Below, one piece after another: positions 1 through 64,000 of a DNA stretch of 64,000 bases. The stretch spans positions 5,847-69,846 of the forward strand of contig QHUJ01000121.1 in the NCBI GenBank assembly GCA_003221895.1, in the 5' to 3' direction. This DNA is from Gemmatimonadota bacterium (lineage in GTDB: Bacteria > Gemmatimonadota > Gemmatimonadetes > Gemmatimonadales > GWC2-71-9). The translations under genes were made by a program, and so were the position numbers. Under the pieces are notes generated by a model. That model worked only from the letters and a program-made list of their open reading frames with translations, made no database searches and was not told the DNA's origin. How positions within the stretch are numbered: position 1 is the first letter of the stretch; each line of letters opens with the position of its first letter.

Positions 1-1
1 C

Positions 2-607
2 ACCAACGATGTGCAAGCCGACGGCCGTCCGGTGTTCAGCGCTGACGGGCAGTCGCTCGTCTTCCATTCGTCACGCACTGGCGGGAAGCAGCAGATCTGG
101 TCGGTGAATATCGACGGGACGGGACTCACGCAGCTCACGAAAGACTCGGTCAACTTCTCACCGTCCGTGTCGCCGGATGGCCAGACGATCGCGTACGTGT
201 CACTGCGCGACAAGAACTACGACATCTGGCTGATGGGACGAGATGGCAGCAACCAGCGGCGCTTCACGGTGTCCCCGCAGCAGCGGGAGTGGGACCCGCA
301 TTTCCTGCGCGACGGGACGCTCGCCTATCTGGTCGAGCGCCGGGAGGCCAAGGGGACGGTGCAGCAGGTCGTGCGGGCGGATCTCAGCACCGGCAGCGTG
401 ACCGCGCTGACCGGCACCGATCTGGCGATTGCGGCATTCGGCGTCTCGCCGGCAGGCGATGTCGTGGCGCTGGTCGTCAATCCCGATCCGCAGAACAAAC
501 GCAATCCCGCGTACAAGGTCTACATCCGGCAGGTGAGCTCCGGGACGCCGCTCCCGATGCCCACCGCCGGCACCGAGCAGATGATTACGCCGACGTTTCG
601 GCCCTAG
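2..607 (+). CDS. TolB-like / PD40 beta-propeller repeat protein, C-terminal part (5' end lies outside the window)
   Basis: The frame is open from the window edge. It carries repeated PD40-type motifs (FSADGQSLVF, VSPDGQTIAYV, DIWLMGRDGSNQRR, VSPAGDVVA). Third-position GC is high. Confidence 0.6.
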   Translation, partial: TNDVQADGRPVFSADGQSLVFHSSRTGGKQQIWSVNIDGTGLTQLTKDSVNFSPSVSPDGQTIAYVSLRDKNYDIWLMGRDGSNQRRFTVSPQQREWDPHFLRDGTLAYLVERREAKGTVQQVVRADLSTGSVTALTGTDLAIAAFGVSPAGDVVALVVNPDPQNKRNPAYKVYIRQVSSGTPLPMPTAGTEQMITPTFRP

Positions 608-622
608 ATTTCAGGCGCACCT

Positions 623-1663
623 ATGCGCGCCTGCGTCCTGACCGCCTCCGGCGGAATCGACAAACTCCAAATCAAAGAAGTCCCTGACGCGCCCACGCCC
701 AAAGCGGGCGAAGTACGCGTCGCGATCCGGGCCGCCGCCCTCAATCACCTCGATCTCTGGGTCATCGACGGGTTGCCCGGAGCCGCCGATCGATTTCCGC
801 ATATCGTGGGCGCCGACGGCGCCGGCGTGGTGGAATCGACTGGAGCGGACGTCTCCACCGTCCGCCAAGGCGAGCGGGTAATGATCAATCCGGGAATCTC
901 CGACTACAGCTGCGAGTTCTGTCAGGCGGGCGAACACTCACTGTGCGTCAATTACCGGCTGCTCGGCGAACATCTGCCCGGAACCGTTGCGGAGCTGGTG
1001 ACCGTCCCGGCGCAGAACGTCGCCCGCCTCCCCGTACTGGCTCCCGTGGTGAGTTGGGCGGAGGCGGCGGCGTTTTCGCTCGTAACGCTCACGGCCTGGC
1101 GCATGGTCGTGACGCGCGCTCAGCTCAAGGTTGACGAGACGGTGCTGATCTGGGGGATTGGCGGGGGTGTATCGCTTGCGGCGCTGCGCATCGCCAAGCT
1201 GCTCGGGGCCCGCGCGATCGTGACGTCGTCGAATGACGTGAAACTGGCTGCCGCGAAAGACCTCGGTGCGGACGTCACGCTGAACCATCGCACACAGAAC
1301 GTCGGCCAGGAGATCCGCGCGTTGACGAACAAGCGGGGCGTCGATGTGGTGGTGGACAGCGTGGGGTCGGCCACGTGGGATGACTCGTTACGCAGCCTGC
1401 GGCGCGGTGGGCGGCTGGTGATCTGCGGGGCGACGTCGGGCCCGCAGGTCGGGCTCGATCTGCGACGGTTGTTCTGGCACCACTGGAGTGTGCTGGGCTC
1501 GACGATGGGCAATGCCGCCGAGTACGCGGAGATCGTGCGCCGCTTTGGCCAGGGCGAGCTGCGCCCGATGGTGGATCGGGTCTTTCCGCTGGCCCGCACC
1601 CGGGACGCCTACGAGCGACTGCAACGCGGTGAGCAGCTTGGGAAAATCGCGATCGAGATCTAG
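623..1663 (+). CDS. Medium-chain dehydrogenase/reductase (zinc-type alcohol dehydrogenase / quinone oxidoreductase family)
   Basis: Contains PHIVGADGAGVV (the GHE-like motif), a structural Cys cluster CEFCQAGEHSLC, and the Rossmann motif LIWGIGGGV. Length is 346 aa. Confidence 0.8.
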   Translation: MRACVLTASGGIDKLQIKEVPDAPTPKAGEVRVAIRAAALNHLDLWVIDGLPGAADRFPHIVGADGAGVVESTGADVSTVRQGERVMINPGISDYSCEFCQAGEHSLCVNYRLLGEHLPGTVAELVTVPAQNVARLPVLAPVVSWAEAAAFSLVTLTAWRMVVTRAQLKVDETVLIWGIGGGVSLAALRIAKLLGARAIVTSSNDVKLAAAKDLGADVTLNHRTQNVGQEIRALTNKRGVDVVVDSVGSATWDDSLRSLRRGGRLVICGATSGPQVGLDLRRLFWHHWSVLGSTMGNAAEYAEIVRRFGQGELRPMVDRVFPLARTRDAYERLQRGEQLGKIAIEI

Positions 1664-1697
1664 TAATCAGCCCGTCGGTTTCCGTTGCTTTTCCCGT

Positions 1698-1726
1698 GCT
1701 AAGTAATTAGTTTTTACTAACTTAGC
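1698..1726. promoter_or_regulatory. Imperfect inverted repeat inside the AT-rich gyrA upstream region
   Basis: GCTAAG(1698-1703) pairs with CTTAGC(1721-1726), and TTAG(1707-1710) pairs with CTAA(1717-1720). It lies in the only strongly AT-rich stretch (1664-1771), just upstream of gyrA. Confidence 0.3.
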
Positions 1727-1771
1727 CCATTTCGCACGCCCTAAAACCCAACACCCGACACCTGTATCTAA

Positions 1772-4300
1772 ATGACCGGTCCTAACGTCCGCGAACGCAT
1801 CGTCCCGCGCCTCATCGAAGACGAGCTGAAGGAATCGTTCCTCGACTACTCGATGAGCGTCATCGTGTCGCGCGCGCTGCCGGACGTGCGCGACGGCCTG
1901 AAGCCCGTCCACCGACGCATCCTCTACGCGATGAACGAGCTGGGTCTGGTGCCCGGCCGCCCCTATAAGAAGAGCGCGACCGTCGTCGGCGACGTGCTCG
2001 GCAAGTACCACCCGCACGGCGACGTGGCGTTGTACGACTCGCTGGTGCGCATGGTGCAGGACTTCTCGCTGCGCTACCCCCTGGTCGACGGGCAGGGGAA
2101 TTTCGGGTCGGTCGACGGCGACTCGGCTGCGGCGTACCGCTATACCGAAGCACGGCTCACGCGCGTCGCCATGACGATGCTGGAGGACATCGACAAGAAC
2201 ACCGTCGATTTCGTCCCCAACTACGACGACCGGCTGCAGGAGCCCACCGTCCTTCCGGGGCGGCTTCCGAACCTGATCGTGAACGGCTCGGCCGGCATCG
2301 CGGTGGGCATGACGACCAACATCCCGCCGCACAACCTGGGCGAAGTCGTCCAGGCAATCGTCCATCTCGTCGATCACCCCAATGCGACGATCAAGGACAT
2401 CCGGAAGTTCGTCAAAGGCCCCGATTTCCCGACCGGCGCGATCATCTACGGGCGCGACGGGATCAAGGAATGCTACGAGAAGGGTCGCGGGCGCATCATC
2501 ATTCGGGCTCGGGCGATTGTCGAAGAAAAGGAATCGAGCGGCAAGCAGCAGATCGTCGTGGCGGAGTTCCCCTATCAGGTGAGCCCCGAGCGGGTGCACG
2601 AGCAGATCCGCGACCTCGTGCTCGTCAAGAAGCTGGAGGGGATCAGCGACGTCCGCAATGAATCCGATAAAGAGGGGGTCCGGCTCGTCATCGAGCTGAA
2701 GCGCGACGCCATCCCGATGGTCGTGCTCAACCAGCTCTACAAGCACACGCAGATGCAGCAGACCTTCGGCGCCATCATGCTGGCGCTGGTGGACGGCGCG
2801 CCGAAGGAAATGACGCTGCTCGAGATCCTGCAGAACTTCATCGAGCACCGCCATACCGTCATCACGCGCCGCACCCAGTTCGAGCTGCAGCGCGCGCAGG
2901 ACCGCGAGCACATCCTCGAAGGCTTGAAGATCGCCGTCGACAACATCGACGAAGTGATCAAGATCATCAAGAAATCGAAGGACACGCCCAGCGCGGACGC
3001 AGCGCTGCGGAAGCGCTTCAAGCTGTCGGAAAAACAGTCAGCGGAAATCCTCAACATGCGTCTGGCGCGGCTCACCGCGCTCGAGATCACGAAGCTCGAG
3101 GAGGAGCTGAAAGACGTCCGCAAGTTCATCAAAGAGTGCAAGGAGATTCTCGCGTCCAAGCCGCGGCGCATGAAGATCCTGAAGGAAGAGCTGACCGAGC
3201 TCGCGCAGGGCTTCGGGGACGACCGGCGCACCGAGATCGTGGCGGATCAGGGCGAGTTCTCGATCGAGGATCTGATTGTCGAAGAGGACATGGTGATCAC
3301 CGTGTCCCACGCCGGCTACATCAAGCGGCTACCCGTGTCCGCGTACCGGCGCCAGCGGCGCGGCGGCAAGGGCGTGATTGCCTCGCACCAGAAGGAAGAC
3401 GACTGGGTCGAGCATCTCTTCATCGCGTCGACGCACGACTACGTCATGTTCTTCACCGAACAGGGCCAGTGCTACTGGCTCAAGGTGCACGAGATCGGGC
3501 AGGCGGCGCGATCCGCCCGCGGCAAGCCGATTCTCAGCTGCGTCGCGATGAAGCCCGACGAGCGGCTCGCGGCGTTGGTCCCGGTCCGCGAGTTCTCCGA
3601 GGATCAGTTCCTGCTCTTCGCCACGAAGGCCGGCGTCGTCAAGAAGACCGTGCTCTCGGAATTCGGCAACCCGCGCTCGGTGGGGATCCGCGCGATCAAC
3701 ATCGAGAAGGGCGACGAGCTCATCGACGTCCAGGTCACGGACGGCAAGAACGACATCGTGCTGGCGACCGCGCACGGCATGAGCATCCGTTTCCATGAGA
3801 AGGACGTGCGCGACATGGGACGCACGGCGACCGGCGTCAAGGGCATCGAGCTCGACAAGAAGGACCACGTCATCGACATGGTCGTCGTGCGCCGCAAGTC
3901 GACGCTGCTCACCGTGACTGAAAAGGGCATGGGCAAGCGCTCCGAGTTGGAGGAATACCGCGTCCAGCATCGCGGCGGCCGCGGCATCATCACGCTGAAG
4001 CGCGGCGACAAGACCGGCGAGATCATCGCGCTGAAAGAGGTGCTGCCCGACGATGAGCTGATGATGATCACCAAGAAGGGCATCATGATCCGCGTGCCGG
4101 TCGAGGGCATCCGGATCTCCGGCCGGAATACCCAGGGCGTCAAGATCATGAACCTGACCCCCGGCGACCTGGTGGTGGACGTCGCGCGTGTCGTCAAGGA
4201 AGACGAAGACCAAACGGTGGACGAGGACGAGGACGAGGCGTCTCCTCCGGCTACGGCGCCGAAGGCCAAGGCCAAGACGAAGGCGAAGGCGAAGAAGTAA
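1772..4300 (+). CDS. gyrA: DNA gyrase subunit A
   Basis: Carries the active-site Tyr context [10 protein letters not shown], plus [12 protein letters not shown] and a QRDR-like [12 protein letters not shown]. The C-terminal region has beta-pinwheel repeats. Length is 842 aa. Confidence 0.97.
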
Positions 4301-4302
4301 GC

Positions 4303-5238
4303 GTGGTCACCTCCCAAGACATTCAGGAAGCCGCAGCGGGGCTGCGGGGCATCGCGCGCCGCACCCCACTGGTCTACGTGGAGGAGCTCGACGCCCACCT
4401 CAAGCTCGAGAACGAGCAGCCGATCGGGGCCTTCAAGATTCGCGGCGCCTACAACGCCATCCGCAAGCTTCCCGCCGCGGCGCGCCAGCGTGGGGTGATC
4501 ACCTACTCCTCCGGCAATCACGGCCAGGCCGTCGCATACGCCGCCAAACAATTCGGCGTGCGGGCGGTGGTCACCATGCCCGAGACGGCCCCCGCCATCA
4601 AAGTGGAAGGCGTCAAGAAATGGGGGGGGGAGGTCGTCGTCGCGGGCCGGACCTCAGAAGACCGCCGCATAAAGGCCGAGGAGATCGCCGCGCAAGAGGG
4701 CCTCGCGATCGTCCCTCCCTTCGACCACCCCGATATCGTCGCCGGACAGGCCACGATCGCACTTGAGATCGTGGAGCAGCTGCCCGACGTGCAAACGGTC
4801 GTCGTCCCGGTGGGAGGAGGCGGTCTGATCTCCGGCATCATCGCAGGCCTCGCGGCCGCGCGCAGCACCGCCGTGGTGTGGGGCGTCGAGCCCATTGGCG
4901 CGCCCAAGCTCCATCATTCACTCGCCGCAGGGAAAGTGGTTCGCCTCGAGCGGACGGGCAGCATCGCCGACGGGCTGATCACCCTCAACGTCGGCACCAT
5001 CCCGTTTGCCGAAATCAGCAAGGAGCGCGAGCGGATTCGCGGGGTGGTGCTGGTCGAGGATGACAGCATCCGCGCCGCCGTGCAGTTTCTCTGGCGAACC
5101 GTCGGTCTCGCGGTCGAGCCGTCGGGTGCCGCTACCACGGCCGCCCTGCTCACCGGCCTGCTGCCGCGCTCCCGCACCACCGTGTTGATCGTCAGCGGCG
5201 GCAACGTCGATCCCTCGCTGCTCGAGGCAAAAGACTGA
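4303..5238 (+). CDS. PLP-dependent serine/threonine dehydratase (threonine ammonia-lyase type, no ACT regulatory domain)
   Basis: Has the PLP-lysine motif GAFKIRGAYN, SSGNHGQAVAYAA, and the glycine loop VPVGGGGLISG. A GTG start lies 2 nt after the gyrA stop. Confidence 0.85.
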   Translation: MVTSQDIQEAAAGLRGIARRTPLVYVEELDAHLKLENEQPIGAFKIRGAYNAIRKLPAAARQRGVITYSSGNHGQAVAYAAKQFGVRAVVTMPETAPAIKVEGVKKWGGEVVVAGRTSEDRRIKAEEIAAQEGLAIVPPFDHPDIVAGQATIALEIVEQLPDVQTVVVPVGGGGLISGIIAGLAAARSTAVVWGVEPIGAPKLHHSLAAGKVVRLERTGSIADGLITLNVGTIPFAEISKERERIRGVVLVEDDSIRAAVQFLWRTVGLAVEPSGAATTAALLTGLLPRSRTTVLIVSGGNVDPSLLEAKD

Positions 5239-6674
5239 TGACCGGTCCCGCAACGCGAGTCCTGGTTGCCGACGACGACGCGTCGCTAGTCCAGACGCTG
5301 ACCTGGATCCTGAAGGAGAACGGATACGAGGTGGCCGTCTGTCCCGGCGGCGACGGGCTGTTTGCCAAGCTCGAAGAGATCAAGCCTGCCCTGCTGCTGC
5401 TCGACATCATGATGCCGAAGGTGGACGGGCTGCAGCTGCTCGAGCGGCTGAAACAGGACGAGCGCTACAAGGACTTACCGGTCCTTATGGTCTCGTCCAT
5501 GCCACCGGAAGAAGCGACCGTGCGCGCGCTGGGACTGGGCGCGGCCGATTTCATCTCGAAGCCGTTTCGCGTGCGCGAGCTGCTGGCACGCGTCGATGCG
5601 CACATCCGGGTAGGACGAGCGCTGGCACAGGCGCGCGAGGAGGCCCGCAGCCGCGCCGCGATGGTGGACATCCTGCACGAGGTCACGGACTCCCTCAAGC
5701 CCGACGAGATCTATCACATCCTCGTGCGTCGGGTGGCGCGCGCGCTCAACATCTCGAAGTGCTCCATGGTGCTCGCCAAACCGGGCGACCAACAGGGGGT
5801 CGTCGTCGCGGCCTACGAAAACCCGATGCTGCGCAACCTGCAGATCGAACTGGGCCGCTATCCGGAGATTCGCAAAGCCGTCTCGACGGGCCGGCTGGTG
5901 CTGGTCGAGGACGTCGCCACCGATCCGTTGTACGAAGACGAGCGTCGCCGCTGGGAGCGAGAGGACATCAAAGTCCCGACGCGCTCCGCGGTGGCACTGC
6001 CGTTCTGGATGAAAGATCAGCAGACCGGCGTGTTTTTCCTGCGCACCACCGGCGATGACCCGCCGCTCACCAAGGCCGATGCGCAGTTCTCCGAGACGGT
6101 CATCAAGACCGCGGTGTCGGCGATCGAGAAAGCCTACGACTTCGAGACCGCGGTCTCGGACAAGCAGCGGCTCGAGAAGCTGGCGGCGACGGATGCCCTC
6201 ACCGGTCTCACCAACCGGCGAGCGCTCGCCGAAGCGCTCGCCCAGGAGCTGGATCGCGCGCGGCGTTACAACCTGGCGCTCACGATCCTGCTCGCGGACA
6301 TCGACCGTTTCAAGTCGATCAACGACACGCGCGGCCACATCGCCGGCGACTCCGTGCTGCGGCAGATCGGCGAGCTGCTCAGGCGGGAAGCGCGGTCGGT
6401 CGACATCGTGGCGCGCTACGGCGGTGAGGAGTTCGTCATCGTCATGCCCGAGACCGCCCCGCACGGCGCGGCGATCTTCGCCGAGCGCCTGCGGCGGCGC
6501 GTGATGGCGCACGACTTCGCCGACCCGGGTGAGGATCCGCTCCATCTGACGGTCAGCATCGGGTTGGCGTCATTCCCCGACGACCGCGTGCACAGCGCCG
6601 ACAGCTTCGTCTCCCTTGCCGATCAGGCCCTCTATCGCGCGAAGAACGAAGGGCGCAACTTGGTCCGGCAATGA
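5238..6674 (+). CDS. Response regulator with REC-GAF-GGDEF architecture (diguanylate cyclase, apparently active)
   Basis: REC motifs are VADDD and LLLLDIMMPKVDG. A central GAF-like region follows. The GGDEF domain has an intact RYGGEEF and an I-site RSVD five residues upstream. Its start overlaps the previous stop (TGATG). Confidence 0.9.
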   Translation: MTGPATRVLVADDDASLVQTLTWILKENGYEVAVCPGGDGLFAKLEEIKPALLLLDIMMPKVDGLQLLERLKQDERYKDLPVLMVSSMPPEEATVRALGLGAADFISKPFRVRELLARVDAHIRVGRALAQAREEARSRAAMVDILHEVTDSLKPDEIYHILVRRVARALNISKCSMVLAKPGDQQGVVVAAYENPMLRNLQIELGRYPEIRKAVSTGRLVLVEDVATDPLYEDERRRWEREDIKVPTRSAVALPFWMKDQQTGVFFLRTTGDDPPLTKADAQFSETVIKTAVSAIEKAYDFETAVSDKQRLEKLAATDALTGLTNRRALAEALAQELDRARRYNLALTILLADIDRFKSINDTRGHIAGDSVLRQIGELLRREARSVDIVARYGGEEFVIVMPETAPHGAAIFAERLRRRVMAHDFADPGEDPLHLTVSIGLASFPDDRVHSADSFVSLADQALYRAKNEGRNLVRQ

Positions 6675-7753
6675 GTGAGCGCCGCTGTCCCAAGTGCGGA
6701 TCCGTCTATGTGGACTCGGGGGCGCGCTTCTGCCCCAGAGACGGCAGCCTGCTGGTGGAGATTCAGTCCAGAAAACCGGCTCCGCCGGCGCCGGCGGGCA
6801 GCGGGACGGGCGTCCGGACGCCGTTGCCGCCCGCCAAGGCCGCCGACCGGGATCGCGCGTCGACACTCTCCAACCAGATCCTCGACGGGCGCTACGAAGT
6901 CCTGAAGAAGCTGGGCGAAGGCGGGATGTCGTACGTCTACCTCGCCAGAGAGGTTTCCTCCGGCGAAACGGTGGCGATCAAGGTGCTCTCCCCGCGGCTC
7001 GCGTCCGACAAGAGCTCCGTCGAGCGGCTGCGGCGCGAGGCCGGCCTCGCGATGCGGCTCGACCATCCGAATGTCTGCCGCATCCTGCGGCTTGGGGAAT
7101 CGGAGGACGGCCTCATCTATCTCGTGATGCCGTTCCTGAAGGGCGAGCTGCTTTCCGACCGCGAGGTGCGCAGTGGGCCGATGGACATCCCCGCCAGCGT
7201 GCAGCTGTTGCAGCAGATGTGCGCGGGTCTCCATCACGCGCACGAGCTGCAGATCGTGCACCGCGACCTGAAGCCCGAGAACGTGATGCTCGTGCGAGAC
7301 GACGGATCCAGCGCGGAGCGCGCGGTCGTGATGGACTTCGGACTCGCCAAGGAACGCCGCGCCGATCCCGCTATCGCCAAGCTCACGGCGACAGGCATCA
7401 TCCTCGGGACCCCGGAGTTCATGAGCCCCGAGCAGATTCGCGGCAAGCCGCTCGATGCCCGCAGCGACATCTACGCCCTCGGCATCGTCGCCTTCGAGAT
7501 GTTCACGGGCAAGCTGCCGTTCCAGGGTCGCAACGCGCAGGAGATGATGATTGCCCGGCTGCGCAGCCACCCCCAGCCGGTCCGCCAACTGCGGCCCGAC
7601 GTGCCCGAGGTGGTGGAGAAGGCGCTCTCGAAAGCGCTGCAAACGAATCCGGACGACCGCTTTTCGACGGCGATCGAGTTTGGCGACGCGCTGACGGGAT
7701 CCGCCGCACCGTCGAGCGGATTCTTCGGCAAGCTGAAGGAAAGATTCTCCTGA
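6671..7753 (+). CDS. Ser/Thr protein kinase with N-terminal zinc-ribbon
   Basis: The N-terminus has CPKCGS...FCPRDGS. Kinase motifs VAIKVL, HRDLKPEN, DFGLA and GTPEFMSPE are present. It has an ATGA overlap with the GGDEF gene. Confidence 0.9.
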   Translation: MSERRCPKCGSVYVDSGARFCPRDGSLLVEIQSRKPAPPAPAGSGTGVRTPLPPAKAADRDRASTLSNQILDGRYEVLKKLGEGGMSYVYLAREVSSGETVAIKVLSPRLASDKSSVERLRREAGLAMRLDHPNVCRILRLGESEDGLIYLVMPFLKGELLSDREVRSGPMDIPASVQLLQQMCAGLHHAHELQIVHRDLKPENVMLVRDDGSSAERAVVMDFGLAKERRADPAIAKLTATGIILGTPEFMSPEQIRGKPLDARSDIYALGIVAFEMFTGKLPFQGRNAQEMMIARLRSHPQPVRQLRPDVPEVVEKALSKALQTNPDDRFSTAIEFGDALTGSAAPSSGFFGKLKERFS

Positions 7754-7754
7754 T

Positions 7755-8846
7755 GTGAAGCGGTTCCCCGCATTCGATCCACCGGAGTACGTCGACTGGA
7801 AGCCCGACCACGCGCTCGTGCGGAGTTTCCGCGCTACGCTCGAAGCCGATCCCGATCGAGCGGCCATTGTGCAGGCTCTGTCCCGCGAGGCCAAGCTCGA
7901 GTTATATCGTGGTCTGGTGCGTGCCCGGCTGCATGATATCGAGCTGAAGCGCTGGGTTCGCACCGGCGTCATCTCCAAGGCCTGGCTAGGTACCGGAGAG
8001 GAAGCGACGACGGTCGGGCCCGTGCACGCATTGGAGCGGGGCAAGGACATCGTCGCGCCGATGATTCGCAACGCCGCGGCCTGCTGTGAGATGGGGATGC
8101 CGATCGCCGACATGCTGCGCGCCTATCTCGCCACCGCCGATTCCCCCAGCGGCGGCCGCGATCTCCACGTCGGCTCGTTCAGCGACGGCGTGCTGCAGCC
8201 GATCTCCCACGTGGGGGACATGGTGCCGGTGATCACCGGCATCGCCCTCACCTTCAAGATCAAGAAAGAGGCGCGCGTCGCGTTGACCTGGCTGGGCGAC
8301 GGATCGACCAAAACGGCCGCGGCGCACGAGGGAACGAATCTGGCGGCCGTGCAGCGCGTGCCTGCCATCTTCATCATCGAGAACAATCAGGTCGCGCTCG
8401 GCACGCGGCTCGAGCAGCACCATCTGCCCGCCGATTTCAAGGACTGGCCGTCCAGCTATGGCGTGTGGGGCGCGGTGTTCGACGGCAACAACGTGCTGGA
8501 TGCCTACGCGGCGACACGAATCGCCGCCGAGCGGTGTCGCAGTGGGAACGGGCCCGCGTTGCTCATTGCTGAAACGTTCCGCATGGGCGGCCACGCCACC
8601 CATGACGAGCGCGAGGCGCGGGAAACGTTTCCCGCCGAGCTGTTTACCACATGGGGCAAACGCGACCCGATCGGGCTGTATGAGGAGTACTTGAAGGAAG
8701 ACGGCGTCTCCGCGAAGGTTCTGGCGGACTTGGAAGGGGATGTCACTGCGGATGTGGAACGTGCGGCCGCCGCCGCATTGGCGAGCCGCGAGAAAATGCC
8801 GGACGGACGTACCGCCCTCGAGGGAGTGTATGCGAGCCGCAATTAG
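7755..8846 (+). CDS. Thiamine-diphosphate-dependent 2-oxoacid dehydrogenase E1 component, alpha subunit only
   Basis: Has the TPP-binding region GDGSTKTAAAHEGTNLAAVQRVPAIFIIENNQVA and FRMGGHATHD. The 363 aa length fits an alpha subunit. No beta subunit gene is adjacent. Confidence 0.8.
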   Translation: MKRFPAFDPPEYVDWKPDHALVRSFRATLEADPDRAAIVQALSREAKLELYRGLVRARLHDIELKRWVRTGVISKAWLGTGEEATTVGPVHALERGKDIVAPMIRNAAACCEMGMPIADMLRAYLATADSPSGGRDLHVGSFSDGVLQPISHVGDMVPVITGIALTFKIKKEARVALTWLGDGSTKTAAAHEGTNLAAVQRVPAIFIIENNQVALGTRLEQHHLPADFKDWPSSYGVWGAVFDGNNVLDAYAATRIAAERCRSGNGPALLIAETFRMGGHATHDEREARETFPAELFTTWGKRDPIGLYEEYLKEDGVSAKVLADLEGDVTADVERAAAAALASREKMPDGRTALEGVYASRN

Positions 8847-9909
8847 TCTCGTCGTCATCGGCCTGGCGTGCAGCAACCCGCCGCAATCAGCCGGACAGGA
8901 CCGCTCGCTGCGTGTCCCGACCGGCTTTCACATTTCTCTCTTTGCGGAGCGTCTGCCCGGCGTGCGGTATCTCGCGCTCGGACCGGGGAATGCGATCTAC
9001 GCCTCGCAACCCGCTTCCGGGTTGATCGTGAAGGTGACGGACACGAACCACGACGGCGTCGCGGATACGGTCGAGACGGTCTCGAGTGGCTTGCATGGTC
9101 CATTCGGAATCGCGTTCCGATCGGACACGATGTACGTCGCCGAAGAGCGTGACGTGATCCGGTTCGATCCCGGTGCTCGCTCCCCTGTGACCGTCATCTC
9201 GGGGATTCCCGCCGGTGGTCACTCCACCCGCACGATCCTGTTCGGACCGGACGGCAAGCTGTATCTCGCCGTCGGTTCGTCGTGCAATCTCTGCGAGGAG
9301 CGCGATTCGCTGCGCGCGGCGGTCAGCCAGTTCAGTCGCGACGGCTCGGGCGGCCGGATCTTCGCGAAAGGACTGCGCAACACCGTCGGCCTGGCGTTCA
9401 ATCCGACCACGGGCGAATTGTGGGGCGGCAACAACGACCGCGACAACCTCGGCGACGACCTGCCGCCCGAGCACGTCAACATCATCAAGGATGGCCGCAA
9501 TTACGGCTGGCCGCAGTGCTATCTGCCGGGCAAACCCAATCCCGAGTACGGCTCCGCCGACTGCTCGAAGATCGAGCCGCCGGCGATCACGGTCCAGGCG
9601 CACTCCGCCCCACTCGGGCTGGCGTTCTATACCGGCACGCAGTTCCCGCGCGAGTATCGAGGCGATGCGTTCGTGACGCTGCACGGCTCGTGGAATCGGT
9701 CGGTCCCGACGGGTGCCAAAGTCGTGCGCGTAAAGGTCGACAGTGTGGGGCAGCGCGCGGTGGGCGTGGAGGACTTCATCGTCGGCTGGCAGCTACCTGA
9801 TGGTTCGCGGTGGGGCCGGCCGGTGGGATTGCTCGTGTTACCGGACGGTTCGTTGCTCGTGAGTGATGACACCGGTGGCAAAATCTGGAGGGTGACGTAT
9901 GGACGGTAG
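8830..9909 (+). CDS. PQQ-dependent sugar (glucose/sorbosone) dehydrogenase family beta-propeller, secreted
   Basis: I chose the internal ATG at 8830 because it yields the signal peptide MRAAISLVVIGLACS. Family motifs are GLRNTVGLAFNPTTGELWGGNNDRD and GRNYGWPQCY. Confidence 0.75.
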   Translation: MRAAISLVVIGLACSNPPQSAGQDRSLRVPTGFHISLFAERLPGVRYLALGPGNAIYASQPASGLIVKVTDTNHDGVADTVETVSSGLHGPFGIAFRSDTMYVAEERDVIRFDPGARSPVTVISGIPAGGHSTRTILFGPDGKLYLAVGSSCNLCEERDSLRAAVSQFSRDGSGGRIFAKGLRNTVGLAFNPTTGELWGGNNDRDNLGDDLPPEHVNIIKDGRNYGWPQCYLPGKPNPEYGSADCSKIEPPAITVQAHSAPLGLAFYTGTQFPREYRGDAFVTLHGSWNRSVPTGAKVVRVKVDSVGQRAVGVEDFIVGWQLPDGSRWGRPVGLLVLPDGSLLVSDDTGGKIWRVTYGR

Positions 9910-10672
9910 GACGGTCGGACGGCCGGTCGGCCTGTTTGCTCTACTCGCGTTGGGAAGTGTCGCGCTCCTGGCCCGGCCGTCAGGCCGTGCGGCCGACATT
10001 CATGCGGAGTACGTGAAGTTGCTCAGCGGCAAAGACACCATCACCGCCTACATCGCCTATCCGGAGCGCCCACAACCCGCGCCGGCGGTGATCGTCATCC
10101 ACGAAATCTTCGGCTTGTCGGATTTCATCCGGCAGACGACCGAGCAGCTCGCCAAGGACGGGTTCGTCGCCATCGCGCCCGATCTGCTGTCACGCCGGGG
10201 GGGCACACCCGCCACACCCGACTCCGCGCGCAAGCTGATCGCGACGCTGAACCCCGACACCGTGACCCTGGATCTCGACGCGACGCGCGCGTATCTCAAC
10301 AAGCAGAAGCCCGTGCGGGCGGGTGACATCGGCGTCATCGGCTTCTGTTGGGGCGGCGGGCAGAGCTTCCGGTACGCGACCAATGCGCCGGAGCTCAGGG
10401 CGTTCGTGGTGTGCTATGGACCGAGTCCCAACGCCGCCGATATGTCGAAGATTCGGGCGAAAGGTCTCGGCGTCTATGGCGAGAATGACGCGCGCATCGA
10501 TGCGGGCCTGCCGGATGCCGCCGCGGCCATGAAGGCGGCGGGGAAGGACTATCCGTACACCGTGTATCCCGGCGTCGGCCACGGGTTTTTGCGCACGCGC
10601 GAAAAGCCCGAGGTTGCCGACAGCGCCTGGAACGCAGCGATTCGCTTCTTCCACGCGCAGCTCAAGAGCTAG
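9899..10672 (+). CDS. Dienelactone hydrolase family protein, secreted
   Basis: Has an N-terminal signal-like segment, the nucleophile motif GVIGFCWGG, and a C-terminal GVGHGF. Confidence 0.8.
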   Translation: MDGRTVGRPVGLFALLALGSVALLARPSGRAADIHAEYVKLLSGKDTITAYIAYPERPQPAPAVIVIHEIFGLSDFIRQTTEQLAKDGFVAIAPDLLSRRGGTPATPDSARKLIATLNPDTVTLDLDATRAYLNKQKPVRAGDIGVIGFCWGGGQSFRYATNAPELRAFVVCYGPSPNAADMSKIRAKGLGVYGENDARIDAGLPDAAAAMKAAGKDYPYTVYPGVGHGFLRTREKPEVADSAWNAAIRFFHAQLKS

Positions 10673-12000
10673 CGCCGCGCCGCGGCGGCGGCGAGATACT
10701 CGCGCGCGCGGTCCAGCACCGCGTCTCGGCCGGCGAGCACGTCCTCTACCCGGACCTCGACGGGGATTTCGGGGGCGATCCCGGTGCGGATGAATTCCGT
10801 GCCGTCTGGGAACGCATCGCGCGTGACCGTGACGCGGAGCTGCCACTCACCGGCGAGCTTGAGGACGGCGGTCTGTCCCGTGCTCCCCGCCGAGGTCTCG
10901 CCGATGATCGATCCGCGGCCGCTGTTCCGAAACGCGACCAGCAGATCTTCCGCGGGCCCCGCGGTTCGCGAAGACGATAATACGGCGACGGGTCCGCTAT
11001 ACGCGATTCGCTCGCGTCGCGTGGGCGGCCAGATCGTGTCGGACGGCGCGATCATCCAGGCACCGGTCGAATCCGGCGTGTCGCTGCCGCGGTACGCGGG
11101 CCGATACTGCGGTGTGCGCCACCGGGAGGTGAGAACCGGACGATCGATGAGACGGCTGAGCATCGCGTAGCCTTGCTCCCGGCCGCCCGCCGTCCAGGTG
11201 GTCTCCCGCAGATCGAGGATGAGACCGCGATGGCGCGGTCCCTCGCGCGCCGCATCCCCGAGCGCACGATCGAATTGCGAGAGCACGTTAGGGTCGGCGA
11301 GCGAGTTGATCCGTATCCAGATCGCGCCGTCGGGCAGCGTGTCCACTTCGATCGCCGGGAGCTCGATCGGCCAGCGCGCGTTCAGGGCAACGCTGCGCGT
11401 TACGCTCGCGCCGCGCTCCTCTCCGCCGGGGACTTTGAGGAGTAGATGCAGCGCGGTGCCGCGCTCTCCCTCGAGCATCCGGGCGACGGCGCGTTCCCAG
11501 TGGCTCGCGTCGGTTCGGGCGGCGACTTCAGGAAGCACCGAGTCGCGGATCCAGATCGCCGCGGGGACACCCTGCACGGCGATGATCTCGGCCAGACGCT
11601 CGGGCCGCGCGACGCGCATCTCGTCGTTGGTGGCGTAATTCATGATGAACGGCCGGCGCGCGATGCTCCGCAGCACGATGGGTGGCCGGGCCATTCGCCC
11701 GGCGATCGACGGCGGAGGAAGGATCTCGAGCTGGCCGTCGTCGAGCAGCGCGCCCCAACGCCGCAGCTGGCGAAAGAATTGGAGATCGGTCGCGCGGCCG
11801 TTAGCATACGTGACTGTCGCGCTGAAGGCCGAGTCCCAGTTCGCGCGCACCGCGTCCCAGTAGGCGTAGTTGTACCGCGCTTCCGCCCAGATACCGGCCG
11901 CTACGAGCTGGCGATCGACCGGACTGAGACGTTGTGCGGCAAGTGGAAAACAGAGGAGCGCCGGGAACCACACGAAAAGCGACGGCGTACGGGATGGCAT
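10669..12000 (-). CDS. S41-family (tail-specific protease-like) peptidase, secreted
   Basis: Signal peptide is MPSRTPSLFVWFPALLCFPLAAQ. The C-terminal catalytic-like region is LSSSRTAGPAEDL...IIGETSAGSTGQ. The family call is by resemblance only. Confidence 0.55.
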   Translation of the reverse strand: MPSRTPSLFVWFPALLCFPLAAQRLSPVDRQLVAAGIWAEARYNYAYWDAVRANWDSAFSATVTYANGRATDLQFFRQLRRWGALLDDGQLEILPPPSIAGRMARPPIVLRSIARRPFIMNYATNDEMRVARPERLAEIIAVQGVPAAIWIRDSVLPEVAARTDASHWERAVARMLEGERGTALHLLLKVPGGEERGASVTRSVALNARWPIELPAIEVDTLPDGAIWIRINSLADPNVLSQFDRALGDAAREGPRHRGLILDLRETTWTAGGREQGYAMLSRLIDRPVLTSRWRTPQYRPAYRGSDTPDSTGAWMIAPSDTIWPPTRRERIAYSGPVAVLSSSRTAGPAEDLLVAFRNSGRGSIIGETSAGSTGQTAVLKLAGEWQLRVTVTRDAFPDGTEFIRTGIAPEIPVEVRVEDVLAGRDAVLDRAREYLAAAAARR

Positions 12001-13204
12001 GGCACTAATCTATCTGTTGCTGTTCGCATCGCCTCAATTGCTGCTGTTCCTTTATTTGCGCGAGCGCTTGCCACTGCGGACGCGCCTCTGGCTCGCGGTC
12101 GTCTTCGTCGTGTTCAACATCCCGTGGGCTATCGTCGCGGTGCGGATGTTTTCGGGCAGTCTGTGGGCCATGAGCCGCGTTCCGTACATCGCACCCTTTA
12201 TTGCCTGGCAATTGCTCGGCTGGATTTTCTGCGCACTGGTCTGCGTGTATTTGGTGGGCAAGGGAATCTGGTGGCTGATCGGACGGGTGCGTGGTGCGTG
12301 GTACGTGGTCCGAGGGAAGCAGTCCGACGCGCCACGCACCAGGGAGCAGGAACGTGTTTCCAGACGGCAGTTCCTCGCTCGTGCCACCTACGCTTACGCA
12401 GCCGCAGGTCTCGGCCTTTCAGCGTACGGCATCTGGAGCGCCGAGCAATTGCCCACCGTCACGCGTCACACGCTGGTGTTCGACAATCTGCCCGCGGGAC
12501 TCGACGGCCTGCGCGTCGCGCACCTCTCCGACGTGCATGCCGGGATTCATATGTCGGGTGAAAAGATGGCGGGGATCGTCGCGCGAACGAACGCGTTGCA
12601 GGCCGATCTGATCCTGCAGACGGGAGACATGATCGATATCTCCCAGTCGTTCATTCCCGACTACGTGCGGGCGTTTCGTGATCTACACGCGCCACTGGGC
12701 GTCGTGACCGTGCTGGGCAATCACGACCGGTATACCGGCGAGAACGCGGTGATCAAAGGTGTGCGCGACGCCGGCCAGGCATTCGTAAAAAACGGCGTGC
12801 ACGTCATCGAGCATCGGGGCGCTGCGCTCGCGCTCATCGGCATCGACGATCCGCGCAGCTGGCGCGCCGACGATCCGCAGGAGGACGATCTCGAGGCCGC
12901 GCTGCGGGTTACACCACCGCAATCCGAGGCATTCCGGATCCTGCTAGCGCATAGGCCCGGTGCCTTCGACGGCGCCGCGCCGCGCGGTATCCCGCTCACG
13001 CTGGCCGGTCACATCCACGGCGGGCAATTCTACCTGCCTGTCCTCGGCTGGTCACCGGGGCGACTCATCACCAAGTATGTCATGGGCCATTTCACGCAGG
13101 GCGCGAGCCAGCTCTACGTAAGCCGAGGCATTGGCGTGGTCGGCGTGCCGTTGCGCGTATTTGTGCCTCCGGAGATCGCGCTGTTTGAGCTAAGGCGGGC
13201 ATGA
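11999..13204 (+). CDS. Membrane-anchored metallophosphoesterase
   Basis: Start was chosen at the ATG at 11999, which gives N-terminal TM helices. Calcineurin-like motifs are LSDVHAG, TGDMID, GNHD and GHIHGG. Confidence 0.8.
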   Translation: MALIYLLLFASPQLLLFLYLRERLPLRTRLWLAVVFVVFNIPWAIVAVRMFSGSLWAMSRVPYIAPFIAWQLLGWIFCALVCVYLVGKGIWWLIGRVRGAWYVVRGKQSDAPRTREQERVSRRQFLARATYAYAAAGLGLSAYGIWSAEQLPTVTRHTLVFDNLPAGLDGLRVAHLSDVHAGIHMSGEKMAGIVARTNALQADLILQTGDMIDISQSFIPDYVRAFRDLHAPLGVVTVLGNHDRYTGENAVIKGVRDAGQAFVKNGVHVIEHRGAALALIGIDDPRSWRADDPQEDDLEAALRVTPPQSEAFRILLAHRPGAFDGAAPRGIPLTLAGHIHGGQFYLPVLGWSPGRLITKYVMGHFTQGASQLYVSRGIGVVGVPLRVFVPPEIALFELRRA

Positions 13205-13305
13205 CGGGGAGTTGTGCGCCCCCGTCGGTTGCTATCACGGACGCCACGAGACTAGCTTACCGGCCGCGTAAAACTCCCACACATCATTTTGGAGGCGGTC
13301 GCGAC

Positions 13306-14445
13306 ATGCGCATGCTGGTGCTGGGCGCAGGGCTGCAGGGCTCTGCCTGCGCGTATGATTTGCTACAGCGGCCGGAGGTCGAGCGCGTGACGTTGGCGGA
13401 TCTGAATCCGCGCCGCGTGCCGCCATTCCTGCTGCGCAAGAAGGACAGGCGCTTGGTTGTCGCCCGGCTCGACGCCCGACGCGCAGCCGATCTCCGCCGG
13501 CGCATGCAGCGCCATGATGCCGTGCTGAACGCGCTCCCCTACTACTTCAATTATCCTGTCGCCAAGGCGGCGGTCGGCGCCGGTCTGCATTACGCCGACC
13601 TCGGCGGAAACACGGAGATCGTCCAGAAGCAGCGCACGCTGCACGCGCGAGCGCGGAAGAAGGGCGTATCCGTCATTCCCGACTGCGGGCTCGCTCCCGG
13701 CATGGTCAACATCATCGCTGCCGAGGGCATTCGGTGCGTGGGAGAGGCACAGGCGGTCAAGATTTTCGTCGGGGGACTCCCGCAGCAGCCCGAGCCACCG
13801 CTGAACTATCAGATCGTCTATTCCCTCGAGGGCGCGCTCGACTACTACACGACGCCCTCGTGGGTGCTGCGCGGCGGCCGGCCGGAGCGCGTCGACGCGC
13901 TGTCCGAGCTCGAAGTGGTCGAGTTCCCGAGTCCGGTGGGGACGCTCGAGGCGTTTCATACGGGCGGCGGCATCTCCACGATGCCGTGGGCGTACAAGGG
14001 CAAGATCCAGACGATGGAATACAAGACGCTGCGCTACCCGGGCCACGTGGCGATCATGCGTCCGATTCGCGAGCTCGGACTTCTATCCATGGACCCCGTC
14101 AATGTGAGAGGCACGAGAATCGTGCCGCGCGACGCATTCATTGCGGCGGTGTCACCGCAGCTCTCCAAACCCAACGGCCGAGACCTCGTCGCGCTTCGCG
14201 TGGAAGTCACGGGCCGGGATGGCCGTCGCGTCGCGTGGCAGCTGCTCGACTACTACGACGAGGCGACCGGCATCAGCGCGATGATGCGCACCACGGGATA
14301 CTCATTGGCGATCACCGGTGCCATGCAGGTGGACGGCCGGATTACCCAGGCCGGCGTGCACACGCCCGATGAAGCAGTGCCGTTCCGGGCGTACGTCGAC
14401 GAGCTGAAACGCCGCGGAGTGGAGATCCGCGAGCTTCGTGAATAA
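13306..14445 (+). CDS. Saccharopine dehydrogenase-family NAD(P)-binding oxidoreductase
   Basis: The ATG at 13306 is preceded by GGAGG. It has the Rossmann motif MRMLVLGAGLQGSACAYDL and a C-terminal saccharopine-DH-like region (DCGLAPGMVNI). Confidence 0.65.
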   Translation: MRMLVLGAGLQGSACAYDLLQRPEVERVTLADLNPRRVPPFLLRKKDRRLVVARLDARRAADLRRRMQRHDAVLNALPYYFNYPVAKAAVGAGLHYADLGGNTEIVQKQRTLHARARKKGVSVIPDCGLAPGMVNIIAAEGIRCVGEAQAVKIFVGGLPQQPEPPLNYQIVYSLEGALDYYTTPSWVLRGGRPERVDALSELEVVEFPSPVGTLEAFHTGGGISTMPWAYKGKIQTMEYKTLRYPGHVAIMRPIRELGLLSMDPVNVRGTRIVPRDAFIAAVSPQLSKPNGRDLVALRVEVTGRDGRRVAWQLLDYYDEATGISAMMRTTGYSLAITGAMQVDGRITQAGVHTPDEAVPFRAYVDELKRRGVEIRELRE

Positions 14446-14489
14446 CTCGACCAGGTGCTCGAGAGAATGAAGGAGCGCGGGCGGAAGCC

Positions 14490-15635
14490 TCAGTAGCTCC
14501 ACGAGCCTGCGAACGTCACCTCGGTACCTTCCGCCCCTTTCCCCACGGCGAACGTGAATACGGTGTTGCGCAGCATCGCCAGGCCAACACCGCCGCCCCA
14601 CGCGGAGTGGAGTCCCTCGGTTGTCAGTCTGACGGACTCGCCGGGCGCGAATACCCTGCCCACGTCGTAGAACGCGAGCAGCTTGACCTCGAGTACGCGC
14701 GGCGACCAGAGCACACCGTACCGCGCCTCCACTCCTCCCAGCAGCTTCCCAGGCCCGAGGTAGCGACCGTCGTGATAGCCGCGCAGTGAGCGGTACCCAC
14801 CCATGGCATTGAACGGCCGGTCGCTCGATTCGAAGGTGAACTGCGCCGAGATGGGCGGTGAGCCAGACATGCTCTCGCCGGCGACGCGCCCCGCAAGAAC
14901 CAGCCGACGGAGCGGATGGACGTAGCCCCGGAGCGACGCGGTCGTCCGCGTGTAGCCGTTTCCGCTGGCGTACAGCGCCTCCGCCAAAATGCCCCGGTGC
15001 GGGTCCAGCTCGAGATCGCGCCGGTCGAGTACCACGCCGGCGCGGAAGACGGCGTCGTTGAAGGGAACCTCGTCCGGTGTAATGGTGCCGTCCGCGACGT
15101 CGTGCTGAAAGACGCTGCCGCCCGGCAGCTCTCGAAAGTCGGTATGGTCCAGCGACCCGCCGACCAGCACGCGTAATGGTCCGGTGATGCGCCGTTGGAT
15201 GGTTGCTCGCACCCCGCGGGTCTTCCGGCTCACCTGGTAGAAGTACGAACGCCCGACCGTGCTGTCGGTATCGAAGGTTGTGCTGTTGCCCAGCCCGTAG
15301 TAGCCGAGACGATTGGCGCGGATTCCATAGAGCGCCAGCCCGAATCGCCAGCCTTCCCAGTAGGCCGGCGCCTGTGCATCCAGGATCACGGAGTAGCTGC
15401 CCGCGGTGCTGGCGCCGGCGTCCAGCGCGATCCGAGCGTATGTCGGTTCGGGGCGTTCGGCAAAGCCGATCGCGCTCGACCAGTCGTAGTGACCCCCGAC
15501 CCAGAATCCGTCGATCGAGCTGTACCACAAGGCCGGATAGCGATGATCTGTCCAGGTGTTGCGTGGATTCTCCGCTACCTGCGCTGCTCCGAGGCGAGGC
15601 GCGACCAAGACCGCGAGCAGGAAAAGGCTTCTCAA
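14490..15635 (-). CDS. Omp85/BamA-superfamily outer-membrane beta-barrel without POTRA domains
   Basis: I infer a TTG start at 15635, which yields the signal peptide (M)RSLFLLAVLVAPRLGAAQ. The barrel has Bac_surface_Ag-like motifs (GGYRSLRGY, GGVEARY, GVGLAM). The long upstream ORF extension overlaps the neighbouring gene and was rejected. Confidence 0.65.
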   Translation of the reverse strand: MRSLFLLAVLVAPRLGAAQVAENPRNTWTDHRYPALWYSSIDGFWVGGHYDWSSAIGFAERPEPTYARIALDAGASTAGSYSVILDAQAPAYWEGWRFGLALYGIRANRLGYYGLGNSTTFDTDSTVGRSYFYQVSRKTRGVRATIQRRITGPLRVLVGGSLDHTDFRELPGGSVFQHDVADGTITPDEVPFNDAVFRAGVVLDRRDLELDPHRGILAEALYASGNGYTRTTASLRGYVHPLRRLVLAGRVAGESMSGSPPISAQFTFESSDRPFNAMGGYRSLRGYHDGRYLGPGKLLGGVEARYGVLWSPRVLEVKLLAFYDVGRVFAPGESVRLTTEGLHSAWGGGVGLAMLRNTVFTFAVGKGAEGTEVTFAGSWSY

Positions 15636-16681
15636 GTCTGTTCGAAGAGGTGGGCCGTGTCGCGGATCTTGGCCTCGGCGCCGTCGTGCACGGCGTACTG
15701 GCCGGGGTAGAGCGAGGCGGCGCCGAACTCGCCGCGCTTGTTTACCGCATAGTAGGTGAGATTGAACTTGGGGCGGCCCCGCGCGCCGAGCAGCCTCGAC
15801 TCGGTGGCGCTGACCACGCGCTTCAGCGTCGCCAGGCAGGCATCGGTCGGTGCCACGCCCCGGCGCATGCCTTCGACCGTCAAAAAACCGCCACACACCT
15901 TGATGTTGGACTCGCCCCGGCCCGTCGACCCGGCCGCGCCGACGTCGTTGTCGCAATACTGCCCGGCTCCGATGATGGCCGAGTCACCGACACGTCCCGG
16001 AATCTTCCAGGCGAGCCCGCTCGTCGTCGTGACGGATGAGATATCGCCGCCCGGCGTGACGGCATCACAATTGATCGTCCCCGTCGGCCGGACTACCATC
16101 GTTTCCTTCTCGGGTACGTCGAGGTAATCGTCATCGGGATTGAGATTGGCGCGCCACTTCAGCCATTCCTCGCGCGAGTGCTCGGTCAGCAGATCTTCTT
16201 CCTTGAAGCCGTAGGACAGCGCAAACTTTTTGGCGCCCTCGCCGACCAGGAAGATGTGATTGGTGTACTTGAGGACGAGCTTTGCGACTTCGGATGGCGT
16301 CTTGATGTTTTCGAGACAACCGACCGCACCGGCGCGCTTGGTGGGCCCGTGCATGCACGACGCGTCGAGCTGCACGACGCCGTCGCGATTCGGCAGGCCG
16401 CCATAGCCCACCGAGTCGTCGCTCGGATCGAGCTCCTGGATTTTCACACCTTCGATGACGGCGTCGAGCGTGTCCGCGCCTTGCAGCAACAGGTCGAACG
16501 CTTTCTGCACACCGCGCAGCCCATTCGCGCTCGCGATGACCACCGGCTTCGCGGCCCAGCGTGACTCGGGAGGGAGCGGCCGCGGCGGCCGCATCGGGTG
16601 GGGGATGCCCATCACGACACTGCTGGCCATGCCGGCGGCGCTTGACCGCACGAACTCCCGGCGCGAGAGAAGGTCGGACAT
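15632..16681 (-). CDS. Ntn-hydrolase of the glycosylasparaginase / isoaspartyl peptidase-L-asparaginase family, Tat-exported
   Basis: Has the twin-arginine motif SRREFVRSSAAG. Family motifs are DSVGYGGLPN, HIFLVGEGA, an autoprocessing-type PTGTINC, and GAAGSTGRGE. Confidence 0.8.
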   Translation of the reverse strand: MSDLLSRREFVRSSAAGMASSVVMGIPHPMRPPRPLPPESRWAAKPVVIASANGLRGVQKAFDLLLQGADTLDAVIEGVKIQELDPSDDSVGYGGLPNRDGVVQLDASCMHGPTKRAGAVGCLENIKTPSEVAKLVLKYTNHIFLVGEGAKKFALSYGFKEEDLLTEHSREEWLKWRANLNPDDDYLDVPEKETMVVRPTGTINCDAVTPGGDISSVTTTSGLAWKIPGRVGDSAIIGAGQYCDNDVGAAGSTGRGESNIKVCGGFLTVEGMRRGVAPTDACLATLKRVVSATESRLLGARGRPKFNLTYYAVNKRGEFGAASLYPGQYAVHDGAEAKIRDTAHLFEQT

Positions 16682-16735
16682 GGACGGGTTTTAGCCACTC
16701 GTCTATCGGCTGTCAACTTGCTACGTTGAGACCCC

Positions 16736-17443
16736 GTGGAGCTTTCGCTCATTGTCCCCGCCTATAACGAACGGGAGAACCTCGCTCCGCTGCTGGACGA
16801 GATCACGTCCGCTCTCGCGGGCAGGACCTATGAGGTGATCGTCGTCGATGACGGCTCGACCGATGGCACGCTGCAAGAGCTCAAGGCGCTGCGCGCCCGG
16901 CATCCGCAGCTCCGTGTCCTGGCGTTGGAGCGCAACTCAGGTCAAACCGCCGCCTTCGCGGCGGGCTTTCGCGCCGCCCGCGCCCCGATCGTGATCACGC
17001 TCGACGCCGATCTGCAGAACGATCCCACAGACATCCCGCGACTCGTCGATACGCTGGAGCAGAGCGGCGCCACCGCGGTCGCGGGCTTCAGGGCCACGCG
17101 ACGCGATACGCCCTGGAAACGGCTGCAGAGCCGCATCGCCAACGGCGTGCGCAATCGGCTCAACGGTGAAGTGATCCGCGATACCGGCTGCTCGCTCAAG
17201 GCGTTTCGTACCGAAGCGGTCCGTGAGCTGCCGCTGTTCGCGGGCATGCATCGTTTTCTGCCCACGCTCATCAAGATGCAGGGTGGCACCGTCACCGAGG
17301 TTCCCGTCGGCCACCGGCCGCGGCGCCACGGGCAAACGAAGTACGGCATGTGGAATCGTGTCTGGCGGTCGCTCGCGGATGCGTTCGCGGTGCGCTGGAT
17401 GCAACGTCGGGCGTTGCACTACCACGTGCGGGAGGAGTCCTGA
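16736..17443 (+). CDS. Family-2 glycosyltransferase, polyprenyl-phosphate sugar transferase type (DPM1/GtrB/ArnC-like)
   Basis: Has a GTG start and motifs LSLIVPAYNE, VIVVDDGSTDGT, ITLDADLQNDP and RFLP. Length is 235 aa. Confidence 0.85.
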   Translation: MELSLIVPAYNERENLAPLLDEITSALAGRTYEVIVVDDGSTDGTLQELKALRARHPQLRVLALERNSGQTAAFAAGFRAARAPIVITLDADLQNDPTDIPRLVDTLEQSGATAVAGFRATRRDTPWKRLQSRIANGVRNRLNGEVIRDTGCSLKAFRTEAVRELPLFAGMHRFLPTLIKMQGGTVTEVPVGHRPRRHGQTKYGMWNRVWRSLADAFAVRWMQRRALHYHVREES

Positions 17444-17814
17444 TGACCGAACCCCGCGACGGCAGCGTAGGCAGTAAGCACGAGCAGTGGCTCGCGCAGA
17501 TCGACGCCGAGCTCGACGGCGAGTTGTCGCTGGTGGAACGCGCGGCGCTGGCGAAGCACCTCGCGACGTGCGGGCATTGCGCGGGTGCCCGTGCCAGCCA
17601 GCTCGAGGTGCGCGTCGCGTTGGCGCGGGCGGCCGGGAATCCGCACGCCTTCGTCGTGCCGCGCCCCGCTATCCGGGCCGGCACGCTCTTCCTCTGGATG
17701 GTGATCGCGCTCGGAGCCGGCCTGCTCGCGGGGTGGGTCGCGCAGCAGCGGTGGGGTGGACCGGGGGGCGGCGGTTCCCTCGAGGAAACGCGTGGCACCA
17801 TCGTCGTTCACTAG
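17443..17814 (+). CDS. Small single-pass membrane protein with zf-HC2 anti-sigma-factor-like N-terminus
   Basis: The ATG at 17443 overlaps the GT2 stop (TGATG). It has the HC2 motif HLATCGHCAG and one TM helix (LFLWMVIALGAGLLAGWV). No sigma factor gene is adjacent. Confidence 0.6.
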   Translation: MTEPRDGSVGSKHEQWLAQIDAELDGELSLVERAALAKHLATCGHCAGARASQLEVRVALARAAGNPHAFVVPRPAIRAGTLFLWMVIALGAGLLAGWVAQQRWGGPGGGGSLEETRGTIVVH

Positions 17815-18646
17815 CATCCTCCTCACGTTGGCGGCATTTCAGGGCCCGGGTACGCGGCTCACGTACCGCATTCGGGTCATCGAACCGGCCAGCGTCGCGC
17901 CGCGCGTGGTCGCGAGCGGCGCGGTCAGCGGTCCCGTCGATACCGACATGCGCCTTACGCTGCGCAGCGATAGCGCCGAGGTGGAAGCGCTCTTCCAGGT
18001 CACGCCGATCGGGGACACTGTCAATCTCGGCGCCGAGTTCTTCACGCGGCGCCGTGTGGGCCGCTCGCGCCGCGGGTTGCCGCTGTGGGAGGAGGACAGC
18101 TATCGTCGCGTGGTGCGCGTGGCCTGGAACGACACGGCGCGGATCTACCCCTTCGGCCACCGCCGCAACGGAAAGGATGTCCGCTCCACATGGGTGGAGC
18201 TGATCCTGGAGCGCGCATTCGCGGGGGGTGAGGCGCGGCCCGCGGAGGAATTCGACCTGGTCGATACGACTCGGAACCTCCGGCTGGAAGCCGTCGTGCG
18301 GCCGCGGCGGGCGCGCGTCGTGCTCAACCTCGTGCGGGGGGATACCGTGAGTGCGCCCCGCGGCGTCGATCTGATTCCCGACGAGCCGCCACGCATCGTG
18401 CAGCTCGTGCTGGGCGGCCGCGCCACGACGCTGGTCGTGAGTCTCGCCCGACCTGACCCGCCGCGCACCGACCGGGAGCGCGCGCTCGCGCTCGACGTCG
18501 ACGTCGTTTGCCTGCGCGTCGCGCCTCCGACCGCACCGGAGCCACTCGGCCAGCTGTGCGGCCGGCTCAACAACGTCGCCCGGCAGCTCCCGCTGCCGAC
18601 GGGCGACACCCTCGCGGCGACATTCGCATGGCCGGGTCCACGGTAA
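17792..18646 (+). CDS. Hypothetical secreted protein (no family recognised)
   Basis: The GTG at 17792 gives the signal-like N-terminus VAPSSFTSILLTLAAFQG. High GC3 in this frame supports the + strand over the 370-aa antisense ORF. It overlaps the upstream gene by 23 nt. Confidence 0.55.
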   Translation: MAPSSFTSILLTLAAFQGPGTRLTYRIRVIEPASVAPRVVASGAVSGPVDTDMRLTLRSDSAEVEALFQVTPIGDTVNLGAEFFTRRRVGRSRRGLPLWEEDSYRRVVRVAWNDTARIYPFGHRRNGKDVRSTWVELILERAFAGGEARPAEEFDLVDTTRNLRLEAVVRPRRARVVLNLVRGDTVSAPRGVDLIPDEPPRIVQLVLGGRATTLVVSLARPDPPRTDRERALALDVDVVCLRVAPPTAPEPLGQLCGRLNNVARQLPLPTGDTLAATFAWPGPR

Positions 18647-19710
18647 TGGCCCCGCCCGGCAAGAAGCGTCTCGATCCGGCGATTTTTCATCTCCCGGTCG
18701 AGAAGATGCGGGAGGGCTATTACTCGGACAAATACTTCGTGCGCGCGCGCGATCTGCTGCGCCGGGACAAGCATCGGCCACGCGTCACGATGCAGATCTT
18801 CGGCAAGTCGCACGCCCACCTCGGCGGCATCGATGAAGCAATCGCGATCCTCAAGTTGTGCGCCGAGAGTTGGGACGAGCTGATCGTTCACGCGTTGTAC
18901 GACGGCGACGAGATCAAACCGTGGGAGACGGTGCTGCTCATCGACGGCCCGTACGACGCGTTCGCCGTGCTCGAGACGCTCTACCTCGGCGTGCTCGCGC
19001 GCCGCACGCGGGTCGGCACCAACACCCGGCTCGTCGTCGAGGCCGCGAAACCGAAGGAAGTCATGTTCTTCCCGGCGCGCCACGATCACTGGCTCGTCCA
19101 GACCGGCGACGGCTATGCGGCCCACATCGCCGGCGCCATCGGTGTGTCGACCGACGCGCAGGCCTCGTGGTGGGGCTCGGAAGGCGTAGGCACGGTTCCC
19201 CACGCGCTGATCGCGGCGTATGGTGGAGACACCGTGCTCGCGTCTCGGAAGTTCGCCGAACTGTCCGATCCGGCGATCCGCTTGATTACGCTCGTCGATT
19301 TCGACAACGATTGCGTCGGTACGTCGCTCGCGGTGGCGCGGGTGCTGGGTGACCGGCTCTACGGCGTGCGGCTCGACACGTCCGAGACACTGGTGGACAA
19401 GTCGGTCATTCCGCAGATGGGCACCTTCAAGCCGACCGGCGTCAATCCGGAGCTGGTTCGCAACGTCCGCCGTGCGCTCGATGCGGAGGGCTACAGCCAC
19501 GTCAAGATCGTGGTGTCGGGCGGGTTCAACATCGAGAAGATCCGTGACTTCGAGGAGCAGCGCGTGCCCGTGGACGCCTACGGCGTCGGATCGAGCCTGT
19601 TCCAGGGCCGCTTCGATTTCACCGCCGATGTCGTGATGCTCGAAGGGAAGTCCTGCGCGAAAGTGGGGCGGGGCTACAGGCCTAATCCAAGATTGGAACG
19701 GGTGGTGTAG
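18628..19710 (+). CDS. pncB: Nicotinate phosphoribosyltransferase family protein
   Basis: Motifs are YYSDKYF, GVGTVPHALI, GVRLDTSE, IVVSGGFN and DAYGVGSSL. The start may be the ATG at 18628, or the ATG at 18646, which overlaps the upstream stop (TAATG). Confidence 0.8.
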   Translation: MAGSTVMAPPGKKRLDPAIFHLPVEKMREGYYSDKYFVRARDLLRRDKHRPRVTMQIFGKSHAHLGGIDEAIAILKLCAESWDELIVHALYDGDEIKPWETVLLIDGPYDAFAVLETLYLGVLARRTRVGTNTRLVVEAAKPKEVMFFPARHDHWLVQTGDGYAAHIAGAIGVSTDAQASWWGSEGVGTVPHALIAAYGGDTVLASRKFAELSDPAIRLITLVDFDNDCVGTSLAVARVLGDRLYGVRLDTSETLVDKSVIPQMGTFKPTGVNPELVRNVRRALDAEGYSHVKIVVSGGFNIEKIRDFEEQRVPVDAYGVGSSLFQGRFDFTADVVMLEGKSCAKVGRGYRPNPRLERVV

Positions 19711-19736
19711 GTCAGGTCCTTGCGAGGCGTTCGCCG

Positions 19737-19774
19737 TCTGCATAATTTTCCGCTGAAATGAATAATCATGCATC
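19737..19774. promoter_or_regulatory. Possible tandem ARG boxes (ArgR operator) overlapping the argC start
   Basis: There are two 18-mers 2 nt apart. TCTGCATAATTTTCCGCT is at 19737-19754 and AATGAATAATCATGCATC is at 19757-19774. The second matches the TGAAT-wwww-ATTCA core at 12 of 14 positions. Confidence 0.3.
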
Positions 19775-20717
19775 CGTCCCGGTCGGTGTGTTGGGGGCCT
19801 CCGGCTATGTCGGCCAGGAGCTCCTGCGCCTCTTGCGTGGACACCCTGGCGCCAGCGTCGCCTTCGCCACCGCCGAATCGGCGGCAGGCGAGTGGGTCGA
19901 GGGTCACGAGCTGATCAAGGCGGACGATGCCCCATGGCAGGAGGCGGAGATCGTGCTGTCCGCGCTGCCGCACGGCGTCTCCGGCCGCTACGTGCACGAA
20001 GCCCGGGCCGGCGGCAAGCGCGCCGTCGATCTCTCGGCCGACTTTCGGCTGTCGCCGGAGGCGGTCTATGGCCTGACGGAATTCACCCGGCCGCGCCTCG
20101 CCGACGCCGATCTGGTCGCGAACCCCGGCTGCTATCCGACTGCCGCGCTGCTGGCGCTGATTCCCCTCGCGCAGCTTGGGCTGATCGATGTGTCGCGCGA
20201 GATCATCATCGACGCCGCCTCGGGCGTGACCGGGGCGGGCCGCAATCCCAAGCGCGAGCTGCTGTTCGGCGAGGTGGCGGAAGACTACCGCGCCTACTCG
20301 ATCGGAAATACCCACCGCCATCTTGCCGAGCTGAAGCAGTCGCTGTCACGTGAGGGCGGGTTTACCGGTGACGTCGTCTTCACACCGCATCTCTTGCCCG
20401 TGAAGCGCGGGATTCTCGAGACGATCCACGTGCCGCTGACCCGCGTCCTCGACCAGGCAACCGCGGAAGGGCTCTACAGCGCGACATATGATGGAGAGCC
20501 CTGCATTCAAATCATGCACGGGACGCTGCCTTCGCTCAAAGACGTCGTCTACCGCAACCGCGTCGCCATCGGAGTGACCGAGGTGATCGATGTCAGGCGG
20601 CCGCGCCTCACGGTGATTGCCGCAATCGATAATCTGGTGAAGGGAGCGGCGGGGCAGGCCATTCAGAACATGAACGTGATGCTGGGGCTCCCGGAAACGG
20701 CAGGACTCGCATGCTGA
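19758..20717 (+). CDS. argC: N-acetyl-gamma-glutamyl-phosphate reductase
   Basis: Has VGVLGASGYVG, the active-site motif NPGCYPTA, and a C-terminal DNLVKGAAGQA. Confidence 0.93.
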   Translation: MNNHASVPVGVLGASGYVGQELLRLLRGHPGASVAFATAESAAGEWVEGHELIKADDAPWQEAEIVLSALPHGVSGRYVHEARAGGKRAVDLSADFRLSPEAVYGLTEFTRPRLADADLVANPGCYPTAALLALIPLAQLGLIDVSREIIIDAASGVTGAGRNPKRELLFGEVAEDYRAYSIGNTHRHLAELKQSLSREGGFTGDVVFTPHLLPVKRGILETIHVPLTRVLDQATAEGLYSATYDGEPCIQIMHGTLPSLKDVVYRNRVAIGVTEVIDVRRPRLTVIAAIDNLVKGAAGQAIQNMNVMLGLPETAGLAC

Positions 20718-21484
20718 CGGTGCGCGTCGTCAAAATCGGCGGCAACGAGCTCGATCGTCCGGAATGGGTCGCTGAATGCGCGCGGGCACTCCGGCGGGCG
20801 GGTCCGGTCGTCGTGGTGCACGGTGGGGGTCATGCCGTCAGCACGTGGTCGCGGCGCCTCGGATTGCCCGTCGAGAAACGCGACGGCATGCGCGTGACGA
20901 CGCCCGAAATAGCCGAGATTGTCGAAATGGTGCTGGGTGGCCCGATCAATCGCCTGCTCGTCAGCGCCTTGCGCGCGGCGGGTCTCGACGCCATCGGTCT
21001 CTCCGGCGTCGATGGCGGCCTCCTCACCGCCCAACCAATCGCCAGCCCCGAGCTGGGTGAGGTCGGTGAGATCGTCGCGGTAAGGGGCTCGCTTCTCCAG
21101 AGTCTCTTGCTCGCGGGCCTGACGCCGGTGATCGCGCCGGTGGCGCCGTCGCTGACCATCCCGATCCGGCCGTTGAACGTCAATGCCGATCAGGCGGCTG
21201 CGGCGATTGCCGCCGCCCTCGGCGCGGAGGAGCTGTTGTTCGTTTCCGATGTCCCCGGCTTCACGGTGGATGGCGTCGCACAGCCGACGCTCGCGTCGGC
21301 CGAGATCGAGCCGATGATCGAAACCGGCGTCGCGACCGGCGGCATGGCCGCGAAGTTGCGCGCCGCGGGCCATGCGCTCCAGGCGGGTGCTCGGGCCGTT
21401 CGGATTGGCGATCTCGACATGTTCGAGCACGCCACCGCCGGCACCCGCCTCCTCACCGCGCCGCCGGCCGTTCAACCCGCGTGA
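20711..21484 (+). CDS. argB: Acetylglutamate kinase
   Basis: Has VVKIGGNEL, VVVHGGG and NVNADQAA. It overlaps argC by 7 nt. Confidence 0.9.
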   Translation: MLTVRVVKIGGNELDRPEWVAECARALRRAGPVVVVHGGGHAVSTWSRRLGLPVEKRDGMRVTTPEIAEIVEMVLGGPINRLLVSALRAAGLDAIGLSGVDGGLLTAQPIASPELGEVGEIVAVRGSLLQSLLLAGLTPVIAPVAPSLTIPIRPLNVNADQAAAAIAAALGAEELLFVSDVPGFTVDGVAQPTLASAEIEPMIETGVATGGMAAKLRAAGHALQAGARAVRIGDLDMFEHATAGTRLLTAPPAVQPA

Positions 21485-22656
21485 CTACGCCGTCCGTCGC
21501 AAGCGACGCCGGCGCATTGCTCGGCGTCTACGCGCGCGTTGGCCCGGTCTTCGTGGCGGGCGAAGGGTCGGAGCTCATCGCCGAGGACGGAGCGCGCTAT
21601 CTCGACTTCGTCGCCGGCATCGCCGTCAACGCGCTCGGCTACAACAGTCCCGTCTTCCGCGACGCGGTGATGCGCGCGCTCGATACCGGGCTGGTGCACG
21701 TCTCGAACCTGTACCGCACCGAGCCCGGCGAGCGCCTCGCGACGGAACTGGCGGGTCGTGCGTTCCCGTCCGGAGGCCAGGCATTTTTCTGTAACTCCGG
21801 CGCCGAAGCGAACGAAGGGGCCTTCAAGTTCTCGCGCAAATGGTCGGGCAAAACGGACATCGTCGCGTTCACCGGATCGTTCCACGGCCGGCTGTTCGCA
21901 TCGCTCGCCGCGACCGACCGGCCCGACTATCGCCGCGCGTTCGAGCCGTTGTTGGCGGGTGTGCAGATCATCCCGCTCGGCGACAAGGACGCAGCCCGGA
22001 GCGTTATCACGGCCGAGCGCACTGCCGCCGTGATCATCGAGCCGGTGCAGGGTGAGGGCGGAGTGCGGCCGGTTCCTGCCGCGTTTCTGGCGTTCCTGCG
22101 CGAGCTGTGTGACAGCCGCAAAGTGGCCCTGATCTTCGACGAAGTGCAATGCGGTCTGGGGCGCACCGGCACGTGGTTCGCCGCCGAGCAATCGGGTGTG
22201 GTCCCGGACATGTACACGTTGGCGAAGCCGCTGGGCGGCGGCCTTCCCATGGGTGCCATCCTCCTGAACGACCGCATTGCCGCCCCGCTCGCGCCCGGCG
22301 ATCACGCGACGACATTCGGCGGCGGGCCGTTCGTCGCGACGGTTGCGCTCGATGTGGTCCGCGCGATCGGCGACCACGATTTTCTCGCCGATGTGCGCGC
22401 CAAGGGCAAGTGGCTCGGCGCGGCACTCGCAGCGCTGGTGCCGCGCCGCCCGCGCGTGCGCGAGGCTCGCGGCCGCGGCCTGATGTGGGGGCTCGAGCTC
22501 AACGAGGCCGCCGCTCCGGTGGTCGCGGCGGCGCGAGACCGCCATCTGCTCGTGCTGACGGCCGGAGCGACGGTGATTCGCATTGTCCCGCCGTTGACGG
22601 TGAGTCGCGATGAGCTCGAACGCGGCGTCGCCATCCTGGATGAGGTGCTCGCGTGA
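21481..22656 (+). CDS. argD: Acetylornithine (class-III) aminotransferase
   Basis: Has FCNSGAEANEGA, IFDEVQCGLGRTG, and the PLP-lysine context TLAKPLGGG. It has a GTGA overlap with argB. Confidence 0.9.
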   Translation: MTTPSVASDAGALLGVYARVGPVFVAGEGSELIAEDGARYLDFVAGIAVNALGYNSPVFRDAVMRALDTGLVHVSNLYRTEPGERLATELAGRAFPSGGQAFFCNSGAEANEGAFKFSRKWSGKTDIVAFTGSFHGRLFASLAATDRPDYRRAFEPLLAGVQIIPLGDKDAARSVITAERTAAVIIEPVQGEGGVRPVPAAFLAFLRELCDSRKVALIFDEVQCGLGRTGTWFAAEQSGVVPDMYTLAKPLGGGLPMGAILLNDRIAAPLAPGDHATTFGGGPFVATVALDVVRAIGDHDFLADVRAKGKWLGAALAALVPRRPRVREARGRGLMWGLELNEAAAPVVAAARDRHLLVLTAGATVIRIVPPLTVSRDELERGVAILDEVLA

Positions 22657-23153
22657 CCAGCCTCTCGATCAAGCCACGGCCCGCGCCCCTGCCCGAGGCG
22701 AGCTTGCGGCAGGCGACACTCGCCGACGTCGCTGGCATGGAGCAGTTGATGGCGCCGTTCGTCGCGACCGGAGACCTGCTGCCTCGGTCCAACTACGACT
22801 TGTGCCGCCACATCAAGGAATACGTGGTCGCTGTGGCACCGGACGGCGCAATCGTCGGAACGGGCAGCCTCAAGGTGTACAGCACCACGCTTGCCGAGGT
22901 CGCCGGTCTGGCCGTCCGTGACGATCAGCAGGGCCGTGGTGTCGGGAAGTCGTTGGTCGAAGCGTTGCTCGTCGATGCCCACGCGTTGGGACTTCATGAA
23001 GTTTTCGGGCTAACGCGCAAGCCCTTGTTCTTCCTGCGGCTGGGATTCAGAGTGGTCGAGAAAGAGCAATTCCCTCTGAAAGTCTGGGCCGATTGCGCGC
23101 GCTGCCCGCGCCAACACGCCTGCGATGAGGTCGCGGTCGCGCTGACGTTGTAG
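22653..23153 (+). CDS. Short GNAT acetyltransferase, candidate single-domain N-acetylglutamate synthase
   Basis: Has the GNAT acetyl-CoA motif VRDDQQGRGVGKSL. Length is 166 aa. It is GTGA-coupled to argD, and no argJ or argA is present in the cluster. Confidence 0.6.
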   Translation: MTSLSIKPRPAPLPEASLRQATLADVAGMEQLMAPFVATGDLLPRSNYDLCRHIKEYVVAVAPDGAIVGTGSLKVYSTTLAEVAGLAVRDDQQGRGVGKSLVEALLVDAHALGLHEVFGLTRKPLFFLRLGFRVVEKEQFPLKVWADCARCPRQHACDEVAVALTL

Positions 23154-23228
23154 TCTGCGTAGTTGACACCCTCCGCACCGCCCGGAGAGATTCCCCCCGT
23201 TGCCGACCTTTTTGTGAGGAGTGGTGTG

Positions 23229-23906
23229 ATGGCTTCTGCCAGGGCCCAAGTCATTTTCTGGGACGTCGACACCCAATACGACTTCATGAAGGCGGACGGC
23301 AAGCTATACGTGCCGGACGCCGAGCAGCTCATTCCCAATCTTCGCAAGCTGACGGACTACGCACACGGCCACGGCATTCGCATCGTCGCGAGCGCAGACG
23401 ATCACGTGGTCGACCACAGCGAGATCTCCGACACGCCGGACTGGAAAGAGACGTTTCCGCCGCACTGCCTGCGGGGCACGCCGGGGCAGAAGAAGATCGC
23501 GGAGACGACGCTCCGCGACCCCATGGTGATCGAGCCTGACCCCCAGGATCCGAAGACCCTCGCGCACCGGGTGAAGAGCCACAGCGGCGACATCCTCTTT
23601 CTCAAGCACCGGTTCGACGTCCTTTCCAATCCCAATGTCCTTCCCGTCTTCGATGCCCTGAACCCACACGAGATCGTGCTCTACGGCGTCGCCCTGGATG
23701 TGTGCGACAAGTACGCCATCGAGGGGTTCCTTCAGCACCGTCCCCACGTCCGGCTGTTCGCCGTCGTGGACGCTATGAAGCCGATAGATCGCGACGTGGC
23801 CCAGCACCTGCTTAAGGAGTGGGGCGAAGAGGGGGTAAGACTCGTGAAAACCAGTGAAGTCGTCATGGGCGGGTTGGTCGATGAACTCGCGCAGGCCAGC
23901 GCATGA
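23229..23906 (+). CDS. Isochorismatase-family cysteine hydrolase (nicotinamidase-like)
   Basis: The ATG at 23229 follows GAGGAG. The candidate catalytic triad sits in WDVDTQYDF (Asp), FLKHRFD (Lys) and GVALDVCD (Cys). Confidence 0.7.
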   Translation: MASARAQVIFWDVDTQYDFMKADGKLYVPDAEQLIPNLRKLTDYAHGHGIRIVASADDHVVDHSEISDTPDWKETFPPHCLRGTPGQKKIAETTLRDPMVIEPDPQDPKTLAHRVKSHSGDILFLKHRFDVLSNPNVLPVFDALNPHEIVLYGVALDVCDKYAIEGFLQHRPHVRLFAVVDAMKPIDRDVAQHLLKEWGEEGVRLVKTSEVVMGGLVDELAQASA

Positions 23907-25012
23907 CATCGACCGCATCGGTGCCGCCGCAAATCGAAAAGCCTGCGTTCGGCAAGTTCTTCTTGCCGGGGCCGACTGACGTTCATCCCGATGTGCTCGA
24001 AGCCATGATTCATCCGATGATCGGCCATCGGTCGTCGGCGATGGAGAAGCTGCTGCAGGGCATGGCGCCCAGACTCAGCGCCCTGGCCCGGACCGCTCGT
24101 CCCGTCTTCGTGGGAACCACGTCCGCGACCGGCTTCATGGAGATGGCGGTCCGCAACGGCGTGCGTCGCCGCGCGCTGTCGCTCGTCAACGGAGCGTTCA
24201 GCGAGCGGTTCGCCGGCATCGTCGGCGCGTGTGGCAAGGAATGCATTCGCCTCGATGTGCCGCTCGGCGCGGCGGTCGAGCCCGACATGCTGCGGGATTC
24301 GTTGAAGCGCACACCCGTCGACGCGGTCACCTGCGTGCACTCGGAGACGTCCACCGGAGTCCTGCAGGACGTCGCCGGCTACGCCGAGGTTGTCCAGGAG
24401 TTCGACGACGTGCTGCTGCTGGTGGACGCAGTGACGTCCATGGCAGGCTCGCCGGTAGAAACCGACGCGTGGAAGCTCGACTTCGTCTTCACGGGCTCTC
24501 AGAAAGCACTGGCGCTGCCGCCCGGTCTCGCGCTGGGCGTTGCATCCGAGCGGTTGATCCAACGCGCGAAGACGCTCGAGGAGCGCGGCGCGTACTTCGA
24601 CGTGATCGGCTTTCTCACCGCGACAACCAAGTTCCAGCCGACCAACACGCCGGCCATCTCACTGCTGTACGCGCTCGACGTGCAGCTCGGGCGGATCGAG
24701 CGCGCGGGCGGTATCGAGGCACGCTGGAAACGGCACGATGCCATGCGCCGGCGTGTCGAAGCGTGGGCGAGCGAGCACGGCGTGCCGTTCCTGCCGCGCG
24801 AAGGCCGGCACAGTTGGACGGTGTCGTGCCTGCGCTTGCCTGAAGGCAAGCACTCCAAAGACGTCGTGGGAGCGCTGAAGCAGCAGGGGTGGACGATCGG
24901 CGCCGGCTACGGCGCCCTCAAGGATTCGACCATTCGCATCGGACACATGGGCGATCACACCGTCGAGGCGCTGGACGAGCTGCTCCCGCTGATCGGCCGG
25001 GCGCTGGAATGA
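23903..25012 (+). CDS. Class-V PLP aminotransferase (serine-glyoxylate / phosphoserine aminotransferase type)
   Basis: Has the PLP-lysine motif FTGSQKALALPPG. It is ATGA-coupled to serA downstream, which suggests the phosphoserine aminotransferase role. Confidence 0.75.
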   Translation: MTSTASVPPQIEKPAFGKFFLPGPTDVHPDVLEAMIHPMIGHRSSAMEKLLQGMAPRLSALARTARPVFVGTTSATGFMEMAVRNGVRRRALSLVNGAFSERFAGIVGACGKECIRLDVPLGAAVEPDMLRDSLKRTPVDAVTCVHSETSTGVLQDVAGYAEVVQEFDDVLLLVDAVTSMAGSPVETDAWKLDFVFTGSQKALALPPGLALGVASERLIQRAKTLEERGAYFDVIGFLTATTKFQPTNTPAISLLYALDVQLGRIERAGGIEARWKRHDAMRRRVEAWASEHGVPFLPREGRHSWTVSCLRLPEGKHSKDVVGALKQQGWTIGAGYGALKDSTIRIGHMGDHTVEALDELLPLIGRALE

Positions 25013-26619
25013 CGTGGCGCGTCGTCGTGGCCGACCGGGTGGCGAAAAGCGGCCTCGACCTGCTCTCCCAAACACCCGACATCGAACTCGTTGACGTCGC
25101 CGGCAAGGCCGCGGAGCTCGACAAGGCCATCGCCGGCGCGCACGCGCTGATCGTCCGCAGTGAAACGCGCGTAACGGCCAGCTTGATGGCGCGCGCACCG
25201 CACCTGCGCGTGGTGGCGCGGGCCGGCACCGGCGTCGATACGATCGACGTGCCGGCCGCCACCCGGCGCGGCATCGCCGTGATGAATACGCCGGGTGCCA
25301 ACACGGTCAGCGCGGGTGAGCATGCGATGGGCCTGCTGCTGGCGCTCGTGAGAAAGATTCCCGACGCCGCCGCGGCCATGAAGCGCGGCGAATGGGACCG
25401 CAAGCGCTTCGAGGGCACGGAGCTCCGCGGCAAGACGATGGGCGTCGTCGGGCTCGGCCGAATCGGCGGTCACGTCGCACAGCTCGCGCGTGCGTTCGGC
25501 ATGCAGGTCGTGGGTCACGATCCCTACCTTCTGCCGGAGCGGGCCGGCGAGCTCCACGTTCGCTTGCTGCCGCTCGATCAACTGCTGCGTGCCGCCGACG
25601 TGGTCACCTTGCACGTCGCACTGACCGACCAGACGCATCATCTGATCGACGAGAATCGGCTGAAGCTCATGAAGCCGACTGCCGTGCTGATCAACACGGC
25701 GCGCGGCGAGCTGGTGGACGAAGCGGCACTCGCCGATGCCATCAAAGGGAAGCGGATCGGCGGCGCGGCCATCGACGTGTTCGCGGTCGAGCCGCTCCCC
25801 GCGGAGTCGCCGCTGCGGTCGCTGGATCGCGTGATCCTCACGCCGCACCTCGCGGCTTCGACCGCCGAGGCTCAGGAACGGGTCGCGACGGAGATCTGCA
25901 GCGGTGTGCGGGAGGCGCTGGTGGCCGGGGATCTCTCGTTAGCGATCAACGTCCCGGGCATGGGCGGCGACCTGCTGCGCCGGCTGGCCCCGCTGCTCGA
26001 TCTGGCGCGTCGGCTCGGCCGGCTCGCGCTGGCGCTCGCCGATGGACCGGTGAAAGCGGTCGAAATCGCCTATGGCGGCAAGGAAGAGGGTGCGCAACGG
26101 CCGGTTTTGGTGTCCGCGCTGGAGGGTCTCCTCGCGGCCATGAACGCTGGTCCCGTCAGTTTGGTCAACGCTCAAGTCTTGGCCGAAGAAAAGGGGATCC
26201 AGCTCGGCACGAAGACCGGGGCGCCGGAGACAGGGTTCGAGACGTCGATCGGCGTGAAAGTCGACACTGCGCGCGGCCGCTTGCGTGTCACGGGCGCGCT
26301 CATCGGAGACAACCACGGCCGCGTGATTCGCATCGATGATTACCACGTCGACATCACACCCGATGGCTGGATGCTGGTGATTCGCAACCGCGACGTGCCC
26401 GGAGTGATCGGGAACGTCGGCTCGGCGCTGGGCAGCGCCGGTATCAACATCGCGAGCTATCACCAGGCGCGCCGCGCGCACCAGGCCGGCGCTGGGGCGG
26501 GCGCGGGCGATGCGCTTGCAGCGATCAACGTCGATCAAGCGCTGACCAACGGCGTGCTGGACAAGCTGCAGGCGCTGCCGGACGTGCTCGACGTGCGCCT
26601 CGCGAACTTCGGAGACTAA
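25009..26619 (+). CDS. serA: D-3-phosphoglycerate dehydrogenase (long form with ASB and ACT domains)
   Basis: The start at 25009 gives MTWRVVVAD. Motifs are [19 protein letters not shown] and TPHLAAST. The C-terminal ACT-like segment contains [14 protein letters not shown]. Confidence 0.92.
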
Positions 26620-28733
26620 TCCGCCGCCTGTTGCTCGGGCGGTTGCTCGTCCGCCAACAACCGAAATGATTTCACGGCACCCGTAAGGCGATCAGCTGCT
26701 TCTGCAAGCTGGTTCGCGGAAGACGCGATCTCCTGCGTAGAGGCGCTCTGCTCTTCGCCTGAGGCTGCCAGCTCCTCGGCCGACGCCAGCAAGCTGTCGG
26801 TCTGGCCCGCGACCGTTTCCAGCCGGTTCGCGATTTCCTCCACGAGAGCACGTAACTCGGCAGCGGATTGGGCGGTTTCGCGGCTCCACGCGTCGTTGGC
26901 GTCGGCTTGGCCCGCCACCGTCGCCAATCCCTGCGCGGCCGTCTGCGATGCCTCGCGCGCAGCCGCGCCGGCTTCGGCGAGGCGTACGAGCCGGTCGCGG
27001 GTCGCCTGCACGCGGGCGAGCACACCACGGACCGTGTCGGCTGTTTCCCCCGCCGCAGCGGCTGCCACCGACGCGAGCTTTCGCACCTCATCTGCTACGA
27101 CCGCGAACCCGCGACCCTGCGGTCCGGCGCGCGCCGCTTCGATCGCGGCGTTCAAGGCCAGCATGTTCGTCTGCGTTGCGACGGCCTTCGTCTGTGCCAC
27201 GAAGGTCTGAATCTTCGCGGACGCCTGGGCGAGGGCTTCCGCCTCCTCCGCGCCTTTCGCGACTTCGTCGGCGAGCTTTGCCAGCCGCACGGTGCTCTGA
27301 TCGAGACCGTCCTTGTGGCGACGGGCGAGCGCCGAGACGTCGGCGTTGCGGCGCGCCGACTCCTCGGCTCCCTGCGCCAGTTTCGCGGCGATCTGGAGAA
27401 TCCGCGCTGCATCGTCGGCGGCAGCGCGCACGAGCTGCGCCTGCTCGCCGGCGCGCTTCGAGAGATCCTGCGACGTCGCTGCCATCTCTTCCGTCGACGC
27501 GCTCATTTCTTCAGTGGATGCCGAGATCTCCGTCGCCATCGCGGCCGCTTCATCGGCGGCGGTGCGGATCGCGCCTACGAGCCGTCGTAACGCAACCACC
27601 ATCGAGTGGACCGACGACAGGAGCTCGGCAACCTCCGTGGCATCGGCACGATGGGTAACGACCGTAACCGACAGATCGCCGCCCGCTACCCGGCTGGCGA
27701 TCGCTCCGGCGGCACGCACCGGCTCTGTGACGAGACTCCCCAGGCGCTGAGACAACCAGAACAGGGTCGCGACCGCCACGGCCGCCACGAGCAGCGCTCC
27801 GAGCCACACGGCTCGTTGTGTACTGCGTGCCACGGCGAACGCCGTGGCGGCGGGCTCGCGGTAGAGCACCCACCATTCTCCCTGGTTGGCGGGCACCGAC
27901 ACGACCAGCTGCTCCTCACCCCGGTTGGTGGTGATATGCGCCGCTGTCGCATCGGCCGCGAGCGGTATCCGGTCCTTATCGGGCAGCGGCAGCAGCAGGA
28001 GATTGGGGTCCTTCGAAACGATCACGTCGCCGTGGTTGTCGACCACCTCGAGGTACGCGCGGCCGGCCAGCTCTTCAGTGCCGAGCAACGCCGCCAGCCG
28101 ATTGAGGCCGAAGACCGCCTTGACTACACCGATCGGTTGTCGCCTGCCGGTGGTGTGGATCGGCACGTCGATCTGGAGCGACGCCGCGCCCGTGGACGAG
28201 TCGAACTCCGCTTCGCCTTCGTACAATCCCTCCTGCGTGCGCTGCCACCACGCTTCGTCGCGCTGCACGAAGTCCGAGGGACGATCCGATACCACGACGT
28301 TCAGCCCGTGGCTCTCTGTGACGATGATTTCGGAGAGATCGGAGATCGTGGTGGTCGTATAGGCACGCAGGTAATCGCGCAATGCGGCGTCGCCACCCAG
28401 CTGGCGAGTCGCATTGAACATCCGTTCCAGGTCCGGAATCGCCATGCGGTCGAGCCCGCGCGACACGGCGTCCTGATCGGCCTGGCGAACCAGGGTCACG
28501 AGTTGAGGCAGGCTGGCCAGCGCCACGACCTCACGGCGGCGCTCCTTCAGATACTGCGTTACGATCGCCGCGACGCGGGTGGCAACGTCGCGGCCGCGGA
28601 CGTCCGCTTGGTCTGTGAGGACGCTGCCGACGCGGCTACTGGTGAGCCAGGCGACGAAGACGATGAGCAGAACGGCGGCGCCGGTACCTGAAATCAGAAA
28701 GCTTTGCCGCAGTTGTTGAGACTTTATGGCCAT
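26616..28733 (-). CDS. Methyl-accepting chemotaxis protein with a periplasmic Cache-like sensor and a HAMP domain
   Basis: Two TM segments flank a ~280-aa sensor. HAMP is followed by the conserved signalling hairpin [33 protein letters not shown]. No che genes are in the window. Confidence 0.9.
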
Positions 28734-28760
28734 TCCCGGAAGGTTTAGTTTTGGTCACGT

Positions 28761-31175
28761 ATGCGCAACATCCCAAGCTACGATCCGCAGTCGCTCGAGG
28801 CAAAGTGGCAAGCCCACTGGGCGGCACGTCACACGAACGAACCCGACCTCGATCGGGCGGCGCGGCCGTTCTACAACCTGATGATGTTTCCCTATCCGTC
28901 CGCGGAGGGATTGCACGTCGGCAACATGTTCGCGTTCACCGGCGCGGACATCTACGGTCGCTTCAAGCGCCTCCAGGGCTTCGACGTGTTCGAGCCGATC
29001 GGGTTCGACGCGTTCGGGATCCACTCCGAGAACTACGCGCTGCAGGTCGGTACGAATCCCGCGACGCTGATTCCGCAGAACATCGCCACGTTCCGGCGCC
29101 AGCTACGGCAGTTCGGCGCGATGTACGACTGGCGCCACGAGCTCTCGACGACCGATCCGGCGTACTACAAGTGGACGCAGTGGATCTTCGTTCAGCTCTT
29201 CAAGGCCGGCCTCGCGTACAAGAAGCGCGCGGCGGTGAACTGGTGTCCGAAGGACAAGACAGTCCTCGCGAATGAGCAGGTGATCGACGGCCGCTGCGAG
29301 CGTTGCGGGACAGCGGTCGAGCAGCGCTTCCTCGACCAGTGGTTCTTCCGGATCACCGATTTCGCCGAGCGCCTGCTGGCGAATCTCGATCACATCGACT
29401 GGTCGTCCTCGACCAAGCTGCTCCAGCGCAACTGGATCGGCCGCAGTGAGGGCGCCGAGCTCATGTTCGAGACGCCGAGCGGCAAGAAGATCACGGTGTT
29501 TACGACGCGGCCGGACACCGTGTTCGGCGCCACCTACCTCGTGCTCGCCCCCGAGCATCCGCTAGTCGACGAGCTGACTGCCGTCGAGCATCGCTCGGCC
29601 GTGAAAGCGTATCAGCGCGAGGTGCAATCGAAGGACGTGGTGTCCCGCCGCGTTGGTGACAAGACGAAGAGCGGCGTATTCATCGGCTCCTACGCGCGGA
29701 ATCCCGCGACCGGGGAAGCGATTCCCATCTGGATCGCGGACTACGTGCTCATGGAATACGGCACGGGCGCCATCATGGCGGTGCCGGCGCACGACAAGCG
29801 CGACTTCGAGTTCGCGACGCAGTTCAAGCTTCCGATCCGGCAAGTGGTCGCGACCGAGGGCGAGGGGGAGGGGGAGCCGTTGCCGAGCGTGTCGGAAGGC
29901 GGAAAGCTGATGAACTCGGGAGCATTCGACGGCATGCCCTGCCGCGACGCGGCCCGCAAGATCGTCGCCTGGCTCGCGGAGCGGGGACTCGCCACGCCGC
30001 GCGTGCAGTACCGGCTCCACGACTGGTGCATCTCACGGCAGCGCTACTGGGGACCGCCGATTCCCATCATCTATTGCGAGCAGTGCGGCCCCGTGCCGGT
30101 GCCCGAAAAGGATCTTCCCGTCGAGCTCCCGCTCATCGAGGACTTTCGGCCCGACGACACGGGAGTGAGCCCGCTCGCGCGGCACGAAGAGTGGTACTTC
30201 GTGAAGTGTCCGAAGTGCGGCGGGCAGGGAAGGCGCGAGACCGATGTCTCCGACACGTTCCTCGATTCGGCCTGGTACCACCTGCGTTATCCGTCGACCG
30301 AGTTCCACGACCGGCCGTTCGACCCGGCTCGCACCACGAAGTGGCTTCCGGTGAGCAGCTACATCGGTGGAAACGAGCACGCCGTGCTGCATCTGCTGTA
30401 CGCGCGCTTCATCTGTATGGTGCTGAACGATCTCGGCCATCTGCAGTTCGACACGCCCTACCCAAAGTTCCGGGCGCATGGCCTGATCGTTAAGGACGGT
30501 GCCAAGATGTCGAAATCACGCGGCAACGTCGTCGTTCCTGACACGTACATCAAGGAGTGGGGAGCCGACACTTTCCGCATGTATCTCATGTTCCTCGGCC
30601 CCTTCCAGGAAGGCGGTGATTTCCGGGACGAGGGGATCGTCGGCATTCGCCGCTTCCTCGAGAAGGTCTGGACTCTGGTCCACGAGTCTCCAGCGGGCGG
30701 CGGAGCGACCCATCCGGCAGTGGAGCAGAAGCTGCACCGCACGATCCGCAAAGTGACCGCTGATACCGAAGCGCTGCAGTACAACACCGCCATCGCGGCG
30801 ATGATGGAATACGTGAACGAGATGCGGGAGCGGGGCGCGGGGAGCAGGGAGCTGCTGAAGCCCCTCGTGATCATGCTCGCGCCGTACGCGCCGCACGTTG
30901 CGGAGGAGTTGTGGGCAGTCCTGGGAGAAAGGGAATCCGTGTTGCAGGCTCGCTGGCCCTCATTCGATGAGCAGCTCGCCAGCACCGGTGACGTGGAGAT
31001 CGCCGTTCAAGTCAACGGCAAGCTTCGCTCACGGCTCGTCGTGCCGCGCGGCATGCCGCAGGAGGCGGTCGTGAAGATCGTGTTGTCGGACCCCGTCGTG
31101 AAGAAGTTTGTGGACAGCCAGAAGGTCAGGAAGGTGATTTATGTGCAGGACCGCCTGGTCAACCTGGTCGTCTAA
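28761..31175 (+). CDS. leuS: Leucine--tRNA ligase
   Basis: Has a HIGH-type motif (GLHVGN), KMSKS (GAKMSKSRGN) and a CP1 editing domain. Length is 804 aa. Confidence 0.96.
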   Translation: MRNIPSYDPQSLEAKWQAHWAARHTNEPDLDRAARPFYNLMMFPYPSAEGLHVGNMFAFTGADIYGRFKRLQGFDVFEPIGFDAFGIHSENYALQVGTNPATLIPQNIATFRRQLRQFGAMYDWRHELSTTDPAYYKWTQWIFVQLFKAGLAYKKRAAVNWCPKDKTVLANEQVIDGRCERCGTAVEQRFLDQWFFRITDFAERLLANLDHIDWSSSTKLLQRNWIGRSEGAELMFETPSGKKITVFTTRPDTVFGATYLVLAPEHPLVDELTAVEHRSAVKAYQREVQSKDVVSRRVGDKTKSGVFIGSYARNPATGEAIPIWIADYVLMEYGTGAIMAVPAHDKRDFEFATQFKLPIRQVVATEGEGEGEPLPSVSEGGKLMNSGAFDGMPCRDAARKIVAWLAERGLATPRVQYRLHDWCISRQRYWGPPIPIIYCEQCGPVPVPEKDLPVELPLIEDFRPDDTGVSPLARHEEWYFVKCPKCGGQGRRETDVSDTFLDSAWYHLRYPSTEFHDRPFDPARTTKWLPVSSYIGGNEHAVLHLLYARFICMVLNDLGHLQFDTPYPKFRAHGLIVKDGAKMSKSRGNVVVPDTYIKEWGADTFRMYLMFLGPFQEGGDFRDEGIVGIRRFLEKVWTLVHESPAGGGATHPAVEQKLHRTIRKVTADTEALQYNTAIAAMMEYVNEMRERGAGSRELLKPLVIMLAPYAPHVAEELWAVLGERESVLQARWPSFDEQLASTGDVEIAVQVNGKLRSRLVVPRGMPQEAVVKIVLSDPVVKKFVDSQKVRKVIYVQDRLVNLVV

Positions 31176-32278
31176 AGGACCCGCGCAACCAGATCGCCGA
31201 CGAAGTAGCCGACTGCCGCGACGCCGACTCCGATCACAAACATGTCGACGCCGCTGCGAATGACGCCCCGGCCCGTGAAAAAGCTGCGCGCCCCGCCGAC
31301 CGCGAAGTGTGACAGCATCGCAATGGAGAACGCCGTCCAGATCGCGGTGCGCCCTTCGAACACGAGGAAGGGCGCGACCGGAATCAACGCCCCGATTGCG
31401 GTGGCGACACCGGTGATCCAGCCTTCGCGAAACGGCGTGGCGTGTGCTTTCCCGATCTTCAGCTCCTCGCGCACCGATTCGCCCAGTGCGCGCTCCGGAT
31501 CGCGCATGACCTCTTCCGCCATGCGCCGGGCGGTGCCCGGCTCGAGGCCTTTGGCTTCATACAGCAACGCCAGCTCCTCCTCCTCCACCTCCGGCATCAG
31601 GCGGATCTCTTCCTTCTCCATCGCGATCTCGTGGTCGTAGACCTCTTGCTCGCTCTTTGCCGCGAGATAGCCCGATGAGCCCATCGAGAGCGCGTCCGCG
31701 ATCATTCCGGCGACGCCGGAGATCATGATGACGTGTGGCGGAACCGCGGCGCCGATGACACCGGCGACGAGACCAAAATTCGCCGTCAACCCGTCATTGA
31801 AACCGTAGACGACATTGCGGAGAAACCCGCCCGACCCGCTCTTGTGCCACGGCTCGCTTCCCTTGCCGGAAAGCCCCGCGAGCGTTTCCGCATGCGCGGC
31901 CGACTCCTTGGCGAGCTGCAGCGAGACTTCCTGGGCGTCGGGGAGGGTCGATGATTTGTGAAGGTCGAGATACCCCTTCACTTCCTGCCCTTCTTCACGC
32001 AGCAACAGCGGTAGCAAGAATCGTGTCCCGAAGCGGCGGCCGACCCAGGCCCGGATCTTCGCGTTCAGCGACGGGCGCGCGTGTTCGACCTTGTGGCCGT
32101 GCGCGGCGAGCAGCTTGCCCCACATCTGGACGTGCCGCTCCTCGACACCGGCCAGCTTGATGTAGACGTCTTTCCTGTGGGGATCAGTCTCCTGGCCGGC
32201 CAAGGCCAGGTACAGGTAGGCCGCGTCGGCCTCGTCTTGCCAGTGATGTAACCAGTCCTGTAGGTCGGGATCGGGCAT
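31172..32278 (-). CDS. mbfA: Erythrin(ferritin-like)-VIT1/CCC1 fusion, MbfA-type iron exporter
   Basis: The N-terminal ferritin-like domain has EADAAYLY and GVEERHVQMW. The C-terminal VIT1 part has GFNDGLTANFGLVAGV and TM helices. I prefer the ATG at 32278; the ORF track starts at a TTG at 32305. Confidence 0.75.
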   Translation of the reverse strand: MPDPDLQDWLHHWQDEADAAYLYLALAGQETDPHRKDVYIKLAGVEERHVQMWGKLLAAHGHKVEHARPSLNAKIRAWVGRRFGTRFLLPLLLREEGQEVKGYLDLHKSSTLPDAQEVSLQLAKESAAHAETLAGLSGKGSEPWHKSGSGGFLRNVVYGFNDGLTANFGLVAGVIGAAVPPHVIMISGVAGMIADALSMGSSGYLAAKSEQEVYDHEIAMEKEEIRLMPEVEEEELALLYEAKGLEPGTARRMAEEVMRDPERALGESVREELKIGKAHATPFREGWITGVATAIGALIPVAPFLVFEGRTAIWTAFSIAMLSHFAVGGARSFFTGRGVIRSGVDMFVIGVGVAAVGYFVGDLVARVL

Positions 32279-32327
32279 GACCGAAGATATCCCTGGAAAG
32301 CTCAAGTTCCTACCGGCTAACTACTTA

Positions 32328-32397
32328 GGTGCGTGGTGTGTAGTACGTGGTGCGTGGCATCGCAGTCCCACGCACCACGCACCACGAACTACGCACC
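32328..32397. repeat. Array of five GGTGCGT/ACGCACC heptamers around a 12-bp GC-rich hairpin, in a divergent promoter region
   Basis: GGTGCGT is at 32328 and 32349. ACGCACC is at 32370, 32377 and 32391. The stem CGTGGTGCGTGG (32346-32357) pairs with CCACGCACCACG (32368-32379) across a 10-nt loop. Confidence 0.6.
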
Positions 32398-32443
32398 GTC
32401 GCACGCGACGGTATAAGTCCTTATCGCATCTTATAGATCGGAC

Positions 32444-32992
32444 ATGACCGTGTCTCTGGCCGTCCCGGACATCCTTGTCGCCCGCGCCCAAGCTGGTGAT
32501 GAAGAGGCCCTCGAAGCCCTGTACCGGGCCTTCGAAACGCCGGTCTACAACCTGGCGCGGCGGATGCTCAAGCGGCCCGAGGACGCCGAGGACGTGTTGC
32601 AAGAGACGTTTCTCGAGGTGGTGCGGAGCATCACGCAGTATCGCGGCGAGGGGCATCTGTGGGGCTGGGTTCGGCGCATCGCGTCGACCAAGGCGCTCAT
32701 GCGGATTCGTCGCGATCAGATTCGCGCAACCGAGCCGCTGGACGAGGAGCCGGGCAAGCACGGCATGCACATTGGGGCAAACATCGATCTCGAGCGCGCG
32801 TTCGAGCAATTGTCGGAGACTTCGCGCGCGGTGGTGTGGCTGCACGACGTCGAGGGATACACCCACGAGGAGATCGCCGAGCAGATGGGCAAGTCGGTCA
32901 GTTTTTCCAAGTCGCAGCTCGCGCGGGCCCACGCGCGGTTGCGGCGCATGCTGGACGTAGATGCCGGAGAGGCTGGAGGAACACACGCATGA
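32444..32992 (+). CDS. ECF-type RNA polymerase sigma-70 factor
   Basis: Region 2 contains DVLQETFLEV. Region 4 has the HTH VVWLHDVEGYTHEEIAEQMGKSVSFSKSQLARA. Length is 182 aa. Confidence 0.9.
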   Translation: MTVSLAVPDILVARAQAGDEEALEALYRAFETPVYNLARRMLKRPEDAEDVLQETFLEVVRSITQYRGEGHLWGWVRRIASTKALMRIRRDQIRATEPLDEEPGKHGMHIGANIDLERAFEQLSETSRAVVWLHDVEGYTHEEIAEQMGKSVSFSKSQLARAHARLRRMLDVDAGEAGGTHA

Positions 32993-33567
32993 TGCATTGT
33001 ACGATGGAAGATCTAGGAGCGCTGCGGGCTGGTGAGGGTTCGGTGTGGGCGCGCCGGCACATCACCACCTGCGCCAGCTGTCAAAAGGAATTGGAAGCGC
33101 TCTATCAGCGAGTCGCGCAGCTCAAGGCGCTGCCGGCCCTGCGACCGCCGCGCGATCGGTGGCCCGCCGTGAAAGCGGTGATCCGGGCAGAGCGCTCCCG
33201 GAAGCGCCGCACCTGGAGGGCGTGGACGGGAAGCCTCGCCGCCGCCGCCGTTCTCGCGGGAATTCTGTTGATGCAGCCGGGCCAAAGCGGCCAGCTCTAT
33301 GCCGAGCTCAGTACAGCCAAACAGCAATCCGCGACACTCGAAGACTCACTGCAGCAATACGACATCGACGGCCGTGTGTTGAGCGGACACGCGGCGGCCG
33401 TCGTCGCCGATCTGGAAGACCGCATTTCCGCAATCGATGGCAGCCTCGCACAGCAACGGCAAGACGTGCAGGACGCCCAGCTCGTGAGACTCTGGCAGCA
33501 GCGGGTCGGCTTGATGCGGCAGCTGGTCAACGCCCGCGCCACGCGCGCCCGCTACGTTGGGCTTTAG
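32989..33567 (+). CDS. Single-pass anti-sigma factor (zf-HC2-like)
   Basis: It has an ATGA overlap with the sigma gene. It carries HITTCASCQKE, one TM helix (LAAAAVLAGILLM), and a coiled-coil-like periplasmic tail. Confidence 0.7.
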   Translation: MMHCTMEDLGALRAGEGSVWARRHITTCASCQKELEALYQRVAQLKALPALRPPRDRWPAVKAVIRAERSRKRRTWRAWTGSLAAAAVLAGILLMQPGQSGQLYAELSTAKQQSATLEDSLQQYDIDGRVLSGHAAAVVADLEDRISAIDGSLAQQRQDVQDAQLVRLWQQRVGLMRQLVNARATRARYVGL

Positions 33568-33579
33568 GGCCCTGGAGGA

Positions 33580-34548
33580 ATGATGCTTCGCAACATGACG
33601 ATGGCAGCGCTTGCCGTCAGTTTGATCGTACCGGCCGCGTCCGGTGCACAGGAAGCCCCGCGCGCGCGGACCCCGAGCCGGCCGCGCGTACGCGTCCAAT
33701 CGGGTCCGTATAGTGTGTTCGCGCTCGGCGCTAGTCGTGGGCGGATCGGTGTGATCGTCGACACGCACGCCGACGCGACCGGGGACAAGGTCGGAGCGCG
33801 GATCGAGGGTATTACGCCGGGCGGGCCGGCCGAGAAGGCGGGCCTCAAGGCAGGTGACATCATCACCCGATTCCGCGGCACGGCGCTGGCCGGCGCGAAG
33901 GCGCAGGACGAAGAGGATTCCGGCCCGGGAATGAAGTTGATCGATCTCGCTCGCGCGCTCGATCCCGGCGATACGGTCCAGGTCGAGTACCGCCGCGGCA
34001 ATGAGCCGAAGAAGGCGGCGATCGTAGCCGAGGACCTGGGTGGCGGCGGGTGGGCCGGGCCGGGCCCCGGTATGATGGAAGACATGATGCCCAGGATGCG
34101 GTTTGGCCCCGGAGACGACTTCGAATTTGCATTCGGCCGTCCGTGGGGAGGCATTGAGCTCGTGAAGTTGAACCCCGATCTCGGTGACTATTTCGGCGCG
34201 CGGGAAGGTGTCCTGGTCGTGAGCGCGCCTCGTGACTCCACGCTTGGGCTCAAAGGCGGGGACGTCATCACGGCGATTGGCGGCCGCAAGCCCGCATCGC
34301 CGGAGCAGGCGATGCGCATCCTCCGCTCCTACGATCCCGGTGACACGGTGTCGGTCAACGTACTCCGGAAGAAGAAAGCAATCACCGTAACGTGGGTCGT
34401 GCCGGAGCGGGAAGATCACTTCTACAAGATGGCGCCACACATGCGTGAGGAGCCCAGCTGGTTCGAGCTCGCGCCCAAGGTGCGGCGACACATTGAGATT
34501 CCGGAGTTGAAGATTCGCGAGGTGATTCGGACCAGCCGGGCGATCTAG
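33580..34548 (+). CDS. Secreted protein with two PDZ domains and no recognisable protease domain
   Basis: Signal peptide is MMLRNMTMAALAVSLIVPAASGAQ. PDZ-like segments are GITPGGPAEKAGLKAGDIIT and VSAPRDSTLGLKGGDVITAIGG. Confidence 0.7.
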   Translation: MMLRNMTMAALAVSLIVPAASGAQEAPRARTPSRPRVRVQSGPYSVFALGASRGRIGVIVDTHADATGDKVGARIEGITPGGPAEKAGLKAGDIITRFRGTALAGAKAQDEEDSGPGMKLIDLARALDPGDTVQVEYRRGNEPKKAAIVAEDLGGGGWAGPGPGMMEDMMPRMRFGPGDDFEFAFGRPWGGIELVKLNPDLGDYFGAREGVLVVSAPRDSTLGLKGGDVITAIGGRKPASPEQAMRILRSYDPGDTVSVNVLRKKKAITVTWVVPEREDHFYKMAPHMREEPSWFELAPKVRRHIEIPELKIREVIRTSRAI

Positions 34549-34560
34549 TCCAAGGGCTTG

Positions 34561-34588
34561 GTAGGGGCGCAGCATGCTGCGCCCCTAC
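34561..34588. terminator. Perfect 28-nt palindrome, a bidirectional terminator candidate between convergent genes
   Basis: The sequence GTAGGGGCGCAGCATGCTGCGCCCCTAC is its own reverse complement. It is followed by GTTGTTTTA on the + strand. Confidence 0.7.
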
Positions 34589-34601
34589 ACAGCCCGTTGT
34601 T

Positions 34602-37283
34602 TTATCGATTCGGTCCTATCAAGATCGCATTCGTTAACAGCTTCGCCGGTCCCCGCCAAAAAGCCCGAAACAGCGGATCGCTCAAGAACACCACCACCCG
34701 GCCGCTGCCCTGATTCTCCACCGCAGCCCACGTCGATCCCTTGAGCAGCCGCGCGGTGTTGTCGGGCCACGTGAATCCTGAGAGCACCAGCGAATCTACC
34801 GGATCGCTGAAGGCGGCCGCGTTGGCGCCGCTCTTGGACGGCTTCCAGAACGTATCGCCGTCGATGAATACGGGCAGGCGGCTCCGGTCGTAGCCGAGCG
34901 TGAGCCAGTGTGTGGTATCGAGCGTCGCCCGGAAGATCGCGCCCGGAATCCATTCCAGGCGATCACGCGGAGGAGCTGTCGGAGAAAGGAGCGACGGCTC
35001 TGTGCCTGGTGCCGTCGTATCCGCCTTCGCGCCGCTATCGGGTCCAACAGCAGCGATCGTGGACAGGCCCACGTCTTTGTTGGCGGCCAGCAGACCGGCG
35101 CCACCATAGCCGATCAGGACACCACCGGATCGCACCCAGGCCTTGAGCTTCTCCACGCCATCGTCGCCCAGCTCACGGCGCATGCGGCCGCTGTTACCGT
35201 CCGGGATGATCAGCACATTGAAGCTCTGCAGGTCGTCCATCCGGCCAATCGCCCGTAGCGGGACCGGTGTAAACGGCGTGTTCAGCTCGCGCGCTAGGAA
35301 ATACCACAGCCAGCCATAGCTCGTTTCGTAGACACCGTCGCCGGCGCCGACCAGGATGGTCGGCGCATGGAGGGCAACCACCTCACCCGAACCGATTCCC
35401 ACGTCGGCGCTGTCTGGAAATGCCGTCTGCACGGGCGAGACCATGAGGCCGAGTGACGGGCCGAGGGCGGCAATGCGGTCGTGGAGCGCGGCACCGTTGC
35501 GCTGCGGCCGGGCTACGAACGTCCCGCGTGGGTAGGTACGGCCGGCAGCCTGAATGGGCCGGGTCGCGATGGCCAGCTTGAAGCCCTCGGCCTCGAGCGC
35601 GATTGCAAGCCGAGCGGCACCGGGCTGCTCGTTGGAGAAGACGTATGCGGTCGCGGCCCGCGCCGGCGCCGGCGGCGCCGGCGGCACCGTGTCGGTCACC
35701 GCGTCGCCGCCCGCGCCGGCGTCTTCGGTCCAGTACGCGTCGAGATTGAACGACAACGGCAACGACCACGCCGTAATGTCGTAGAAGCCGTAGTCCTCTT
35801 TGTCGGCATCTTCGCCGCGGCGCCGGTTGCGCTGAAATTTGGCGACCTCACGATCGACGAAGGTGCGCTGTAGCTCCGCCTCCGGCTCGAGCAACGTCTT
35901 GGCGATGCGGCGTTGCGGCTGATTCAAATCGATGACATAGCTTCCCGCCGGGAATGAGCGTGCCGTTCCCGGGCGGCGGGGACTCAGATAACTGTGGGCG
36001 GCGCGTGAGGCGAGCGGCTGGCGCAGTCGCGTGACTTCGATGCCGTTGCGCAGCAGCAGTCCGACGACGTGCATCGCCGACTGCGGATCGTTGCCGGGAA
36101 CGATCACCACGCGCTTGAGACGATCCGTCGCTGCTTCCGTCATGGCCGAGCGGCGAAATTCGTAGTAGTCCTGCAGCCGGCTCTGGCGGTTTTTGGCGGT
36201 CGTCTCGAGCGTCGCGAGCGAGGCGACGAAGTGGTGGGCGATGCCGTCGCGAAACGTGGTGATCGAGCCGTCGTCGCGGCGCTTGCGGAACTCCGGCCCT
36301 CCGTCCGTCTCGTACGTCATCCCAGTGGCGCCCTGGAAGGTGGACCATTCGTCCCAGTAGCCGACGTAGAAGAAGTCGAAGATGCCCCGCACGAAATACT
36401 GCCAGCCGTACTTGTCGAAGGCCGCCGCATTGCCCCTGCCGTACGTGTCGAACCACTTCGTCGTCTGAGCCGGCAGGTTCATGTTCACCGCCTGCGCGAC
36501 CGGCGGGAAGAAGAAGTTCGGGGTCGTCGAGTGATGGTCCACGAACACCTGCGGATGCCAGCGCAAAATCCCATCCATCATGGCGCGCACTTCCGGCTGG
36601 CTCTGCGCCACGAGATCGCGGTTCATGTCGAAGCGGAAATGGCTGTAGCGCCCCGTGATGCTCCACGGCTCGTTCTGCTCGAACGCCCAGGGATGATCGG
36701 CGCCCACGGCCACCGAGTTGTACCAGGCGGAGAACCGCTCGTGGCCATCGGGATTGGCCGATGGATTGAGCACGACGACCACCGACTTGAGAATCTCGAG
36801 CGTCTGCGGCTCGTCGGACGCGGCCAGCTGGTAGGCGACCTGCATCGCGGCCTCGAAACCGGCCGGCTCGTCACCGTGCACCGAGTACTGGAATAGCGCG
36901 ATCGCCGGCGACTGCGCCGCAATCGTCGCGGCCTGTGCGGGCGATGTTTTGCGCGGGTCAGCCAGCGATCCAATCTGGGCTCTGATCTGATCGAGCTTGG
37001 CGAGGTTTGCGGGATCGGAGATGATCAGGGCCCGGATCGGCCTGTATTCCGTCGTCCTGCCCCAGGTCTCAATGCGCACGCGATCACTCGCCGTCGCCAC
37101 GAGGGTGTCGAGATAGTGTTGCATCACTGCGTACATCGTGTGCTGGTCGCCGGCCGCGTATCCGGTAATCGCCTCGGGGCGGGGGACCGCGGCCCGATAG
37201 GGGCCGCGGGAGTAGAAGTCGAACGGCTCCTGGGCAGCAAGAGGGCCCACCAGGACCAACGCGACGAGGAGAGCCGGGCGCAT
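34602..37283 (-). CDS. M14-family zinc carboxypeptidase-like protein with a large C-terminal extension, secreted
   Basis: Signal peptide is MRPALLVALVLVGPLAAQ. The zinc motif is VHGDEPAG, with a downstream HH at VDHHS. Length is 893 aa. Confidence 0.75.
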   Translation of the reverse strand: MRPALLVALVLVGPLAAQEPFDFYSRGPYRAAVPRPEAITGYAAGDQHTMYAVMQHYLDTLVATASDRVRIETWGRTTEYRPIRALIISDPANLAKLDQIRAQIGSLADPRKTSPAQAATIAAQSPAIALFQYSVHGDEPAGFEAAMQVAYQLAASDEPQTLEILKSVVVVLNPSANPDGHERFSAWYNSVAVGADHPWAFEQNEPWSITGRYSHFRFDMNRDLVAQSQPEVRAMMDGILRWHPQVFVDHHSTTPNFFFPPVAQAVNMNLPAQTTKWFDTYGRGNAAAFDKYGWQYFVRGIFDFFYVGYWDEWSTFQGATGMTYETDGGPEFRKRRDDGSITTFRDGIAHHFVASLATLETTAKNRQSRLQDYYEFRRSAMTEAATDRLKRVVIVPGNDPQSAMHVVGLLLRNGIEVTRLRQPLASRAAHSYLSPRRPGTARSFPAGSYVIDLNQPQRRIAKTLLEPEAELQRTFVDREVAKFQRNRRRGEDADKEDYGFYDITAWSLPLSFNLDAYWTEDAGAGGDAVTDTVPPAPPAPARAATAYVFSNEQPGAARLAIALEAEGFKLAIATRPIQAAGRTYPRGTFVARPQRNGAALHDRIAALGPSLGLMVSPVQTAFPDSADVGIGSGEVVALHAPTILVGAGDGVYETSYGWLWYFLARELNTPFTPVPLRAIGRMDDLQSFNVLIIPDGNSGRMRRELGDDGVEKLKAWVRSGGVLIGYGGAGLLAANKDVGLSTIAAVGPDSGAKADTTAPGTEPSLLSPTAPPRDRLEWIPGAIFRATLDTTHWLTLGYDRSRLPVFIDGDTFWKPSKSGANAAAFSDPVDSLVLSGFTWPDNTARLLKGSTWAAVENQGSGRVVVFLSDPLFRAFWRGPAKLLTNAILIGPNR

Positions 37284-37313
37284 GACAGTCCTTCAGAACG
37301 AATGTTGGCCGAG

Positions 37314-37359
37314 CCCACCCTTCAGGGTGGGAATGGACAGAGCCCACCCTGGAGGGTGG
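37314..37359. repeat. Two tandem copies of a short palindromic unit (REP-like or terminator-like) downstream of the kinase gene
   Basis: The units are CCCACCC-TTCA-GGGTGGG (37314-37331) and CCACCC-TGGA-GGGTGG (37344-37359). Each is preceded by GAGC or AGAGC. No U-tract follows on the minus strand. Confidence 0.5.
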
Positions 37360-37362
37360 AGA

Positions 37363-39282
37363 CTACCGACGCCGCGCTGCCGGTAGCGCTTGGTCGAAAG
37401 AAGCGAACTCGAAGGGCTTGGGAACGCAAGGCCGGCCGGTGCCGTCGAGGAAACGCTTCATCTGCTCGTTCACGAGGTCGCCGGTCGTGAAAATCACTCG
37501 CTCCGCGTGGCCGGGGTCGCCGCTGCGGAGTCGCTCGTACAGTTGCTCACCGGAAAGGTCGGGCATGCGCATGTCTACGATGACGGCATCGTATTTCGCG
37601 TCGCGCAGGCGCACGAGGGCATCCTCGCCGCTGGCCGTCGTTTCGACGTGATGCCCGCGACCCGCCAGGTACCGCTGCAGCGAGACGCGCACGGATGCCT
37701 CGTCGTCTACGACCAGGACCCGAAGGCTGTCGTTCCCGCTCGCCGCCTGCACGTGTGTGATCGCCGGCATTTCTCCCGACGTCCGTGCTTGGATGATCGG
37801 CAGCTCCACGATAAAGCGCGCCCCGCTCGACGCCACGTTCTCGGCCCAGATCCGGCCCTCGTGCTCGCGCACGATGCCGAGGGAGATCGAGAGGCCGAGC
37901 CCCGTGCCCGAGCCGGTCGGCTTGGTCGTGAAGAACGGATTGAAGATCCGCTCGATGAGGTTCGCCGGTATGCCGCCGCCGGTATCCTCGACCTCGATGC
38001 GAACCGCCTCGCCGTTGCGGCGCGTGCGGACGGTCAACCGGTGGTGGTGGCCGTCGCGCTGCTCCATCGCCTGCTCGGCGTTCGTGATGAGGTTGAGGAA
38101 GACCTGCTGCAGCTGGTGCGCGTCCGCCATCGTGTCGGCGAGGCTGTCGTCGTACTCGCGGCGCACGTCAATGCCGCGCACCCGGAGCTCATAGCCGCGC
38201 AGCTCCAGCGTGTCGTCGAGCACCTGGTTGATCGAGGTCGGGACCTTCTCGGCTTTGTGCTGGCGCGCAAACGTCAGCAGGTTCTGCACGATGCGGCTGG
38301 CGCGGCGGGCTTCGCTGTAAATCGTCTCCGCCGCCGTGCGCTGGTCGGGCGGGAATTTCTTCTCCGCCAGCAGCAGCTGGGCGAACGCCGAGATACCGGC
38401 CAGCGGGTTGTTGAGCTCGTGCGCGACGCCGGAGACGAGCTGCCCGATCGCGGACATCTTCTCCGACTGGATGAGCTGTTCCTGGAGCATCTTCTGGTCG
38501 GTGACGTCGCGAATGAGGCAGAGCACTTCCTCGTCCTTCTGCGGCGTCGAGTAGGTGATCGAGATGGTGCGGACTTCGCCGTCCTTGCGGTAGAACTGCG
38601 AGTCGAACAGCCCGGTCTCGCCGGCCAGTGCCTGCTGGAAGTGGCCGAGCGCCTTTGGCAGGTCGTCGTCGGGGAGCATGGGCGCGAACCACTGCCCGAC
38701 CAGCTCCTCGCGCTTGTAGCCTGAGATGTTTTCCGCGGCGTGGTTCACGGTGGTGAAGCGGCCATTCGCGTCGAGCGTCACGATCGCGTCGGACGCGGAT
38801 TCGACGAGGTGGCGGTAGCGGGCCTCGGAGCGCGCCAGTGTTTCTTGAGCGCGTTTCGGATCGGTGACGTCCCGCAGCGTGGCGACCGTGCCGATCAATT
38901 CACCGTCGACCCGGAAGGGTCCGCTCGACACCGCCACGTCGCGCTCTTCTTTCGTGCGGTGATTGAGGACGCGTGTTTCGTAGCGCTGTGGCTCACCGGC
39001 GAGGACCTTGTCCTCGCGTGCGGCGACGTGGTTGCGCTCACTCGGAGAGACCTGATCGGCTATGGCCTGCCCGACGATATCGGTGACGGTCCAGCCCAGC
39101 AGCTCGGCACCGGCTTCATTCGCGGCCAGCACTCGCCGGTCTGTCCCCGTCACCACCATCGCGTCCGGTAGGGCGGCCACGATGTCCGCTGCCGCCTGCA
39201 GCAGATCGAGCCGCGCGCGCTTCGGCGGAGCGGTGGTAGGGCGGGTAACCCGCGCGGGCGAAACGCGGCGAGCCTTACTCAC
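37363..39282 (-). CDS. Cytoplasmic hybrid sensor histidine kinase (2x PAS, HisKA, HATPase, REC)
   Basis: The H-box is SGVAHELNNPL. N and G boxes are NLITNAEQA and DTGGGI...GTGLGLS. The C-terminal REC has VLVVDDE and VIVDMRMPDLSG. A GTG start overlaps the upstream stop (GTGA). Confidence 0.9.
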   Translation of the reverse strand: MSKARRVSPARVTRPTTAPPKRARLDLLQAAADIVAALPDAMVVTGTDRRVLAANEAGAELLGWTVTDIVGQAIADQVSPSERNHVAAREDKVLAGEPQRYETRVLNHRTKEERDVAVSSGPFRVDGELIGTVATLRDVTDPKRAQETLARSEARYRHLVESASDAIVTLDANGRFTTVNHAAENISGYKREELVGQWFAPMLPDDDLPKALGHFQQALAGETGLFDSQFYRKDGEVRTISITYSTPQKDEEVLCLIRDVTDQKMLQEQLIQSEKMSAIGQLVSGVAHELNNPLAGISAFAQLLLAEKKFPPDQRTAAETIYSEARRASRIVQNLLTFARQHKAEKVPTSINQVLDDTLELRGYELRVRGIDVRREYDDSLADTMADAHQLQQVFLNLITNAEQAMEQRDGHHHRLTVRTRRNGEAVRIEVEDTGGGIPANLIERIFNPFFTTKPTGSGTGLGLSISLGIVREHEGRIWAENVASSGARFIVELPIIQARTSGEMPAITHVQAASGNDSLRVLVVDDEASVRVSLQRYLAGRGHHVETTASGEDALVRLRDAKYDAVIVDMRMPDLSGEQLYERLRSGDPGHAERVIFTTGDLVNEQMKRFLDGTGRPCVPKPFEFASFDQALPAARRR

Positions 39283-39956
39283 GCGTAATAAGAAGCCTCC
39301 ATCGAGTGTTTCATCAGCTTGAGACTATCGAGCGCGACCTTCGTGACTTGCTCGGGCGTGTCGGTACCCCGTTTCACGCAGTCCTTGATGATCTCGAGCG
39401 CATGGATGGGGTGCTCATCGTCGTACTTCGCGTGTTCCTCGAGCCACCAGCGGCCCCGCGGCCCGATCCTCTCGTTCTTGGCGAGGCCCCGTAGCGCCTT
39501 CTCGGAAATCTTCTGGGCGACACCCTCGACGGCATAATTCGTCGCCGACACCGCCTGCCCGAACTCCGCGTTGCGGCACATCTCGGTCAGGTAGGCGTGG
39601 AATTTCTTGACCTCCGGAAGCATCGGCTCGGGCTCCTGGAACCGCTTCTTGTGAACGTTGAAACCGTCGCCCATGGCACGCCACATCGCGTCGTGGCGCC
39701 GCTCCACCCGGATGTTGTCGGTGAAAAACGACTTTCCCATGGACGGTGAGCGGTCCAGCAGCACCTGCAGCCATTGTGGGAAGTCACGGATAATGGGATA
39801 GAAGGCGACGAGGAAGTTCTGGATCTGCCCATCGACGAGCTGGTTCTCAGAAGCATCAACGATGACTGGCGTGTCGAGGATAGCCTGACGGTTAGGCTCT
39901 AGGGTGGCGTCCAGCTCCGCCACCCAGGTGGGGTGGGGCGTCACTTGCACAGCCAT
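39279..39956 (-). CDS. Heme-oxygenase-like fold, putative diiron (HDO / CADD / PqqC-like iron-containing redox enzyme family) protein
   Basis: The ATG at 39956 follows GGAGAGGAG. Candidate ligand motifs are RVERRH, NYAVEG, and an H-x3-D-x2-H (HAKYDDEH). FYPIIRDFPQWL is typical of this fold. Confidence 0.6.
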   Translation of the reverse strand: MAVQVTPHPTWVAELDATLEPNRQAILDTPVIVDASENQLVDGQIQNFLVAFYPIIRDFPQWLQVLLDRSPSMGKSFFTDNIRVERRHDAMWRAMGDGFNVHKKRFQEPEPMLPEVKKFHAYLTEMCRNAEFGQAVSATNYAVEGVAQKISEKALRGLAKNERIGPRGRWWLEEHAKYDDEHPIHALEIIKDCVKRGTDTPEQVTKVALDSLKLMKHSMEASYYA

Positions 39957-40143
39957 TGCTGCTCCTCTCCGAGGGCGCGGGGGGGGCCTGAAGCACGGGT
40001 CCGGCGTGGGTGGAATGTATGAATGGGACCACAACATGCAAGCTCAAGCCGGATCGTGACTTGGCACACAACGTTAGGACGATGGGGTTGACAAGATATA
40101 TCGTCCAAGAATATCGTGGCGTAACATCTAACATGAGGCGGAG

Positions 40144-40707
40144 ATGGGCGGGAAGTTCGGCTGGGAGGGGTTCGGTTTTGCGTTCGGTCCGCGCGCGTGG
40201 GGGTTCCGCGCCGGTCGCGGCGGGCATCGCAGGCGGCAGTGGTTCGGCGCCGGCGACATGAAGTACGTCATCCTGAAGCTGTTGCGGGACAAGCCACGTC
40301 ACGGCTACGAAGTCATGAAGGAGTTGGAGGAGCGGATGCACGGGTGCTATTCCCCATCGCCTGGCACCGTTTATCCCACGCTGCAATGGCTCGAGGACGA
40401 AGGTCTCGTGGTGGGGCGTGACGTCGACGGCAAGAAGGTCTACGAAATCACCGACACAGGACGGACTTTTTTGGACGAGAACAAAGACACCGTCGAAGAC
40501 ATCTTCGATCGAGTGCGCGAGACGGTCGAGCGGACCGTGGGTGGCTCGATGGTCGAAGTGAACCGCGCCCTTGGGCAGCTGGTAAAGACGGTTTACCGCA
40601 CGGGCTGGAAGGCCAGTGACGAAGCGCGCAAGCGCGTCGCCGAAGCGCTCGCCAAGGCTACGGCGGAGATTGAGGCACTAGCAAAAGGTCCTGAAAGTCA
40701 AAGCTGA
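40144..40707 (+). CDS. PadR-family transcriptional regulator with a Gly/Trp/Arg-rich N-terminal extension
   Basis: The winged helix is ILKLLRDKPRHGYEVMKELEER...GTVYPTLQWLEDEGLV. The alternative start at the ATG at 40258 would remove the extension. Confidence 0.8.
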   Translation: MGGKFGWEGFGFAFGPRAWGFRAGRGGHRRRQWFGAGDMKYVILKLLRDKPRHGYEVMKELEERMHGCYSPSPGTVYPTLQWLEDEGLVVGRDVDGKKVYEITDTGRTFLDENKDTVEDIFDRVRETVERTVGGSMVEVNRALGQLVKTVYRTGWKASDEARKRVAEALAKATAEIEALAKGPESQS

Positions 40708-42238
40708 AGTCGGTCGCCGGTGACACGGGGACCATCTTCACCTGATCGATGGATCCATCCGGCTTGAGCGCGAAGCTGACGTAGGCGTCGGCGCGCAGCT
40801 CGCGGTCGCGCCACCGCGCGATGAATGTGTCGTACTGGAAGTGCACGAGATCTCCGGTGAGCGATGGTGAGTGGGAGAACCGCATCACCAGCTTGCCGGA
40901 CTCGAGCGCGATGGTCACATCGCCGTACCAGGCATCACGGTAGGTTCCCGCATACTTCTCGAGTGCCAGCGATGGTCGCGAAGTGCTGTCTCGCTTCGCG
41001 ACCGCGCTGCGCTCCTCGGCCTGAATCGCGGAATCGCCGCGAGCTTTGACCACCTTGTACGCGGCGGCCCAATCCGTCGGCGCGGCGCCCAGGAAATGAT
41101 CGAGCAACCGCCAGCTGATTGCCTCGAACGCCTCCCCTGACTCCTGGTTCGTCAGCACGGCGACGCCGAGCTTCTTGTCCGGAATCAGCGATATGCGCGA
41201 GACGTAACCGGGCAGCCCACCGGTGTGCCACACCATCTTGGAGCCCCGATAGTCGCGCAGAAAAAACCCGAGCCCATATCCCGTGAAGCTCGCCCTGAGC
41301 GCGGCGAGCTCGGCCGGCGGGTTGCCTGGCCGCAACGGCGTCACGACGGACCAGAGATTCCGCGCGGTGTTTTGAGAGAACAGCCGGCCGCTGGCGAGGC
41401 GGCCGGAGTCGAGCTGCACGATCATCCATTTCGCGATGTCAGTTGCGCTCGAGTTGATGCCACCCGCCGGGTTGGTATTGTCGCTCGCGAATGGCGCGAC
41501 GGGCCGCACTGTGCCGTCCACAGGTGCATGCGGCGTCGCGACGTTGCCGCCGGCCGCTGACGCTGAATGACGCACGCTGCTCCCCGTCATCCCAATCTTC
41601 GCGAGAATTCTCGACTGGACGAACTCTTCCCACGTCTGGCCGGACACCGTTTCGATCACTTCACCCGCGACCCCGTAGAGCACGTTGTCATAGGCGAATG
41701 CGCTGCGGAAACTCGTGGCCGGCTTGATGAAGCGGAGCCGCCTGGCGATCTCCTTGCGGTCGTACGTCGACGTCGGCCACCACAGCAGGTCGCCGGCGCC
41801 GAGGCCCAGGCCACTGCGGTGCACGAGCAGGTCGCGGATGGTGAGCTCGCGGGTGACGTACGGATCGTACATCGCGAACCACGGCAGGTAGTCGATCACG
41901 GGGGCGTCCCACCGGAGCTTGCCGTCCTCAACCAGGATGCCGAGGGCGGTGGCGGTAAACGCCTTCGTATTCGACGCGATGCCGAAGAGCGTCTTGTCGT
42001 CGACGGGAGCAGGATCGCCCAGCTTGCGGACGCCGTAGCCTTTGGCGAGCAGTACGCGGCCATCTTGCACGACGGCGATCGCGAGGCCGGGGACTTCGAA
42101 ATCGCGCATCACGCGGGCGACGTACGCGTCGAAATCGCGGGGTACGGCAGTCGGTGATCCGGCGCGTTGCGCCGGCAACTCCGCCGCGCCGAGGCTCAGG
42201 ACGGCCGCCACAAACAGCGCTGGAATGGGTGTGTTCAT
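40658..42238 (-). CDS. Serine hydrolase of the class-C beta-lactamase / penicillin-binding protein family, secreted
   Basis: Start was chosen at the ATG at 42238, which gives the signal MNTPIPALFVAAVLSLGAAELPAQ. It has S-x-x-K (ASNTKAF) and Y-x-N (AYDNV). Its 3' end overlaps PadR by 50 nt. Confidence 0.8.
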   Translation of the reverse strand: MNTPIPALFVAAVLSLGAAELPAQRAGSPTAVPRDFDAYVARVMRDFEVPGLAIAVVQDGRVLLAKGYGVRKLGDPAPVDDKTLFGIASNTKAFTATALGILVEDGKLRWDAPVIDYLPWFAMYDPYVTRELTIRDLLVHRSGLGLGAGDLLWWPTSTYDRKEIARRLRFIKPATSFRSAFAYDNVLYGVAGEVIETVSGQTWEEFVQSRILAKIGMTGSSVRHSASAAGGNVATPHAPVDGTVRPVAPFASDNTNPAGGINSSATDIAKWMIVQLDSGRLASGRLFSQNTARNLWSVVTPLRPGNPPAELAALRASFTGYGLGFFLRDYRGSKMVWHTGGLPGYVSRISLIPDKKLGVAVLTNQESGEAFEAISWRLLDHFLGAAPTDWAAAYKVVKARGDSAIQAEERSAVAKRDSTSRPSLALEKYAGTYRDAWYGDVTIALESGKLVMRFSHSPSLTGDLVHFQYDTFIARWRDRELRADAYVSFALKPDGSIDQVKMVPVSPATDFSFDFQDLLLVPQSPP

Positions 42239-42479
42239 GAGGCGCACAAAGCTGCCTGCCGCCTTGGTGATGCGGAAGTGTCGCGATGCTGCTCGAACGT
42301 TAGAAGAGAATTAACGAAGCCAGACCCAGACCGTGGACTTCGGCGATCGGTTGTCCATCGATATCGCGCACCTCACCGCGTACAGTGCTTATCCCGGTTA
42401 TCCCGATTGGGCCGGAGGGGAACGGGAAGAAGAACCCATGCGATGACGACGCCGCGGAGGATGTACCGCATTGCAAGTA

Positions 42480-43469
42480 CTACACGTCTAGACCAGGCGT
42501 GGTTCTGCGGTCGCGCAACTGCTGTAGCGCACGAGAGACATATACTCGAGTCATCTGCTTGCGCCACGAGAGATCGAAATCGGTGTTGTCCATCGGCTTG
42601 GACGGACGGTAGGCCTCCTCCGCGGCTGCGGCGATCGATTCGTCGGAGAGCGCCCCTCCCCTGAGCGCGGTACCCGCCTCCGGAACCTCCTGCGGATAAC
42701 TGGCGACGCCGCCCAGCACGATGCGGGCATCGGCGACCGTCTTCCGATTCCACTGTATCCAGACCGCGACGCCGAGCACGGGAAAATCAAAGGAGCCGCG
42801 ACGCCGCAGCTTATGGTAGACGGCGTCCCAGCCGTTCGGCTTTGGGATCCTCACGTCGACCAGGATTTCGTCGGGCTGTTTCGTCAGATAGTTGATCCCG
42901 TCGTTGTGATAGAACCGCCCGGCGGGCACCACGCGCTCGCCCTGTGGGCCGAGCAAGCGGTACTCGGCACCGATCGCAACCATCACCGGAGCCACGTCGG
43001 ACGAGCTGACCGCCCAGCAGCGCGGTGAGGACGGTGCCACCCAGCAGATGTGGCCGTCCTTCTTCATGCAAAAGTCGATTGATTTCCGCCACTCATACGT
43101 CTGGTTGTAGTAGTTGCAGCGGGTATCGAGGCAGAGATTGCCGCCGAGCGTGCCCATGTTGCGGAGCAACGGGGTGGAAACGAGCCGAGCGGCGGTGGAT
43201 ACTGCGGCGGTCAGGCGGTCAGGCGGTCGGGCGGTCAGTTCACTCAGCGTGAGACATGCGCCGAGCGTTGTACTTTCGACGCGCCGCAGCTCCGGAATGC
43301 CCATCAGCGAGATCACCGTCTTCGGCTCCTGATGGCGGCGCTTCATGTTGGGATAGAGGTCGGTGCCCCCGGCGACGAACATGGCGTCCGGCCCGGCGTC
43401 CGCCTTCATCCGAAGCGCGTCAGCGAGTGACTTCGGTTCGAGATAGGTGAAGAAAGGGAGGCGCAGCAC
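42480..43469 (-). CDS. FAD-binding (medium) subunit of a xanthine-dehydrogenase-family molybdoenzyme, HcrB-like with an extra Cys cluster
   Basis: The GTG at 43469 overlaps the large-subunit stop (TAGTG). The FAD motif is FVAGGTDLYPNMK. The inserted cluster is C-x4-C-x15-C-x7-C-x8-C (NLCLDTRCNYYNQ...FCMKKDGHICWVAPSSPRCW). Only the last 329 aa of the 853-aa track ORF are taken as real. Confidence 0.8.
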   Translation of the reverse strand: MLRLPFFTYLEPKSLADALRMKADAGPDAMFVAGGTDLYPNMKRRHQEPKTVISLMGIPELRRVESTTLGACLTLSELTARPPDRLTAAVSTAARLVSTPLLRNMGTLGGNLCLDTRCNYYNQTYEWRKSIDFCMKKDGHICWVAPSSPRCWAVSSSDVAPVMVAIGAEYRLLGPQGERVVPAGRFYHNDGINYLTKQPDEILVDVRIPKPNGWDAVYHKLRRRGSFDFPVLGVAVWIQWNRKTVADARIVLGGVASYPQEVPEAGTALRGGALSDESIAAAAEEAYRPSKPMDNTDFDLSWRKQMTRVYVSRALQQLRDRRTTPGLDV

Positions 43470-45901
43470 TAGTGTGGCCGCTCCGCGGTAATAGCCGGTC
43501 GGCCGGGGCTGACTGCCTTTCCGTCCCCACCCTCCCACGGTGTGGGGACTCGCATGGGCTCCGGCCAGGGGATATCCGGAAAGCTCTCCGGACCGTGCCG
43601 CCCGGGCTCGCCTTTCTGCTTTTTCCGCAATGCCTTCAGCACCTTCTCGGGGGTGATCGGGACCTCGTCGATCCGCACGCCGACCGCGTCGTAGACCGCA
43701 TTGGCGACCGCCGGCATCACCGGCAGCAGCGGTCCCTGGCCCACTTCCTTCGCACCAAACGGGCCGTTGGGATCGGGGTCCTCGACCAGATACGTGATGA
43801 CATCGCACATCTCGAGCGTGGTGGGGCTCTTGTACTCGAGCAAGCTCGGGATCTTGTGCACGACGTTGCGGTTGCCGCGGTACGCCATCTCCTCCATCAG
43901 CGCCTCGCCGAGGCCCATGTAGATCGAGCCTTCGACCTGCCCGATGACAGCAGCCGAGTTGATCGAGCGGCCCACATCGTGCGCGATCCAGATCGTCGGG
44001 ACGCGCACAATGCCTGTCTCGGGATCGACGTCCACTGCGGCGACGCAGGCGCTGTACGAGTACGCCGGCGACGGGCCGACGCCGGCGCCGCGATATTTCC
44101 CCGCGCTCATCGGGGGCGTGTAGGAGCCCACGGTCCCAATCGTCCCCTCGGCCGCTTCCGCTGATTGGACGGCTTCCGCAAACGACATCCCGCGTTTGGG
44201 ATCCTTCGCGTCGTAGACGCGACGCTCCGCGAACGACAGCCGGTCGACCGGGATCTCGAGCTTCTTCGCGGCGTGAACGGCGAGGATCTGCCGTGCTCGC
44301 TCGGCCGCCTGCAGCGCGGCGTTGCCGCTCATGAGGGTTACGCGACTCGAGTAGCTGCCGAGATCGACCGGAGTCAAATCGGTGTCGCCAGTGACCACCG
44401 CGATATCGAAGGGATCGATGCCAAGCACTTCGGCCACGATGTAGGCGAGAATCGAATCGGACCCCTGCCCGATCTCCGTCGAGCCACAGAAGACCGTGAC
44501 GCCGCCGCCGCGGTCGCATTTCAGCTGCACGCCCGAATGCGGCATGTTGTTCCAGTAGATCGGCAGGCCGGCGCCGGAGATGTAACTCGAGCACGCGAGC
44601 CCCACGCCCCGCCCGCGCGGCAGCTTGCGGAACTTCTGCTTCCACCCCGAACCCTCGACAACTTTCGCGATGCACTTGCCGAGGCCCATCGATCCGACGC
44701 GCAGGTAGTTTGCGGTGAGTGAGTTGGCCGGCACGAGCGTCTTGAGACGCAGCTCGGCCGGATCGATTCCGAGCTGCTCGGCGATTTTGTCGATATGCAC
44801 TTCGAGCGCAAAACGCGGCTGCGGCGTGCCGTGCCCGCGCTTGGGCCCGCAGGGTGCCTTGTTGGTAAACGCGCGCGCCCCCTGGAAGTGATAGCACGGG
44901 ATGTGGTACGTCACGGTCTGCAGCGCGCCCGTGTAATACGTGCTCGCGACCCCGTACGACCCGTAGGCGCCGCCGTCGAGCAATGACCGGAAATGCATGC
45001 CGGTGATCGCACCGTCTTTCTTCACGCCGGTCCGCACCCACATCAGCGTCGGATGACGCCCGCGATGACAGTAGAAGACTTCCTCGCGGGTCAGCGTGAT
45101 TTTCACGGGCCGTCCCGTGATCATCGCGAGCTTCGCAACCGCGATCTCATGGTTGAAGGGGTCGCTCTTGCCGCCGAAGCCCCCACCGTTGGGAGTTGCG
45201 ATGACGCGAATGCGCGCCGCTGGCAGCTCCAGAACCTTGGCCAGCGCGCGATGCACGTAGTGGGGCGTTTGCGTCGACGTCCACAGCGTGAGCTTTTGAT
45301 CCGGCGACCACATCGCGACGGCGGCATGCTGCTCCATCGGGAGGTGCGTACTCCCTTCGAAGAAGAAGAGATCCTCCCGCACCATGTCGCCCTCGGCGAT
45401 GCCGGCGTTGGCATCGCCGAACTCCAGATCGATGAGTTTGTGGAAGTTGCCGCGGTCGCCGTAGTCGTGAATACGCGGCTCAGGGTGCTCGACAGCTTCC
45501 TCGGCTGAAGCGATGGATTTCAGCGGCTCGTAATCGACCCGGATCAGGTCGGTGGCTGCGGTGGCGGCTTCTTCCGTGAGGGCGGCAACGGCTGCGACAG
45601 GGTCGCCGATGAACCGAGCTTTGTCGATGCAGAGGGCATGCTCGTCCTGCGACACGGGGAGGATGCCGAACGGAATAGGTAGGTCCTGCCCGACGAGCAC
45701 CGCCTGAACCCCATCGAGCTTCGCTGCCGCAGATGTGTCGATGGAGACGATACGTGCGTGGGGTTGTGTGCTACGCAGGAGCTTGCAGAATAGCATGCGC
45801 GGGAACGCGAGGTCGTCGGCGAATTTCGTCGCGCCAGTAACCTTTGCTGCCGCGTCAACCTTGCGAAGCGCTTTCCCGATCACCCTGCGCTTATCTGCCA
45901 T
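43469..45901 (-). CDS. Molybdopterin-binding (large) subunit of a xanthine dehydrogenase / aldehyde oxidoreductase-family enzyme
   Basis: Start was chosen at the ATG at 45901 (MADKRRVIGKALRKVDAAAKVTG). It has an a/b-hammerhead followed by Moco-binding domains (GGGFGGK, a GxEIGQG-type STEIGQGS). About 810 aa. Confidence 0.88.
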   Translation of the reverse strand: MADKRRVIGKALRKVDAAAKVTGATKFADDLAFPRMLFCKLLRSTQPHARIVSIDTSAAAKLDGVQAVLVGQDLPIPFGILPVSQDEHALCIDKARFIGDPVAAVAALTEEAATAATDLIRVDYEPLKSIASAEEAVEHPEPRIHDYGDRGNFHKLIDLEFGDANAGIAEGDMVREDLFFFEGSTHLPMEQHAAVAMWSPDQKLTLWTSTQTPHYVHRALAKVLELPAARIRVIATPNGGGFGGKSDPFNHEIAVAKLAMITGRPVKITLTREEVFYCHRGRHPTLMWVRTGVKKDGAITGMHFRSLLDGGAYGSYGVASTYYTGALQTVTYHIPCYHFQGARAFTNKAPCGPKRGHGTPQPRFALEVHIDKIAEQLGIDPAELRLKTLVPANSLTANYLRVGSMGLGKCIAKVVEGSGWKQKFRKLPRGRGVGLACSSYISGAGLPIYWNNMPHSGVQLKCDRGGGVTVFCGSTEIGQGSDSILAYIVAEVLGIDPFDIAVVTGDTDLTPVDLGSYSSRVTLMSGNAALQAAERARQILAVHAAKKLEIPVDRLSFAERRVYDAKDPKRGMSFAEAVQSAEAAEGTIGTVGSYTPPMSAGKYRGAGVGPSPAYSYSACVAAVDVDPETGIVRVPTIWIAHDVGRSINSAAVIGQVEGSIYMGLGEALMEEMAYRGNRNVVHKIPSLLEYKSPTTLEMCDVITYLVEDPDPNGPFGAKEVGQGPLLPVMPAVANAVYDAVGVRIDEVPITPEKVLKALRKKQKGEPGRHGPESFPDIPWPEPMRVPTPWEGGDGKAVSPGRPAITAERPH

Positions 45902-46418
45902 ATAGCGACTCGGTCGTGGGTTCTGCTTTTTCCCCCCGCATCCGGGCGGCTGCGAGCTCCACCGCCTCGTAGATCTTGATGTAGCCGGTGCAGCGGCAGA
46001 GGTTGCCGGCGAGCGCGTCCTTGATCTCTTCACGTGTCGGCTTCGGATTGGCGGCGAGCAGGGCTTCAGCGGCTAGCAGGAAGGCCGGGGTACAGTAGCC
46101 GCACTGCGCCGCGCCGAGGTCTGCGAACGTGTCCTGGAGCGGATGGAGTTTGCCGCCCTGCGCCATGCCTTCCACGGTGCGCACCGTGCGGCCGGCGCAC
46201 GCGAGACCCAGCACGAGGCAGGAAAGCACCGGTGTTCCGTCGAGTAACACCGTGCATGTGCCGCACTCGCCCAGCTCGCAGCCATGCTTCGTTCCTGTCA
46301 GCCCGAGATCCTCCCGCAGCACCTCAAGCAGCGTCTTGTGCGGCGCGAACGCGATCTCGGTCGGCTCGCCGTTCACGGCAAGCGCGATCTTGACCTTCGA
46401 TTCGGAAGTCATGGTCAC
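45891..46418 (-). CDS. [2Fe-2S]-binding (small) subunit of the same molybdoenzyme
   Basis: Has a plant-type cluster (CELGECGTCTV) and a second cluster (QCGYCTPAF...NLCRCTGY). Confidence 0.92.
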   Translation of the reverse strand: MTMTSESKVKIALAVNGEPTEIAFAPHKTLLEVLREDLGLTGTKHGCELGECGTCTVLLDGTPVLSCLVLGLACAGRTVRTVEGMAQGGKLHPLQDTFADLGAAQCGYCTPAFLLAAEALLAANPKPTREEIKDALAGNLCRCTGYIKIYEAVELAAARMRGEKAEPTTESLYGR

Positions 46419-46463
46419 ATCGTAATCTTGATAAGAGGTAGGGGCGGCGCCAGCTTGTTGCCC

Positions 46464-47669
46464 ATGACAAAACTCATTTCACTCGCGGCCGTCGTCTCCA
46501 TCGTATTGACGTCTCCGCTCGCGGCGCAGGACTACCGGGCCCAGGCCATTCGCATCCTGCGTACTGTGCCTTTGATAGACGGTCACAACGACATCCCCGA
46601 TGCGGTGCGCGAGCGCGGTGGCCCCGACTCGGTCAACCTCGCCGTGAGCCAGCCGAAGCTGATGACCGACATCCCGCGGCTCCGTGCCGGCCACGTGGGT
46701 GGTCAGTTCTGGGCGGCGTATGTGCCGGTGAGCACGATACACGAAGGCGAGCACCCCGCGGTGTATGCATTGGAGCAGATCGACCTGGTGTACCGGCTGT
46801 GCGGCAGGTATCCCGCGACCTTCGCGATGGCCCGTACCGCCGCGGACGTCGAGCGGAACTTCAAGGCGGGCAAGATCTCGTGCCTGATCGGCATCGAAGG
46901 CGGCCATGCGATCGAGAATTCCCTGGGCGCGCTGCGCGCGTTCGCGCAGCTCGGCGTGCGCTACATGACGCTGACCCATTGGGAGACGATCGACTGGGCC
47001 GACGCGGCGACCGACAGCGCGAAACACAACGGGTTGACGACGTTTGGCGAGGCCGTGGTGCGGGAGATGAACCGGGTGGGCATGCTCGTCGATCTCTCGC
47101 ACGTCTCGGACGCCACGATGATGGATGCGCTGCGTGTGTCGCGCGCGCCGGTGATCTTCTCGCACTCATCCGCCCGCGCGCTCGACAACCACGTGCGCAA
47201 CGTCCCCGATTCGATTCTCACGCTGCTCGCGAAGAACGGCGGCGTCGTGATGACGAACTTCGCGCCCGACTACGTCTCGGAGTCGCTGCGGGTGTACGAC
47301 GACAGCCTACAAAAGAGGACGGCGCGGCTGCGCGCGGCGGGGCTGGATTCGGTGGCCGTTCGTGATTCGGTCAATGCCTGGCAGGCTGCGGGCCCAAAAG
47401 CGACGCTCGCCCAGGTCGCCGATCACGTCGAATACTTGCGCAAGGTGGCCGGCGTGGATCATGTCGGCATCGGCTCCGACTTCGACGGTATATCCAGCGT
47501 CCCGGTCGGACTCCAAGACGTGTCCAAATTCCCCGACCTGGTCGCGGAGCTGCTACGCCGCGGCTGGACCGAGGTTGACGTGAAGAAAGTGGCGGGGCTG
47601 AATACGCTGCGGGTGTTGCGGGAGGCTGAGCGAGTCGCGGGGGAGATGCAACGCCAACCGGAACGGTAG
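46464..47669 (+). CDS. M19 membrane dipeptidase family protein, secreted
   Basis: The ATG at 46464 gives the signal MTKLISLAAVVSIVLTSPLAAQ. Motifs are IDGHNDIP, GIEGGHAIE, DLSHVS and FSHSSARAL. Confidence 0.88.
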   Translation: MTKLISLAAVVSIVLTSPLAAQDYRAQAIRILRTVPLIDGHNDIPDAVRERGGPDSVNLAVSQPKLMTDIPRLRAGHVGGQFWAAYVPVSTIHEGEHPAVYALEQIDLVYRLCGRYPATFAMARTAADVERNFKAGKISCLIGIEGGHAIENSLGALRAFAQLGVRYMTLTHWETIDWADAATDSAKHNGLTTFGEAVVREMNRVGMLVDLSHVSDATMMDALRVSRAPVIFSHSSARALDNHVRNVPDSILTLLAKNGGVVMTNFAPDYVSESLRVYDDSLQKRTARLRAAGLDSVAVRDSVNAWQAAGPKATLAQVADHVEYLRKVAGVDHVGIGSDFDGISSVPVGLQDVSKFPDLVAELLRRGWTEVDVKKVAGLNTLRVLREAERVAGEMQRQPER

Positions 47670-47725
47670 ACAGTCGCTGTCCGTGGCGCCATGTTTTCAC
47701 AGGCTCATTCCGCGAGGTCGAGAAG

Positions 47726-48688
47726 ATGAGACGGCCCGCACAAGCAGTGATCGTGCACGGCGTGGTGGGCGGACTCCTCGCTGGACTCGTCGTCGTGCTG
47801 TGGTTCCTCGTTGCGGACTCACTGGCAGGGTATCCCTTCCTGACGCCCCGGCTGCTCGCCGGCATGCTCTTGAACAAGGATTTCGTGCACGTCACGCCCG
47901 GGCTCGTCGTCGCTTACACCGTGCTGCATTTCGGGGTCTTCGCAATCCTGGGCGTTGGTATGGCGTGGGTGAGCGCGACGTTGGCGGCGCCTGCTCGAGT
48001 CCTCCTCGGTCTACTCTTCGGGTTGCTCCTTCAGGAAGTCGTGTTTTACGCCGGCCTCCTTCTGTTTCGGGCGCCGCAGCTGGGTGTGATTCCCTGGCCG
48101 CACGTCGTCGGTGCGAATGTCGCCGCCGGGCTGGTGCTCATGGGGTACCTGCACTACGCGGAACACGATCCACGACCCCTGGGGCTTGCTGCTCTCCATG
48201 CGCCGCCCGTCGTGTCGCGCGGCGTGATCAACGGGCTCATTGGAGCGGCCGTTGTCGCCGCCTGGTTCTTCATCCTGGATCTCGTTAGGGGCACTCCGTT
48301 TCGTACGCCCGCGGCGCTTGCCTCCGCGCTGTTGATCGGTGGTGCCGGACCGGGAGACATCGTTGTCACGTTCGGCCTGGTCGCGGCGTACACGGTCGTG
48401 CACATCGTCGCCTTCGCGATTGCCGGAGTGGTTTTCGTTGCGTTGGCGGAGCAGGCCGAGCGCGCTCCCGCGATGAGCTTGCTCGTGTTACTCACCGCGA
48501 TTCTGCTCGATGGCCTGGTTCTCGCTACGTTGGGTGTAGGCGCCCAATGGGTTCTGGGGACGATCGGATCGTGGTCGGTAGTCGTTGCGAACTTCCTCGC
48601 CGTGCTGGCGATGGGCTGGCACGTATGGCGGACTCACCCTCTGCTACAACACCGGCTGCTGGAGGAACACCCACAGCTGCACGTTTAG
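47726..48688 (+). CDS. Hypothetical polytopic membrane protein built from two homologous ~150-aa, 4-TM halves
   Basis: The halves align by eye. GYPFLTP matches GTPFRTP, VAYTVLHFGVFAILG matches AAYTVVHIVAFAIAG, and VVGANVAAGLVLMGY matches VVVANFLAVLAMGW. No family was recognised. Confidence 0.6.
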   Translation: MRRPAQAVIVHGVVGGLLAGLVVVLWFLVADSLAGYPFLTPRLLAGMLLNKDFVHVTPGLVVAYTVLHFGVFAILGVGMAWVSATLAAPARVLLGLLFGLLLQEVVFYAGLLLFRAPQLGVIPWPHVVGANVAAGLVLMGYLHYAEHDPRPLGLAALHAPPVVSRGVINGLIGAAVVAAWFFILDLVRGTPFRTPAALASALLIGGAGPGDIVVTFGLVAAYTVVHIVAFAIAGVVFVALAEQAERAPAMSLLVLLTAILLDGLVLATLGVGAQWVLGTIGSWSVVVANFLAVLAMGWHVWRTHPLLQHRLLEEHPQLHV

Positions 48689-48782
48689 GGTGATTGACCG
48701 ATTGCGGATTCCCGAAGCCGAGCCTGCCTCGCATCGCGCATGACCTCGCTCGCCTCGTGAGCGACGTCACGCCCGCGCCGTA

Positions 48783-50918
48783 TCAGAACGCGCGTTCCAG
48801 CCCCAGCGCGACACCGCCGCGGGTCAGAATCGGCTGCGAATGCGTATACGTGGCATCGAGCCGCAGCTTCAAGCCGTTGGGCACGGTGTACCGAAATCCC
48901 GCTCCCGCGCTCCACGTGTCGAGCGACTGGATGGCTGTGCCGTTGAAAAAACTCTCCTGGCCACCGGACGCGAGAATGGACACCGCCGTCCGCGCGCCGA
49001 CCGCGCGCAGCGCTTGCAGCGATATCGCGAGATCGGTTTCCTGGGTCGGGCTATGCGAGATGAAGCCGCGTACGTTCCACGTCATCCGCGTCGACTCGAT
49101 GGTCGCGTGCGGCATGAACATGTCGACGGGGCCGACCGGATAGTTCCAATGCCGATACCCCGCGCCGACAGAAGCCCGCCGGGCAACGAGTCCCGCGACA
49201 TCGGCTTCCCAGGTGTTCGACGGCAGGAAGACCGGCTGGTGCGCCGTGCCCGCCTCGCCCGTGATCCACAGTTTCTGCCCGGGATGCCAGACGCCACCGA
49301 TGCGCTCGGTGACATCGACCTCCCCAAACCGGCCGACAACCTCGACGGCGGCCCATCCCCCATGCCCCTGCGGCGACATGACCGTAAGCTGCGCGCCCAA
49401 CGTGGACCAATCCTGGCTGTCGGTCACCTTCTCGTACGAGCTCCAGGCGCCGACGCGAAGATTCTGTCCCCGGCACGGCGCGGCGAGACACACCGCGAGC
49501 AGCGCCGCGATGCTCGTCTTGCCGAAGCCCTTGCGCGTCATGTCGCCCCACACCTGGGTGCGGCGCCACACGCTGACGAAGGCTTTGAGGCGCCACCACA
49601 CCGTGCATTGCCGGAAGCCGAAGTTTTCCAGTCCTGCGAAGAGCAGCAACCGGAATAGATCGCCAAAGCGCCGATAGCGACGGAAACTCACTTCCTCCAG
49701 CACGACGGCCCAGATCGAGAGCAGCATCCCGTAGCCCCAGGCGACCAGCACGAACAGCAGCGCGAACGAGACGTTCACCATGCCGAAGGCCAATCCGACA
49801 GCGGTGATCACGTAGCCGAGCAGCTCGATGAGCGGCGCCAGCATTTCGCCGAACGCGAAGAACGGCATCGCGAACAGGCCGACGCGGCCGTAGCGGGGAT
49901 TGAACAACATCGTCTTGTACCGCCACATCGCGGCGATCAGACCGCGATGCCAGCGCTCCCGCTGGCGTGACAGTACGGCCATCGATTCGGGGACCTCGGT
50001 CCAGGCGACGGGATCGGGAATGAACGGCATTTCGTACTTGATCCCGTTGAGCCGCAGATAGCGGTGCATGCGGACGACCAGGTCGAGGTCCTCGACAATG
50101 CTCGAGGTTTGATAGCCGCCGACCGCCATCACGTACTCCTTGCGAAACAGCCCGAACGCCCCCGAGATGATGAGATTGCCGCCGAGGCGGTTCCATCCCA
50201 GGCGCCCGAACAGAAACGCGCGCAGATACTCGACCACCTGGATTCCCGGGAGCAGCTTGGTCGGCACGCGCGCGTCAGTCACACGGCCGTCTTTCACCGT
50301 GCAGTTGTTCGCGACGCGGACGGTGCCCCCGACCGCGGCGATTTCACGACCCAGCAGGAACGGCCGCGTGAGGCGCAGCAGCGCGTCGGGCTCGATCAGC
50401 GTGTCGGCATCGATGGCGATGACGAGCGGGAAGCGGCTGGCGTTGATGGCGGCGTTCAGGGAATCGGCCTTCCCGCCGTTTTCCTTGTCGAGCACCAGCA
50501 GGCGCGAGCGCGACCGCGAGCGGTACAGCGCGCGGAGCGGCTGTGTGGGAATCGTTTCCGGATAGATGCGCGGGATCTCGTACAAATCGAACGCTTCACG
50601 CAGCCGCTCGATCGTATCGTCCTTCGAGCCGTCGTTCACGACGACGACTTCGTAGTTGCGATACTCGAGCGTGAGAATCGCGGTGACACTCGCCTCGATC
50701 GTTGCAGACTCGTTGTACGCCGGCACGAGGATCGTAATCGGCGGCAGCGCATCGCTCTGCATGAGACGCTGGAAGTCCTCGTCTTCGGCGAGGCGCGTTT
50801 GCTCCCAGATCTCGGGGATCGAGAGCAGCAGCAGCAGCGCATAGAACGAGTTGAGGACGAGGAAATACACCAGAATGGTGACATCCGTCGTCCCAATCAC
50901 CGGGGCGAGCGTGCTCAT
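48783..50918 (-). CDS. Processive family-2 glycosyltransferase (PgaC/IcaA/BcsA-like synthase) fused in frame to a ~250-aa outer-membrane-type (YaiO-like?) beta-barrel domain
   Basis: Start was chosen at the ATG at 50918 (MSTLAPV...), an ATGA overlap with the HEAT gene. GT2 motifs are ILVPAYNES, VVNDGSKDDT, NGGKADSLN, IDADT, SGAFGLFRK, VEDLDL and QRERW. After the last TM region come MTRKGFGKTSIAALLAVCLAAPCRGQ and a beta-rich domain ending ...GLERAF. Confidence 0.8.
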   Translation of the reverse strand: MSTLAPVIGTTDVTILVYFLVLNSFYALLLLLSIPEIWEQTRLAEDEDFQRLMQSDALPPITILVPAYNESATIEASVTAILTLEYRNYEVVVVNDGSKDDTIERLREAFDLYEIPRIYPETIPTQPLRALYRSRSRSRLLVLDKENGGKADSLNAAINASRFPLVIAIDADTLIEPDALLRLTRPFLLGREIAAVGGTVRVANNCTVKDGRVTDARVPTKLLPGIQVVEYLRAFLFGRLGWNRLGGNLIISGAFGLFRKEYVMAVGGYQTSSIVEDLDLVVRMHRYLRLNGIKYEMPFIPDPVAWTEVPESMAVLSRQRERWHRGLIAAMWRYKTMLFNPRYGRVGLFAMPFFAFGEMLAPLIELLGYVITAVGLAFGMVNVSFALLFVLVAWGYGMLLSIWAVVLEEVSFRRYRRFGDLFRLLLFAGLENFGFRQCTVWWRLKAFVSVWRRTQVWGDMTRKGFGKTSIAALLAVCLAAPCRGQNLRVGAWSSYEKVTDSQDWSTLGAQLTVMSPQGHGGWAAVEVVGRFGEVDVTERIGGVWHPGQKLWITGEAGTAHQPVFLPSNTWEADVAGLVARRASVGAGYRHWNYPVGPVDMFMPHATIESTRMTWNVRGFISHSPTQETDLAISLQALRAVGARTAVSILASGGQESFFNGTAIQSLDTWSAGAGFRYTVPNGLKLRLDATYTHSQPILTRGGVALGLERAF

Positions 50919-51982
50919 GCTGCAAACTCCGCGAGCGCCTGCGCCGGTAATCCCAGCACCATCTTGGCCGTCGCGCGGGCGTACGGGTCGCTCCCGACTT
51001 CGGCCTCGAGCAGCGCGTTCCGGCCCACTGCCGCGAAGCGCATCAACGCGAGCGCCGCGCGCAGCCGGACCCACCAGACATCGTCCCGCAGCGCGGCTTT
51101 CACGAGGGGGAGTGTGTTGACGTCGCCGATCATCCCCAGCGAGCGCGCCGCCTGCGCCCGGACGGGCCAGGAGCCGTCAGCGATCAGCCGCGTGAGCGCC
51201 GCCACGGACTCCCGGTGCGGGAAGGTGCCCAGCGAGCGCGCCGCCTGGACGCGAACTTCCGGATTGGGGTGATCGGCCAGCGCCGTGAGGCGCTCGCGCA
51301 GCGCCGGCTCACCGAGCCGTGCCGCGAACTCGGCGAGCCGCGCCAGTCCAGGGTCTTCGCTGCGGCGCAGTCGCTTCTGCAGATGCTCGACGACGACAGG
51401 CCGGGAGCGCAGCAACATGGCTGCGTAATACGCCTGAACCGTTGGCGCGAGCTTGGGGAGACGCTCCAAGGCCGTCAGCGTCAGCGCTGTGTTCTCCATG
51501 CGCTCGAGGCAGGCGACGGCGGCGACGTGCACCGCCGGGTGCGGGTCATTGATGAGGCGCGTGAGCCGGGCGGCGTCCTGCGGCATCGCCGCAACGCTGA
51601 GAAAGCGGGCGCACTCGAGCCGCTTCCACCACCGCGCGGAGCTGCTGTTGCTGCGCACCAGACGCGCCCACCAGTTGTGCTCGAGGGCGAGCGCCAGCTG
51701 GCGCCAGCGCTCGCCCGGGACGCGCGCGGACCATTTGACGAGCGCATCGATCGCGAGCGGCACGGGAAGCCGGGACAGGCCGACGAGCACCCCCGCAAGC
51801 GGAGCGGTGCCGGCCGCCCAGCGACGCATCGAGGCATCGACCGCCTCACGCCGTGGATTGAGCCGGGTGCTGCGTCGCACCCGGAACCAGCGGTTCAGCA
51901 CGATGAGGACGATGAGCGCGCCGAGCAGGCCGCCCTGCACGATCGCCACCACGATGAGGAACTGTCGGGGCGACGCGATCAT
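50915..51982 (-). CDS. Membrane-anchored HEAT-repeat protein
   Basis: The ATG at 51982 overlaps the upstream stop (ATGA). An N-terminal TM helix (FLIVVAIVQGGLLGALIVLIVL) is followed by HEAT/PBS-lyase-like repeats (DPHPAVHVAAVACL, HPNPEVRVQAARSLG, GSWPVRAQAARSLG, DVWWVRLRAALAL). Confidence 0.75.
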   Translation of the reverse strand: MIASPRQFLIVVAIVQGGLLGALIVLIVLNRWFRVRRSTRLNPRREAVDASMRRWAAGTAPLAGVLVGLSRLPVPLAIDALVKWSARVPGERWRQLALALEHNWWARLVRSNSSSARWWKRLECARFLSVAAMPQDAARLTRLINDPHPAVHVAAVACLERMENTALTLTALERLPKLAPTVQAYYAAMLLRSRPVVVEHLQKRLRRSEDPGLARLAEFAARLGEPALRERLTALADHPNPEVRVQAARSLGTFPHRESVAALTRLIADGSWPVRAQAARSLGMIGDVNTLPLVKAALRDDVWWVRLRAALALMRFAAVGRNALLEAEVGSDPYARATAKMVLGLPAQALAEFAA

Positions 51983-52779
51983 CTGCCCACCCACCGCCGG
52001 ATTTTTTCGAGCGCGACACGCAGGCTCATGGGCTTGACCATGTAGTCCAACGCCCCTGCCTCGAGGCCGCGCAGCTGCTCGGACTCACTGCCATGCACGG
52101 TCGTGAAGACCACGCGAAACTTGCCTGGGCACTCCTCCTTGAGCGCTTCGAAGATCGAATAGCCGTCGAGCGCCGGCAGATCGACGTCCAGCAGCAACAG
52201 CGGCGTCTGCCCGTGCGTCTCCAGCTCGCGGAGGGCGTCCAACGCCTCGCGGCCGTTGCGGTAGTGCACGAAGCGATAGCCGCGCGCCTCCAGCCCGAAC
52301 GTCAGCAGCTCCGCCAGCGTGGGATCGTCCTCGACGACGATCACTTCGGGGACGTCGGCTGCCGGCAGGTCGGGAGAGGCCGGTGGAGGAGCCGGAGCGA
52401 TGTCGATCCGCGGCGGCGCGCCCTGCTTCGTGAACAACGCGGCCGCGAGACGACGCACGAACGCGCGGGCTTCCTGCCCGCGATTTCCGGCGCTGCCATT
52501 GCCAGGGTGCTCGAGCCATTGCGTGGTGGCTGCCTCGAGCTCTGCCGCGACGACGCTTGCCTGGGGAAATCCGAACGAACCAGCCGAGCCGCGCAGCCGA
52601 TGGGCATCGCGGCGCAGTGCTTCTATCGCAGCCGTGTCGTCGCCCGCGGCGACGAGCCGTTCGGCTAGTTCGGCGATCGCCCCGAGCTGGTCGCGGGCTC
52701 CCTGCAGGTATTCGTCCCGTGCGCCGGGGGGAAGCCCGAAGTCGTCGACTCCTCCCCCTCCCTGGTTCACGGGCACCAA
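51979..52779 (-). CDS. Hpt-REC two-domain phosphorelay protein (no output domain)
   Basis: The Hpt motif is HRLRGSAGSFG, with His at about residue 60. REC motifs are VIVVEDD, LLLLDVDLPALDG and MVKP. The start is uncertain (TTG at 52779, or GTG at 52776 or 52770). Confidence 0.8.
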   Translation of the reverse strand: MVPVNQGGGGVDDFGLPPGARDEYLQGARDQLGAIAELAERLVAAGDDTAAIEALRRDAHRLRGSAGSFGFPQASVVAAELEAATTQWLEHPGNGSAGNRGQEARAFVRRLAAALFTKQGAPPRIDIAPAPPPASPDLPAADVPEVIVVEDDPTLAELLTFGLEARGYRFVHYRNGREALDALRELETHGQTPLLLLDVDLPALDGYSIFEALKEECPGKFRVVFTTVHGSESEQLRGLEAGALDYMVKPMSLRVALEKIRRWVGR

Positions 52780-52806
52780 GATATAACTAGCTTGTGTTTG
52801 GACCTA

Positions 52807-53013
52807 ATGAACGAGCCCGAAGTAGGCCTCTGTGCGACCTGTCGTTGGGTGCAAGTCGTAAAGAACCGGCGCGGCTCGGTGTTCTACCGCTGCACGCGCG
52901 CCGAGACTGACGCGCGGTTCGTCCGCTACCCGCCGCTTCCGATGTTGCGCTGCCCGGGCTACGAGCACCAAACGGATGACCAATCCTCGAACCGGGGGAG
53001 GGGGGGCCCCTAG
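52807..53013 (+). CDS. Small 4-Cys (zinc-ribbon-like) protein
   Basis: The sequence is MNEPEVGLCATCRWVQVV...FYRCTRAE...LRCPGYEH. The pattern is CxxC...C...C. GC3 is high. It lies 27 nt from the divergent Hpt-REC start. Confidence 0.55.
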   Translation: MNEPEVGLCATCRWVQVVKNRRGSVFYRCTRAETDARFVRYPPLPMLRCPGYEHQTDDQSSNRGRGGP

Positions 53014-53054
53014 AGCGCGCCAGGCCCGCCCCACTCGGTCCCTGGGCGAATTCC

Positions 53055-54083
53055 GTGCCGACGAGCAGGGGTGCTCACGCTGGTGATTTTGAGCACGGTT
53101 GTGACTTTCCTCACTTGCAGAACGCTCAGCCGTTTCTCACTTTGAACCGCCGCTCAGCTATCTCCTTGGCCGAAAGGGACTTCGTGCAGCGATTTTTGCT
53201 GAAGTATTTCGAGCGCATCCTCGTGCTGCTGCTCGTTGCTTCCTTGCTGGTGATCAACCGCCTCATCGACCAGAAACTCGCCTTTCTCAGCTTCTACTAT
53301 CTGCCGGTGATCCTTGCGGGTTTCTTTGGCGGGCGGCGCTTTGCGGTCGGATCGGCGGTGTTCATCGCCGCGCTCACGCTTTTCTTCCAGGCGATCGAAG
53401 GCTTCGGCATGGAAGCCGGGCTGACGCCGGACTCCATGCTGACGCTGGTGCCCTGGGCCGGGTTCCTGATCCTCACCGGATACGTGGTTGGTGGGCTCGC
53501 GGAGCAGCGCGCCGCCCGGTTGGCGGATCTCAAGAACGCGTATCTCGCGACCCTCGAGATGCTCACCTTTCACATCGAATCGACCGAGCGGCATCAGGAA
53601 GGTCATTCGACGCGCGTCGCCCAATTGGCCGGCGAGATGGGCGCCGAGCTCAAGCTGCCGGAGAGCGAGCTGGAGAACCTGCGGATCGCCGCGCTCCTGC
53701 ATGAGGTGGGGATCGCCGATCACCGTCTGCTGCGGCTCCTGTCGCGCTCGGTGACTGACGAGACCGTTGCGGTGGCACGCGCCCTGCGCGGCGCCGCTGA
53801 GATCATCGCGGAATACTCGCACTACTATGAGATCGTGGGCGACGATTGGGACATCGAGGCGCTGCCGATGGCGACGCCGGTGAAGGTGCTGGCCGTCGCC
53901 GACGCATTCGAGACGCTTCAGATGGCGACGCCGGTACGGCCGGCGTTTACGCGGTGGAGCGCGCTCGAGGAAGTGGAGAAAGGCGCAGGAAGGACGTTTG
54001 CGCGTGAAGCGGTGCGGGCGCTCCGTGTCGTGGCCGGCCGCCCCGAAGTGGCAGCCCCAGCCAAAGCGCTGAAGGTGGTCTAG
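53055..54083 (+). CDS. Membrane protein with a degenerate HD-GYP-like domain
   Basis: N-terminal TM helices are followed by GHSTRVAQLAGEMG, AALLHEVGIAD (HD replaced by HE, with no HHExxDGSGYP motif) and VLAVADAFETL...RPAF. The start is uncertain; the GTG at 53184 after AAGGGA is an alternative. Confidence 0.65.
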   Translation: MPTSRGAHAGDFEHGCDFPHLQNAQPFLTLNRRSAISLAERDFVQRFLLKYFERILVLLLVASLLVINRLIDQKLAFLSFYYLPVILAGFFGGRRFAVGSAVFIAALTLFFQAIEGFGMEAGLTPDSMLTLVPWAGFLILTGYVVGGLAEQRAARLADLKNAYLATLEMLTFHIESTERHQEGHSTRVAQLAGEMGAELKLPESELENLRIAALLHEVGIADHRLLRLLSRSVTDETVAVARALRGAAEIIAEYSHYYEIVGDDWDIEALPMATPVKVLAVADAFETLQMATPVRPAFTRWSALEEVEKGAGRTFAREAVRALRVVAGRPEVAAPAKALKVV

Positions 54084-54337
54084 GGTGTGTCGTGCGGGGC
54101 GTTCCGGCCGCTCGCCACTCCACCGGCGACACCCACACCCAACGCGAGGGCAGTCGCAACGGTCACAACCGGCAGGAAAGCAATCGGAAGCGCCACGGCC
54201 GCGGCGGCGGCACCGGCAATCAGCGGAGCAGAGGGTTTCTTGACGGCGTCAACATAGCGCAGACGGCGCCGCACGAAGTCGCGAGAGACAACGAAGCCGC
54301 CGACGAGCGCGGCGGCCGTCACAATCAGTCCCAGCAT
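54080..54337 (-). CDS. Small hypothetical membrane protein (two TM helices)
   Basis: The sequence is MLGLIVTAAALVGGFVVSRDF...LIAGAAAAAVALPIAFLPVVTVATALALGVGVAGG. Its stop shares the CTAG tetranucleotide with the convergent gene. Confidence 0.5.
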   Translation of the reverse strand: MLGLIVTAAALVGGFVVSRDFVRRRLRYVDAVKKPSAPLIAGAAAAAVALPIAFLPVVTVATALALGVGVAGGVASGRNAPHDTP

Positions 54338-54394
54338 GATGTTCTCCTGTAGGTACTGCGCTGTACGGAACTTGTCGAACTTGCGTTTCAGGCG

Positions 54395-55390
54395 CTACCA
54401 GCGAATCGCCGCGCTCCCCCACGTAAATCCCGACCCAAACGCCGTCAGCACGAGCAGGTCACCGTGCTTGAGACGCCCTTCGGCGAGCGCCTCGTCCAGC
54501 GCGATCGGAATCGACGCCGCCGTCGTGTTGCCGTACTTCTGGATGTTGCTGTACACCTGATCGTCTCGCAGGCCCGTCGCCTTCTGCACCATTTCGATGA
54601 TGCGCTGGTTCGCCTGATGGGGAACGAGCAGCGTGATGTCGGCGGGGGCGAGACCATTCGCTTTCAGCGCGATCGCAACGGACTCGGGCATCTTCACGGA
54701 CGCGAACTTGAAGACGTCGCGTCCTTCCATCACCGCGCGATGCAGCCCCTGCTCGAGCATCGCGACACTGACGTACGGGTCGTGCGCCAGGCCGGGCCCG
54801 TCGACCCACAGCTTCTCGGCGTAGCGCCCGTCGGCGAAGATGTGCGTCGACAGCACGCCGCGGCCGTCATCGTCGACCGGCGCCAGCACCGCGGCGCCCG
54901 CGCCGTCGCCGAACAGGACCGCGGTGTCACGGCCGCGGGTCGTCTTGTCGAGCCCGCGCGAGTGCACTTCGGCGCCAACCAGCAGGATGCATTTGTACTG
55001 CCCGGTGCGGATCCAGGCGTCGGCAATTGACAGGCCGTAGATGAATCCGCTGCATTGATTGCGCACGTCCACAGCGGGAATGTCGGTGAGCCCAAGCTCG
55101 CGTTGCAGGAAGACGCCGTTGCCGGGCTCGAAATGGTCGGGCGTGCAGGTGCAGTAGATGATGCAGTCGAGATCCTTCGGCTCGAGGCCGGCCTTGTCGA
55201 GCGCCTTCTGTGAGGCGGCGCGGGCGAGCCCGACGCCCGTGTCCCCCCGGTCGACCCAGTAGCGTGTCTTGATCCCGCTGCGCTGAACGATCCACTCATC
55301 CGACGTGTCCATGATCTTGGCGAGGTCGTCGTTGGTGACGAGACGCGCCGGAACGTGGAACCCCGTCGACAGGAATGCGGTGCGCGGCAT
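54395..55390 (-). CDS. fabH: 3-oxoacyl-ACP synthase III
   Basis: Start was chosen at the ATG at 55390 (MPRTAFLSTGF). The catalytic triad sits in NQCSGFIYGL, VPHQANQRI and YGNTTAASIP. The upstream 111 codons of the track ORF were rejected. Confidence 0.92.
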   Translation of the reverse strand: MPRTAFLSTGFHVPARLVTNDDLAKIMDTSDEWIVQRSGIKTRYWVDRGDTGVGLARAASQKALDKAGLEPKDLDCIIYCTCTPDHFEPGNGVFLQRELGLTDIPAVDVRNQCSGFIYGLSIADAWIRTGQYKCILLVGAEVHSRGLDKTTRGRDTAVLFGDGAGAAVLAPVDDDGRGVLSTHIFADGRYAEKLWVDGPGLAHDPYVSVAMLEQGLHRAVMEGRDVFKFASVKMPESVAIALKANGLAPADITLLVPHQANQRIIEMVQKATGLRDDQVYSNIQKYGNTTAASIPIALDEALAEGRLKHGDLLVLTAFGSGFTWGSAAIRW

Positions 55391-55444
55391 GCGTTGACGC
55401 TCGAGAAAGGTTGCGGGTGATTCCGAAGGCCCCAAGATTAGCTC

Positions 55445-55702
55445 ATGGATCTCACCGTCACCAGAGAACAATACGACGCCATCCGCACTGCCAAACACCT
55501 TCCGGACGTGCTCAAGAAAGCGTTGGAGAAGGCCGGCACCGCGGCCAACGGCCTCGTGTTGCATCTGACCTACGAGGAGGCCACCGCGCTCAACGAGCTC
55601 GCAGCCTGGAACGTGCACACGGACGATGCGGGCAACGTCACACCCCAATCGCAGGTCTTCGACGATCTTGTACGAGCCATCCTCACACACCCCGAGTATT
55701 GA
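55445..55702 (+). CDS. Hypothetical 85-aa cytoplasmic protein
   Basis: GC3 is high and the composition is helical. Its stop lies 1 nt before the S9 peptidase start. No family was recognised. Confidence 0.5.
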   Translation: MDLTVTREQYDAIRTAKHLPDVLKKALEKAGTAANGLVLHLTYEEATALNELAAWNVHTDDAGNVTPQSQVFDDLVRAILTHPEY

Positions 55703-55703
55703 A

Positions 55704-57731
55704 ATGCGACTGCGTGTACTCATCGTTCTCAGTCTGTCCGCGTCCCTCTTCCCGCTTCCCGCATTCGCGCAACAGCGGGCTATCAGGTTCGAGGACTACA
55801 TCGCCCTCAAATCCGTGAGCGATCCCCAGCTATCGCCGGACGGCAAGTGGGTCGCGTATACCGTCGCGACGCCGTCGCTCGAAGACAACCGCAACGTGTC
55901 ACGCGTATGGGTTGCCGAAGTCGCAACGGGCAAGTCGCGCCAGCAGACGGGTGGGCCGGGCTCCGACCGCCAGCCCCGCTGGTCGCCCGACGGCAAGACG
56001 CTGGCGTTCATTTCGACGCGCGACAGCGGTGCGCAAGTCTGGGTACTCCCCATCGCGGGCGGCGACGCGCGGAAGGTGTCACACCTCGCGGACGGCGCGT
56101 CTGATCCGCTCTGGCTGCCCGATGGATCGGGACTGCTGGTGGTGAGCGACATCAAGTGGCCGCTCAATCAGGAAATCGATCAGCGCAATGGGAACTATCC
56201 GACCGAGGCGCGCATCTGGACCGGCCTCATGTGGCGGCACTGGGACGATTTCCGCGCGGGGAAGCGGCAGCACCTGTTCCGAGTCGATCTGGCGAGCGGC
56301 ACGGCGACGGATCTGACGCCGGTCGATCACGATGCGCCTACGATCGCCACGGGCGGCGATGGTGACGTCGCAGTCTCGCCGGATGGCCGCGAGACTGTGG
56401 TGGCAATGCACGGCGACACCACCGTGGCCGACAACACGAACGTGGACCTCTTCGTGGTCGGCAGTGGTGGGAAGCTGCGGCCCATCACCACGAATGCCGG
56501 CGCCGACAACACGCCGCGGTATTCGCCGGACGGAAAGTGGCTGGCATATCTGTCAATGGAGAGAGCGGGATTCGAGGCCGATCGCCTGCGGCTCATGCTG
56601 CTCGCCCGGGCGGGCGGGACGGGCGACGGACGCCCTGTTGAAGCCACGTCGGGTTGGGATTTGTCGGTAGGATCGTACACATGGTGTCCCAATTCGAAAT
56701 GCATCTACGCGGTCGTCGAGGAACGGGGACGGGACAACATCTATCGCATCGACGTTCCCGGATACAAGCGGACGCGCGTTGTCTCTGGTGGCGTGAATAC
56801 AGGCGTGCAAGTCGGGCCCGACAACCGCACGCTCGCCTATCTGCATCAAAGCAACACGCAACCACCCGAAGTCTGGGTAGCCGGCAGCTCACCCAAGGCC
56901 CTTACGCATCACACGGACTCTGCCGTCGCGACGCTCGACTTGCCGCCGCTCGAGGCATTCGGATTCGTCGGCGCACTCGGCGATTCGGTCTTCGGGTGGA
57001 CGCAGAAACCGCCTGGATTCGATCCGTCGAAGAAGTATCCCGTGGTGTATCTGATTCACGGGGGGCCGCAGGGCGCGTGGACCGATTACTGGGGCGCCCG
57101 GTGGAATTACCAGATGTTCGCGGCGCGCGGCTGGGTCGTCGCCGCCGTGAACTTCCACGGCTCGACCGGCTACGGCCAGAAATTCACTGACGCGATCTCG
57201 CAGCACTGGGGCGACTATCCGTACGAAGATCTCATGAAGGGCCTCGACGTCGTCGCCCGGCTCCCGTACGTGGACTCGACGCGCATGGGCGCCGCGGGCG
57301 CGTCGTACGGCGGATACATGGTGTACTGGATCGCCGGCCACACCAACCGCTTCAAGGTGCTCGTGGACCACGACGGCGTGTTCAATGCTCAGAGTATGGC
57401 GGGCAGTACCGAAGAGTTGTGGTTCACCGACTGGGAGTTCGGCGGCCCGCTATACTCGAAGCCCGAGCTCTACGACAAGTGGTCGCCGGCGAATCACGTG
57501 AGCGACTGGAAGACGCCCATGCTGATCGTGCATAGCCAGCTCGATTATCGGGTCGATCTCTCGGAGGGCTACCAGGCGTTCACGGCTGCGAAGCGGATGG
57601 GTGTCGAAGCGAAATTCCTGTACTTCCCCGATGAAGGGCACTGGGTGTTGCGCCCACGCAATCGCCGCATCTGGTGGGGGACGGTCCTCGATTGGCTGGA
57701 GGTGCACCTCAATGAAAGCCCTCACCCGTAA
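55704..57731 (+). CDS. S9-family serine peptidase (prolyl oligopeptidase / acylaminoacyl peptidase type) with an N-terminal beta-propeller, secreted
   Basis: The ATG at 55704 gives the signal MRLRVLIVLSLSASLFPLPAFAQQ. It has PD40-like repeats, the nucleophile GASYGGYM, and Asp/His contexts HSQLDYRV and PDEGHW. Confidence 0.9.
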   Translation: MRLRVLIVLSLSASLFPLPAFAQQRAIRFEDYIALKSVSDPQLSPDGKWVAYTVATPSLEDNRNVSRVWVAEVATGKSRQQTGGPGSDRQPRWSPDGKTLAFISTRDSGAQVWVLPIAGGDARKVSHLADGASDPLWLPDGSGLLVVSDIKWPLNQEIDQRNGNYPTEARIWTGLMWRHWDDFRAGKRQHLFRVDLASGTATDLTPVDHDAPTIATGGDGDVAVSPDGRETVVAMHGDTTVADNTNVDLFVVGSGGKLRPITTNAGADNTPRYSPDGKWLAYLSMERAGFEADRLRLMLLARAGGTGDGRPVEATSGWDLSVGSYTWCPNSKCIYAVVEERGRDNIYRIDVPGYKRTRVVSGGVNTGVQVGPDNRTLAYLHQSNTQPPEVWVAGSSPKALTHHTDSAVATLDLPPLEAFGFVGALGDSVFGWTQKPPGFDPSKKYPVVYLIHGGPQGAWTDYWGARWNYQMFAARGWVVAAVNFHGSTGYGQKFTDAISQHWGDYPYEDLMKGLDVVARLPYVDSTRMGAAGASYGGYMVYWIAGHTNRFKVLVDHDGVFNAQSMAGSTEELWFTDWEFGGPLYSKPELYDKWSPANHVSDWKTPMLIVHSQLDYRVDLSEGYQAFTAAKRMGVEAKFLYFPDEGHWVLRPRNRRIWWGTVLDWLEVHLNESPHP

Positions 57732-58116
57732 CACGCTGTTGTCGTTGCCGCTCGCGCTCCTGATAGCAGGGGCGTTGCCTGGTCAAGGATGGGACTTCCT
57801 GGACGCGTTCACGCTCGCGTTCTGCTTCACGTACGTCGGTCACTGGGTGGAAGTGTGGCTGCTGAAAATCCCCGGCATCGAAACGCCGGGTGGAAAATTC
57901 GTCCGCGTGCTGGGGTGGTTTGCGGGCGGACTGTGGTGCTATGTCGTTGCCCGCTGGGCGCTGCACGCGATGGGGCGCGATACGACGCAGCTACCCGCGC
58001 TCATCTGGGGAGGCCTGTTATTTGTAGCGCTCGAGTTTGTCGTTCATGGAGTGCTGCAGGCGTCTGGGAAGCCAAACTTCTATAGCGGACAGCTTCAAGA
58101 GGCCAGGTACCAGTAG
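57712..58116 (+). CDS. Hypothetical small polytopic membrane protein
   Basis: The ATG at 57712 overlaps the peptidase 3' end by 20 nt. It has four hydrophobic segments. No family was recognised. Confidence 0.5.
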   Translation: MKALTRNTLLSLPLALLIAGALPGQGWDFLDAFTLAFCFTYVGHWVEVWLLKIPGIETPGGKFVRVLGWFAGGLWCYVVARWALHAMGRDTTQLPALIWGGLLFVALEFVVHGVLQASGKPNFYSGQLQEARYQ

Positions 58117-58162
58117 AGTTGCCCAGACGGCGAAGTGGCTCCACTTCGCCGTCTGGGCAACT
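58117..58162. terminator. Long perfect hairpin (22-bp arms), a bidirectional terminator candidate between convergent genes
   Basis: AGTTGCCCAGACGGCGAAGTGG (58117-58138) pairs with CCACTTCGCCGTCTGGGCAACT (58141-58162). The two arms are separated by 2 nt. Confidence 0.75.
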
Positions 58163-58173
58163 TCGCAACTACT

Positions 58174-60120
58174 CTAAGGGCTTGGAGCTTGTGACTTAGT
58201 CCAGATGTTGTTGCCCCGTCTTATATCCGGAAAGTTCTTATCGGGATCGACTTCTACTTTCACCAGATCCTTCGCGAAAGCCCGCACGTACCTAAAGTGA
58301 CTCCCCTCAAACCAAACCTCTACCGGAAGGCGAGCATTCTCCGTGCTGCCGTCGGTGAAGGTCACCCGGAGGTCGACCGGCATCGGCAGACCACCCGGAC
58401 TCGAGAGGAAAATCGTCGTGAGCGTAGTGCCCGAGGAATCACGCTGCGTGCGCACCGAGTCCACCGCCTGATCCACCACGTCGGTGCGCAGGAACCAGCC
58501 GCGCCAGAAGTAGGACAGATCCTCCCCGACGCCGTCCTCCATCGAGCGGAAGAAATCGGCGGGTGTGGGATGCTTGAAGGCCCAGCGCCGGATGTATTCG
58601 CGGAAGGCTGGATCGAACCGTGTCGAATCGAGGATCGCATGACGCAGCAGGTACAGCCCGGTCGCGGGTTTGCTGTACGCCACGGCGCCCAGGAGGTCGG
58701 GCGTAACGCGGTCGGCCGGCGTGATGCCAGGCTCGTCGCGGCCGGTCGCGGCGAACTGCGCCCACGACTCGGCCTGGCCGCGGCCGCGCAGCCCTTGCTG
58801 CTCAGGGAAGTAGGCCCGGGCCGAATAGATATTGATGAAGGTGTTGAACCCCTCGTCCATCCACGCGTAGAGCCGCTCGTTGTTGCCCACGACCATCGGG
58901 AACCATTGGTGGCCGAGCTCGTGCGTCGTCACTCCGAATAATCCTTCGCGACTGCGCCGGTTGGCGCAGAACACCATCATCGGATATTCCATCCCCCCCA
59001 CCGGGCCATTCACATTGATCGCGGTCGGATAGGGGTACTGGAACCATTTCTCCGAGTAATGCTTGATCGAGTGCCGCACCATTTTCGTCGATTCGCGCCA
59101 GATCGAATCGGCGACGGGCGGATAGAACGATTGCATCAGGATCCCGTTCCAGCCGCTCGCATCCCAGATGAAGTTGGGCGCCGCCGCCCAGGCGACGTCG
59201 CGCACGTTCTTGGCCGAGAAGCGCCACGTCATTGTGGGGCTGGGTCCCGCCGGTCGTGTCGCGGCCTGGCCCACTTCATTCTTCGCAATGATGGCGACCG
59301 TGGAATCGGAGCCCAGCGCCTGCGCGAGCCGCGCGCGCTGCGCGGCGGTCAGCACCTCGAGCGGGTTGGTCAATCGTCCTGTCCCGGCCACGATGAAGCC
59401 GCGCGGCACGGTGATGGCGAAATCGATGTCGCCGTACTCGAGATAGAACTCGCCCTGGCCGAGGTATTGCTCGCTGTTCCAGCCGCGCACGTCGTCGTAG
59501 ACGGCCATGCGCGGGTACCATTGCGCGATCTCGTACAACCAGCCCTGCGGGAACTGCTCGCGGCCCATGCGATCGGCGCCGTGCTCGGGGACCTGGAACG
59601 AGTAGCCGATCTCGAAGGACGTGACGCCGCCCGGGGGGAGCGGGCGATCGAGCTCCACGCGCATGATGGTGCCGTTTTCGAATGTGCGGAGGGCGGTCCG
59701 CGTCGCAGCCTTGCCGGTGGATTGGCGAACCGCCTCGACACGATCGAGCACGAACCCGCCTTTGAATCCGCGCGCGGCGAACCGGGCATCGGGTGGGTTC
59801 AACACAGCGCCGCGGCTGTCGTCGCGAAACAGGTTCTGATCGAGCTGCATCCAGAGATAGCGCAGCGTGTCGGGCGAATGATTGGTGTAGCGGATCGTTT
59901 CACGGCCGGCGATGGTATGCGCTGCGGTGTCGAGTGTGACGGCGATTGTGTAATCGACGCGCTGCTGCCAGTACCGCGGGCCGGGGCTTCCCGATCCCTC
60001 CCGGATCAGGGTCGGTGTCGACAGCTGCAGGCGGCGGAACGGTGATGTATCGGTGCGCGCCACGGGCAGGGATTGGAGCGCGGGCTGCTGTAACGCCGTC
60101 AGAACAAGTAGTACGAGCAT
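58174..60120 (-). CDS. M1-family zinc aminopeptidase, secreted
   Basis: Has the HEXXH motif THELGHQWF, the downstream Glu in WMDEGFNTF, and an N-terminal signal-like segment. Confidence 0.88.
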   Translation of the reverse strand: MLVLLVLTALQQPALQSLPVARTDTSPFRRLQLSTPTLIREGSGSPGPRYWQQRVDYTIAVTLDTAAHTIAGRETIRYTNHSPDTLRYLWMQLDQNLFRDDSRGAVLNPPDARFAARGFKGGFVLDRVEAVRQSTGKAATRTALRTFENGTIMRVELDRPLPPGGVTSFEIGYSFQVPEHGADRMGREQFPQGWLYEIAQWYPRMAVYDDVRGWNSEQYLGQGEFYLEYGDIDFAITVPRGFIVAGTGRLTNPLEVLTAAQRARLAQALGSDSTVAIIAKNEVGQAATRPAGPSPTMTWRFSAKNVRDVAWAAAPNFIWDASGWNGILMQSFYPPVADSIWRESTKMVRHSIKHYSEKWFQYPYPTAINVNGPVGGMEYPMMVFCANRRSREGLFGVTTHELGHQWFPMVVGNNERLYAWMDEGFNTFINIYSARAYFPEQQGLRGRGQAESWAQFAATGRDEPGITPADRVTPDLLGAVAYSKPATGLYLLRHAILDSTRFDPAFREYIRRWAFKHPTPADFFRSMEDGVGEDLSYFWRGWFLRTDVVDQAVDSVRTQRDSSGTTLTTIFLSSPGGLPMPVDLRVTFTDGSTENARLPVEVWFEGSHFRYVRAFAKDLVKVEVDPDKNFPDIRRGNNIWTKSQAPSP

Positions 60121-60224
60121 CGCGAGAGTCCCGAAGGTGGTGGGTGTGGGGAAGTGTCAGAAATGTACCCACACTCCGGCCGCCCGTGCCGTACGCCGCG
60201 GCGACGACTAGATTGTCGCGAGCG

Positions 60225-61322
60225 ATGATGCGCCGGCGCGACCGCTCCCCGATTCGTTTCACCATTGTCCTGGCCGCCGTGCTCGCGGGATGCGAGCACG
60301 GCGCCCCGTTCCTTCCGGCCGATTACACTCCCTCGCAACCCTACAACGCGCCGCCGCTCATCCGTCTCACCTTGAATCCTGGTGACGATATGATGCCGGC
60401 CTGGCTGCCGGACGGCGAGATCGTGTACACCGCGGAGCGGATCGATCGCGCGGATCATGACCGCTGCCTGGCGGTGATGCCCGGCACCGGCGCCGCAGTC
60501 TTCCGCTACGTCTGCCGCAGCTCGACCTCCAACGATTCGCTCGACGTCTTTCTAGAGGCGAGCGCGACCTCGCTCGGGGGAGATCAGATCGCGTACGTGC
60601 GGCAGGGTTCGTACCGGCTGCCTATCCCCCCAATCTCTCCGAACGAGCAGGCCATTATCGTCGCGCCAGTCACGGATCCCAACGCCGGTCGCGAGGTCCG
60701 GAGCGTGCCGTATCTCGCGCCCTCCGGGCGCACCCACTGGGGGATTTCGCACCTCCGCTGGCTCGACGCGGCCCGGCTCATCTACGTGGGTGAAGACGTG
60801 AGCTATCCGCGCGGCTGCTCGATGTGCCCTCCCGACACCGTTCGCGTCGGACTCGAGATTGCGGTCATCGATCTGACTCCCGCCACTCCAACAGTGACGA
60901 TCGTGCCGGGGACAGACGCCGCGTCGTCCGTCAGCGTCGGCGCAACCAGCGACACGATCTACTTCACACGCGAAAACGACGCGGTCGTGTACCGGCACGT
61001 GTTCTCGAGTGGCGTGACCGACACGGTTCATGATTTTGGTGGTAACCGGCTCGTGCGCGATGTCGCGTGGGCGGCCGGGCGCCTGTTCGTGGTGGTGGAC
61101 GGCCTCCCGGACATTGGCGGTGATGTGCACATCCTCGGACCCGCGGCCGGCGCAGACTCGCTGGTGCAGCCGCCCGCCCGCGCTAGGGGCGCATTTGTGT
61201 GGTTCGAGCGGCCGGCGCCGTCGCCTGATGGCCGGCGCTTCGTCGCCCAAGGGTATGTCCTCGCGAGCGACACGTCCTCGCTCGCCTCCAGCCGCGAAGT
61301 ATGGCTGTACGAGCTGCCGTAA
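60225..61322 (+). CDS. Lipoprotein with a TolB/PD40-like beta-propeller
   Basis: The ATG at 60225 gives MMRRRDRSPIRFTIVLAAVLAGC, which contains the lipobox LAGC. PD40-like motifs are PAWLPDGEIVY and PSPDGRRFVAQ. Confidence 0.6.
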   Translation: MMRRRDRSPIRFTIVLAAVLAGCEHGAPFLPADYTPSQPYNAPPLIRLTLNPGDDMMPAWLPDGEIVYTAERIDRADHDRCLAVMPGTGAAVFRYVCRSSTSNDSLDVFLEASATSLGGDQIAYVRQGSYRLPIPPISPNEQAIIVAPVTDPNAGREVRSVPYLAPSGRTHWGISHLRWLDAARLIYVGEDVSYPRGCSMCPPDTVRVGLEIAVIDLTPATPTVTIVPGTDAASSVSVGATSDTIYFTRENDAVVYRHVFSSGVTDTVHDFGGNRLVRDVAWAAGRLFVVVDGLPDIGGDVHILGPAAGADSLVQPPARARGAFVWFERPAPSPDGRRFVAQGYVLASDTSSLASSREVWLYELP

Positions 61323-64000
61323 CGGCCGCGGGCGCCGCGCTCTGTCTCATGACAGGCGCGCTGGCGGCCCAAACGAACGGTTCGATCGTCGGGCACGTGC
61401 GCCAGCGCGTGGGGAGTGTTCCCGTCAGTGGCGCGGAGATTGGACTCGACGGCCGCTTCCTCGCGCAGACCGACTCCACAGGCTACTACCGCATACGCGA
61501 AGTGCGGAGCGGCTGGCATGTCGTCACGGTCCGCTCCATCGGCTTCGAGACCGTCCGCCGCGACAGCGTTCTGGTCCGTGCCGGCCAGAACACGGTGGTG
61601 AACTTCACCGTGGACGTCTACACGATCGAGCGGCCGATCGTGGTCGAGGCGTACGCTGATTCGATCCTGGACCCGACGGTCGTCGCGTCAGTGCAGCGCA
61701 TTGGCGGAGACGAGCTGCGGCGCTTTCCAGTCACGACGGTGGCAGAAGCCGTCGCCCTGTCCGCCGGCGCCGTGGGCGAGAGCTACCGCGGTGGCCGCCT
61801 CGGCCAGCAGGCGTTCGTGCTCGATGGATTGGGTGTGAAGAATCAGCTGGACGCGTCAACGGGCGGACTCGGCGTGCGCATTCCGCCCGACCTGCTGGTG
61901 GAAGCGTCACTCGCGACCAACGGTTTCTCCGCGCGCTACGGCCAGGCCATTTCCGGTCTCGTCAACGTCGTGACCAAAGACGGCGGCGAACGCTGGAGCG
62001 GACGCGCGGCCTACGAGAGCGACCGGCTGCTGTGGGGCGCCGCGGATATGGGTCAGGACCGCATGGTCGTGTCGGCGGATGGCCCGCTCGGCGGCGGCAT
62101 CGGGGTCGTCGCGGTACTCGACGTCGAGGGCAAGCTCGATGCCGATCCCGTGAATGCGCCGCCGCCCCCCGAGGCGCGAGATCCCCGCAACAACAACCCC
62201 GCGATGCTACCGCACAACAGCGGCGAGCGCGTCGACGCCGGCGCCAAGCTGCGCCTGCCGCTCGGCGGGTCACACTCCCTGCGCCTGTTCGCGCTGCGAT
62301 CGGTCGAGCAACGGCTGCTGTACGATCCCGTCTACAAGTACGACACCGATGGTGCGCCCGGGCAGCGCGTGAGTGGCAACCTGGTCAGCGCCGACCTGCA
62401 GCGCGCGAGCAACAATTTCACCGCCGACCTGCGCGCCGGTTACTTCTCGCGCGAGTTCGAGCGGGGGACGCTCGCCGAGCAACCGCGGTACCGCTTCGGA
62501 GCGTTCACCGGCAGCCCGTTTCGGTTCACCGGCGACGAGCTGGCGCGCAGTCAGGACACCGTCGCGGCGCGCGCGCCCATTCCCGGACTCACCGCTCCCG
62601 ACTTCAGCGATCGGACGCCGTGGGGCGTGCCCGCATTTTTCCTCGGTGGCGGGTCAGCCGGCGGAGTGGCGTGGAACCAGTTCCACGAGCTGCGCGGTCA
62701 GGCCGATTTCAGCGTGGGAGGTCCGCACGGCGATTTCTACTTTGGCGGAGAGATTGCGCGGCAGGACGTGAAAACCTTCCAGCGGGCCCTGGGCTATCTG
62801 CCCGTCGGTGACAGCGTACCGCCCGCTGAGGCCTCGACCTTCACACCGATGTCCGCTGCGGCGTACGCGGAAGGGCAGCTGCGCGGGCCGGACTTCGTGT
62901 TCACGTTTGGGCTGCGCTACGACCAGTTCGATCCCGGAACCGGGATCCCCGGCGGTGCCGTGTACGGCGCGCGGCGCAGCTTCAGTCCACGGCTCGGCTT
63001 CTCGACCATCCTGAAGGGCGCGACGTTCGTCGCGAGCTGGGGCCGCTTCTCCCAGGCACCCGACTTCCAGTATCTCGTCGATGCGGCCTTCGACGACACG
63101 TTGCGCACGGGCCGTTTCCGTCGCGGCAACCCGAACCTCGGCTTCGAGGAGGCGACGCAGTACGAGTTCTCGTTGCGGACGCGACCCTCGCCCACGACGA
63201 CGCTGCGCGTCAACGTCTTCAACAAACTGCTCGACGGAATGGTGGCGTCGGTGCCGCTGGGCGTCGATCCCGACTCGTCGATTTTCGGGAATCTCGACTA
63301 CGGAGACGTGAAGGGTGTGGAAGTCATCGGGGAGCGGCCGCTGCGTGATGGCTGGGGTGTGCGCGTTTCCTATACGCTGCAACAGGCGCAGGCGACCGCG
63401 ACCAACGCGTTCCAGCTCACCCGGCGCATCCGCGTCGATCCCGGGGGCGACACGATCAATCCGGCGCGCGTGACGTTCCCGCTCGATTACGATCGCCGCC
63501 ACGGTCTCACGGTGATCGGGCAGACGCAGCTGTCACGCAATGCCGGTCCGCGGCTCGCGGGTATACGTCCGTTTGCCGGATTCGAGGCGGCGGTGATCGT
63601 TCGCGTGAGCTCCGGCCTGCCGTACACGATGACGAATCTTGCGGGCGACAGTCTGATCGGCTTACCCAACAGTCACCGGCTGCCGACACTGGCGACGGTG
63701 GACATGCTGCTGAGACAACCGATTCGGCTGGGCGGACGGTGGCAGGGGAGTGTCTACCTCGACGTGCGGAATCTGCTCAATCGCCAGAACGTCGAGGCCG
63801 TGCGTCGCGAGACGGGTCAGCCGAACTTCACCGACGCCCAGATTCAACAGATGGCGGAGACGGCATACGCGGCCCACCCGGAACCGATTCCCTACGAGTC
63901 ACCGCGCTATCGTTCTTACGCCGATCTGGACGGCAACGGCCTCATCGAAGGACGCACGGAGCTGTTCCCGCTCTATCTGTCGGCCGCCCGGGATTATGGG
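61301..64000 (+). CDS. TonB-dependent-receptor-like outer membrane protein with an N-terminal carboxypeptidase-regulatory-like domain (3' end outside the window)
   Basis: This frame is absent from the supplied ORF track, apparently because it has no stop in the window. My own translation from the ATG at 61301 gives MAVRAAVTAAGAALCLMTGALAAQ. It continues with GSIVGHV...TDSTGYYRIREVRSGWHVVTVRSIGF, a plug region (ATNGFSARYGQAISGLVNVVTK) and barrel motifs (RGNPNLGFEEATQYEFSL). It stays open for 900 codons to the window end. Confidence 0.8.
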   Translation, partial: MAVRAAVTAAGAALCLMTGALAAQTNGSIVGHVRQRVGSVPVSGAEIGLDGRFLAQTDSTGYYRIREVRSGWHVVTVRSIGFETVRRDSVLVRAGQNTVVNFTVDVYTIERPIVVEAYADSILDPTVVASVQRIGGDELRRFPVTTVAEAVALSAGAVGESYRGGRLGQQAFVLDGLGVKNQLDASTGGLGVRIPPDLLVEASLATNGFSARYGQAISGLVNVVTKDGGERWSGRAAYESDRLLWGAADMGQDRMVVSADGPLGGGIGVVAVLDVEGKLDADPVNAPPPPEARDPRNNNPAMLPHNSGERVDAGAKLRLPLGGSHSLRLFALRSVEQRLLYDPVYKYDTDGAPGQRVSGNLVSADLQRASNNFTADLRAGYFSREFERGTLAEQPRYRFGAFTGSPFRFTGDELARSQDTVAARAPIPGLTAPDFSDRTPWGVPAFFLGGGSAGGVAWNQFHELRGQADFSVGGPHGDFYFGGEIARQDVKTFQRALGYLPVGDSVPPAEASTFTPMSAAAYAEGQLRGPDFVFTFGLRYDQFDPGTGIPGGAVYGARRSFSPRLGFSTILKGATFVASWGRFSQAPDFQYLVDAAFDDTLRTGRFRRGNPNLGFEEATQYEFSLRTRPSPTTTLRVNVFNKLLDGMVASVPLGVDPDSSIFGNLDYGDVKGVEVIGERPLRDGWGVRVSYTLQQAQATATNAFQLTRRIRVDPGGDTINPARVTFPLDYDRRHGLTVIGQTQLSRNAGPRLAGIRPFAGFEAAVIVRVSSGLPYTMTNLAGDSLIGLPNSHRLPTLATVDMLLRQPIRLGGRWQGSVYLDVRNLLNRQNVEAVRRETGQPNFTDAQIQQMAETAYAAHPEPIPYESPRYRSYADLDGNGLIEGRTELFPLYLSAARDYG

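Follow-up and report, generated by a model that had tools for sequence, protein, structure and literature searches.

An UndA-like diiron oxidase gene overlaps a soluble hybrid histidine kinase gene in Gemmatimonadales: a probable signal-maker/sensor pair

The window, a 64,000-nt stretch of a Gemmatimonadota bacterium (GCA_003221895.1, contig QHUJ01000121.1, positions 5,847-69,846, forward strand), contains three neighboring open reading frames, located where the preliminary description had placed them. On the reverse strand, a gene for a 225-aa UndA-like diiron oxidase of the heme-oxygenase-like class (HDO; 39279..39956) is followed by a gene for a 639-aa soluble hybrid histidine kinase with the architecture PAS1-PAS2-HisKA-HATPase_c-REC (37363..39282). 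The gene for a 187-aa PadR-family regulator (40144..40707) lies on the forward strand, divergent from the HDO gene as originally described. The sequence also bears out the reported overlap between the two reverse-strand genes: within the GTGA at 39279..39282 (reverse strand), the HDO stop codon TGA (39279-39281) overlaps the kinase start codon GTG (39280-39282), an arrangement from which we read HDO and kinase as translationally coupled. The assigned HDO start is supported by a Shine-Dalgarno sequence, GGAGAGGAG (39962..39970, reverse strand), 5 nt upstream of the ATG and by homologues of 222-226 aa; the AGGAG of this element is conserved in an alignment of 63 intergenic regions.

HDO matches the Pfam family PF14518 (Haem_oxygenas_2) with E=3.3e-15 and 56.8 bits (cut-off 28.9), and this is the only Pfam family that it matches. 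In profile searches covering PF14518, PqqC and TenA, only the first claimed the protein, in agreement with its initial assignment to the HDO class. An identity as TenA/thiaminase II or PqqC was rejected, as PF03070 was not matched at E<=0.01; no pqq genes were present in any locus inspected, and the labels “PqqC” and “TenA regulator” on homologues are automatic names. The motifs originally listed as candidate ligands, RVERRH (E85, H88), NYAVEG (E144) and HAKYDDEH (H175, D179, H182), all align with the ligands of UndA: HMMER alignments to 4wwj and 6p5q (E ~1e-12) place them in register with RVELNH, NYAIEG and HAQYDDAH. The ligand pattern is complete: core helix 1 carries E-x2-H, core helix 2 contributes E and core helix 3 H-x3-D-x2-H. 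All six residues are invariant in 19 orthologues and retained in nearly all of 46 aligned HDO sequences, and the protein is highly conserved over its whole length (mean column identity 81%; Gemmatimonadales orthologues 74-94% identical). The putative dimetal site would bind iron, and HDO is presumably catalytically active. The pattern had been attributed to the CADD/SznF type, but the closest characterized relative is UndA and not CADD or SznF.

The AF2 model of HDO (pLDDT 92.7, pTM 0.90) comprises 11 helices and agrees with known structures upon superposition (Foldseek TM 0.85 to UndA and 0.83 to CADD), giving the all-helical heme-oxygenase-like fold. Its lowest-confidence stretch, which coincides with a helix break, spans residues 171-180 and covers H175 and D179. 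The cofactors of HDOs are known to be labile; when iron binds, core helix alpha-3 refolds and its Asp ligand is displaced by ~7 Angstrom (PMC7848743). There are thousands of HDOs without known function; the characterized ones are all biosynthetic, and every characterized HDO with the six-ligand set is an enzyme (PMC7848743; PMC13232832). Based on alignment and model, we place the window protein in the UndA branch as a full-ligand member. It is, however, not a UndA orthologue: it is ~21-22% identical to UndA (E ~1e-12) and ~35 aa shorter (225 vs 262-263 aa chains), whereas a true UndA orthologue (locus L165) matches UndA with E=1e-73 to 1e-79. Its chemistry may therefore differ considerably from that of UndA. 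CADD of Chlamydia, described as a pABA synthase (PMC13232832) and elsewhere as of unknown function (PMC7848743), shares fold and ligand set with HDO; this identity was also rejected, since the protein reaches no more than 26.7 bits with the CADD model TIGR04305, whose cut-off is 200, and a folate-pathway context is absent.

Pfam identified two PAS stretches, HisKA, HATPase_c and Response_reg in the kinase. With a maximum 19-residue Kyte-Doolittle hydropathy of 1.49, the kinase shows no evident membrane span, and the initial view of a cytoplasmic 2xPAS-HisKA-HATPase-REC kinase stands. Conservation of the individual domains, all on the reverse strand, was computed over 75 orthologues. PAS1 (residues ~35-145; 38848..39180; Pfam PAS_4/PAS) is the less conserved sensor domain with a mean of 0.69, and PAS2 (residues ~154-264; 38491..38823; PAS_4 at residues 160-264) reaches 0.90, which makes it a candidate site for binding of a ligand or of HDO. 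The kinase core (37795..38445) carries the H-box SGVAHELNNPL, with values of 0.96 for HisKA and 0.83 for HATPase_c, and the C-terminal REC domain (37390..37719; PF00072, E=1.2e-17; 0.80) shows a conserved DD...D...T...K. The orthologues keep both the AHELNNPL of the H-box and the REC residues, as in a hybrid histidine kinase. The layout had been likened to bphO-bphP, an analogy that holds for gene order: in both cases, the gene for an O2-dependent helical enzyme of heme-oxygenase fold lies just upstream of a kinase gene, and BphO supplies the input of its kinase. The components are not shared. The window enzyme is of the diiron class and not heme-degrading (PF14518 only), and its kinase lacks a GAF-PHY photosensory core; as Pfam found neither a canonical heme oxygenase nor GAF or PHY, a BphO-BphP system was rejected.

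PadR matches PF03551 (E=1.4e-22; 79.9 bits vs 27), the PadR winged helix, and has a conserved, Gly/Phe/Arg-rich N-terminal extension of ~36 aa. Its gene (61-93% identical) was found in every Gemmatimonadales locus reaching that far, and this linkage is limited to the Gemmatimonadales lineage. The most conserved stretch in the alignment of intergenic regions is a block of ~41 bp (40088..40128; GATGTTACG..ACGATAT..ACGATATATCTTGTCAA) that overlaps the padR promoter TTGACA-18-TATCGT. A consensus scan reported a promoter-like site with 10/12 matches at 40088-40117 of the forward strand, and an inverted repeat GGACGAT/ATCGTCC is located at 40077-40106. The block is a candidate PadR operator, through which PadR would repress its own promoter; it may also control the HDO-kinase operon. 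Upstream of the latter lies a putative promoter, TTGCAT-N16-TACATT (40014..40041, reverse strand), of which TTG...TAcATT is conserved in both Gemmatimonadales sub-clades; it stays putative because the strict consensus scan did not call it.

A genome survey for HDO-kinase adjacency, as envisaged at the outset, revealed the PadR/HDO/kinase triad in 80/80 species-level Gemmatimonadales loci, as far as the contig reaches. Wherever a contig continues that far (79 loci), the kinase gene (products 71-95% identical) is directly downstream of the HDO gene, and 76 of these loci have an in-frame kinase that starts in an RTGA overlap (38 GTGA, 38 ATGA). The wider region is syntenic across Gemmatimonadales, so part of this conservation reflects vertical inheritance. 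Nevertheless, genes flanking the triad (M14 peptidase, beta-lactamase-family, Big_2) are gained and lost, while the overlap is kept whether the kinase starts with GTG or with ATG; selection holds the pair together. Soil metatranscriptome contigs cover HDO, and one of 225 nt spans the HDO-kinase junction. No gene for an Hpt protein or a response regulator is present within the conserved module.

Adjacency of HDO relatives to kinases or c-di-GMP enzymes was found in at least five unrelated contexts. The nearest relatives of the window HDO are PilZ-HDO fusions, with a 7TM-GAF kinase encoded next; the order PilZ-HDO fusion then 7TM-GAF kinase occurs on 3/3 long contigs and at ~10 further loci, and the fusions retain the RxxxR and DxSxxG motifs. 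One PilZ-HDO locus also has a downstream REC-HD(HD_5) gene. At 16 loci, the HDO gene and one for a membrane GGDEF cyclase are transcribed divergently; an exact look-up of four of them showed that they belong to Acinetobacter, including A. baumannii. An Alcanivoracaceae locus has a GGDEF gene after that for HDO. The true UndA orthologue precedes a TM-PAS-PAS-GGDEF-EAL protein, and a UndA-like HDO precedes a TM-periplasmic-TM-PAS module fused to HisKA-HATPase-REC. The sensor modules of these two partners are homologous (E=4e-14) and their outputs differ; the sensor module, rather than the output, travels with HDO. Across lineages, the sensor domains of the partners vary (soluble PAS, 7TM-GAF, polytopic membrane domain), and their HisKA/HATPase cores are 37% identical. 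Among the third-clade loci with long flanks, ~20 of ~35 have a kinase or c-di-GMP-enzyme neighbor, a share that we estimate to exceed by far the few percent that the commonness of such genes would predict. Twelve Alcanivorax-type relatives in a DUF58-TgpA context, and some other loci, are without a signaling neighbor. The refuting outcome named at the outset, membership of TenA or PqqC clades or a lack of conserved kinase linkage, did not occur: the linkage is conserved within Gemmatimonadales and recurs, with other kinases and c-di-GMP enzymes, in unrelated lineages.

The preliminary description knew of no characterized HDO-kinase pair, and our literature search found no published one, but a partial precedent exists: Pseudomonas undA is reportedly always found next to rbdA, whose product is a PAS-GGDEF-EAL protein (PMC10614000, citing Rui et al. 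2014). The 1-undecene made by UndA is a biofilm and communication signal that restores biofilm maturation through air, and the receptor link between UndA and RbdA has only been proposed (PMC10614000). Both loci combine an HDO fold with six ligands, and in both a gene for a small stand-alone protein adjoins a PAS-containing signaling gene, so that the undA-rbdA type of conserved adjacency between a UndA-branch HDO and a sensor-domain signaling protein is found here as well. Apart from the shorter and divergent HDO, the window differs in that a soluble, REC-bearing histidine kinase takes the place of a membrane GGDEF-EAL protein, and in its 4-nt overlap, attached PadR and uncultured Gemmatimonadales host.

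A functional partnership of some kind between HDO and kinase is very likely, and the two genes probably form a dedicated signaling operon flanked by a lineage-specific PadR. Because this operon is kept in Gemmatimonadales and relatives of HDO also lie beside signaling proteins, we regard it as probably an uncharacterized signal-maker/sensor pair. Our leading proposal, to which we give slightly less than an even chance, is that a small hydrophobic ligand, produced by HDO with the help of O2 and iron, is what the kinase senses. HDO would use Fe(II) and O2 to convert a metabolite within the cell that most likely resembles a lipid or a fatty acid; the coupled soluble kinase would sense the product, probably via PAS2, and alter its autophosphorylation and phosphotransfer to its own receiver domain. 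Since product formation needs all three, the pair would report O2, iron or substrate, or form a self-made signal circuit. The identities of substrate and product, PAS2 as the receptor and the role of PadR are parts of this scheme that we infer. Comparable arrangements are RpfF-RpfC, RpfF-RpfR (DSF) and CqsA-CqsS, where the gene for the synthase of a fatty-acid-derived signal adjoins that for a hybrid kinase or PAS-GGDEF-EAL receptor; RpfC and RpfR, moreover, bind the DSF synthase RpfF and hold it back. Unlike HDO, these synthases are crotonase or PLP enzymes, and the receptors are mostly membrane proteins. Among the points against a ligand-making HDO, partner sensor domains that vary by lineage are explained no less well by direct protein-protein contact than by a common ligand, and the 4-nt overlap suggests stoichiometric co-production, which a complex needs more than a diffusible ligand does.

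In the strongest alternative, HDO makes no ligand but binds the kinase and switches it directly by the state of its own diiron site (apo, Fe(II)2 or oxidized, or O2/NO-bound), in the manner of H-NOX/NosP or hemerythrin. We consider this possible but clearly less probable than a ligand-making HDO. In H-NOX/HnoK and NosP/NahK, a small sensor is co-cistronic with a kinase, and other species have a diguanylate cyclase or phosphodiesterase in the kinase's place. The genomic pattern seen here is similar, with a small stand-alone protein encoded upstream of and overlapping the kinase, relatives adjoining diguanylate cyclases or phosphodiesterases, and partners with unrelated sensor domains on HisKA/HATPase cores that are 37% identical; H-NOX and NosP, however, are heme proteins of folds unrelated to HDO. 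Hemerythrin-coupled sensors (Bhr-DGC, DcrH) control c-di-GMP or chemotaxis signaling by the state of a diiron center, but have a four-helix hemerythrin fold and are fused to their output, whereas HDO is separate. A sensor subunit would also be consistent with conservation over the whole length of HDO, with PilZ fusions suggesting a regulatory adaptor, and with the labile cofactor and alpha-3 refolding on iron binding (PMC7848743) together with the helix break around H175/D179 in the model. On the other hand, the characterized HDOs are all enzymes, no HDO-kinase fusion occurs among the best 150 of 231 representatives, and UndA, the closest characterized relative, is an enzyme with a signaling-active product (PMC10614000). 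If UndA-branch HDOs do include unrecognized stand-alone diiron sensors, for which the case is doubtful, these would be a third kind beside the heme-based H-NOX and NosP. It is just as tentative that they would read O2, Fe(II) or NO via the labile dimetal site and gate kinases or diguanylate cyclases directly, with PilZ fusions integrating c-di-GMP. To our knowledge, sensing by an HDO has never been demonstrated.

We regard as rather improbable a metabolic or protective role of HDO, for example in cofactor, lipid or oxidative-stress chemistry, in which its gene and that of a functionally unrelated kinase would have nothing in common but their promoter. Synteny of the whole region in Gemmatimonadales and the relatives without signaling neighbors, Alcanivorax-type and other, would fit such an explanation, as would DtpC, an HDO of A. 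baumannii that acts in desiccation and oxidative stress (PMC13232832). Yet the pair stays together, with the overlap in 76/79 loci, while its flanks vary, and signaling adjacency both arose repeatedly in unrelated contexts and exceeds expectation in the third clade.

We give a little less weight still to HDO as a regulated output or feedback target, whereby the kinase, for example via its phosphorylated receiver, would bind HDO and control its activity, and c-di-GMP acting on PilZ would do the equivalent job in the fused relatives. A hybrid kinase with terminal REC in a module lacking Hpt and response-regulator genes points in this direction, as do the REC-HD(HD_5) gene at one PilZ-HDO locus and the intact PilZ motifs of the fusions, since an input domain fused to HDO speaks for an HDO activity that is under control. 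The order small partner then kinase, however, is more typical of input proteins, and the PAS input is left unexplained; such control is, moreover, compatible with HDO as ligand maker.

Least likely is maturation in the style of bphO-bphP, with the HDO product as a tightly or covalently bound PAS prosthetic group or HDO oxidizing a kinase residue: the layout resembles that system, the coupling is stoichiometric, and CADD may use protein-derived residues, a chemistry that, if it holds, would allow protein side chains as substrates, but the kinase PAS domains are plain without GAF/PHY, their closest solved relatives are uninformative, and the partners at PilZ-HDO and GGDEF-adjacent loci lack PAS.

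An HDO branch systematically wired to two-component and c-di-GMP signaling would tie these proteins to sensing or to communication between cells. What perceives 1-undecene, and why undA always adjoins rbdA, can now be tested on several independent gene pairs, and A. baumannii, in which an HDO relative lies beside a membrane diguanylate cyclase, is a tractable and genetically manipulable model. For the abundant uncultured Gemmatimonadales of soil, the HDO-kinase pair points to an O2- and iron-dependent signaling input.

An ORF listing places the three genes where the preliminary description had put them: a 225-aa protein at 39279-39956 and a 639-aa protein at 37363-39282, both on the minus strand, and a 187-aa protein at 40144-40707 on the plus strand. 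The window has a G+C content of ~65%, and its nearest relatives are all Gemmatimonadales metagenome-assembled genomes (MAGs) from soil. Pfam searches bear out the domain assignments. PF14518 (Haem_oxygenas_2, "iron-containing redox enzyme") is the sole match of the 225-aa protein (E=3.3e-15), the diiron oxidase of the heme-oxygenase-like class (HDO); the 639-aa hybrid kinase consists of two PAS stretches, HisKA, HATPase_c and Response_reg, without any hydrophobic stretch of membrane-spanning length (KD19 maximum 1.49); and the 187-aa protein matches PadR. The start of the HDO gene is backed by a Shine-Dalgarno sequence (GGAGAGGAG) 5 nt upstream and by the lengths of its homologues (222-226 aa), and its TGA stop overlaps the GTG start of the kinase gene in the GTGA at 39279-39282, as had been read from the sequence. 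The winged helix of PadR is preceded by an N-terminal extension of ~36 aa (40144-40251) rich in Gly, Phe, Trp and Arg (MGGKFGWEGFGFAFGPRAWGFRAGRGGHRRRQWFGAGD), which is also kept in the related loci L041-L080.

When compared with solved structures, the HDO finds its top sequence matches in Pseudomonas 1-undecene synthase UndA (4wwj, 6p5q, 3oql; E ~1e-12), and the match to Chlamydia CADD is far weaker (E ~6e-5). The candidate ligand motifs RVERRH, NYAVEG and HAKYDDEH align to RVELNH, NYAIEG and HAQYDDAH of UndA. Since the motifs are in register with this enzyme, all six ligand positions are present in the HDO (E85, H88, E144, H175, D179 and H182). An AlphaFold2 model built with 19 orthologues as input (pLDDT 92.7, pTM 0.90) superposes on UndA with a TM score of 0.85 and on CADD with 0.83, and TenA and PqqC structures rank lower, in agreement with the class originally proposed. 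Its lowest-confidence block (residues 171-180, with a pLDDT of 79) falls on the H-x3-D-x2-H helix, as does a break in the helix at 179-180; in HDOs this helix refolds upon iron binding (PMC7848743). At 21-22% identity to UndA, the protein is not an UndA orthologue; it scores 26.7 bits against the CADD model TIGR04305, far from the cut-off of 200, and has no match to the TenA/PqqC Pfam model. The names "PQQ biosynthesis protein C" and "TenA family transcriptional regulator", which automatic annotation gives to this family in public records, are unsupported by domain, ligand or context evidence.

We surveyed the conservation of this arrangement using one genome per species. The scan found 106 loci, of which 80 were kept; all are from Gemmatimonadales and all matches are MAG records. 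Wherever the contig reaches, a kinase orthologue directly follows the HDO gene and a divergent padR precedes it; the flanks of the HDO-kinase pair are variable among the 80 loci. The HDOs show 74-94% identity, the kinases 71-95% and the PadR proteins 61-93%. In 76 of 79 loci the HDO stop overlaps an in-frame kinase start by 4 nt. GTGA and ATGA each account for half of these overlaps; the coupling thus persists through start-codon turnover. Among 75 kinase orthologues, conservation is highest in HisKA (0.96) and PAS2 (0.90), followed by HATPase (0.83), REC (0.80) and PAS1 (0.69). The conserved core contains no response-regulator or Hpt gene. Contigs from soil metatranscriptomes cover the HDO gene, one of them (225 nt) spanning the HDO-kinase junction; this is consistent with co-transcription, for which such contigs are weak evidence.

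Two apparent exceptions did not hold up. P0091, a 386-aa protein with both HDO and PAS matches, looked like a natural fusion, but its sequence jumps from HDO residue ~195 to kinase residue ~97 and its ligand motif contains errors; we treat it as a chimeric assembly or deletion artefact, not a fusion. No natural HDO-kinase fusion was found among the best 150 of the 231 relatives described below. P0086, from a contig labelled "Candidatus Rokuibacteriota" (L081), would have placed the module outside the order, but this contig shows the same Gemmatimonadales synteny, so the label is probably due to mis-binning and the locus is not independent evidence.

Several neighbouring genes lie outside the module. 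A secreted M14 zinc carboxypeptidase of 893 aa (34602-37283, minus strand) starts 80 nt downstream of the kinase gene; no convincing terminator was found after the latter in the window, where the two genes could be co-transcribed. The peptidase gene is missing from most of L041-L080, being kept only in L043 and L046, and therefore does not belong to the conserved module; a convergent PDZ gene follows the kinase in those of the L041-L080 loci that were inspected. On the other side, a beta-lactamase-family gene with DUF3471 (40658-42247, minus strand) converges on padR, their 3' ends overlapping by 50 nt (40658-40707). It is found beside padR in about eleven of the 80 loci, all within L001-L040, and is thus a lineage-specific insertion. 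Beyond it lie xanthine-dehydrogenase or CO-dehydrogenase-like molybdoenzyme genes (FAD_binding_5 and MoCoBD subunits; 42480-46033, minus strand), which flank padR in L081 and L084 as well. With these xanthine-dehydrogenase-like genes on one side and genes for PDZ, anti-sigma and ECF sigma proteins on the other, the wider neighborhood is syntenic and belongs to the core genome, so vertical inheritance accounts for part of the conservation.

Alignment of 63 PadR-HDO intergenic regions revealed a conserved block of ~41 bp (40088-40128) adjoining the padR start, a TTG...TAcATT pair that precedes the HDO start by ~60 nt, and the AGGAG ribosome-binding site of the HDO gene. A padR promoter predicted by consensus scan (TTGACA-18-TATCGT, 40088-40117, plus strand) lies inside the ~41-bp block, which makes this block a plausible candidate for a PadR autoregulatory operator. 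An Rfam scan of 37000-41000 gave no family match; thus, no riboswitch or leader RNA was detected in this region.

Searched exhaustively with a profile, a set of 1.84 billion representative proteins yielded only 231 relatives (E<=1e-3). Apart from the Gemmatimonadales cluster itself, the closest full-length ones (E 1e-51 to 1e-38) are fusions of an N-terminal PilZ domain with an HDO domain whose ligand motifs are intact, and the PilZ c-di-GMP motifs RxxxR and DxSxxG are visible in the fusion sequences inspected. Some 249 proteins make up this family; the MAGs they come from bear the labels Nitrospiraceae or Deltaproteobacteria. On all three long contigs, whose flanks differ (L086:7001-11226, L088:7001-11394 and L089:7001-11552), the next gene on the same strand encodes a HisKA_7TM-GAF-HisKA-HATPase_c kinase. 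About ten further loci show this arrangement, one of the kinases also carrying a REC domain. In L086, the kinase gene is followed by genes for a sigma54-type response regulator and a REC-HD (HD_5) protein.

A third, broader clade emerged when an alignment of these HDOs was used to scan metagenome contigs. Here, the most conserved neighbor is a divergent membrane GGDEF diguanylate cyclase (16 loci), the other flanks being variable. Exact-sequence look-up assigned the HDOs of four of these 16 loci (L108, L114, L125 and L128) to Acinetobacter species including A. baumannii; in three of them (L108:3246-5720, L114:3399-5717, L125:3421-5723), an HDO of 248-250 aa stands next to a divergent polytopic-membrane cyclase whose N-terminal domain of ~230 aa has no Pfam match. 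The Acinetobacter HDO is auto-annotated as "TenA family transcriptional regulator", and the pair adjoins aroC and a prmB-like gene. At an Alcanivoracaceae locus, the GGDEF gene lies 27 nt downstream of the HDO gene. The same HDO branch also occurs in a different context: at twelve loci without a signalling neighbor, the HDO gene is directly downstream of a DUF58-TgpA (transglutaminase) pair (L101:2812-5708, assigned to Alcanivorax by one exact look-up, and ~11 similar marine loci). Overall, of the ~35 third-clade loci with long flanks, roughly 20 adjoin a kinase or GGDEF gene. Nearly all of 46 sequences aligned across the clades retain the six ligand positions, the deviants being a few representatives such as P0177, P0216 and P0150.

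Two loci with UndA-type HDOs allow sensor and output to be told apart. The HDO of L165 (4971-8560) is a genuine orthologue of UndA (E=1e-73 to 1e-79 against the Pseudomonas structures), and a 916-aa TM-PAS-PAS-GGDEF-EAL protein starts 63 nt after it. In L166 (4983-8646), an UndA-like HDO is followed by a short HisKA-only ORF (5831-6463) and a kinase whose N-terminal TM-periplasmic-TM-PAS part is collinear and homologous with that of the L165 protein (E=4e-14 over ~350 residues). The output is HisKA-HATPase-REC in L166 and GGDEF-EAL in L165. Hence it is the sensor module, not the output domain, that travels with the HDO.

Taken together, a functional partnership of some kind between HDO and kinase is well supported, because selection maintains the overlap, the pair is never broken up even as its flanks change, and in at least five unrelated contexts UndA-branch HDOs adjoin kinases or c-di-GMP enzymes. 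As to its nature, we tentatively favor a model in which the HDO would be a signal synthase and the kinase the receptor of its product. The only characterised relative is an enzyme with a signal-acting product: P. fluorescens MFE01 with undA deleted is impaired in biofilm maturation, which wild-type volatiles or pure 1-undecene restore (PMC10614000). In addition, every known HDO with six ligands is a catalyst, the sensor module co-travels with the HDO, and PAS2 is under strong constraint. All studied members of the family are small-molecule enzymes, none previously tied to stress protection (PMC13232832).

The main competing explanation, that the HDO is itself a diiron sensor subunit acting directly on its partner, is unlikely but has several points on its side: the sensor domains of the partners are of several kinds, the coupling looks stoichiometric, the PilZ fusions suggest an adaptor role, and the metal-binding helix is intrinsically dynamic. 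HDO cofactors are described as unstable and refolding as metal-dependent in a paper that leaves kinases and sensors unmentioned (PMC7848743). It is improbable that HDO and kinase are functionally unrelated, and control of the HDO by the kinase we rate lower still. Least probable is cofactor maturation in the style of bphO; the PAS1-PAS2 region gave only weak structural-genomics matches (E ~2e-4), without a cofactor clue.

The preliminary description knew of no characterised HDO-kinase pair, and our literature search likewise found none, nor did it turn up a publication in which an HDO is connected with a histidine kinase, PilZ or a diguanylate cyclase. The adjacency of undA and rbdA is already on record: PMC10614000, citing Rui et al. 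2014, states that undA is always associated with rbdA, encoding a PAS-GGDEF-EAL protein, in Pseudomonas genomes, and a test of RbdA involvement is described as planned (PMC10614000). HDOs translationally coupled to a histidine kinase, PilZ-HDO fusions and the Acinetobacter HDO-GGDEF pairs are absent from the literature found. A role of the HDO as a direct sensor subunit, less likely than the favored synthesis of a signal for the kinase, would be the more novel if true.

Follow-up and report, generated by a model that had tools for sequence, protein, structure and literature searches.

We analyzed a 64,000-nt window, the whole stretch of DNA under study, from a soil Gemmatimonadota bacterium (Gemmatimonadales; assembly GCA_003221895.1, contig QHUJ01000121.1). 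The ORF read-out confirmed three minus-strand ORFs in the order g1-g2-g3, and the two ATGA overlaps that had led the original prediction to propose a coupled operon were read straight from the sequence (Table 1). Four-nucleotide overlaps matching that of g1 and g2 were also present in the related loci L086 and L088. The domains earlier assigned to the three proteins were all recovered by Pfam, NCBIfam and AF2. As had also been claimed, Pfam and NCBIfam gave no PgaB-, PgaD-, BcsB- or PilZ-type match in g1, g2, g3 or the scanned neighbours.

Table 1. Features of the locus and the candidate kinase (window positions; residues are those of the encoded protein)
Feature	Position	Strand	Size or basis
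g1, Hpt-REC phosphorelay protein	51979..52779	minus	266 aa counted from a TTG; start codon among the first 4 codons
ATGA stop/start overlap g1/g2	51979..51982	minus	direct sequence reading; translational coupling
g2, single-TM HEAT-repeat protein	50915..51982	minus	355 aa
ATGA stop/start overlap g2/g3	50915..50918	minus	direct sequence reading
g3, GT2 synthase-barrel fusion	48783..50918	minus	711 aa
g3 residues 1-465, processive membrane GT2 synthase	49524..50918	minus	Pfam, NCBIfam, motifs, AF2
g3 residues 460-484, retained Sec-type signal peptide	49467..49541	minus	P0272, L081 junction, 120 fused homologues
g3 residues 485-711 and stop, YaiO-type OM beta-barrel	48783..49466	minus	AF2, TIGR04390, custom YaiO profile
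Candidate upstream kinase, PAS-PAS-HisKA-HATPase-REC hybrid histidine kinase, no Hpt	37363..39282	minus	Pfam

The synthase part of g3 matched Glyco_tranf_2_3 in Pfam (E 2e-27) and had a complete set of catalytic motifs (D96, D170-x-D172, E276-D277 and Q319RERW323). It contained one N-terminal and four C-terminal TM helices, closed with the family-conserved cytoplasmic motif WGDMTRKGF (residues 457-465) and was modelled by AF2 with a pLDDT of about 90. The best Foldseek matches were hyaluronan synthase (E 1.6e-16), BcsA and chitin synthases, which places g3 with processive membrane synthases rather than with non-processive enzymes, in agreement with the prediction. Identity to E. coli PgaC was 27% over 331 aa. 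Sequence and model thus strongly support that g3 would polymerise a nucleotide sugar at the inner membrane and pass the chain across it by a TM channel of its own. Since PgaC/IcaA is the closest sequence family, a beta-linked HexNAc-type polymer may be guessed at.

For the C-terminal part, AF2 placed a 14-stranded beta-barrel at residues 486-710 (block pLDDT 85-97), and the last residue of g3 is Phe. The curated YaiO model TIGR04390 aligned over profile positions 16-230 of 230 but scored 22.9 bits, below its cutoff of 32. A custom YaiO profile, built without any sequence of the window clade, matched the barrel over its full length with an E-value of 2.5e-14. The OM-type barrel anticipated from the sequence was therefore borne out by the model and the custom profile, and we propose that it acts as an export porin. 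Strong TPR-YaiO genes adjoin the GT2 gene in Neomarinimicrobiota, Bacteroidota and Longimicrobiales, and C-terminal fusions of a signal-like TM segment and a (TPR-)barrel arose independently in L035, L077, P0122 and P0131. A YaiO-family ORF was found in 18 of 80 loci. No barrel gene lay within 6 kb in most Gemmatimonadota relatives (e.g. L005-L023), indicating that not every copy of the module includes a barrel.

The second protein, g2, matched HEAT_2 (E 5e-22), HEAT and HEAT_PBS in Pfam, and hydropathy identified a hydrophobic helix at residues 10-28. It is predicted to be an N-out single-TM protein with a cytoplasmic HEAT-repeat solenoid. To follow the gene pair across genomes, we used a family profile, which showed that less than 200 nt lay between the end of a HEAT orthologue and the start of GT2 in all 72 related loci with enough upstream DNA; loci with a HEAT gene directly upstream of GT2 came from at least 9 phyla. 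Natural HEAT-GT2 fusions (P0213, P0217, P0218, P0240 and P0131) and HEAT-GT2-TPR-barrel fusions were also present. The AF2 model of the P0213 fusion was compact (pTM 0.87), and the HEAT-GT2 fusions have one extra TM helix, just the number required for both domains, HEAT and GT, to face the cytoplasm together. We propose that g2 is a synthase co-subunit and regulatory adaptor. An analogy for such a role is the fungal chitin synthase Chs3, a processive GT2 that needs the cytoplasmic-face alpha-solenoid Sel1-repeat activator Chs4/Skt5; however, this pair is eukaryotic, has Sel1/TPR-like instead of HEAT repeats and involves no phosphorelay, and no homology is claimed.

In g1, Pfam identified an Hpt domain (residues 22-85, E 1e-10) and a Response_reg domain (residues 146-260, E 1e-18) and detected no output domain. 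Counted on the translation, the phosphorylatable His of the HRLRGSAGSFG motif is H60, and the key residues of the REC domain are D151, D152, D198 and K249. The REC phospho-acceptor and pocket residues were kept in 52-58 of 60 syntenic homologues, and orthologous Hpt-REC genes were located upstream of HEAT in L001-L014, L027, L028, L081 and L088. Custom-profile scans of all window ORFs agreed with the prediction of a single hybrid kinase without Hpt and a single Hpt domain, that of g1; the hybrid kinase was also the sole histidine kinase of the window. The speculative link between the two gained from the fact that a PAS hybrid histidine kinase of the same architecture lies directly upstream of the REC/GGDEF gene in 7 distant loci (L036, L045, L070, L037, L030, L068 and L074). 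On the other hand, 12.7 kb separate the window kinase from g1, and the identity of this kinase to the operon-linked kinases (24-28%) is generic only. We infer that it may serve as the phosphodonor of g1.

The original prediction had described the locus as a minimal module. Comparison across many phyla did not support this, since the HEAT gene was nearly always preceded by a gene whose product has a phosphorylatable REC as its C-terminal domain, and in distant loci the protein at this position was an [Hpt]-REC-GGDEF-REC protein, with a PAS hybrid kinase upstream and often a (TPR-)YaiO barrel gene downstream of GT2. An intact GG(D/E)EF motif was found in a minority of loci (L031, L032, L036, L053, L063 and L046) and was degenerate or absent in most, while the C-terminal REC with its Asp was retained in 56 of 60. 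Rather than a stand-alone minimal module, the window locus is supported by these sequence comparisons as a reduced, partly fused derivative of a module of histidine kinase, [Hpt]-REC-GGDEF-REC, HEAT, GT2 and (TPR-)YaiO, in which the GGDEF, carried between two REC domains in the ancestral forms, would have been lost in the window lineage. Monoderm Actinomycetota also have the module; there the fourth gene encodes a membrane-anchored extracytoplasmic protein of roughly 750 aa that has no known domain and is not a porin.

With moderate confidence, we interpret the three genes as a reduced synthase-dependent exopolysaccharide system in which the HEAT protein is a co-subunit and a phosphorelay acts as the gate through the REC domain. 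In the proposed mechanism, g2 would be an obligate co-subunit, held by its one TM anchor, with the cytoplasmic solenoid packed on the synthase. Phosphate would pass from the hybrid kinase to H60 of the g1 Hpt and on to D198 of its REC, and the phosphorylated, output-less REC would then dock on the HEAT subunit and open or close the synthase. The contact between REC and HEAT is purely conjectural, and no REC-HEAT fusion was found among the family members searched. The phosphorelay would thereby fill the place of the c-di-GMP receptors in Bcs, Pga, Pel, Alg and Nfr.

Rather unlikely, to our judgement, is the alternative that c-di-GMP is the real switch, with the HEAT protein or the HEAT/GT2 interface as receptor, the ligand supplied in trans and the Hpt-REC protein only a leftover scaffold or modulator. 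The HEAT/GT2 interface could be likened to that of PgaC-PgaD, which is a c-di-GMP receptor, and all characterised synthase-dependent systems use c-di-GMP, to our knowledge. The Nfr system is one that does so (PMC8669469). The GGDEF of the upstream protein, intact in the six distant loci named above, also speaks for this reading, and an intact REC-x-GGDEF cyclase in the window (5238-6674, GGEEF motif) could supply the ligand. However, loss or decay of GGDEF in most loci set against the retained C-terminal REC argues otherwise, no PilZ, MshEN or GIL-type domain was detectable in g2 or g3 with Pfam and NCBIfam, and in g1 both the His of Hpt and the Asp of REC are intact and conserved, which argues against a vestigial role.

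At the junction of the synthase and barrel parts of g3, a canonical Sec-type signal peptide has been retained. Its n-region is MTRKGFGK, its h-region is TSIAALLAVCLAA and its cleavage region is P-C-R-G followed by Q, with the predicted cleavage site between G484 and Q485. M460 corresponds to the former start codon of the barrel, since the stand-alone orthologue P0272 begins at the equivalent Met. Unfused four-gene operons (REC, HEAT, GT2, YaiO) were found in the sister genomes L081, L086 and L088, where barrel orthologues of 248-252 aa with signal peptides of their own lie directly downstream of GT2. A DNA junction alignment with L081 showed that the fusion junction is a 45-nt deletion falling between two near-identical sequence stretches, and a recent origin of the fusion by this deletion is thus strongly supported. 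All 120 protein clusters listed (75-95% identical) shared this architecture, with lengths of 704-716 aa (mostly 711), which ruled out an assembly artefact. In these 120 fused homologues, Pro was at -4 in 117, a small residue at -3, G/S/A at -1 in 118 and Q at +1 in 116; the signal-peptidase site was kept in 118-120. In the AF2 model, the linker at 460-484 had low confidence and included a short helix (470-479). The stretch between the hydrophobic core and the first strand of the barrel is only about 5 residues long, too short for a chain left uncleaved to cross the periplasm.

Because the signal peptide is retained and predicted to be cleavable, synthase and barrel most likely become separate proteins, and the sequence indicates that the barrel is probably released. 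Signal peptidase I would cut at the predicted site, or translation would restart at M460, and the freed barrel would be inserted by BAM to form the export pore. A precedent is the Bradyrhizobium FbcH cytochrome b/c1 polyprotein, in which a polytopic inner-membrane protein and a secreted partner are separated after translocation by a cut at an internal signal peptide; the proteins are unrelated to g3, and the released part of FbcH stays at the inner membrane whereas that of g3 would reach the outer membrane. That g3 instead stays intact seems improbable: more than 100 lineages carry the gene as one ORF, which does indicate that the fusion is tolerated and stable, and the AF2 model (pTM 0.68) did not constrain the domains relative to each other, but the domain is a closed barrel of an OM protein family with a C-terminal Phe, it is a separate secreted protein in the sister genomes, and the conserved -3/-1 pattern would be needless for a permanent anchor. 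Least probable of all is that the GT2 makes an envelope glycan (periplasmic glucan, lipid-linked glycan or cell-wall polymer) and that the signalling and HEAT genes serve envelope homeostasis, as the Actinomycetota modules and the many Gemmatimonadota loci without a barrel might suggest, since the GT2 agrees with polymer-translocating synthases in its QxxRW motif and its C-terminal TM bundle, and the TPR and beta-barrel partner in the module family points to trans-envelope export, of which it is a hallmark in Pga, Bcs and Nfr (PMC8669469).

We compared the proposed exopolysaccharide system with known ones. PgaC/IcaA was the best-scoring curated family for g3 (TIGR03937, 141 bits), far under the equivalog cutoff of 422. 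As in PgaABCD/IcaADBC, where the synthase requires a small membrane partner (PgaD/IcaD) and diderm Pga uses a beta-barrel porin, the window synthase has a membrane partner; however, this is a 355-aa HEAT solenoid, PgaD, the PgaB deacetylase and PgaA are absent, the barrel of the window clade belongs to the YaiO type, has 14 predicted strands and lacks TPR, and control would be by Hpt-REC instead of c-di-GMP at the synthase-partner interface. BcsA-BcsB-BcsC shares a processive GT2 with a TM channel (a structural match) and a TPR and barrel exporter, and the family member P0122 is fused to TPR and a BcsC_C-like barrel, but the window operon lacks PilZ and BcsB, and the CelA model gave g3 46 bits against a cutoff of 699. 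In the uncharacterised E. coli yaiS-yaiP-yaiX-yaiO locus, the GT2 YaiP adjoins the founding YaiO barrel. YaiP, however, matched only the N-terminal 221 aa of g3 (28% identity), the locus also encodes a deacetylase and an acyltransferase but lacks genes for HEAT, REC or Hpt proteins, and E. coli YaiO had no pairwise similarity to the window barrel, the link being at profile level only. The E. coli N4 glycan receptor system NfrB-NfrA-YbcH is likewise compact and synthase-dependent, with a GT2 that has its own regulatory module, a TPR/beta-barrel OM protein and a dedicated local signalling input, the cyclase gene being in the operon in some species (PMC8669469, PMC8669472). NfrB, however, senses c-di-GMP through a fused MshEN domain that is absent in g3 (PMC8669469, PMC8669472), neither a HEAT partner nor a REC belongs to Nfr, and NfrB and NfrA had no meaningful similarity to g3 and the TPR-YaiO proteins.

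Neither the curated families of NCBIfam nor the literature searched gave a named or described system, in line with the original prediction. The locus apparently belongs to a widespread, undescribed system for sugar-polymer synthesis and export with a HEAT and a two-component partner. Its derivation from a GGDEF-bearing module makes c-di-GMP part of the history of the family, and c-di-GMP may still act in trans on the window module.

The three minus-strand genes that the original prediction had described as an operon (g1, g2 and g3) were present, and ATGA stop/start overlaps joined g1 to g2 and g2 to g3. The longest ORFs would start at upstream GTG codons, at 51074 for g3 and 51994 for g2, which are not used: the shorter lengths are shared by over 100 homologues. 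The nearest proteins were 89-95% identical and came from Gemmatimonadales metagenome bins; the G+C content of the window was 63-68%. As had been claimed, g1 encodes an Hpt domain (residues 22-85, Pfam E = 1e-10) and a receiver (REC, residues 146-260), and no output domain was found in it. The phosphorylatable H60 of the Hpt domain lies within HRLRGSAGSFG, an HxxKG-type motif. The receiver has D151 and D152 of the acidic pocket, the phospho-acceptor D198, and K249, whose equivalents were kept in 52-58 of 60 syntenic homologues. The description of g2 also agreed with our analysis: a strongly hydrophobic helix (residues 10-28) is followed by an Arg-rich stretch, together implying an N-out, C-in topology, and then by HEAT/PBS-lyase-type repeats (HEAT_2, E = 5e-22) for which the nearest PDB sequences were designed alpha-Rep HEAT proteins.

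Positions of the features discussed, in the window or in related loci (L numbers) of other genomes
Feature	Source	Position	Strand	Size	Content
g1	window	51979-52779	-	266 aa	Hpt + receiver
g2	window	50915-51982	-	355 aa	TM helix + HEAT repeats
g3	window	48783-50918	-	711 aa	GT2 synthase + C-terminal barrel
WGxMxRxGF of g3	window	49524-49550			g3 residues 457-465
Hybrid kinase	window	37363-39282	-		PAS-PAS-HisKA-HATPase-REC
GGDEF protein	window	5238-6674	+	478 aa	REC-(~190-aa middle)-GGDEF
Divergent multi-TM protein	window	53055-54083	+		degenerate HD_5 domain
Convergent polytopic protein	window	47726-48688	+	320 aa	
Molybdoenzyme cluster	window	42480-46033	-		xanthine-dehydrogenase/CO-dehydrogenase type
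MoCoBD large subunit	window	43469-46033	-		molybdoenzyme cluster
FAD-binding subunit	window	within over-long ORF 42480-45041	-		molybdoenzyme cluster
M19 dipeptidase	window	46284-47669			
Tandem Hpt-REC paralogues	L081	2322-4534			5' of HEAT gene
TPR-YaiO	L059	3415-4839			between REC and HEAT genes
TPR-YaiO	L071	3366-4790			between REC and HEAT genes
TPR-YaiO	L040	3535-4866			between REC and HEAT genes
Actinobacterial ~750-aa protein	L037	7438-9663			
Actinobacterial ~750-aa protein	L050	5618-7921			
Actinobacterial ~750-aa protein	L078	3909-7625			C-terminal 760 aa

Residues 1-465 of g3 matched family-2 glycosyltransferases (GT2; Pfam GT2 families, E = 2e-27), and all four GT-A family-2 motifs that had been claimed were located (D96, D170xD172, E276D277 and Q319RERW323). 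In the AlphaFold2 model (mean pLDDT 90.2) a single TM helix precedes the GT-A domain and four follow it, and these flanking helices are predicted to form the polymer channel. A Foldseek search returned hyaluronan synthases at the top (E = 1.6e-16), followed by BcsA and by chitin synthases, which groups g3 with processive rather than non-processive enzymes. Nearly all members of this GT2 subfamily end in the WGxMxRxGF motif, which was not spotted on reading through the alignment with E. coli PgaC. Its topology places the motif in the cytoplasm, where it may serve the HEAT or REC partner as a docking site.

The remainder of g3 (residues 486-710) was predicted by AlphaFold2 to form a barrel of 14 antiparallel strands, and it ends in a C-terminal Phe. 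TIGR04390 (YaiO) spanned profile positions 16-230 of 230 but scored 22.9 bits, below its cutoff of 32. Pfam YaiO (PF19413) was unreported for the window protein, precomputed for some orthologues and weak for the stand-alone barrel of L081. Pairwise BLASTP of the window barrel with E. coli YaiO found nothing. Since hhalign of two small alignments (barrel against YaiO) was also weak, at 21.7% probability, a larger iterated profile was needed. This custom profile, seeded with E. coli YaiO and strong YaiO domains from other loci and excluding window-clade sequences, matched the window barrel with E = 2.5e-14, the match spanning positions 12-237 of 237. Divergent barrels of other loci had escaped a narrow profile made from window-clade barrels. 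The C-terminal part of g3 thus has full-length YaiO profile similarity, a predicted barrel fold and a Sec signal peptide, and the strands and the profile match uphold the claim that an outer-membrane-type barrel is fused to the GT2.

That the 711-aa ORF might be an assembly or frameshift artefact was rejected, as its architecture is common to all 120 clusters listed. A search with the barrel alone returned stand-alone barrels of 248-252 aa with ordinary signal peptides, encoded on contigs of sister Gemmatimonadales where the genes are unfused. In L081, which has the window's flanking genes, a 466-aa GT2 and a 252-aa YaiO lie 11 nt apart, and in L086 and L088 the REC, HEAT, GT2 and YaiO parts are four separate genes with 4-nt overlaps. 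When the junction DNA was aligned, the fused allele was 45 nt shorter than L081. The flanks of this deletion are near-identical stretches, one encoding the GT2 C-terminal WG(D/E)MxRKGF and the other comprising the ribosome-binding site and M-A-R-K-G start of the barrel gene, which makes M460 of g3 the start codon that the barrel once had. Among the fused homologues listed, the n-region and h-region of the signal peptide were kept in 120/120, Pro occupied -4 in 117/120, -3 was small (C/G/A/T), -1 was G, S or A in 118/120, and +1 was Q in 116/120. By these residues g3 has a canonical signal-peptidase I site, where the cut is predicted to fall at G484|Q485. Barrel strand 1 starts at residue 486, close behind the hydrophobic core (to about residue 480), so that a chain left uncleaved would be too short to extend to the outer membrane. 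We infer that the barrel would function there only upon release, whether through cleavage or through internal initiation at M460. Fusions of a signal-like TM helix to a barrel also occur in L035 and L077, and we take these to be independent events.

We scanned one genome per species, obtaining 590 relatives, and examined the best 80 loci of the 590. Across the examined loci the GT2 core (residues 1 to ~465, ending in WGxMxRxGF) was 46-89% identical. The module was found in Gemmatimonadota, Nitrospirota, Binatia, Neomarinimicrobiota, Bacteroidota/Rhodothermota, Ignavibacteria, Myxococcales, Chloroflexi, Thermoanaerobaculia (Acidobacteriota) and Actinomycetota (Pseudarthrobacter, Frankiales and Rubrobacteraceae). 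With a g2-family profile, a HEAT ORF ended less than 200 nt from the GT2 start in all 72 loci that had enough upstream DNA, and the gene 5' of HEAT nearly always ended in a receiver, so that the synteny of the trio holds well beyond the window. The protein encoded by this upstream gene is Hpt-REC in the window clade, Hpt-REC-x-REC in Gemmatimonas-type loci, and [Hpt]-REC-GGDEF-REC in Nitrospirota, Neomarinimicrobiota, Longimicrobiales, Binatia and Actinomycetota. Only L031, L032, L036, L046, L053 and L063 keep an intact GG(D/E)EF motif in this protein; in most loci the motif is degenerate. L081 has two tandem Hpt-REC paralogues, the first with a degenerate receiver in which the conserved Lys is replaced and the second cut to 156 aa by the gene caller.

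In several diderm phyla a TPR-YaiO protein (Pfam YaiO, E = 1e-45 to 1e-50) lies 3' of the GT2 gene. YaiO-family ORFs were present in 18 of the 80 loci, at times elsewhere within the cluster; three loci of Ignavibacteria and Bacteroidota have TPR-YaiO between the REC and HEAT genes, and the gene order of the module is therefore fluid. Actinobacterial loci have a membrane-anchored extracytoplasmic protein of ~750 aa in place of the barrel, fused to the synthase C-terminus in L078 (protein P0126). It had no match in Pfam, NCBIfam or PDB sequences and is possibly a new polysaccharide-processing domain.

Gene fusions also linked the HEAT and GT2 parts. When a library of representatives at 50% identity was searched, 1,496 clusters scored E<1e-30, and among the top hits we noted four HEAT-GT2 fusion proteins (P0213, P0217, P0218 and P0240), a HEAT-GT2-TM-TPR-barrel protein (P0131) whose residues 1-332 align end-to-end with g2 (E = 4e-14), and a GT2-TPR-BcsC_C-like protein (P0122). 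In the HEAT-GT2 fusions the two parts are separated by precisely one additional TM helix, as their topology would require for the HEAT and GT domains to lie together in the cytoplasm. The AlphaFold2 model of P0213 reached a pLDDT of 91 and a pTM of 0.87; HEAT and GT2 therefore appear as one compact assembly, unlike the GT2 and barrel of g3 (pTM 0.68). No REC-HEAT gene fusion was found among the 80+ loci. Taken together, the results support a processive membrane GT2 that has a HEAT-repeat membrane protein as its obligate partner and, in the window clade, is also paired with a YaiO-type outer-membrane barrel made as part of a polyprotein.

The GT2 motifs, predicted TM helices and co-encoded outer-membrane barrel of g3 are those of the synthase-dependent exopolysaccharide class, and the module would work like the Pga, Bcs and Nfr systems (PMC8669469 for Nfr). 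Membership in any of these three was ruled out by model cutoffs and missing partners. PgaC/IcaA was the best curated family for g3, which is 27% identical to E. coli PgaC over 331 aa, yet g3 did not reach the TIGR03937 equivalog cutoff (141.2 vs 422.3 bits). The score against TIGR03030 (CelA) was 46 bits for a cutoff of 699. In keeping with the original prediction, no PgaD, PgaB deacetylase, PilZ or BcsB matched in the three proteins or the scanned neighbours, and neither did IcaD, IcaB or a PgaA porin. The MshEN c-di-GMP domain expected on an Nfr-type GT2 was not detected in g3. E. coli NfrB gave a BLASTP match spanning only 55 aa (E = 5e-05), and alignments of NfrA with TPR-YaiO were confined to TPR stretches. 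The uncharacterised E. coli yaiS-yaiP-yaiX-yaiO locus is a precedent for GT2-YaiO pairing, but YaiP is only distantly related to g3 and the locus has no HEAT or REC genes. NCBIfam has no model for the g2-type HEAT partner or for the GT2 subfamily of g3. HEAT, YaiO and Gemmatimonadota all go unmentioned in a systematic survey of synthase-dependent operons (PMC7112194), and a description of the module was not found in the open-access literature, where absence is no proof of absence. From sequence comparison, the module is a broadly distributed and apparently undescribed family of synthase-dependent polysaccharide systems. The proposal of a minimal exopolysaccharide module is supported as to the kind of system; rather than minimal and stand-alone, the window operon is a reduced, partly fused member of this family.

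Several genes around the operon were also noted. The divergent multi-TM gene keeps its place beside the operon in L001-L010, L027, L081 and L088; a role as an HD-GYP c-di-GMP phosphodiesterase was unsupported, as its protein has HE in place of HD and no GYP motif. The polytopic protein convergent with g3 matched nothing in Pfam, seems to have arisen by internal duplication judging from its two halves, and is syntenic in L001, L002, L005, L011 and L081. The molybdoenzyme/M19 flank is also present in L081 and L086.

A hybrid kinase (GAF/MASE3-PAS-HisKA-HATPase-REC(-Hpt)) is encoded directly 5' of the REC/GGDEF gene in L030, L036, L037, L045, L068, L070 and L074, and in L073 the nearest REC-containing gene found 5' of HEAT encodes a PAS hybrid kinase ending in Hpt. 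Custom-profile scans agreed with the earlier claim that the window has a single hybrid kinase, lacking Hpt, and a single Hpt domain, that of g1; this kinase was also the only kinase found. In architecture it agrees with the operon-encoded kinases of other loci, to which its identity is a generic 24-28% that does not establish orthology, and its pairing with g1 therefore stays hypothetical.

To our knowledge, every synthase-dependent exopolysaccharide system that has been studied well (those for cellulose, PNAG, alginate and Pel, and Nfr) has c-di-GMP binding to the synthase complex as its on-switch. The only GGDEF protein that profiles found in the window has an intact GGEEF and could be a source of c-di-GMP in trans. 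On the other hand, the terminal REC, HEAT and GT2 are the invariants of the family and GGDEF is dispensable, which favours phospho-REC over c-di-GMP as the conserved signal. In a phospho-REC mechanism, the hybrid kinase would phosphorylate the output-less receiver through Hpt, and the phosphorylated receiver would dock on the HEAT subunit, whose solenoid would be a cytoplasmic adaptor on the synthase, and so switch synthesis. Signal peptidase would free the barrel to become the export pore. The most far-reaching interpretation, offered tentatively and at less than an even chance, is that a phospho-receiver with no output binds the HEAT co-subunit and directly gates the processive synthase. This would be a c-di-GMP-independent, two-component, post-translational switch derived from a local REC-GGDEF-REC cyclase that turned dispensable, and the synthase and outer-membrane pore of the window clade would be one polyprotein split by signal peptidase at the internal signal peptide.

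The module may thus represent a new form of control, in which a class of HEAT-solenoid co-subunit is joined to a dedicated His-Asp phosphorelay with a terminal receiver that has no output. Among relatives the GGDEF domain is active, degenerate or deleted, a natural evolutionary series that makes the choice between second-messenger and direct phospho-protein control directly testable. A synthase-porin polyprotein with an internal signal peptide would be an unusual biogenesis and is a case of fusion by microhomology deletion, and the uncharacterised YaiO barrel family gains a likely role as a polysaccharide export pore. The host groups are important in soils, wastewater and oceans, settings in which the formation of aggregates and biofilms is of practical consequence.

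Follow-up and report, generated by a model that had tools for sequence, protein, structure and literature searches.

A processive glycosyltransferase and a YaiO-like beta-barrel encoded in one frame around an internal signal peptide in soil Gemmatimonadales

Our analysis of a 64,000 nt stretch of Gemmatimonadota DNA (the window) identified a gene on the minus strand (48783..50918) that joins a GT2 synthase, an internal signal peptide and a YaiO-like barrel in a single product of 711 aa (79.2 kDa). Its sequence is best read as a gene that naturally combines, in one frame, the two members of a minimal pair for synthase-dependent exopolysaccharide export. Sequence comparison points to the product being, probably, a polyprotein that is cut by signal peptidase I into the synthase and a released outer-membrane pore.

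The frame is open without interruption over 48783..51074 on the minus strand, and its longest form, from the first GTG at 51074, would have 763 aa. The start codon is almost certainly the ATG at 50918, giving the 711 aa form, because the best 120 homologues are 704-716 aa long, nearly all of them 711 aa, and because this ATG forms an ATGA overlap with the stop codon of the upstream HEAT-repeat gene. Residues are numbered from this ATG, so that M512 and Q537 of the original prediction are M460 and Q485 here. The junction between the processive GT2 synthase and a 227 aa domain reads M-TRKGFGK-TSIAALLAVCLAA-PCRG↓Q (the arrow marks the predicted cut), and translation of 49541..49464 on the minus strand gives M-TRKGFGK-TSIAALLAVCLAAPC-RG-Q, in the same frame throughout. 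Current annotation labels fused proteins of this kind "glycosyltransferase" in some cases and "YaiO family outer membrane protein" in others, so that one half is always missed.

Comparative sequence analysis established that the fusion is natural and under selection. Had the two genes been truly separate, joined here by a sequencing or assembly artefact or caught as a decaying pseudogene, one would not expect four data sources (JGI, NCBI, ENA and Logan Gemmatimonadales assemblies) to yield at least 120 protein clusters with the same fused frame. Nor would eight independently assembled loci be expected to keep it, with amino acids retained while codons change synonymously at third positions across the junction. 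The eight loci are those found in genome contigs by a search with a four-sequence barrel alignment; a seven-sequence barrel alignment (A1) was too divergent for the locus search. Errors of this type do occur in such data, as one related contig (L015, 0.55x coverage) has frameshifts that break the gene; this contig (P0192/L015) and P0123-P0134 were set aside as fragments or chimeras. The fused junction also has a conserved sequence of its own, KGFGK-PSVAALL, unlike the split junction, and we regard an artefact as extremely improbable. Among the sequences compared, the fusion is confined to one clade of soil Gemmatimonadales, and it is not very recent, as the barrels have diverged to about 53% identity. 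Thus, where the original prediction had allowed for a recent fusion or an assembly indel, the fusion stood, its recency did not, and the indel was excluded.

The upstream half has an architecture that fits the processive GT2 class: according to hydropathy and AF2 models, a catalytic domain lies between transmembrane (TM) helices and is followed by an interface helix, in a fold like that of solved synthases. TM1 (residues about 10-34; 50817..50891, minus strand) is oriented N-out to cytoplasm, with a hydropathy peak of 2.29 and an AF2 helix at residues 4-32. Pfam and NCBIfam matches, motifs and a fold match define the cytoplasmic GT-A catalytic domain (residues 59-326; 49941..50744, minus strand). 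The Pfam match is to Glyco_tranf_2_3 (2.9e-27), and the catalytic motifs NDGS(95), DAD(170), VED(275) and QRERW(319) are invariant or nearly so in 121 sequences. TM2 (341-377) and TM3 (383-412; together 49683..49898, minus strand), supported by a hydropathy of 2.37 and AF2 helices, are followed by a cytoplasmic RRYRR. A long helix at residues 418-451 (49566..49667, minus strand) appears in both AF2 models without a hydropathy peak; by analogy with BcsA, we infer that it is an amphipathic interface helix on the cytoplasmic face.

In the AF2 model, the top fold match of the synthase half was the Chlorella-virus hyaluronan synthase 7sp7 (TMt 0.58), and the BcsA sequence alignment covers residues 45-399. 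The best-scoring named NCBIfam family was PgaC/IcaA (TIGR03937, PNAG synthase), at 140.8 bits. This score is far below the cutoff of 422.3, so the GT2 is not a PgaC orthologue. Its polymer is presumably an exopolysaccharide. Towards its C-terminus the synthase carries the conserved WGDMTRKGF (residues 457-465; 49524..49550, minus strand), which includes M460 (ATG 49541), is invariant in the fused set and is present as a motif in all split loci too. The original prediction had recognized here the usual end of stand-alone enzymes, and rightly so: the motif WGxMxRxGF lies 3-23 aa from the C-terminus in 65 of 65 stand-alone GT2s. Since the Met belongs to this synthase motif, we rejected the idea that M460 is a relic start codon of the barrel.

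The downstream half, the mature barrel domain Q485-F711 (48786..49466, minus strand; 227 aa, 24.5 kDa), ends in ...GVALGLERAF, with ...GLERAF as its beta-signal, and was delimited by AF2, fold match and TIGR04390. The original prediction had let its proposal of a C-terminal beta-barrel depend on structure prediction, which bore it out confidently: two AF2 runs gave 14 beta-strands spanning residues 486-710, with a pLDDT of about 90. The first run used an alignment only of homologues at least 75% identical, and its synthase half stayed below a pLDDT of 50. Stand-alone GT2s and barrels were added for the second run, giving a mean pLDDT of 79.8; confidence at the junction stayed low (below 50 at residues 457-473), making the models uninformative on helix packing there. 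The top fold match of the C-terminal domain was OmpG (TMt 0.61-0.67), and the PgaA porin 4y25 was also among the matches. We consider the barrel fold established as a prediction. TIGR04390 aligns with the window's barrel domain from position 15 to position 230 of its 230 positions, at 26.4 bits against a cutoff of 32. At E<=1e-3, this model matched 21 of 22 barrel family members (best 8.9e-22), and several homologues carry PF19413. Direct comparison of the barrel with E. coli YaiO detected no similarity by BLASTP (E 2.6) or by hhalign of a 22-sequence profile (probability 0.1).

The comparison of orthologues suggested by the original prediction showed the two halves to be separate genes in syntenic split loci and fused in one clade. 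The split loci L001, L003, L013, L014, L016 and L017 share the gene order RR, HEAT, GT2, barrel, then M19 peptidase, Fer2 and XDH. Their GT2 ends in WG[ED]M.RKGFxxx before the stop codon, and their barrel gene, which encodes a precursor of roughly 252 aa (range 250-261 aa), starts in a 4 nt ATGA/GTGA overlap; identity to the fused protein is 66-83% for the GT2 and 44-50% for the barrel. These Gemmatimonadales pairs are orthologous to the fused gene, with the same synteny, Hpt-REC and HEAT genes upstream, the GT2 end motif and the mature barrel N-terminus. They differ in being two genes, the barrel starting with a Met of its own and bearing an N-terminal signal peptide of low conservation, whereas the fused gene has one frame in which the signal is internal and strongly conserved. 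All 38 stand-alone barrels examined carry an N-terminal signal peptide ending small-x-A↓Q-x-x-R-x-x-x-W-G-S-Y-E, and the matching mature end follows P-C-x-[GSA]↓Q in the fused proteins. Judged from these alignments, the barrel's own initiator Met and n-region are lost in the fusion. In NJ trees, built without bootstrap, the fused forms make up a single derived group within the split radiation, and we take this ancestry as established by the sequence comparison. In support of a functional pairing, YaiO-like barrels that are more distant also lie beside a GT2 of this kind, in different gene arrangements; the distant relative L020 has a TPR-YaiO barrel, and an EAL gene adjoins L019.

The segment between the two halves is an internal Sec-type signal peptide (49467..49541, minus strand), identified by alignment to the signal peptides of the stand-alone barrels, with a predicted signal peptidase I site between G484 and Q485. 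The original prediction had proposed a Sec-type signal peptide placed in frame after a GT2 synthase and ahead of an outer-membrane barrel, and both the codons and the homology to the 38 stand-alone signal peptides uphold it. Within the signal, the n-region (M460-K467) carries a +3 charge and is followed by the h-region T468-A480 and the c-region P481-C-R-G484. The accompanying topology argument fits as well, with RRYRR and RKGFGK cytoplasmic and the hydrophobic segment N-in/C-out. The Kyte-Doolittle 19-residue maximum of the segment is 1.53, versus 1.9-2.4 for the three true TM segments, so it resembles a signal peptide rather than an anchor. By sequence, its length is also that of a signal peptide rather than an anchor, with a hydrophobic core of about 11-13 residues and an uncharged run of 15-17 in the fused proteins.

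The segment is conserved in all 120 fused homologues and is positionally homologous to the stand-alone signal peptides. It begins at residue 460 of 711, an N-terminal location being found only in the split orthologues and in L011 and L012. The cleavage signature, which we regard as established, was read by eye from the alignment at positions -3 and -1. Among the 120 fused proteins, position -1 is occupied by G (71), S (26), A (22) or C (1), position -3 by C in 103 and otherwise by G, L, A, V, M or S, position -4 by P in 117 and position +1 invariably by Q, and position -2 varies freely (L/R/S/F/H/V/G/Q). Cys at -3 and Gly at -1 are permitted residues for signal peptidase I, yet not the commonest. 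Elsewhere in the window, small-x-A↓Q also terminates at least six predicted signal peptides, as counted by inspection; the script used for the window scan stops at Q by construction and is no unbiased test of Q at +1. A lipoprotein reading was rejected, as the Cys residues at -8 and -3 are preceded by L-A-L-C and A-T-P-C, which form no lipobox (-1 must be G/A/S), and are absent from the split orthologues.

The same segment could instead be a fourth, permanent TM helix in a chain that is never cleaved. The conservation of the segment lends itself to this idea: in the fused set, conservation reaches 90% or more at each of S469, V470, A471, A472, L473, L476, A479 and P481, and at equal barrel divergence the internal signal retains 66% identity versus 19% for free-standing signals, far above ordinary signal peptides. 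Such a difference would fit an uncleaved permanent helix as well. BcsA-type synthases have further TM helices beyond the last interface helix. In addition, the last residue of the barrel, F here and L or F in 119 of 120 fused homologues, is Leu in 96 of them rather than the classical Phe. A permanent helix would not account for the restriction of position -1 to G, S or A (with one C), the Pro at -4 and the invariant Gln at +1, a pattern kept by the N-terminal signals of split orthologues, which are predicted to be cleaved. The hydrophobic core is also too short for a stable anchor. Furthermore, the predicted 14-strand barrel is a confidently closed, OmpG-type structure whose exterior faces lipid, and we know of no way for such a barrel to fold at the inner membrane; close relatives, including the recombinant loci L011 and L012, encode the same barrel as a free, apparently secreted protein. 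In the AF2 models, strand 1 begins at residue 486, one residue past the predicted cut, with no linker between helix and strand, so an uncleaved chain would have nothing to span the periplasm. We therefore consider a permanently uncleaved chain quite improbable.

A separate route to two products from one ORF would be an internal start at ATG 49541 (M460), yielding a 27 kDa precursor beginning MTRKGFGK that is exported and cleaved normally, with the full-length chain a by-product or cleaved too. The recombinant loci L011 and L012 bear directly on this proposal, as they carry a fused-clade barrel (80-87% identical) behind a split-type GT2 that is 91-92% identical to the L013 GT2 and about 81% identical to fused GT2s. 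Their barrel gene starts at the Met equivalent to M460, as GGAGG-N4-ATG followed by MARKGSGRRGVAALLALCLATPC[IL]G↓Q, and the W-G-D codons TGGGGCGAC have changed to GGAGGCGA[CA], which places a Shine-Dalgarno (SD) sequence 4 nt upstream of the ATG. It follows that the sequence from M460 onward is a complete and autonomous precursor, of textbook form. In all fused genes, the W-G codons give a G-rich TGGGG 4 nt upstream of this ATG. Stand-alone GT2s, which need no start there, keep both the Met and the TGGGG just as well (65 of 65), and the conservation of the two is therefore uninformative on internal initiation. Likewise, we discarded SD evidence at M460 as uninformative, since the W-G codons dictate the G-rich stretch and an SD sequence is lacking at most of the confident gene starts in the window. 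The fused genes show no extra third-position constraint upstream of the ATG, and the operon relies on ATGA termination-reinitiation, which is impossible inside the fused frame. Moreover, the full-length chain would be made regardless and would still need resolving. Internal initiation, one of three outcomes listed in the original prediction, thus gained no specific support, and we judge it unlikely.

Of the same three outcomes, cleavage of a polyprotein by signal peptidase has the strongest support. Ancestrally, a PgaC/hyaluronan-synthase-like processive GT2 of the inner membrane and a YaiO-family 14-strand outer-membrane porin were encoded by adjacent genes, translationally coupled via an ATGA overlap. 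A small frame-changing lesion at this overlap in one Gemmatimonadales clade abolished both the synthase stop and the barrel start, and the cytoplasmic tail of the synthase, RKGFGK, would now provide the n-region for the signal peptide inherited from the barrel. In the mechanism that we propose, the ribosome would produce a single 79 kDa chain. Following TM1-TM3 and the cytoplasmic interface helix in this chain, a short hydrophobic stretch of about 13 residues would enter SecYEG N-in/C-out, the 227 aa barrel domain would be translocated to the periplasm, and signal peptidase I would cut at C-R-G↓Q. The 24.5 kDa barrel, its N-terminal Gln possibly cyclised, would pass to chaperones and BAM and be inserted into the outer membrane, where it would form the pore through which the synthase's polymer leaves, and the signal peptide would be kept as the C-terminal helix of a 54.7 kDa synthase.

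More tentatively, a disposable signal peptide may have been turned into a permanent, selected TM helix of the GT2 (S-V-A-A-L-L-A-L-C-L-A-T-P-C), retained at its C-terminus after cleavage, with exactly one porin delivered per synthase at the insertion site; we find this conceivable but doubtful. If it were true, contacts between helices of the synthase would account for the internal signal being conserved 3.5-fold more strongly, and the gene would provide a covalently encoded route from the inner to the outer membrane, of which our literature search found no description for any exopolysaccharide system.

The gene upstream of the fusion (50915..51982, minus strand) encodes an N-terminal TM helix and a cytoplasmic HEAT-repeat protein (Pfam HEAT_2, 4.7e-22); it is joined by ATGA overlaps at both ends and adjoins the GT2 in every related locus. 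The first gene of the operon (51979..52779, minus strand) encodes an Hpt-REC response regulator (Pfam Hpt 1.1e-10, Response_reg 1.3e-18) and is syntenic in L012 and L016. The operon consists only of the Hpt-REC, HEAT and fused genes; a periplasmic TPR scaffold, a modifying enzyme and a known c-di-GMP receptor are all absent from it. Nothing in this gene content accounts for passage of a polymer across the periplasm, which counts against the export reading. The operon may amount to a very small system for polysaccharide export, made up of synthase plus porin and controlled by a HEAT-repeat and phosphorelay module, in a phylum that is abundant in soil and poorly studied.

An inner-membrane enzyme and an outer-membrane barrel are normally encoded in separate frames, and the barrel must leave the inner membrane for assembly by BAM. 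The clade is a natural test case of such a gene fusion, and the evidence suggests that the product is rescued through the action of signal peptidase at the internal signal. The split orthologues, and the recombinants that restart at the same Met, could serve as controls in studies of internal-signal recognition, the limits of cleavage, and the stoichiometry and location of the products. The fused gene also offers a handle on the YaiO family.

The E. coli cluster cited in the original prediction does have the expected form, as yaiS-yaiP-yaiX-yaiO lie on one strand and YaiO, the outer-membrane protein after which the family TIGR04390/PF19413 is named, has 257 aa. Like the locus described here, this co-oriented cluster combines a GT2 gene with a barrel gene; unlike it, the genes are separate, with acyltransferase and deacetylase genes alongside, and our GT2 shares only 28% identity with YaiP over 221 aa. 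We found no functional study of the YaiO family or of the E. coli cluster, and the papers that our search returned mainly use yaiO as a PCR marker. The synthase-dependent exopolysaccharide systems PgaCD/PgaA, BcsAB/BcsC, Alg8-44/AlgE and PelF/PelB likewise pair an inner-membrane processive GT2 with a dedicated outer-membrane beta-barrel porin. Their barrels have 16-18 strands, in contrast to the 14 (OmpG-like) strands predicted here, and the present operon differs in lacking a TPR scaffold, a deacetylase and a known c-di-GMP receptor. Our literature search found no report of a synthase and porin as one ORF in synthase-dependent systems, or of a GT2-YaiO fusion. OmpG itself is the best structural match and has the same strand number, but at about 10% sequence identity the resemblance is one of fold only, and OmpG is an oligosaccharide channel without a link to a synthase.

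Processed membrane polyproteins provide precedents. In Komagataeibacter/Gluconacetobacter, a single AcsAB (BcsA-BcsB) polypeptide is split by proteolysis into two proteins, a processing that is not attributed to signal peptidase at an internal signal peptide (PMC4877109). As in our gene, a synthase of the same superfamily is encoded jointly with a partner subunit, but the partner, BcsB, stays at the inner membrane and no outer-membrane protein is involved. The cytochrome b-c1 fusion (fbcH) is documented in Bradyrhizobiaceae (PMC4986455). It resembles the GT2-barrel gene in placing an exported partner in frame after a multi-span inner-membrane protein. The fbcH precursor is reportedly cut at an internal signal sequence (Thony-Meyer et al., 1989-1991); our literature search yielded no paper confirming this cut. 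Both FbcH products stay in or on the inner membrane, whereas the product released here would go on to the outer membrane via BAM. In keeping with this class of polyproteins, the fused gene unites in a single ORF two proteins whose orthologues in syntenic relatives are encoded separately.

The open minus-strand frame 48783..51074 spans 763 codons counted from its first GTG, and translation of the window reproduced exactly the predicted junction, M-TRKGFGK-TSIAALLAVCLAAPC-RG-Q, at codons 49541..49464. Sequence comparison indicates that the true start of the fused gene is almost certainly the ATG at 50918, giving a product of 711 aa (79.2 kDa), because the 120 best database homologues are 704–716 aa in length (nearly all 711) and this ATG shares an ATGA overlap with the stop codon of the upstream gene. 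Residues are numbered here on the 711-aa form, in which M512 and Q537 of the original prediction become M460 and Q485. At least 120 clusters (90% identity), drawn from JGI, NCBI, ENA and Logan, have the 704–716-aa architecture, and all organism-named clusters belong to Gemmatimonadales or Gemmatimonadetes. The window shares the fused frame with seven loci from GTDB-representative MAGs, and in a codon alignment the codons for K, G, A, L, C, P and Q throughout the junction differ synonymously at their third positions, with the amino acids fixed. An assembly indel, one of the options originally proposed, or a pseudogene was excluded by the occurrence of the frame in at least 120 clusters and eight loci and by the synonymous variation across the junction; the chance that the fusion is an artefact is negligible. 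In the databases, the 711-aa fused proteins are called 'glycosyltransferase' by some sources and 'YaiO family outer membrane protein' by others, and no name encountered covers both halves.

The synthase half (residues 1–459, minus strand) matched Pfam Glyco_tranf_2_3, Glycos_transf_2 and Chitin_synth_2. The GT2 motifs D, DxD, ED and QRERW are present and invariant, and hydropathy indicated one TM segment near the N-terminus and two towards the C-terminus. AlphaFold2 with a broadened alignment gave a mean pLDDT of 79.8; a fold search with the model returned the Chlorella-virus hyaluronan synthase 7sp7 as the closest solved structure, and the half also aligns by sequence with BcsA. Together, these features argue for a predicted processive, polymer-translocating GT2. 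The best named NCBIfam family was PgaC/IcaA, at 141 bits, so far under the cutoff of 422 that orthology is ruled out. The motif WGxMxRxGF lies 3–23 residues from the C-terminus in 65/65 stand-alone Gemmatimonadales GT2s, which bears out the claim that the synthase part ends in a motif typical of stand-alone enzymes. The Met at 49541 is part of this motif.

The barrel half (residues 485–711, minus strand) was modelled with 14 antiparallel strands at a pLDDT of about 90 in both AlphaFold2 runs, as expected from the barrel topology originally proposed. OmpG was the top structural match (TMt 0.61–0.67), and the PgaA porin was also among the matches. The window barrel aligned end to end with the YaiO-family model TIGR04390 at 26.4 bits, under the cutoff of 32, and 21 of 22 relatives matched this model (best 8.9e-22). 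The E. coli locus bears out the original prediction, with yaiS-yaiP-yaiX-yaiO co-oriented and a YaiO of 257 aa; direct comparison of the barrel with E. coli YaiO found no similarity. The C-terminal residue is Leu in 96/120 fused proteins (...GVERGL) and Phe in 32/44 stand-alone barrels; the window's fused protein ends in Phe.

Searching exhaustively and without a profile, the C-terminal 252 aa as query returned only 19 clusters at 50% identity, including stand-alone barrels of ~250 aa. Gene order on the contigs of these barrels is that of the window: Hpt-REC, HEAT-repeat, GT2, barrel, then convergent M19 dipeptidase, Fer2 and xanthine-dehydrogenase genes. In such syntenic relatives, GT2 (465–480 aa) and barrel (249–261 aa) are separate genes with a 4-nt overlap. 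At one junction the GT2 end ...VWGEMVRKGFGTA and its stop overlap the barrel start MRTAATALLAAS..., and at a second the GT2 end ...WGEMVRKGFGTT and its stop overlap MNRSVVWVLVAL.... Neighbour-joining trees (no bootstrap) of mature barrels and of GT2 halves placed the fused proteins as one derived group within the split-pair radiation, with the L017 split pair as nearest relative. The entire operon is a series of ATGA junctions, and one small frame-changing lesion at such a junction would have removed both the synthase stop and the barrel start. In another split pair (L013:4123-4170), the called barrel ORF starts MNILRWGTMTRNYVVAALL, and the underlying DNA (cggtggggtacgatgacccgcaa) resembles a diverged duplicate of the WGEMVRK codons in the GT2 immediately before it. 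The GT2/barrel boundary seems to have acquired short duplications of this motif more than once.

The hydrophobic segment at the junction corresponds to the old signal peptide of the barrel and is still cleavable in appearance. All 38 complete stand-alone barrels carry an N-terminal signal peptide of 15–30 residues ending [L/A/G/V]-x-[A/G/S], followed by Q-x-x-R-x-x-x-W-G-S-Y-E, and in fused proteins the same mature sequence follows ...A-T-P-C-x-[G/S/A]. Signal peptidase I requires small residues at −1 and −3. Among 120 fused proteins, −1 is G71/S26/A22/C1, −3 is C103/G6/L4/A3/V2/M1/S1, with P at −4 in 117 and Q at +1 in all, and −2 is unconstrained (L, R, S, F, H, V, G, Q); selection at −1 and −3 appears to act on small size, not residue identity. 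The uncharged run is 15–17 residues long, with a hydropathy peak of 1.53 versus 1.9–2.4 for true TM helices. Homology to stand-alone signal peptides and the cleavage signature thus support the interpretation of an in-frame signal peptide between synthase and barrel. The best explanation, which we consider probable, is a polyprotein cut by signal peptidase I between G484 and Q485, freeing a 24.5-kDa YaiO-type porin.

The rival view, that the chain stays uncleaved with the hydrophobic segment as an anchor, draws its main argument from conservation: at equal barrel divergence (50–60% barrel identity), the 17 residues before the cut (window 49467-49517, minus strand) show 66% identity among fused proteins versus 19% among stand-alone barrels. 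Cys is common at both −8 and −3 in the fused set, and the mature barrel is nearly Cys-free. However, strand 1 begins at residue 486 in the AlphaFold2 model with no linker, so that in an uncut chain the barrel would be unable to reach the outer membrane, and we regard an anchor as improbable. Two explanations of the higher conservation seem possible: after cleavage, the segment may stay on the synthase as an additional C-terminal helix with acquired contacts, or requirements may be stricter on an internal than on an N-terminal signal.

In L011 and L012, synthase and barrel are again two separate genes. Their GT2 shares 91–92% identity with the split-type L013 GT2 and only about 81% with fused GT2s. 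For the barrel, identity is 80–87% with fused-clade barrels and 62% with that of L013, and the phylogenies of the halves are discordant. The GT2 ends WGEMVRKGFATPS and a stop, followed by 11 nt including GGAGG and a barrel starting MARKGSGRR... (L011:5930-6060, L012:4930-5060). The barrel gene starts MARKGSGRRGVAALLALCLATPC[IL]G-Q, a relic of the fused junction, and is preceded by GGAGGCGA[CA]ATG where fused genes read TGGGGCGACATG. Both loci are recombinants in which a fused-gene piece from the WGDM codons onward acts as a normal secreted precursor. They indicate that M460–F711 is self-sufficient as a precursor and that the barrel can function unattached to the synthase, and they keep alive internal initiation at 49541, another of the options originally proposed, as the main barrel source. 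We consider this source unlikely: the fused genes gave no specific support for it, conservation of the Met and the G-rich stretch is just as high in sequences that need no start, and most genes in the window lack an SD. Confident starts without a recognisable Shine–Dalgarno sequence, such as gyrA-like at 1772 and leuS-like at 28761, suggest that initiation in the source organism is largely SD-independent.

Gln at +1 recurs in the window. By eye, most predicted N-terminal signal peptides end small-x-A before Gln (slash, cut: PLAA/QD, AFA/QQ, PLAA/QE, PLAA/QR, LPA/QR, SGA/QE), including at least six besides the junction, at 46464(+), 55704(+), 37283(-), 12000(-), 42238(-) and 33580(+); 8830(+) and 15635(-) are possible further cases, and 9899(+) is an exception. 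By analogy, the pattern resembles the 'Q-rule' of Bacteroidetes (pyroglutamate N-termini); we know of no description of it for Gemmatimonadota. The 'Q-rule' paper does not mention Gemmatimonadetes and finds Q enrichment inconsistent across the FCB superphylum (PMC5837995).

The operon (minus strand) comprises an Hpt-REC response regulator and a TM-anchored HEAT-repeat protein (50915-52779) followed by the fused gene, with ATGA at every junction. All related loci have the HEAT protein beside the GT2, even L019, whose genes are ordered differently (barrel-HEAT-GT2, close to an EAL gene). A 320-aa polytopic membrane protein (47726-48688, plus strand) with no Pfam hit is encoded convergently to the fused gene, and its position is kept in L011, L012, L014 and L016. 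More distant YaiO-like barrels also adjoin the same GT2 type in other gene orders, so the two proteins look like a dedicated synthase and porin by analogy with PgaC/PgaA or BcsA/BcsC. In L020, the GT2 adjoins a divergently oriented 401-aa protein (L020:5001-6206) with N-terminal TPR repeats and a YaiO-type barrel, a miniature PgaA/BcsC-like architecture inside the YaiO family. Unlike PgaC/PgaA and BcsA/BcsC, the system described here has a 14-strand barrel, and its operon is without a TPR scaffold, deacetylase or known c-di-GMP receptor. In Bradyrhizobiaceae, the cytochrome b-c1 fusion precursor undergoes cleavage at an internal signal. No publication describing the fusion of an inner-membrane synthase with its outer-membrane porin turned up in our literature search. 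For membrane-protein biogenesis, the system offers a natural experiment that is clean and testable. Among known systems, the membrane partners of the AcsAB cellulose synthase are encoded in one ORF and later split (PMC4877109), and cytochrome b-c1 fusions occur in Bradyrhizobiaceae (PMC4986455).
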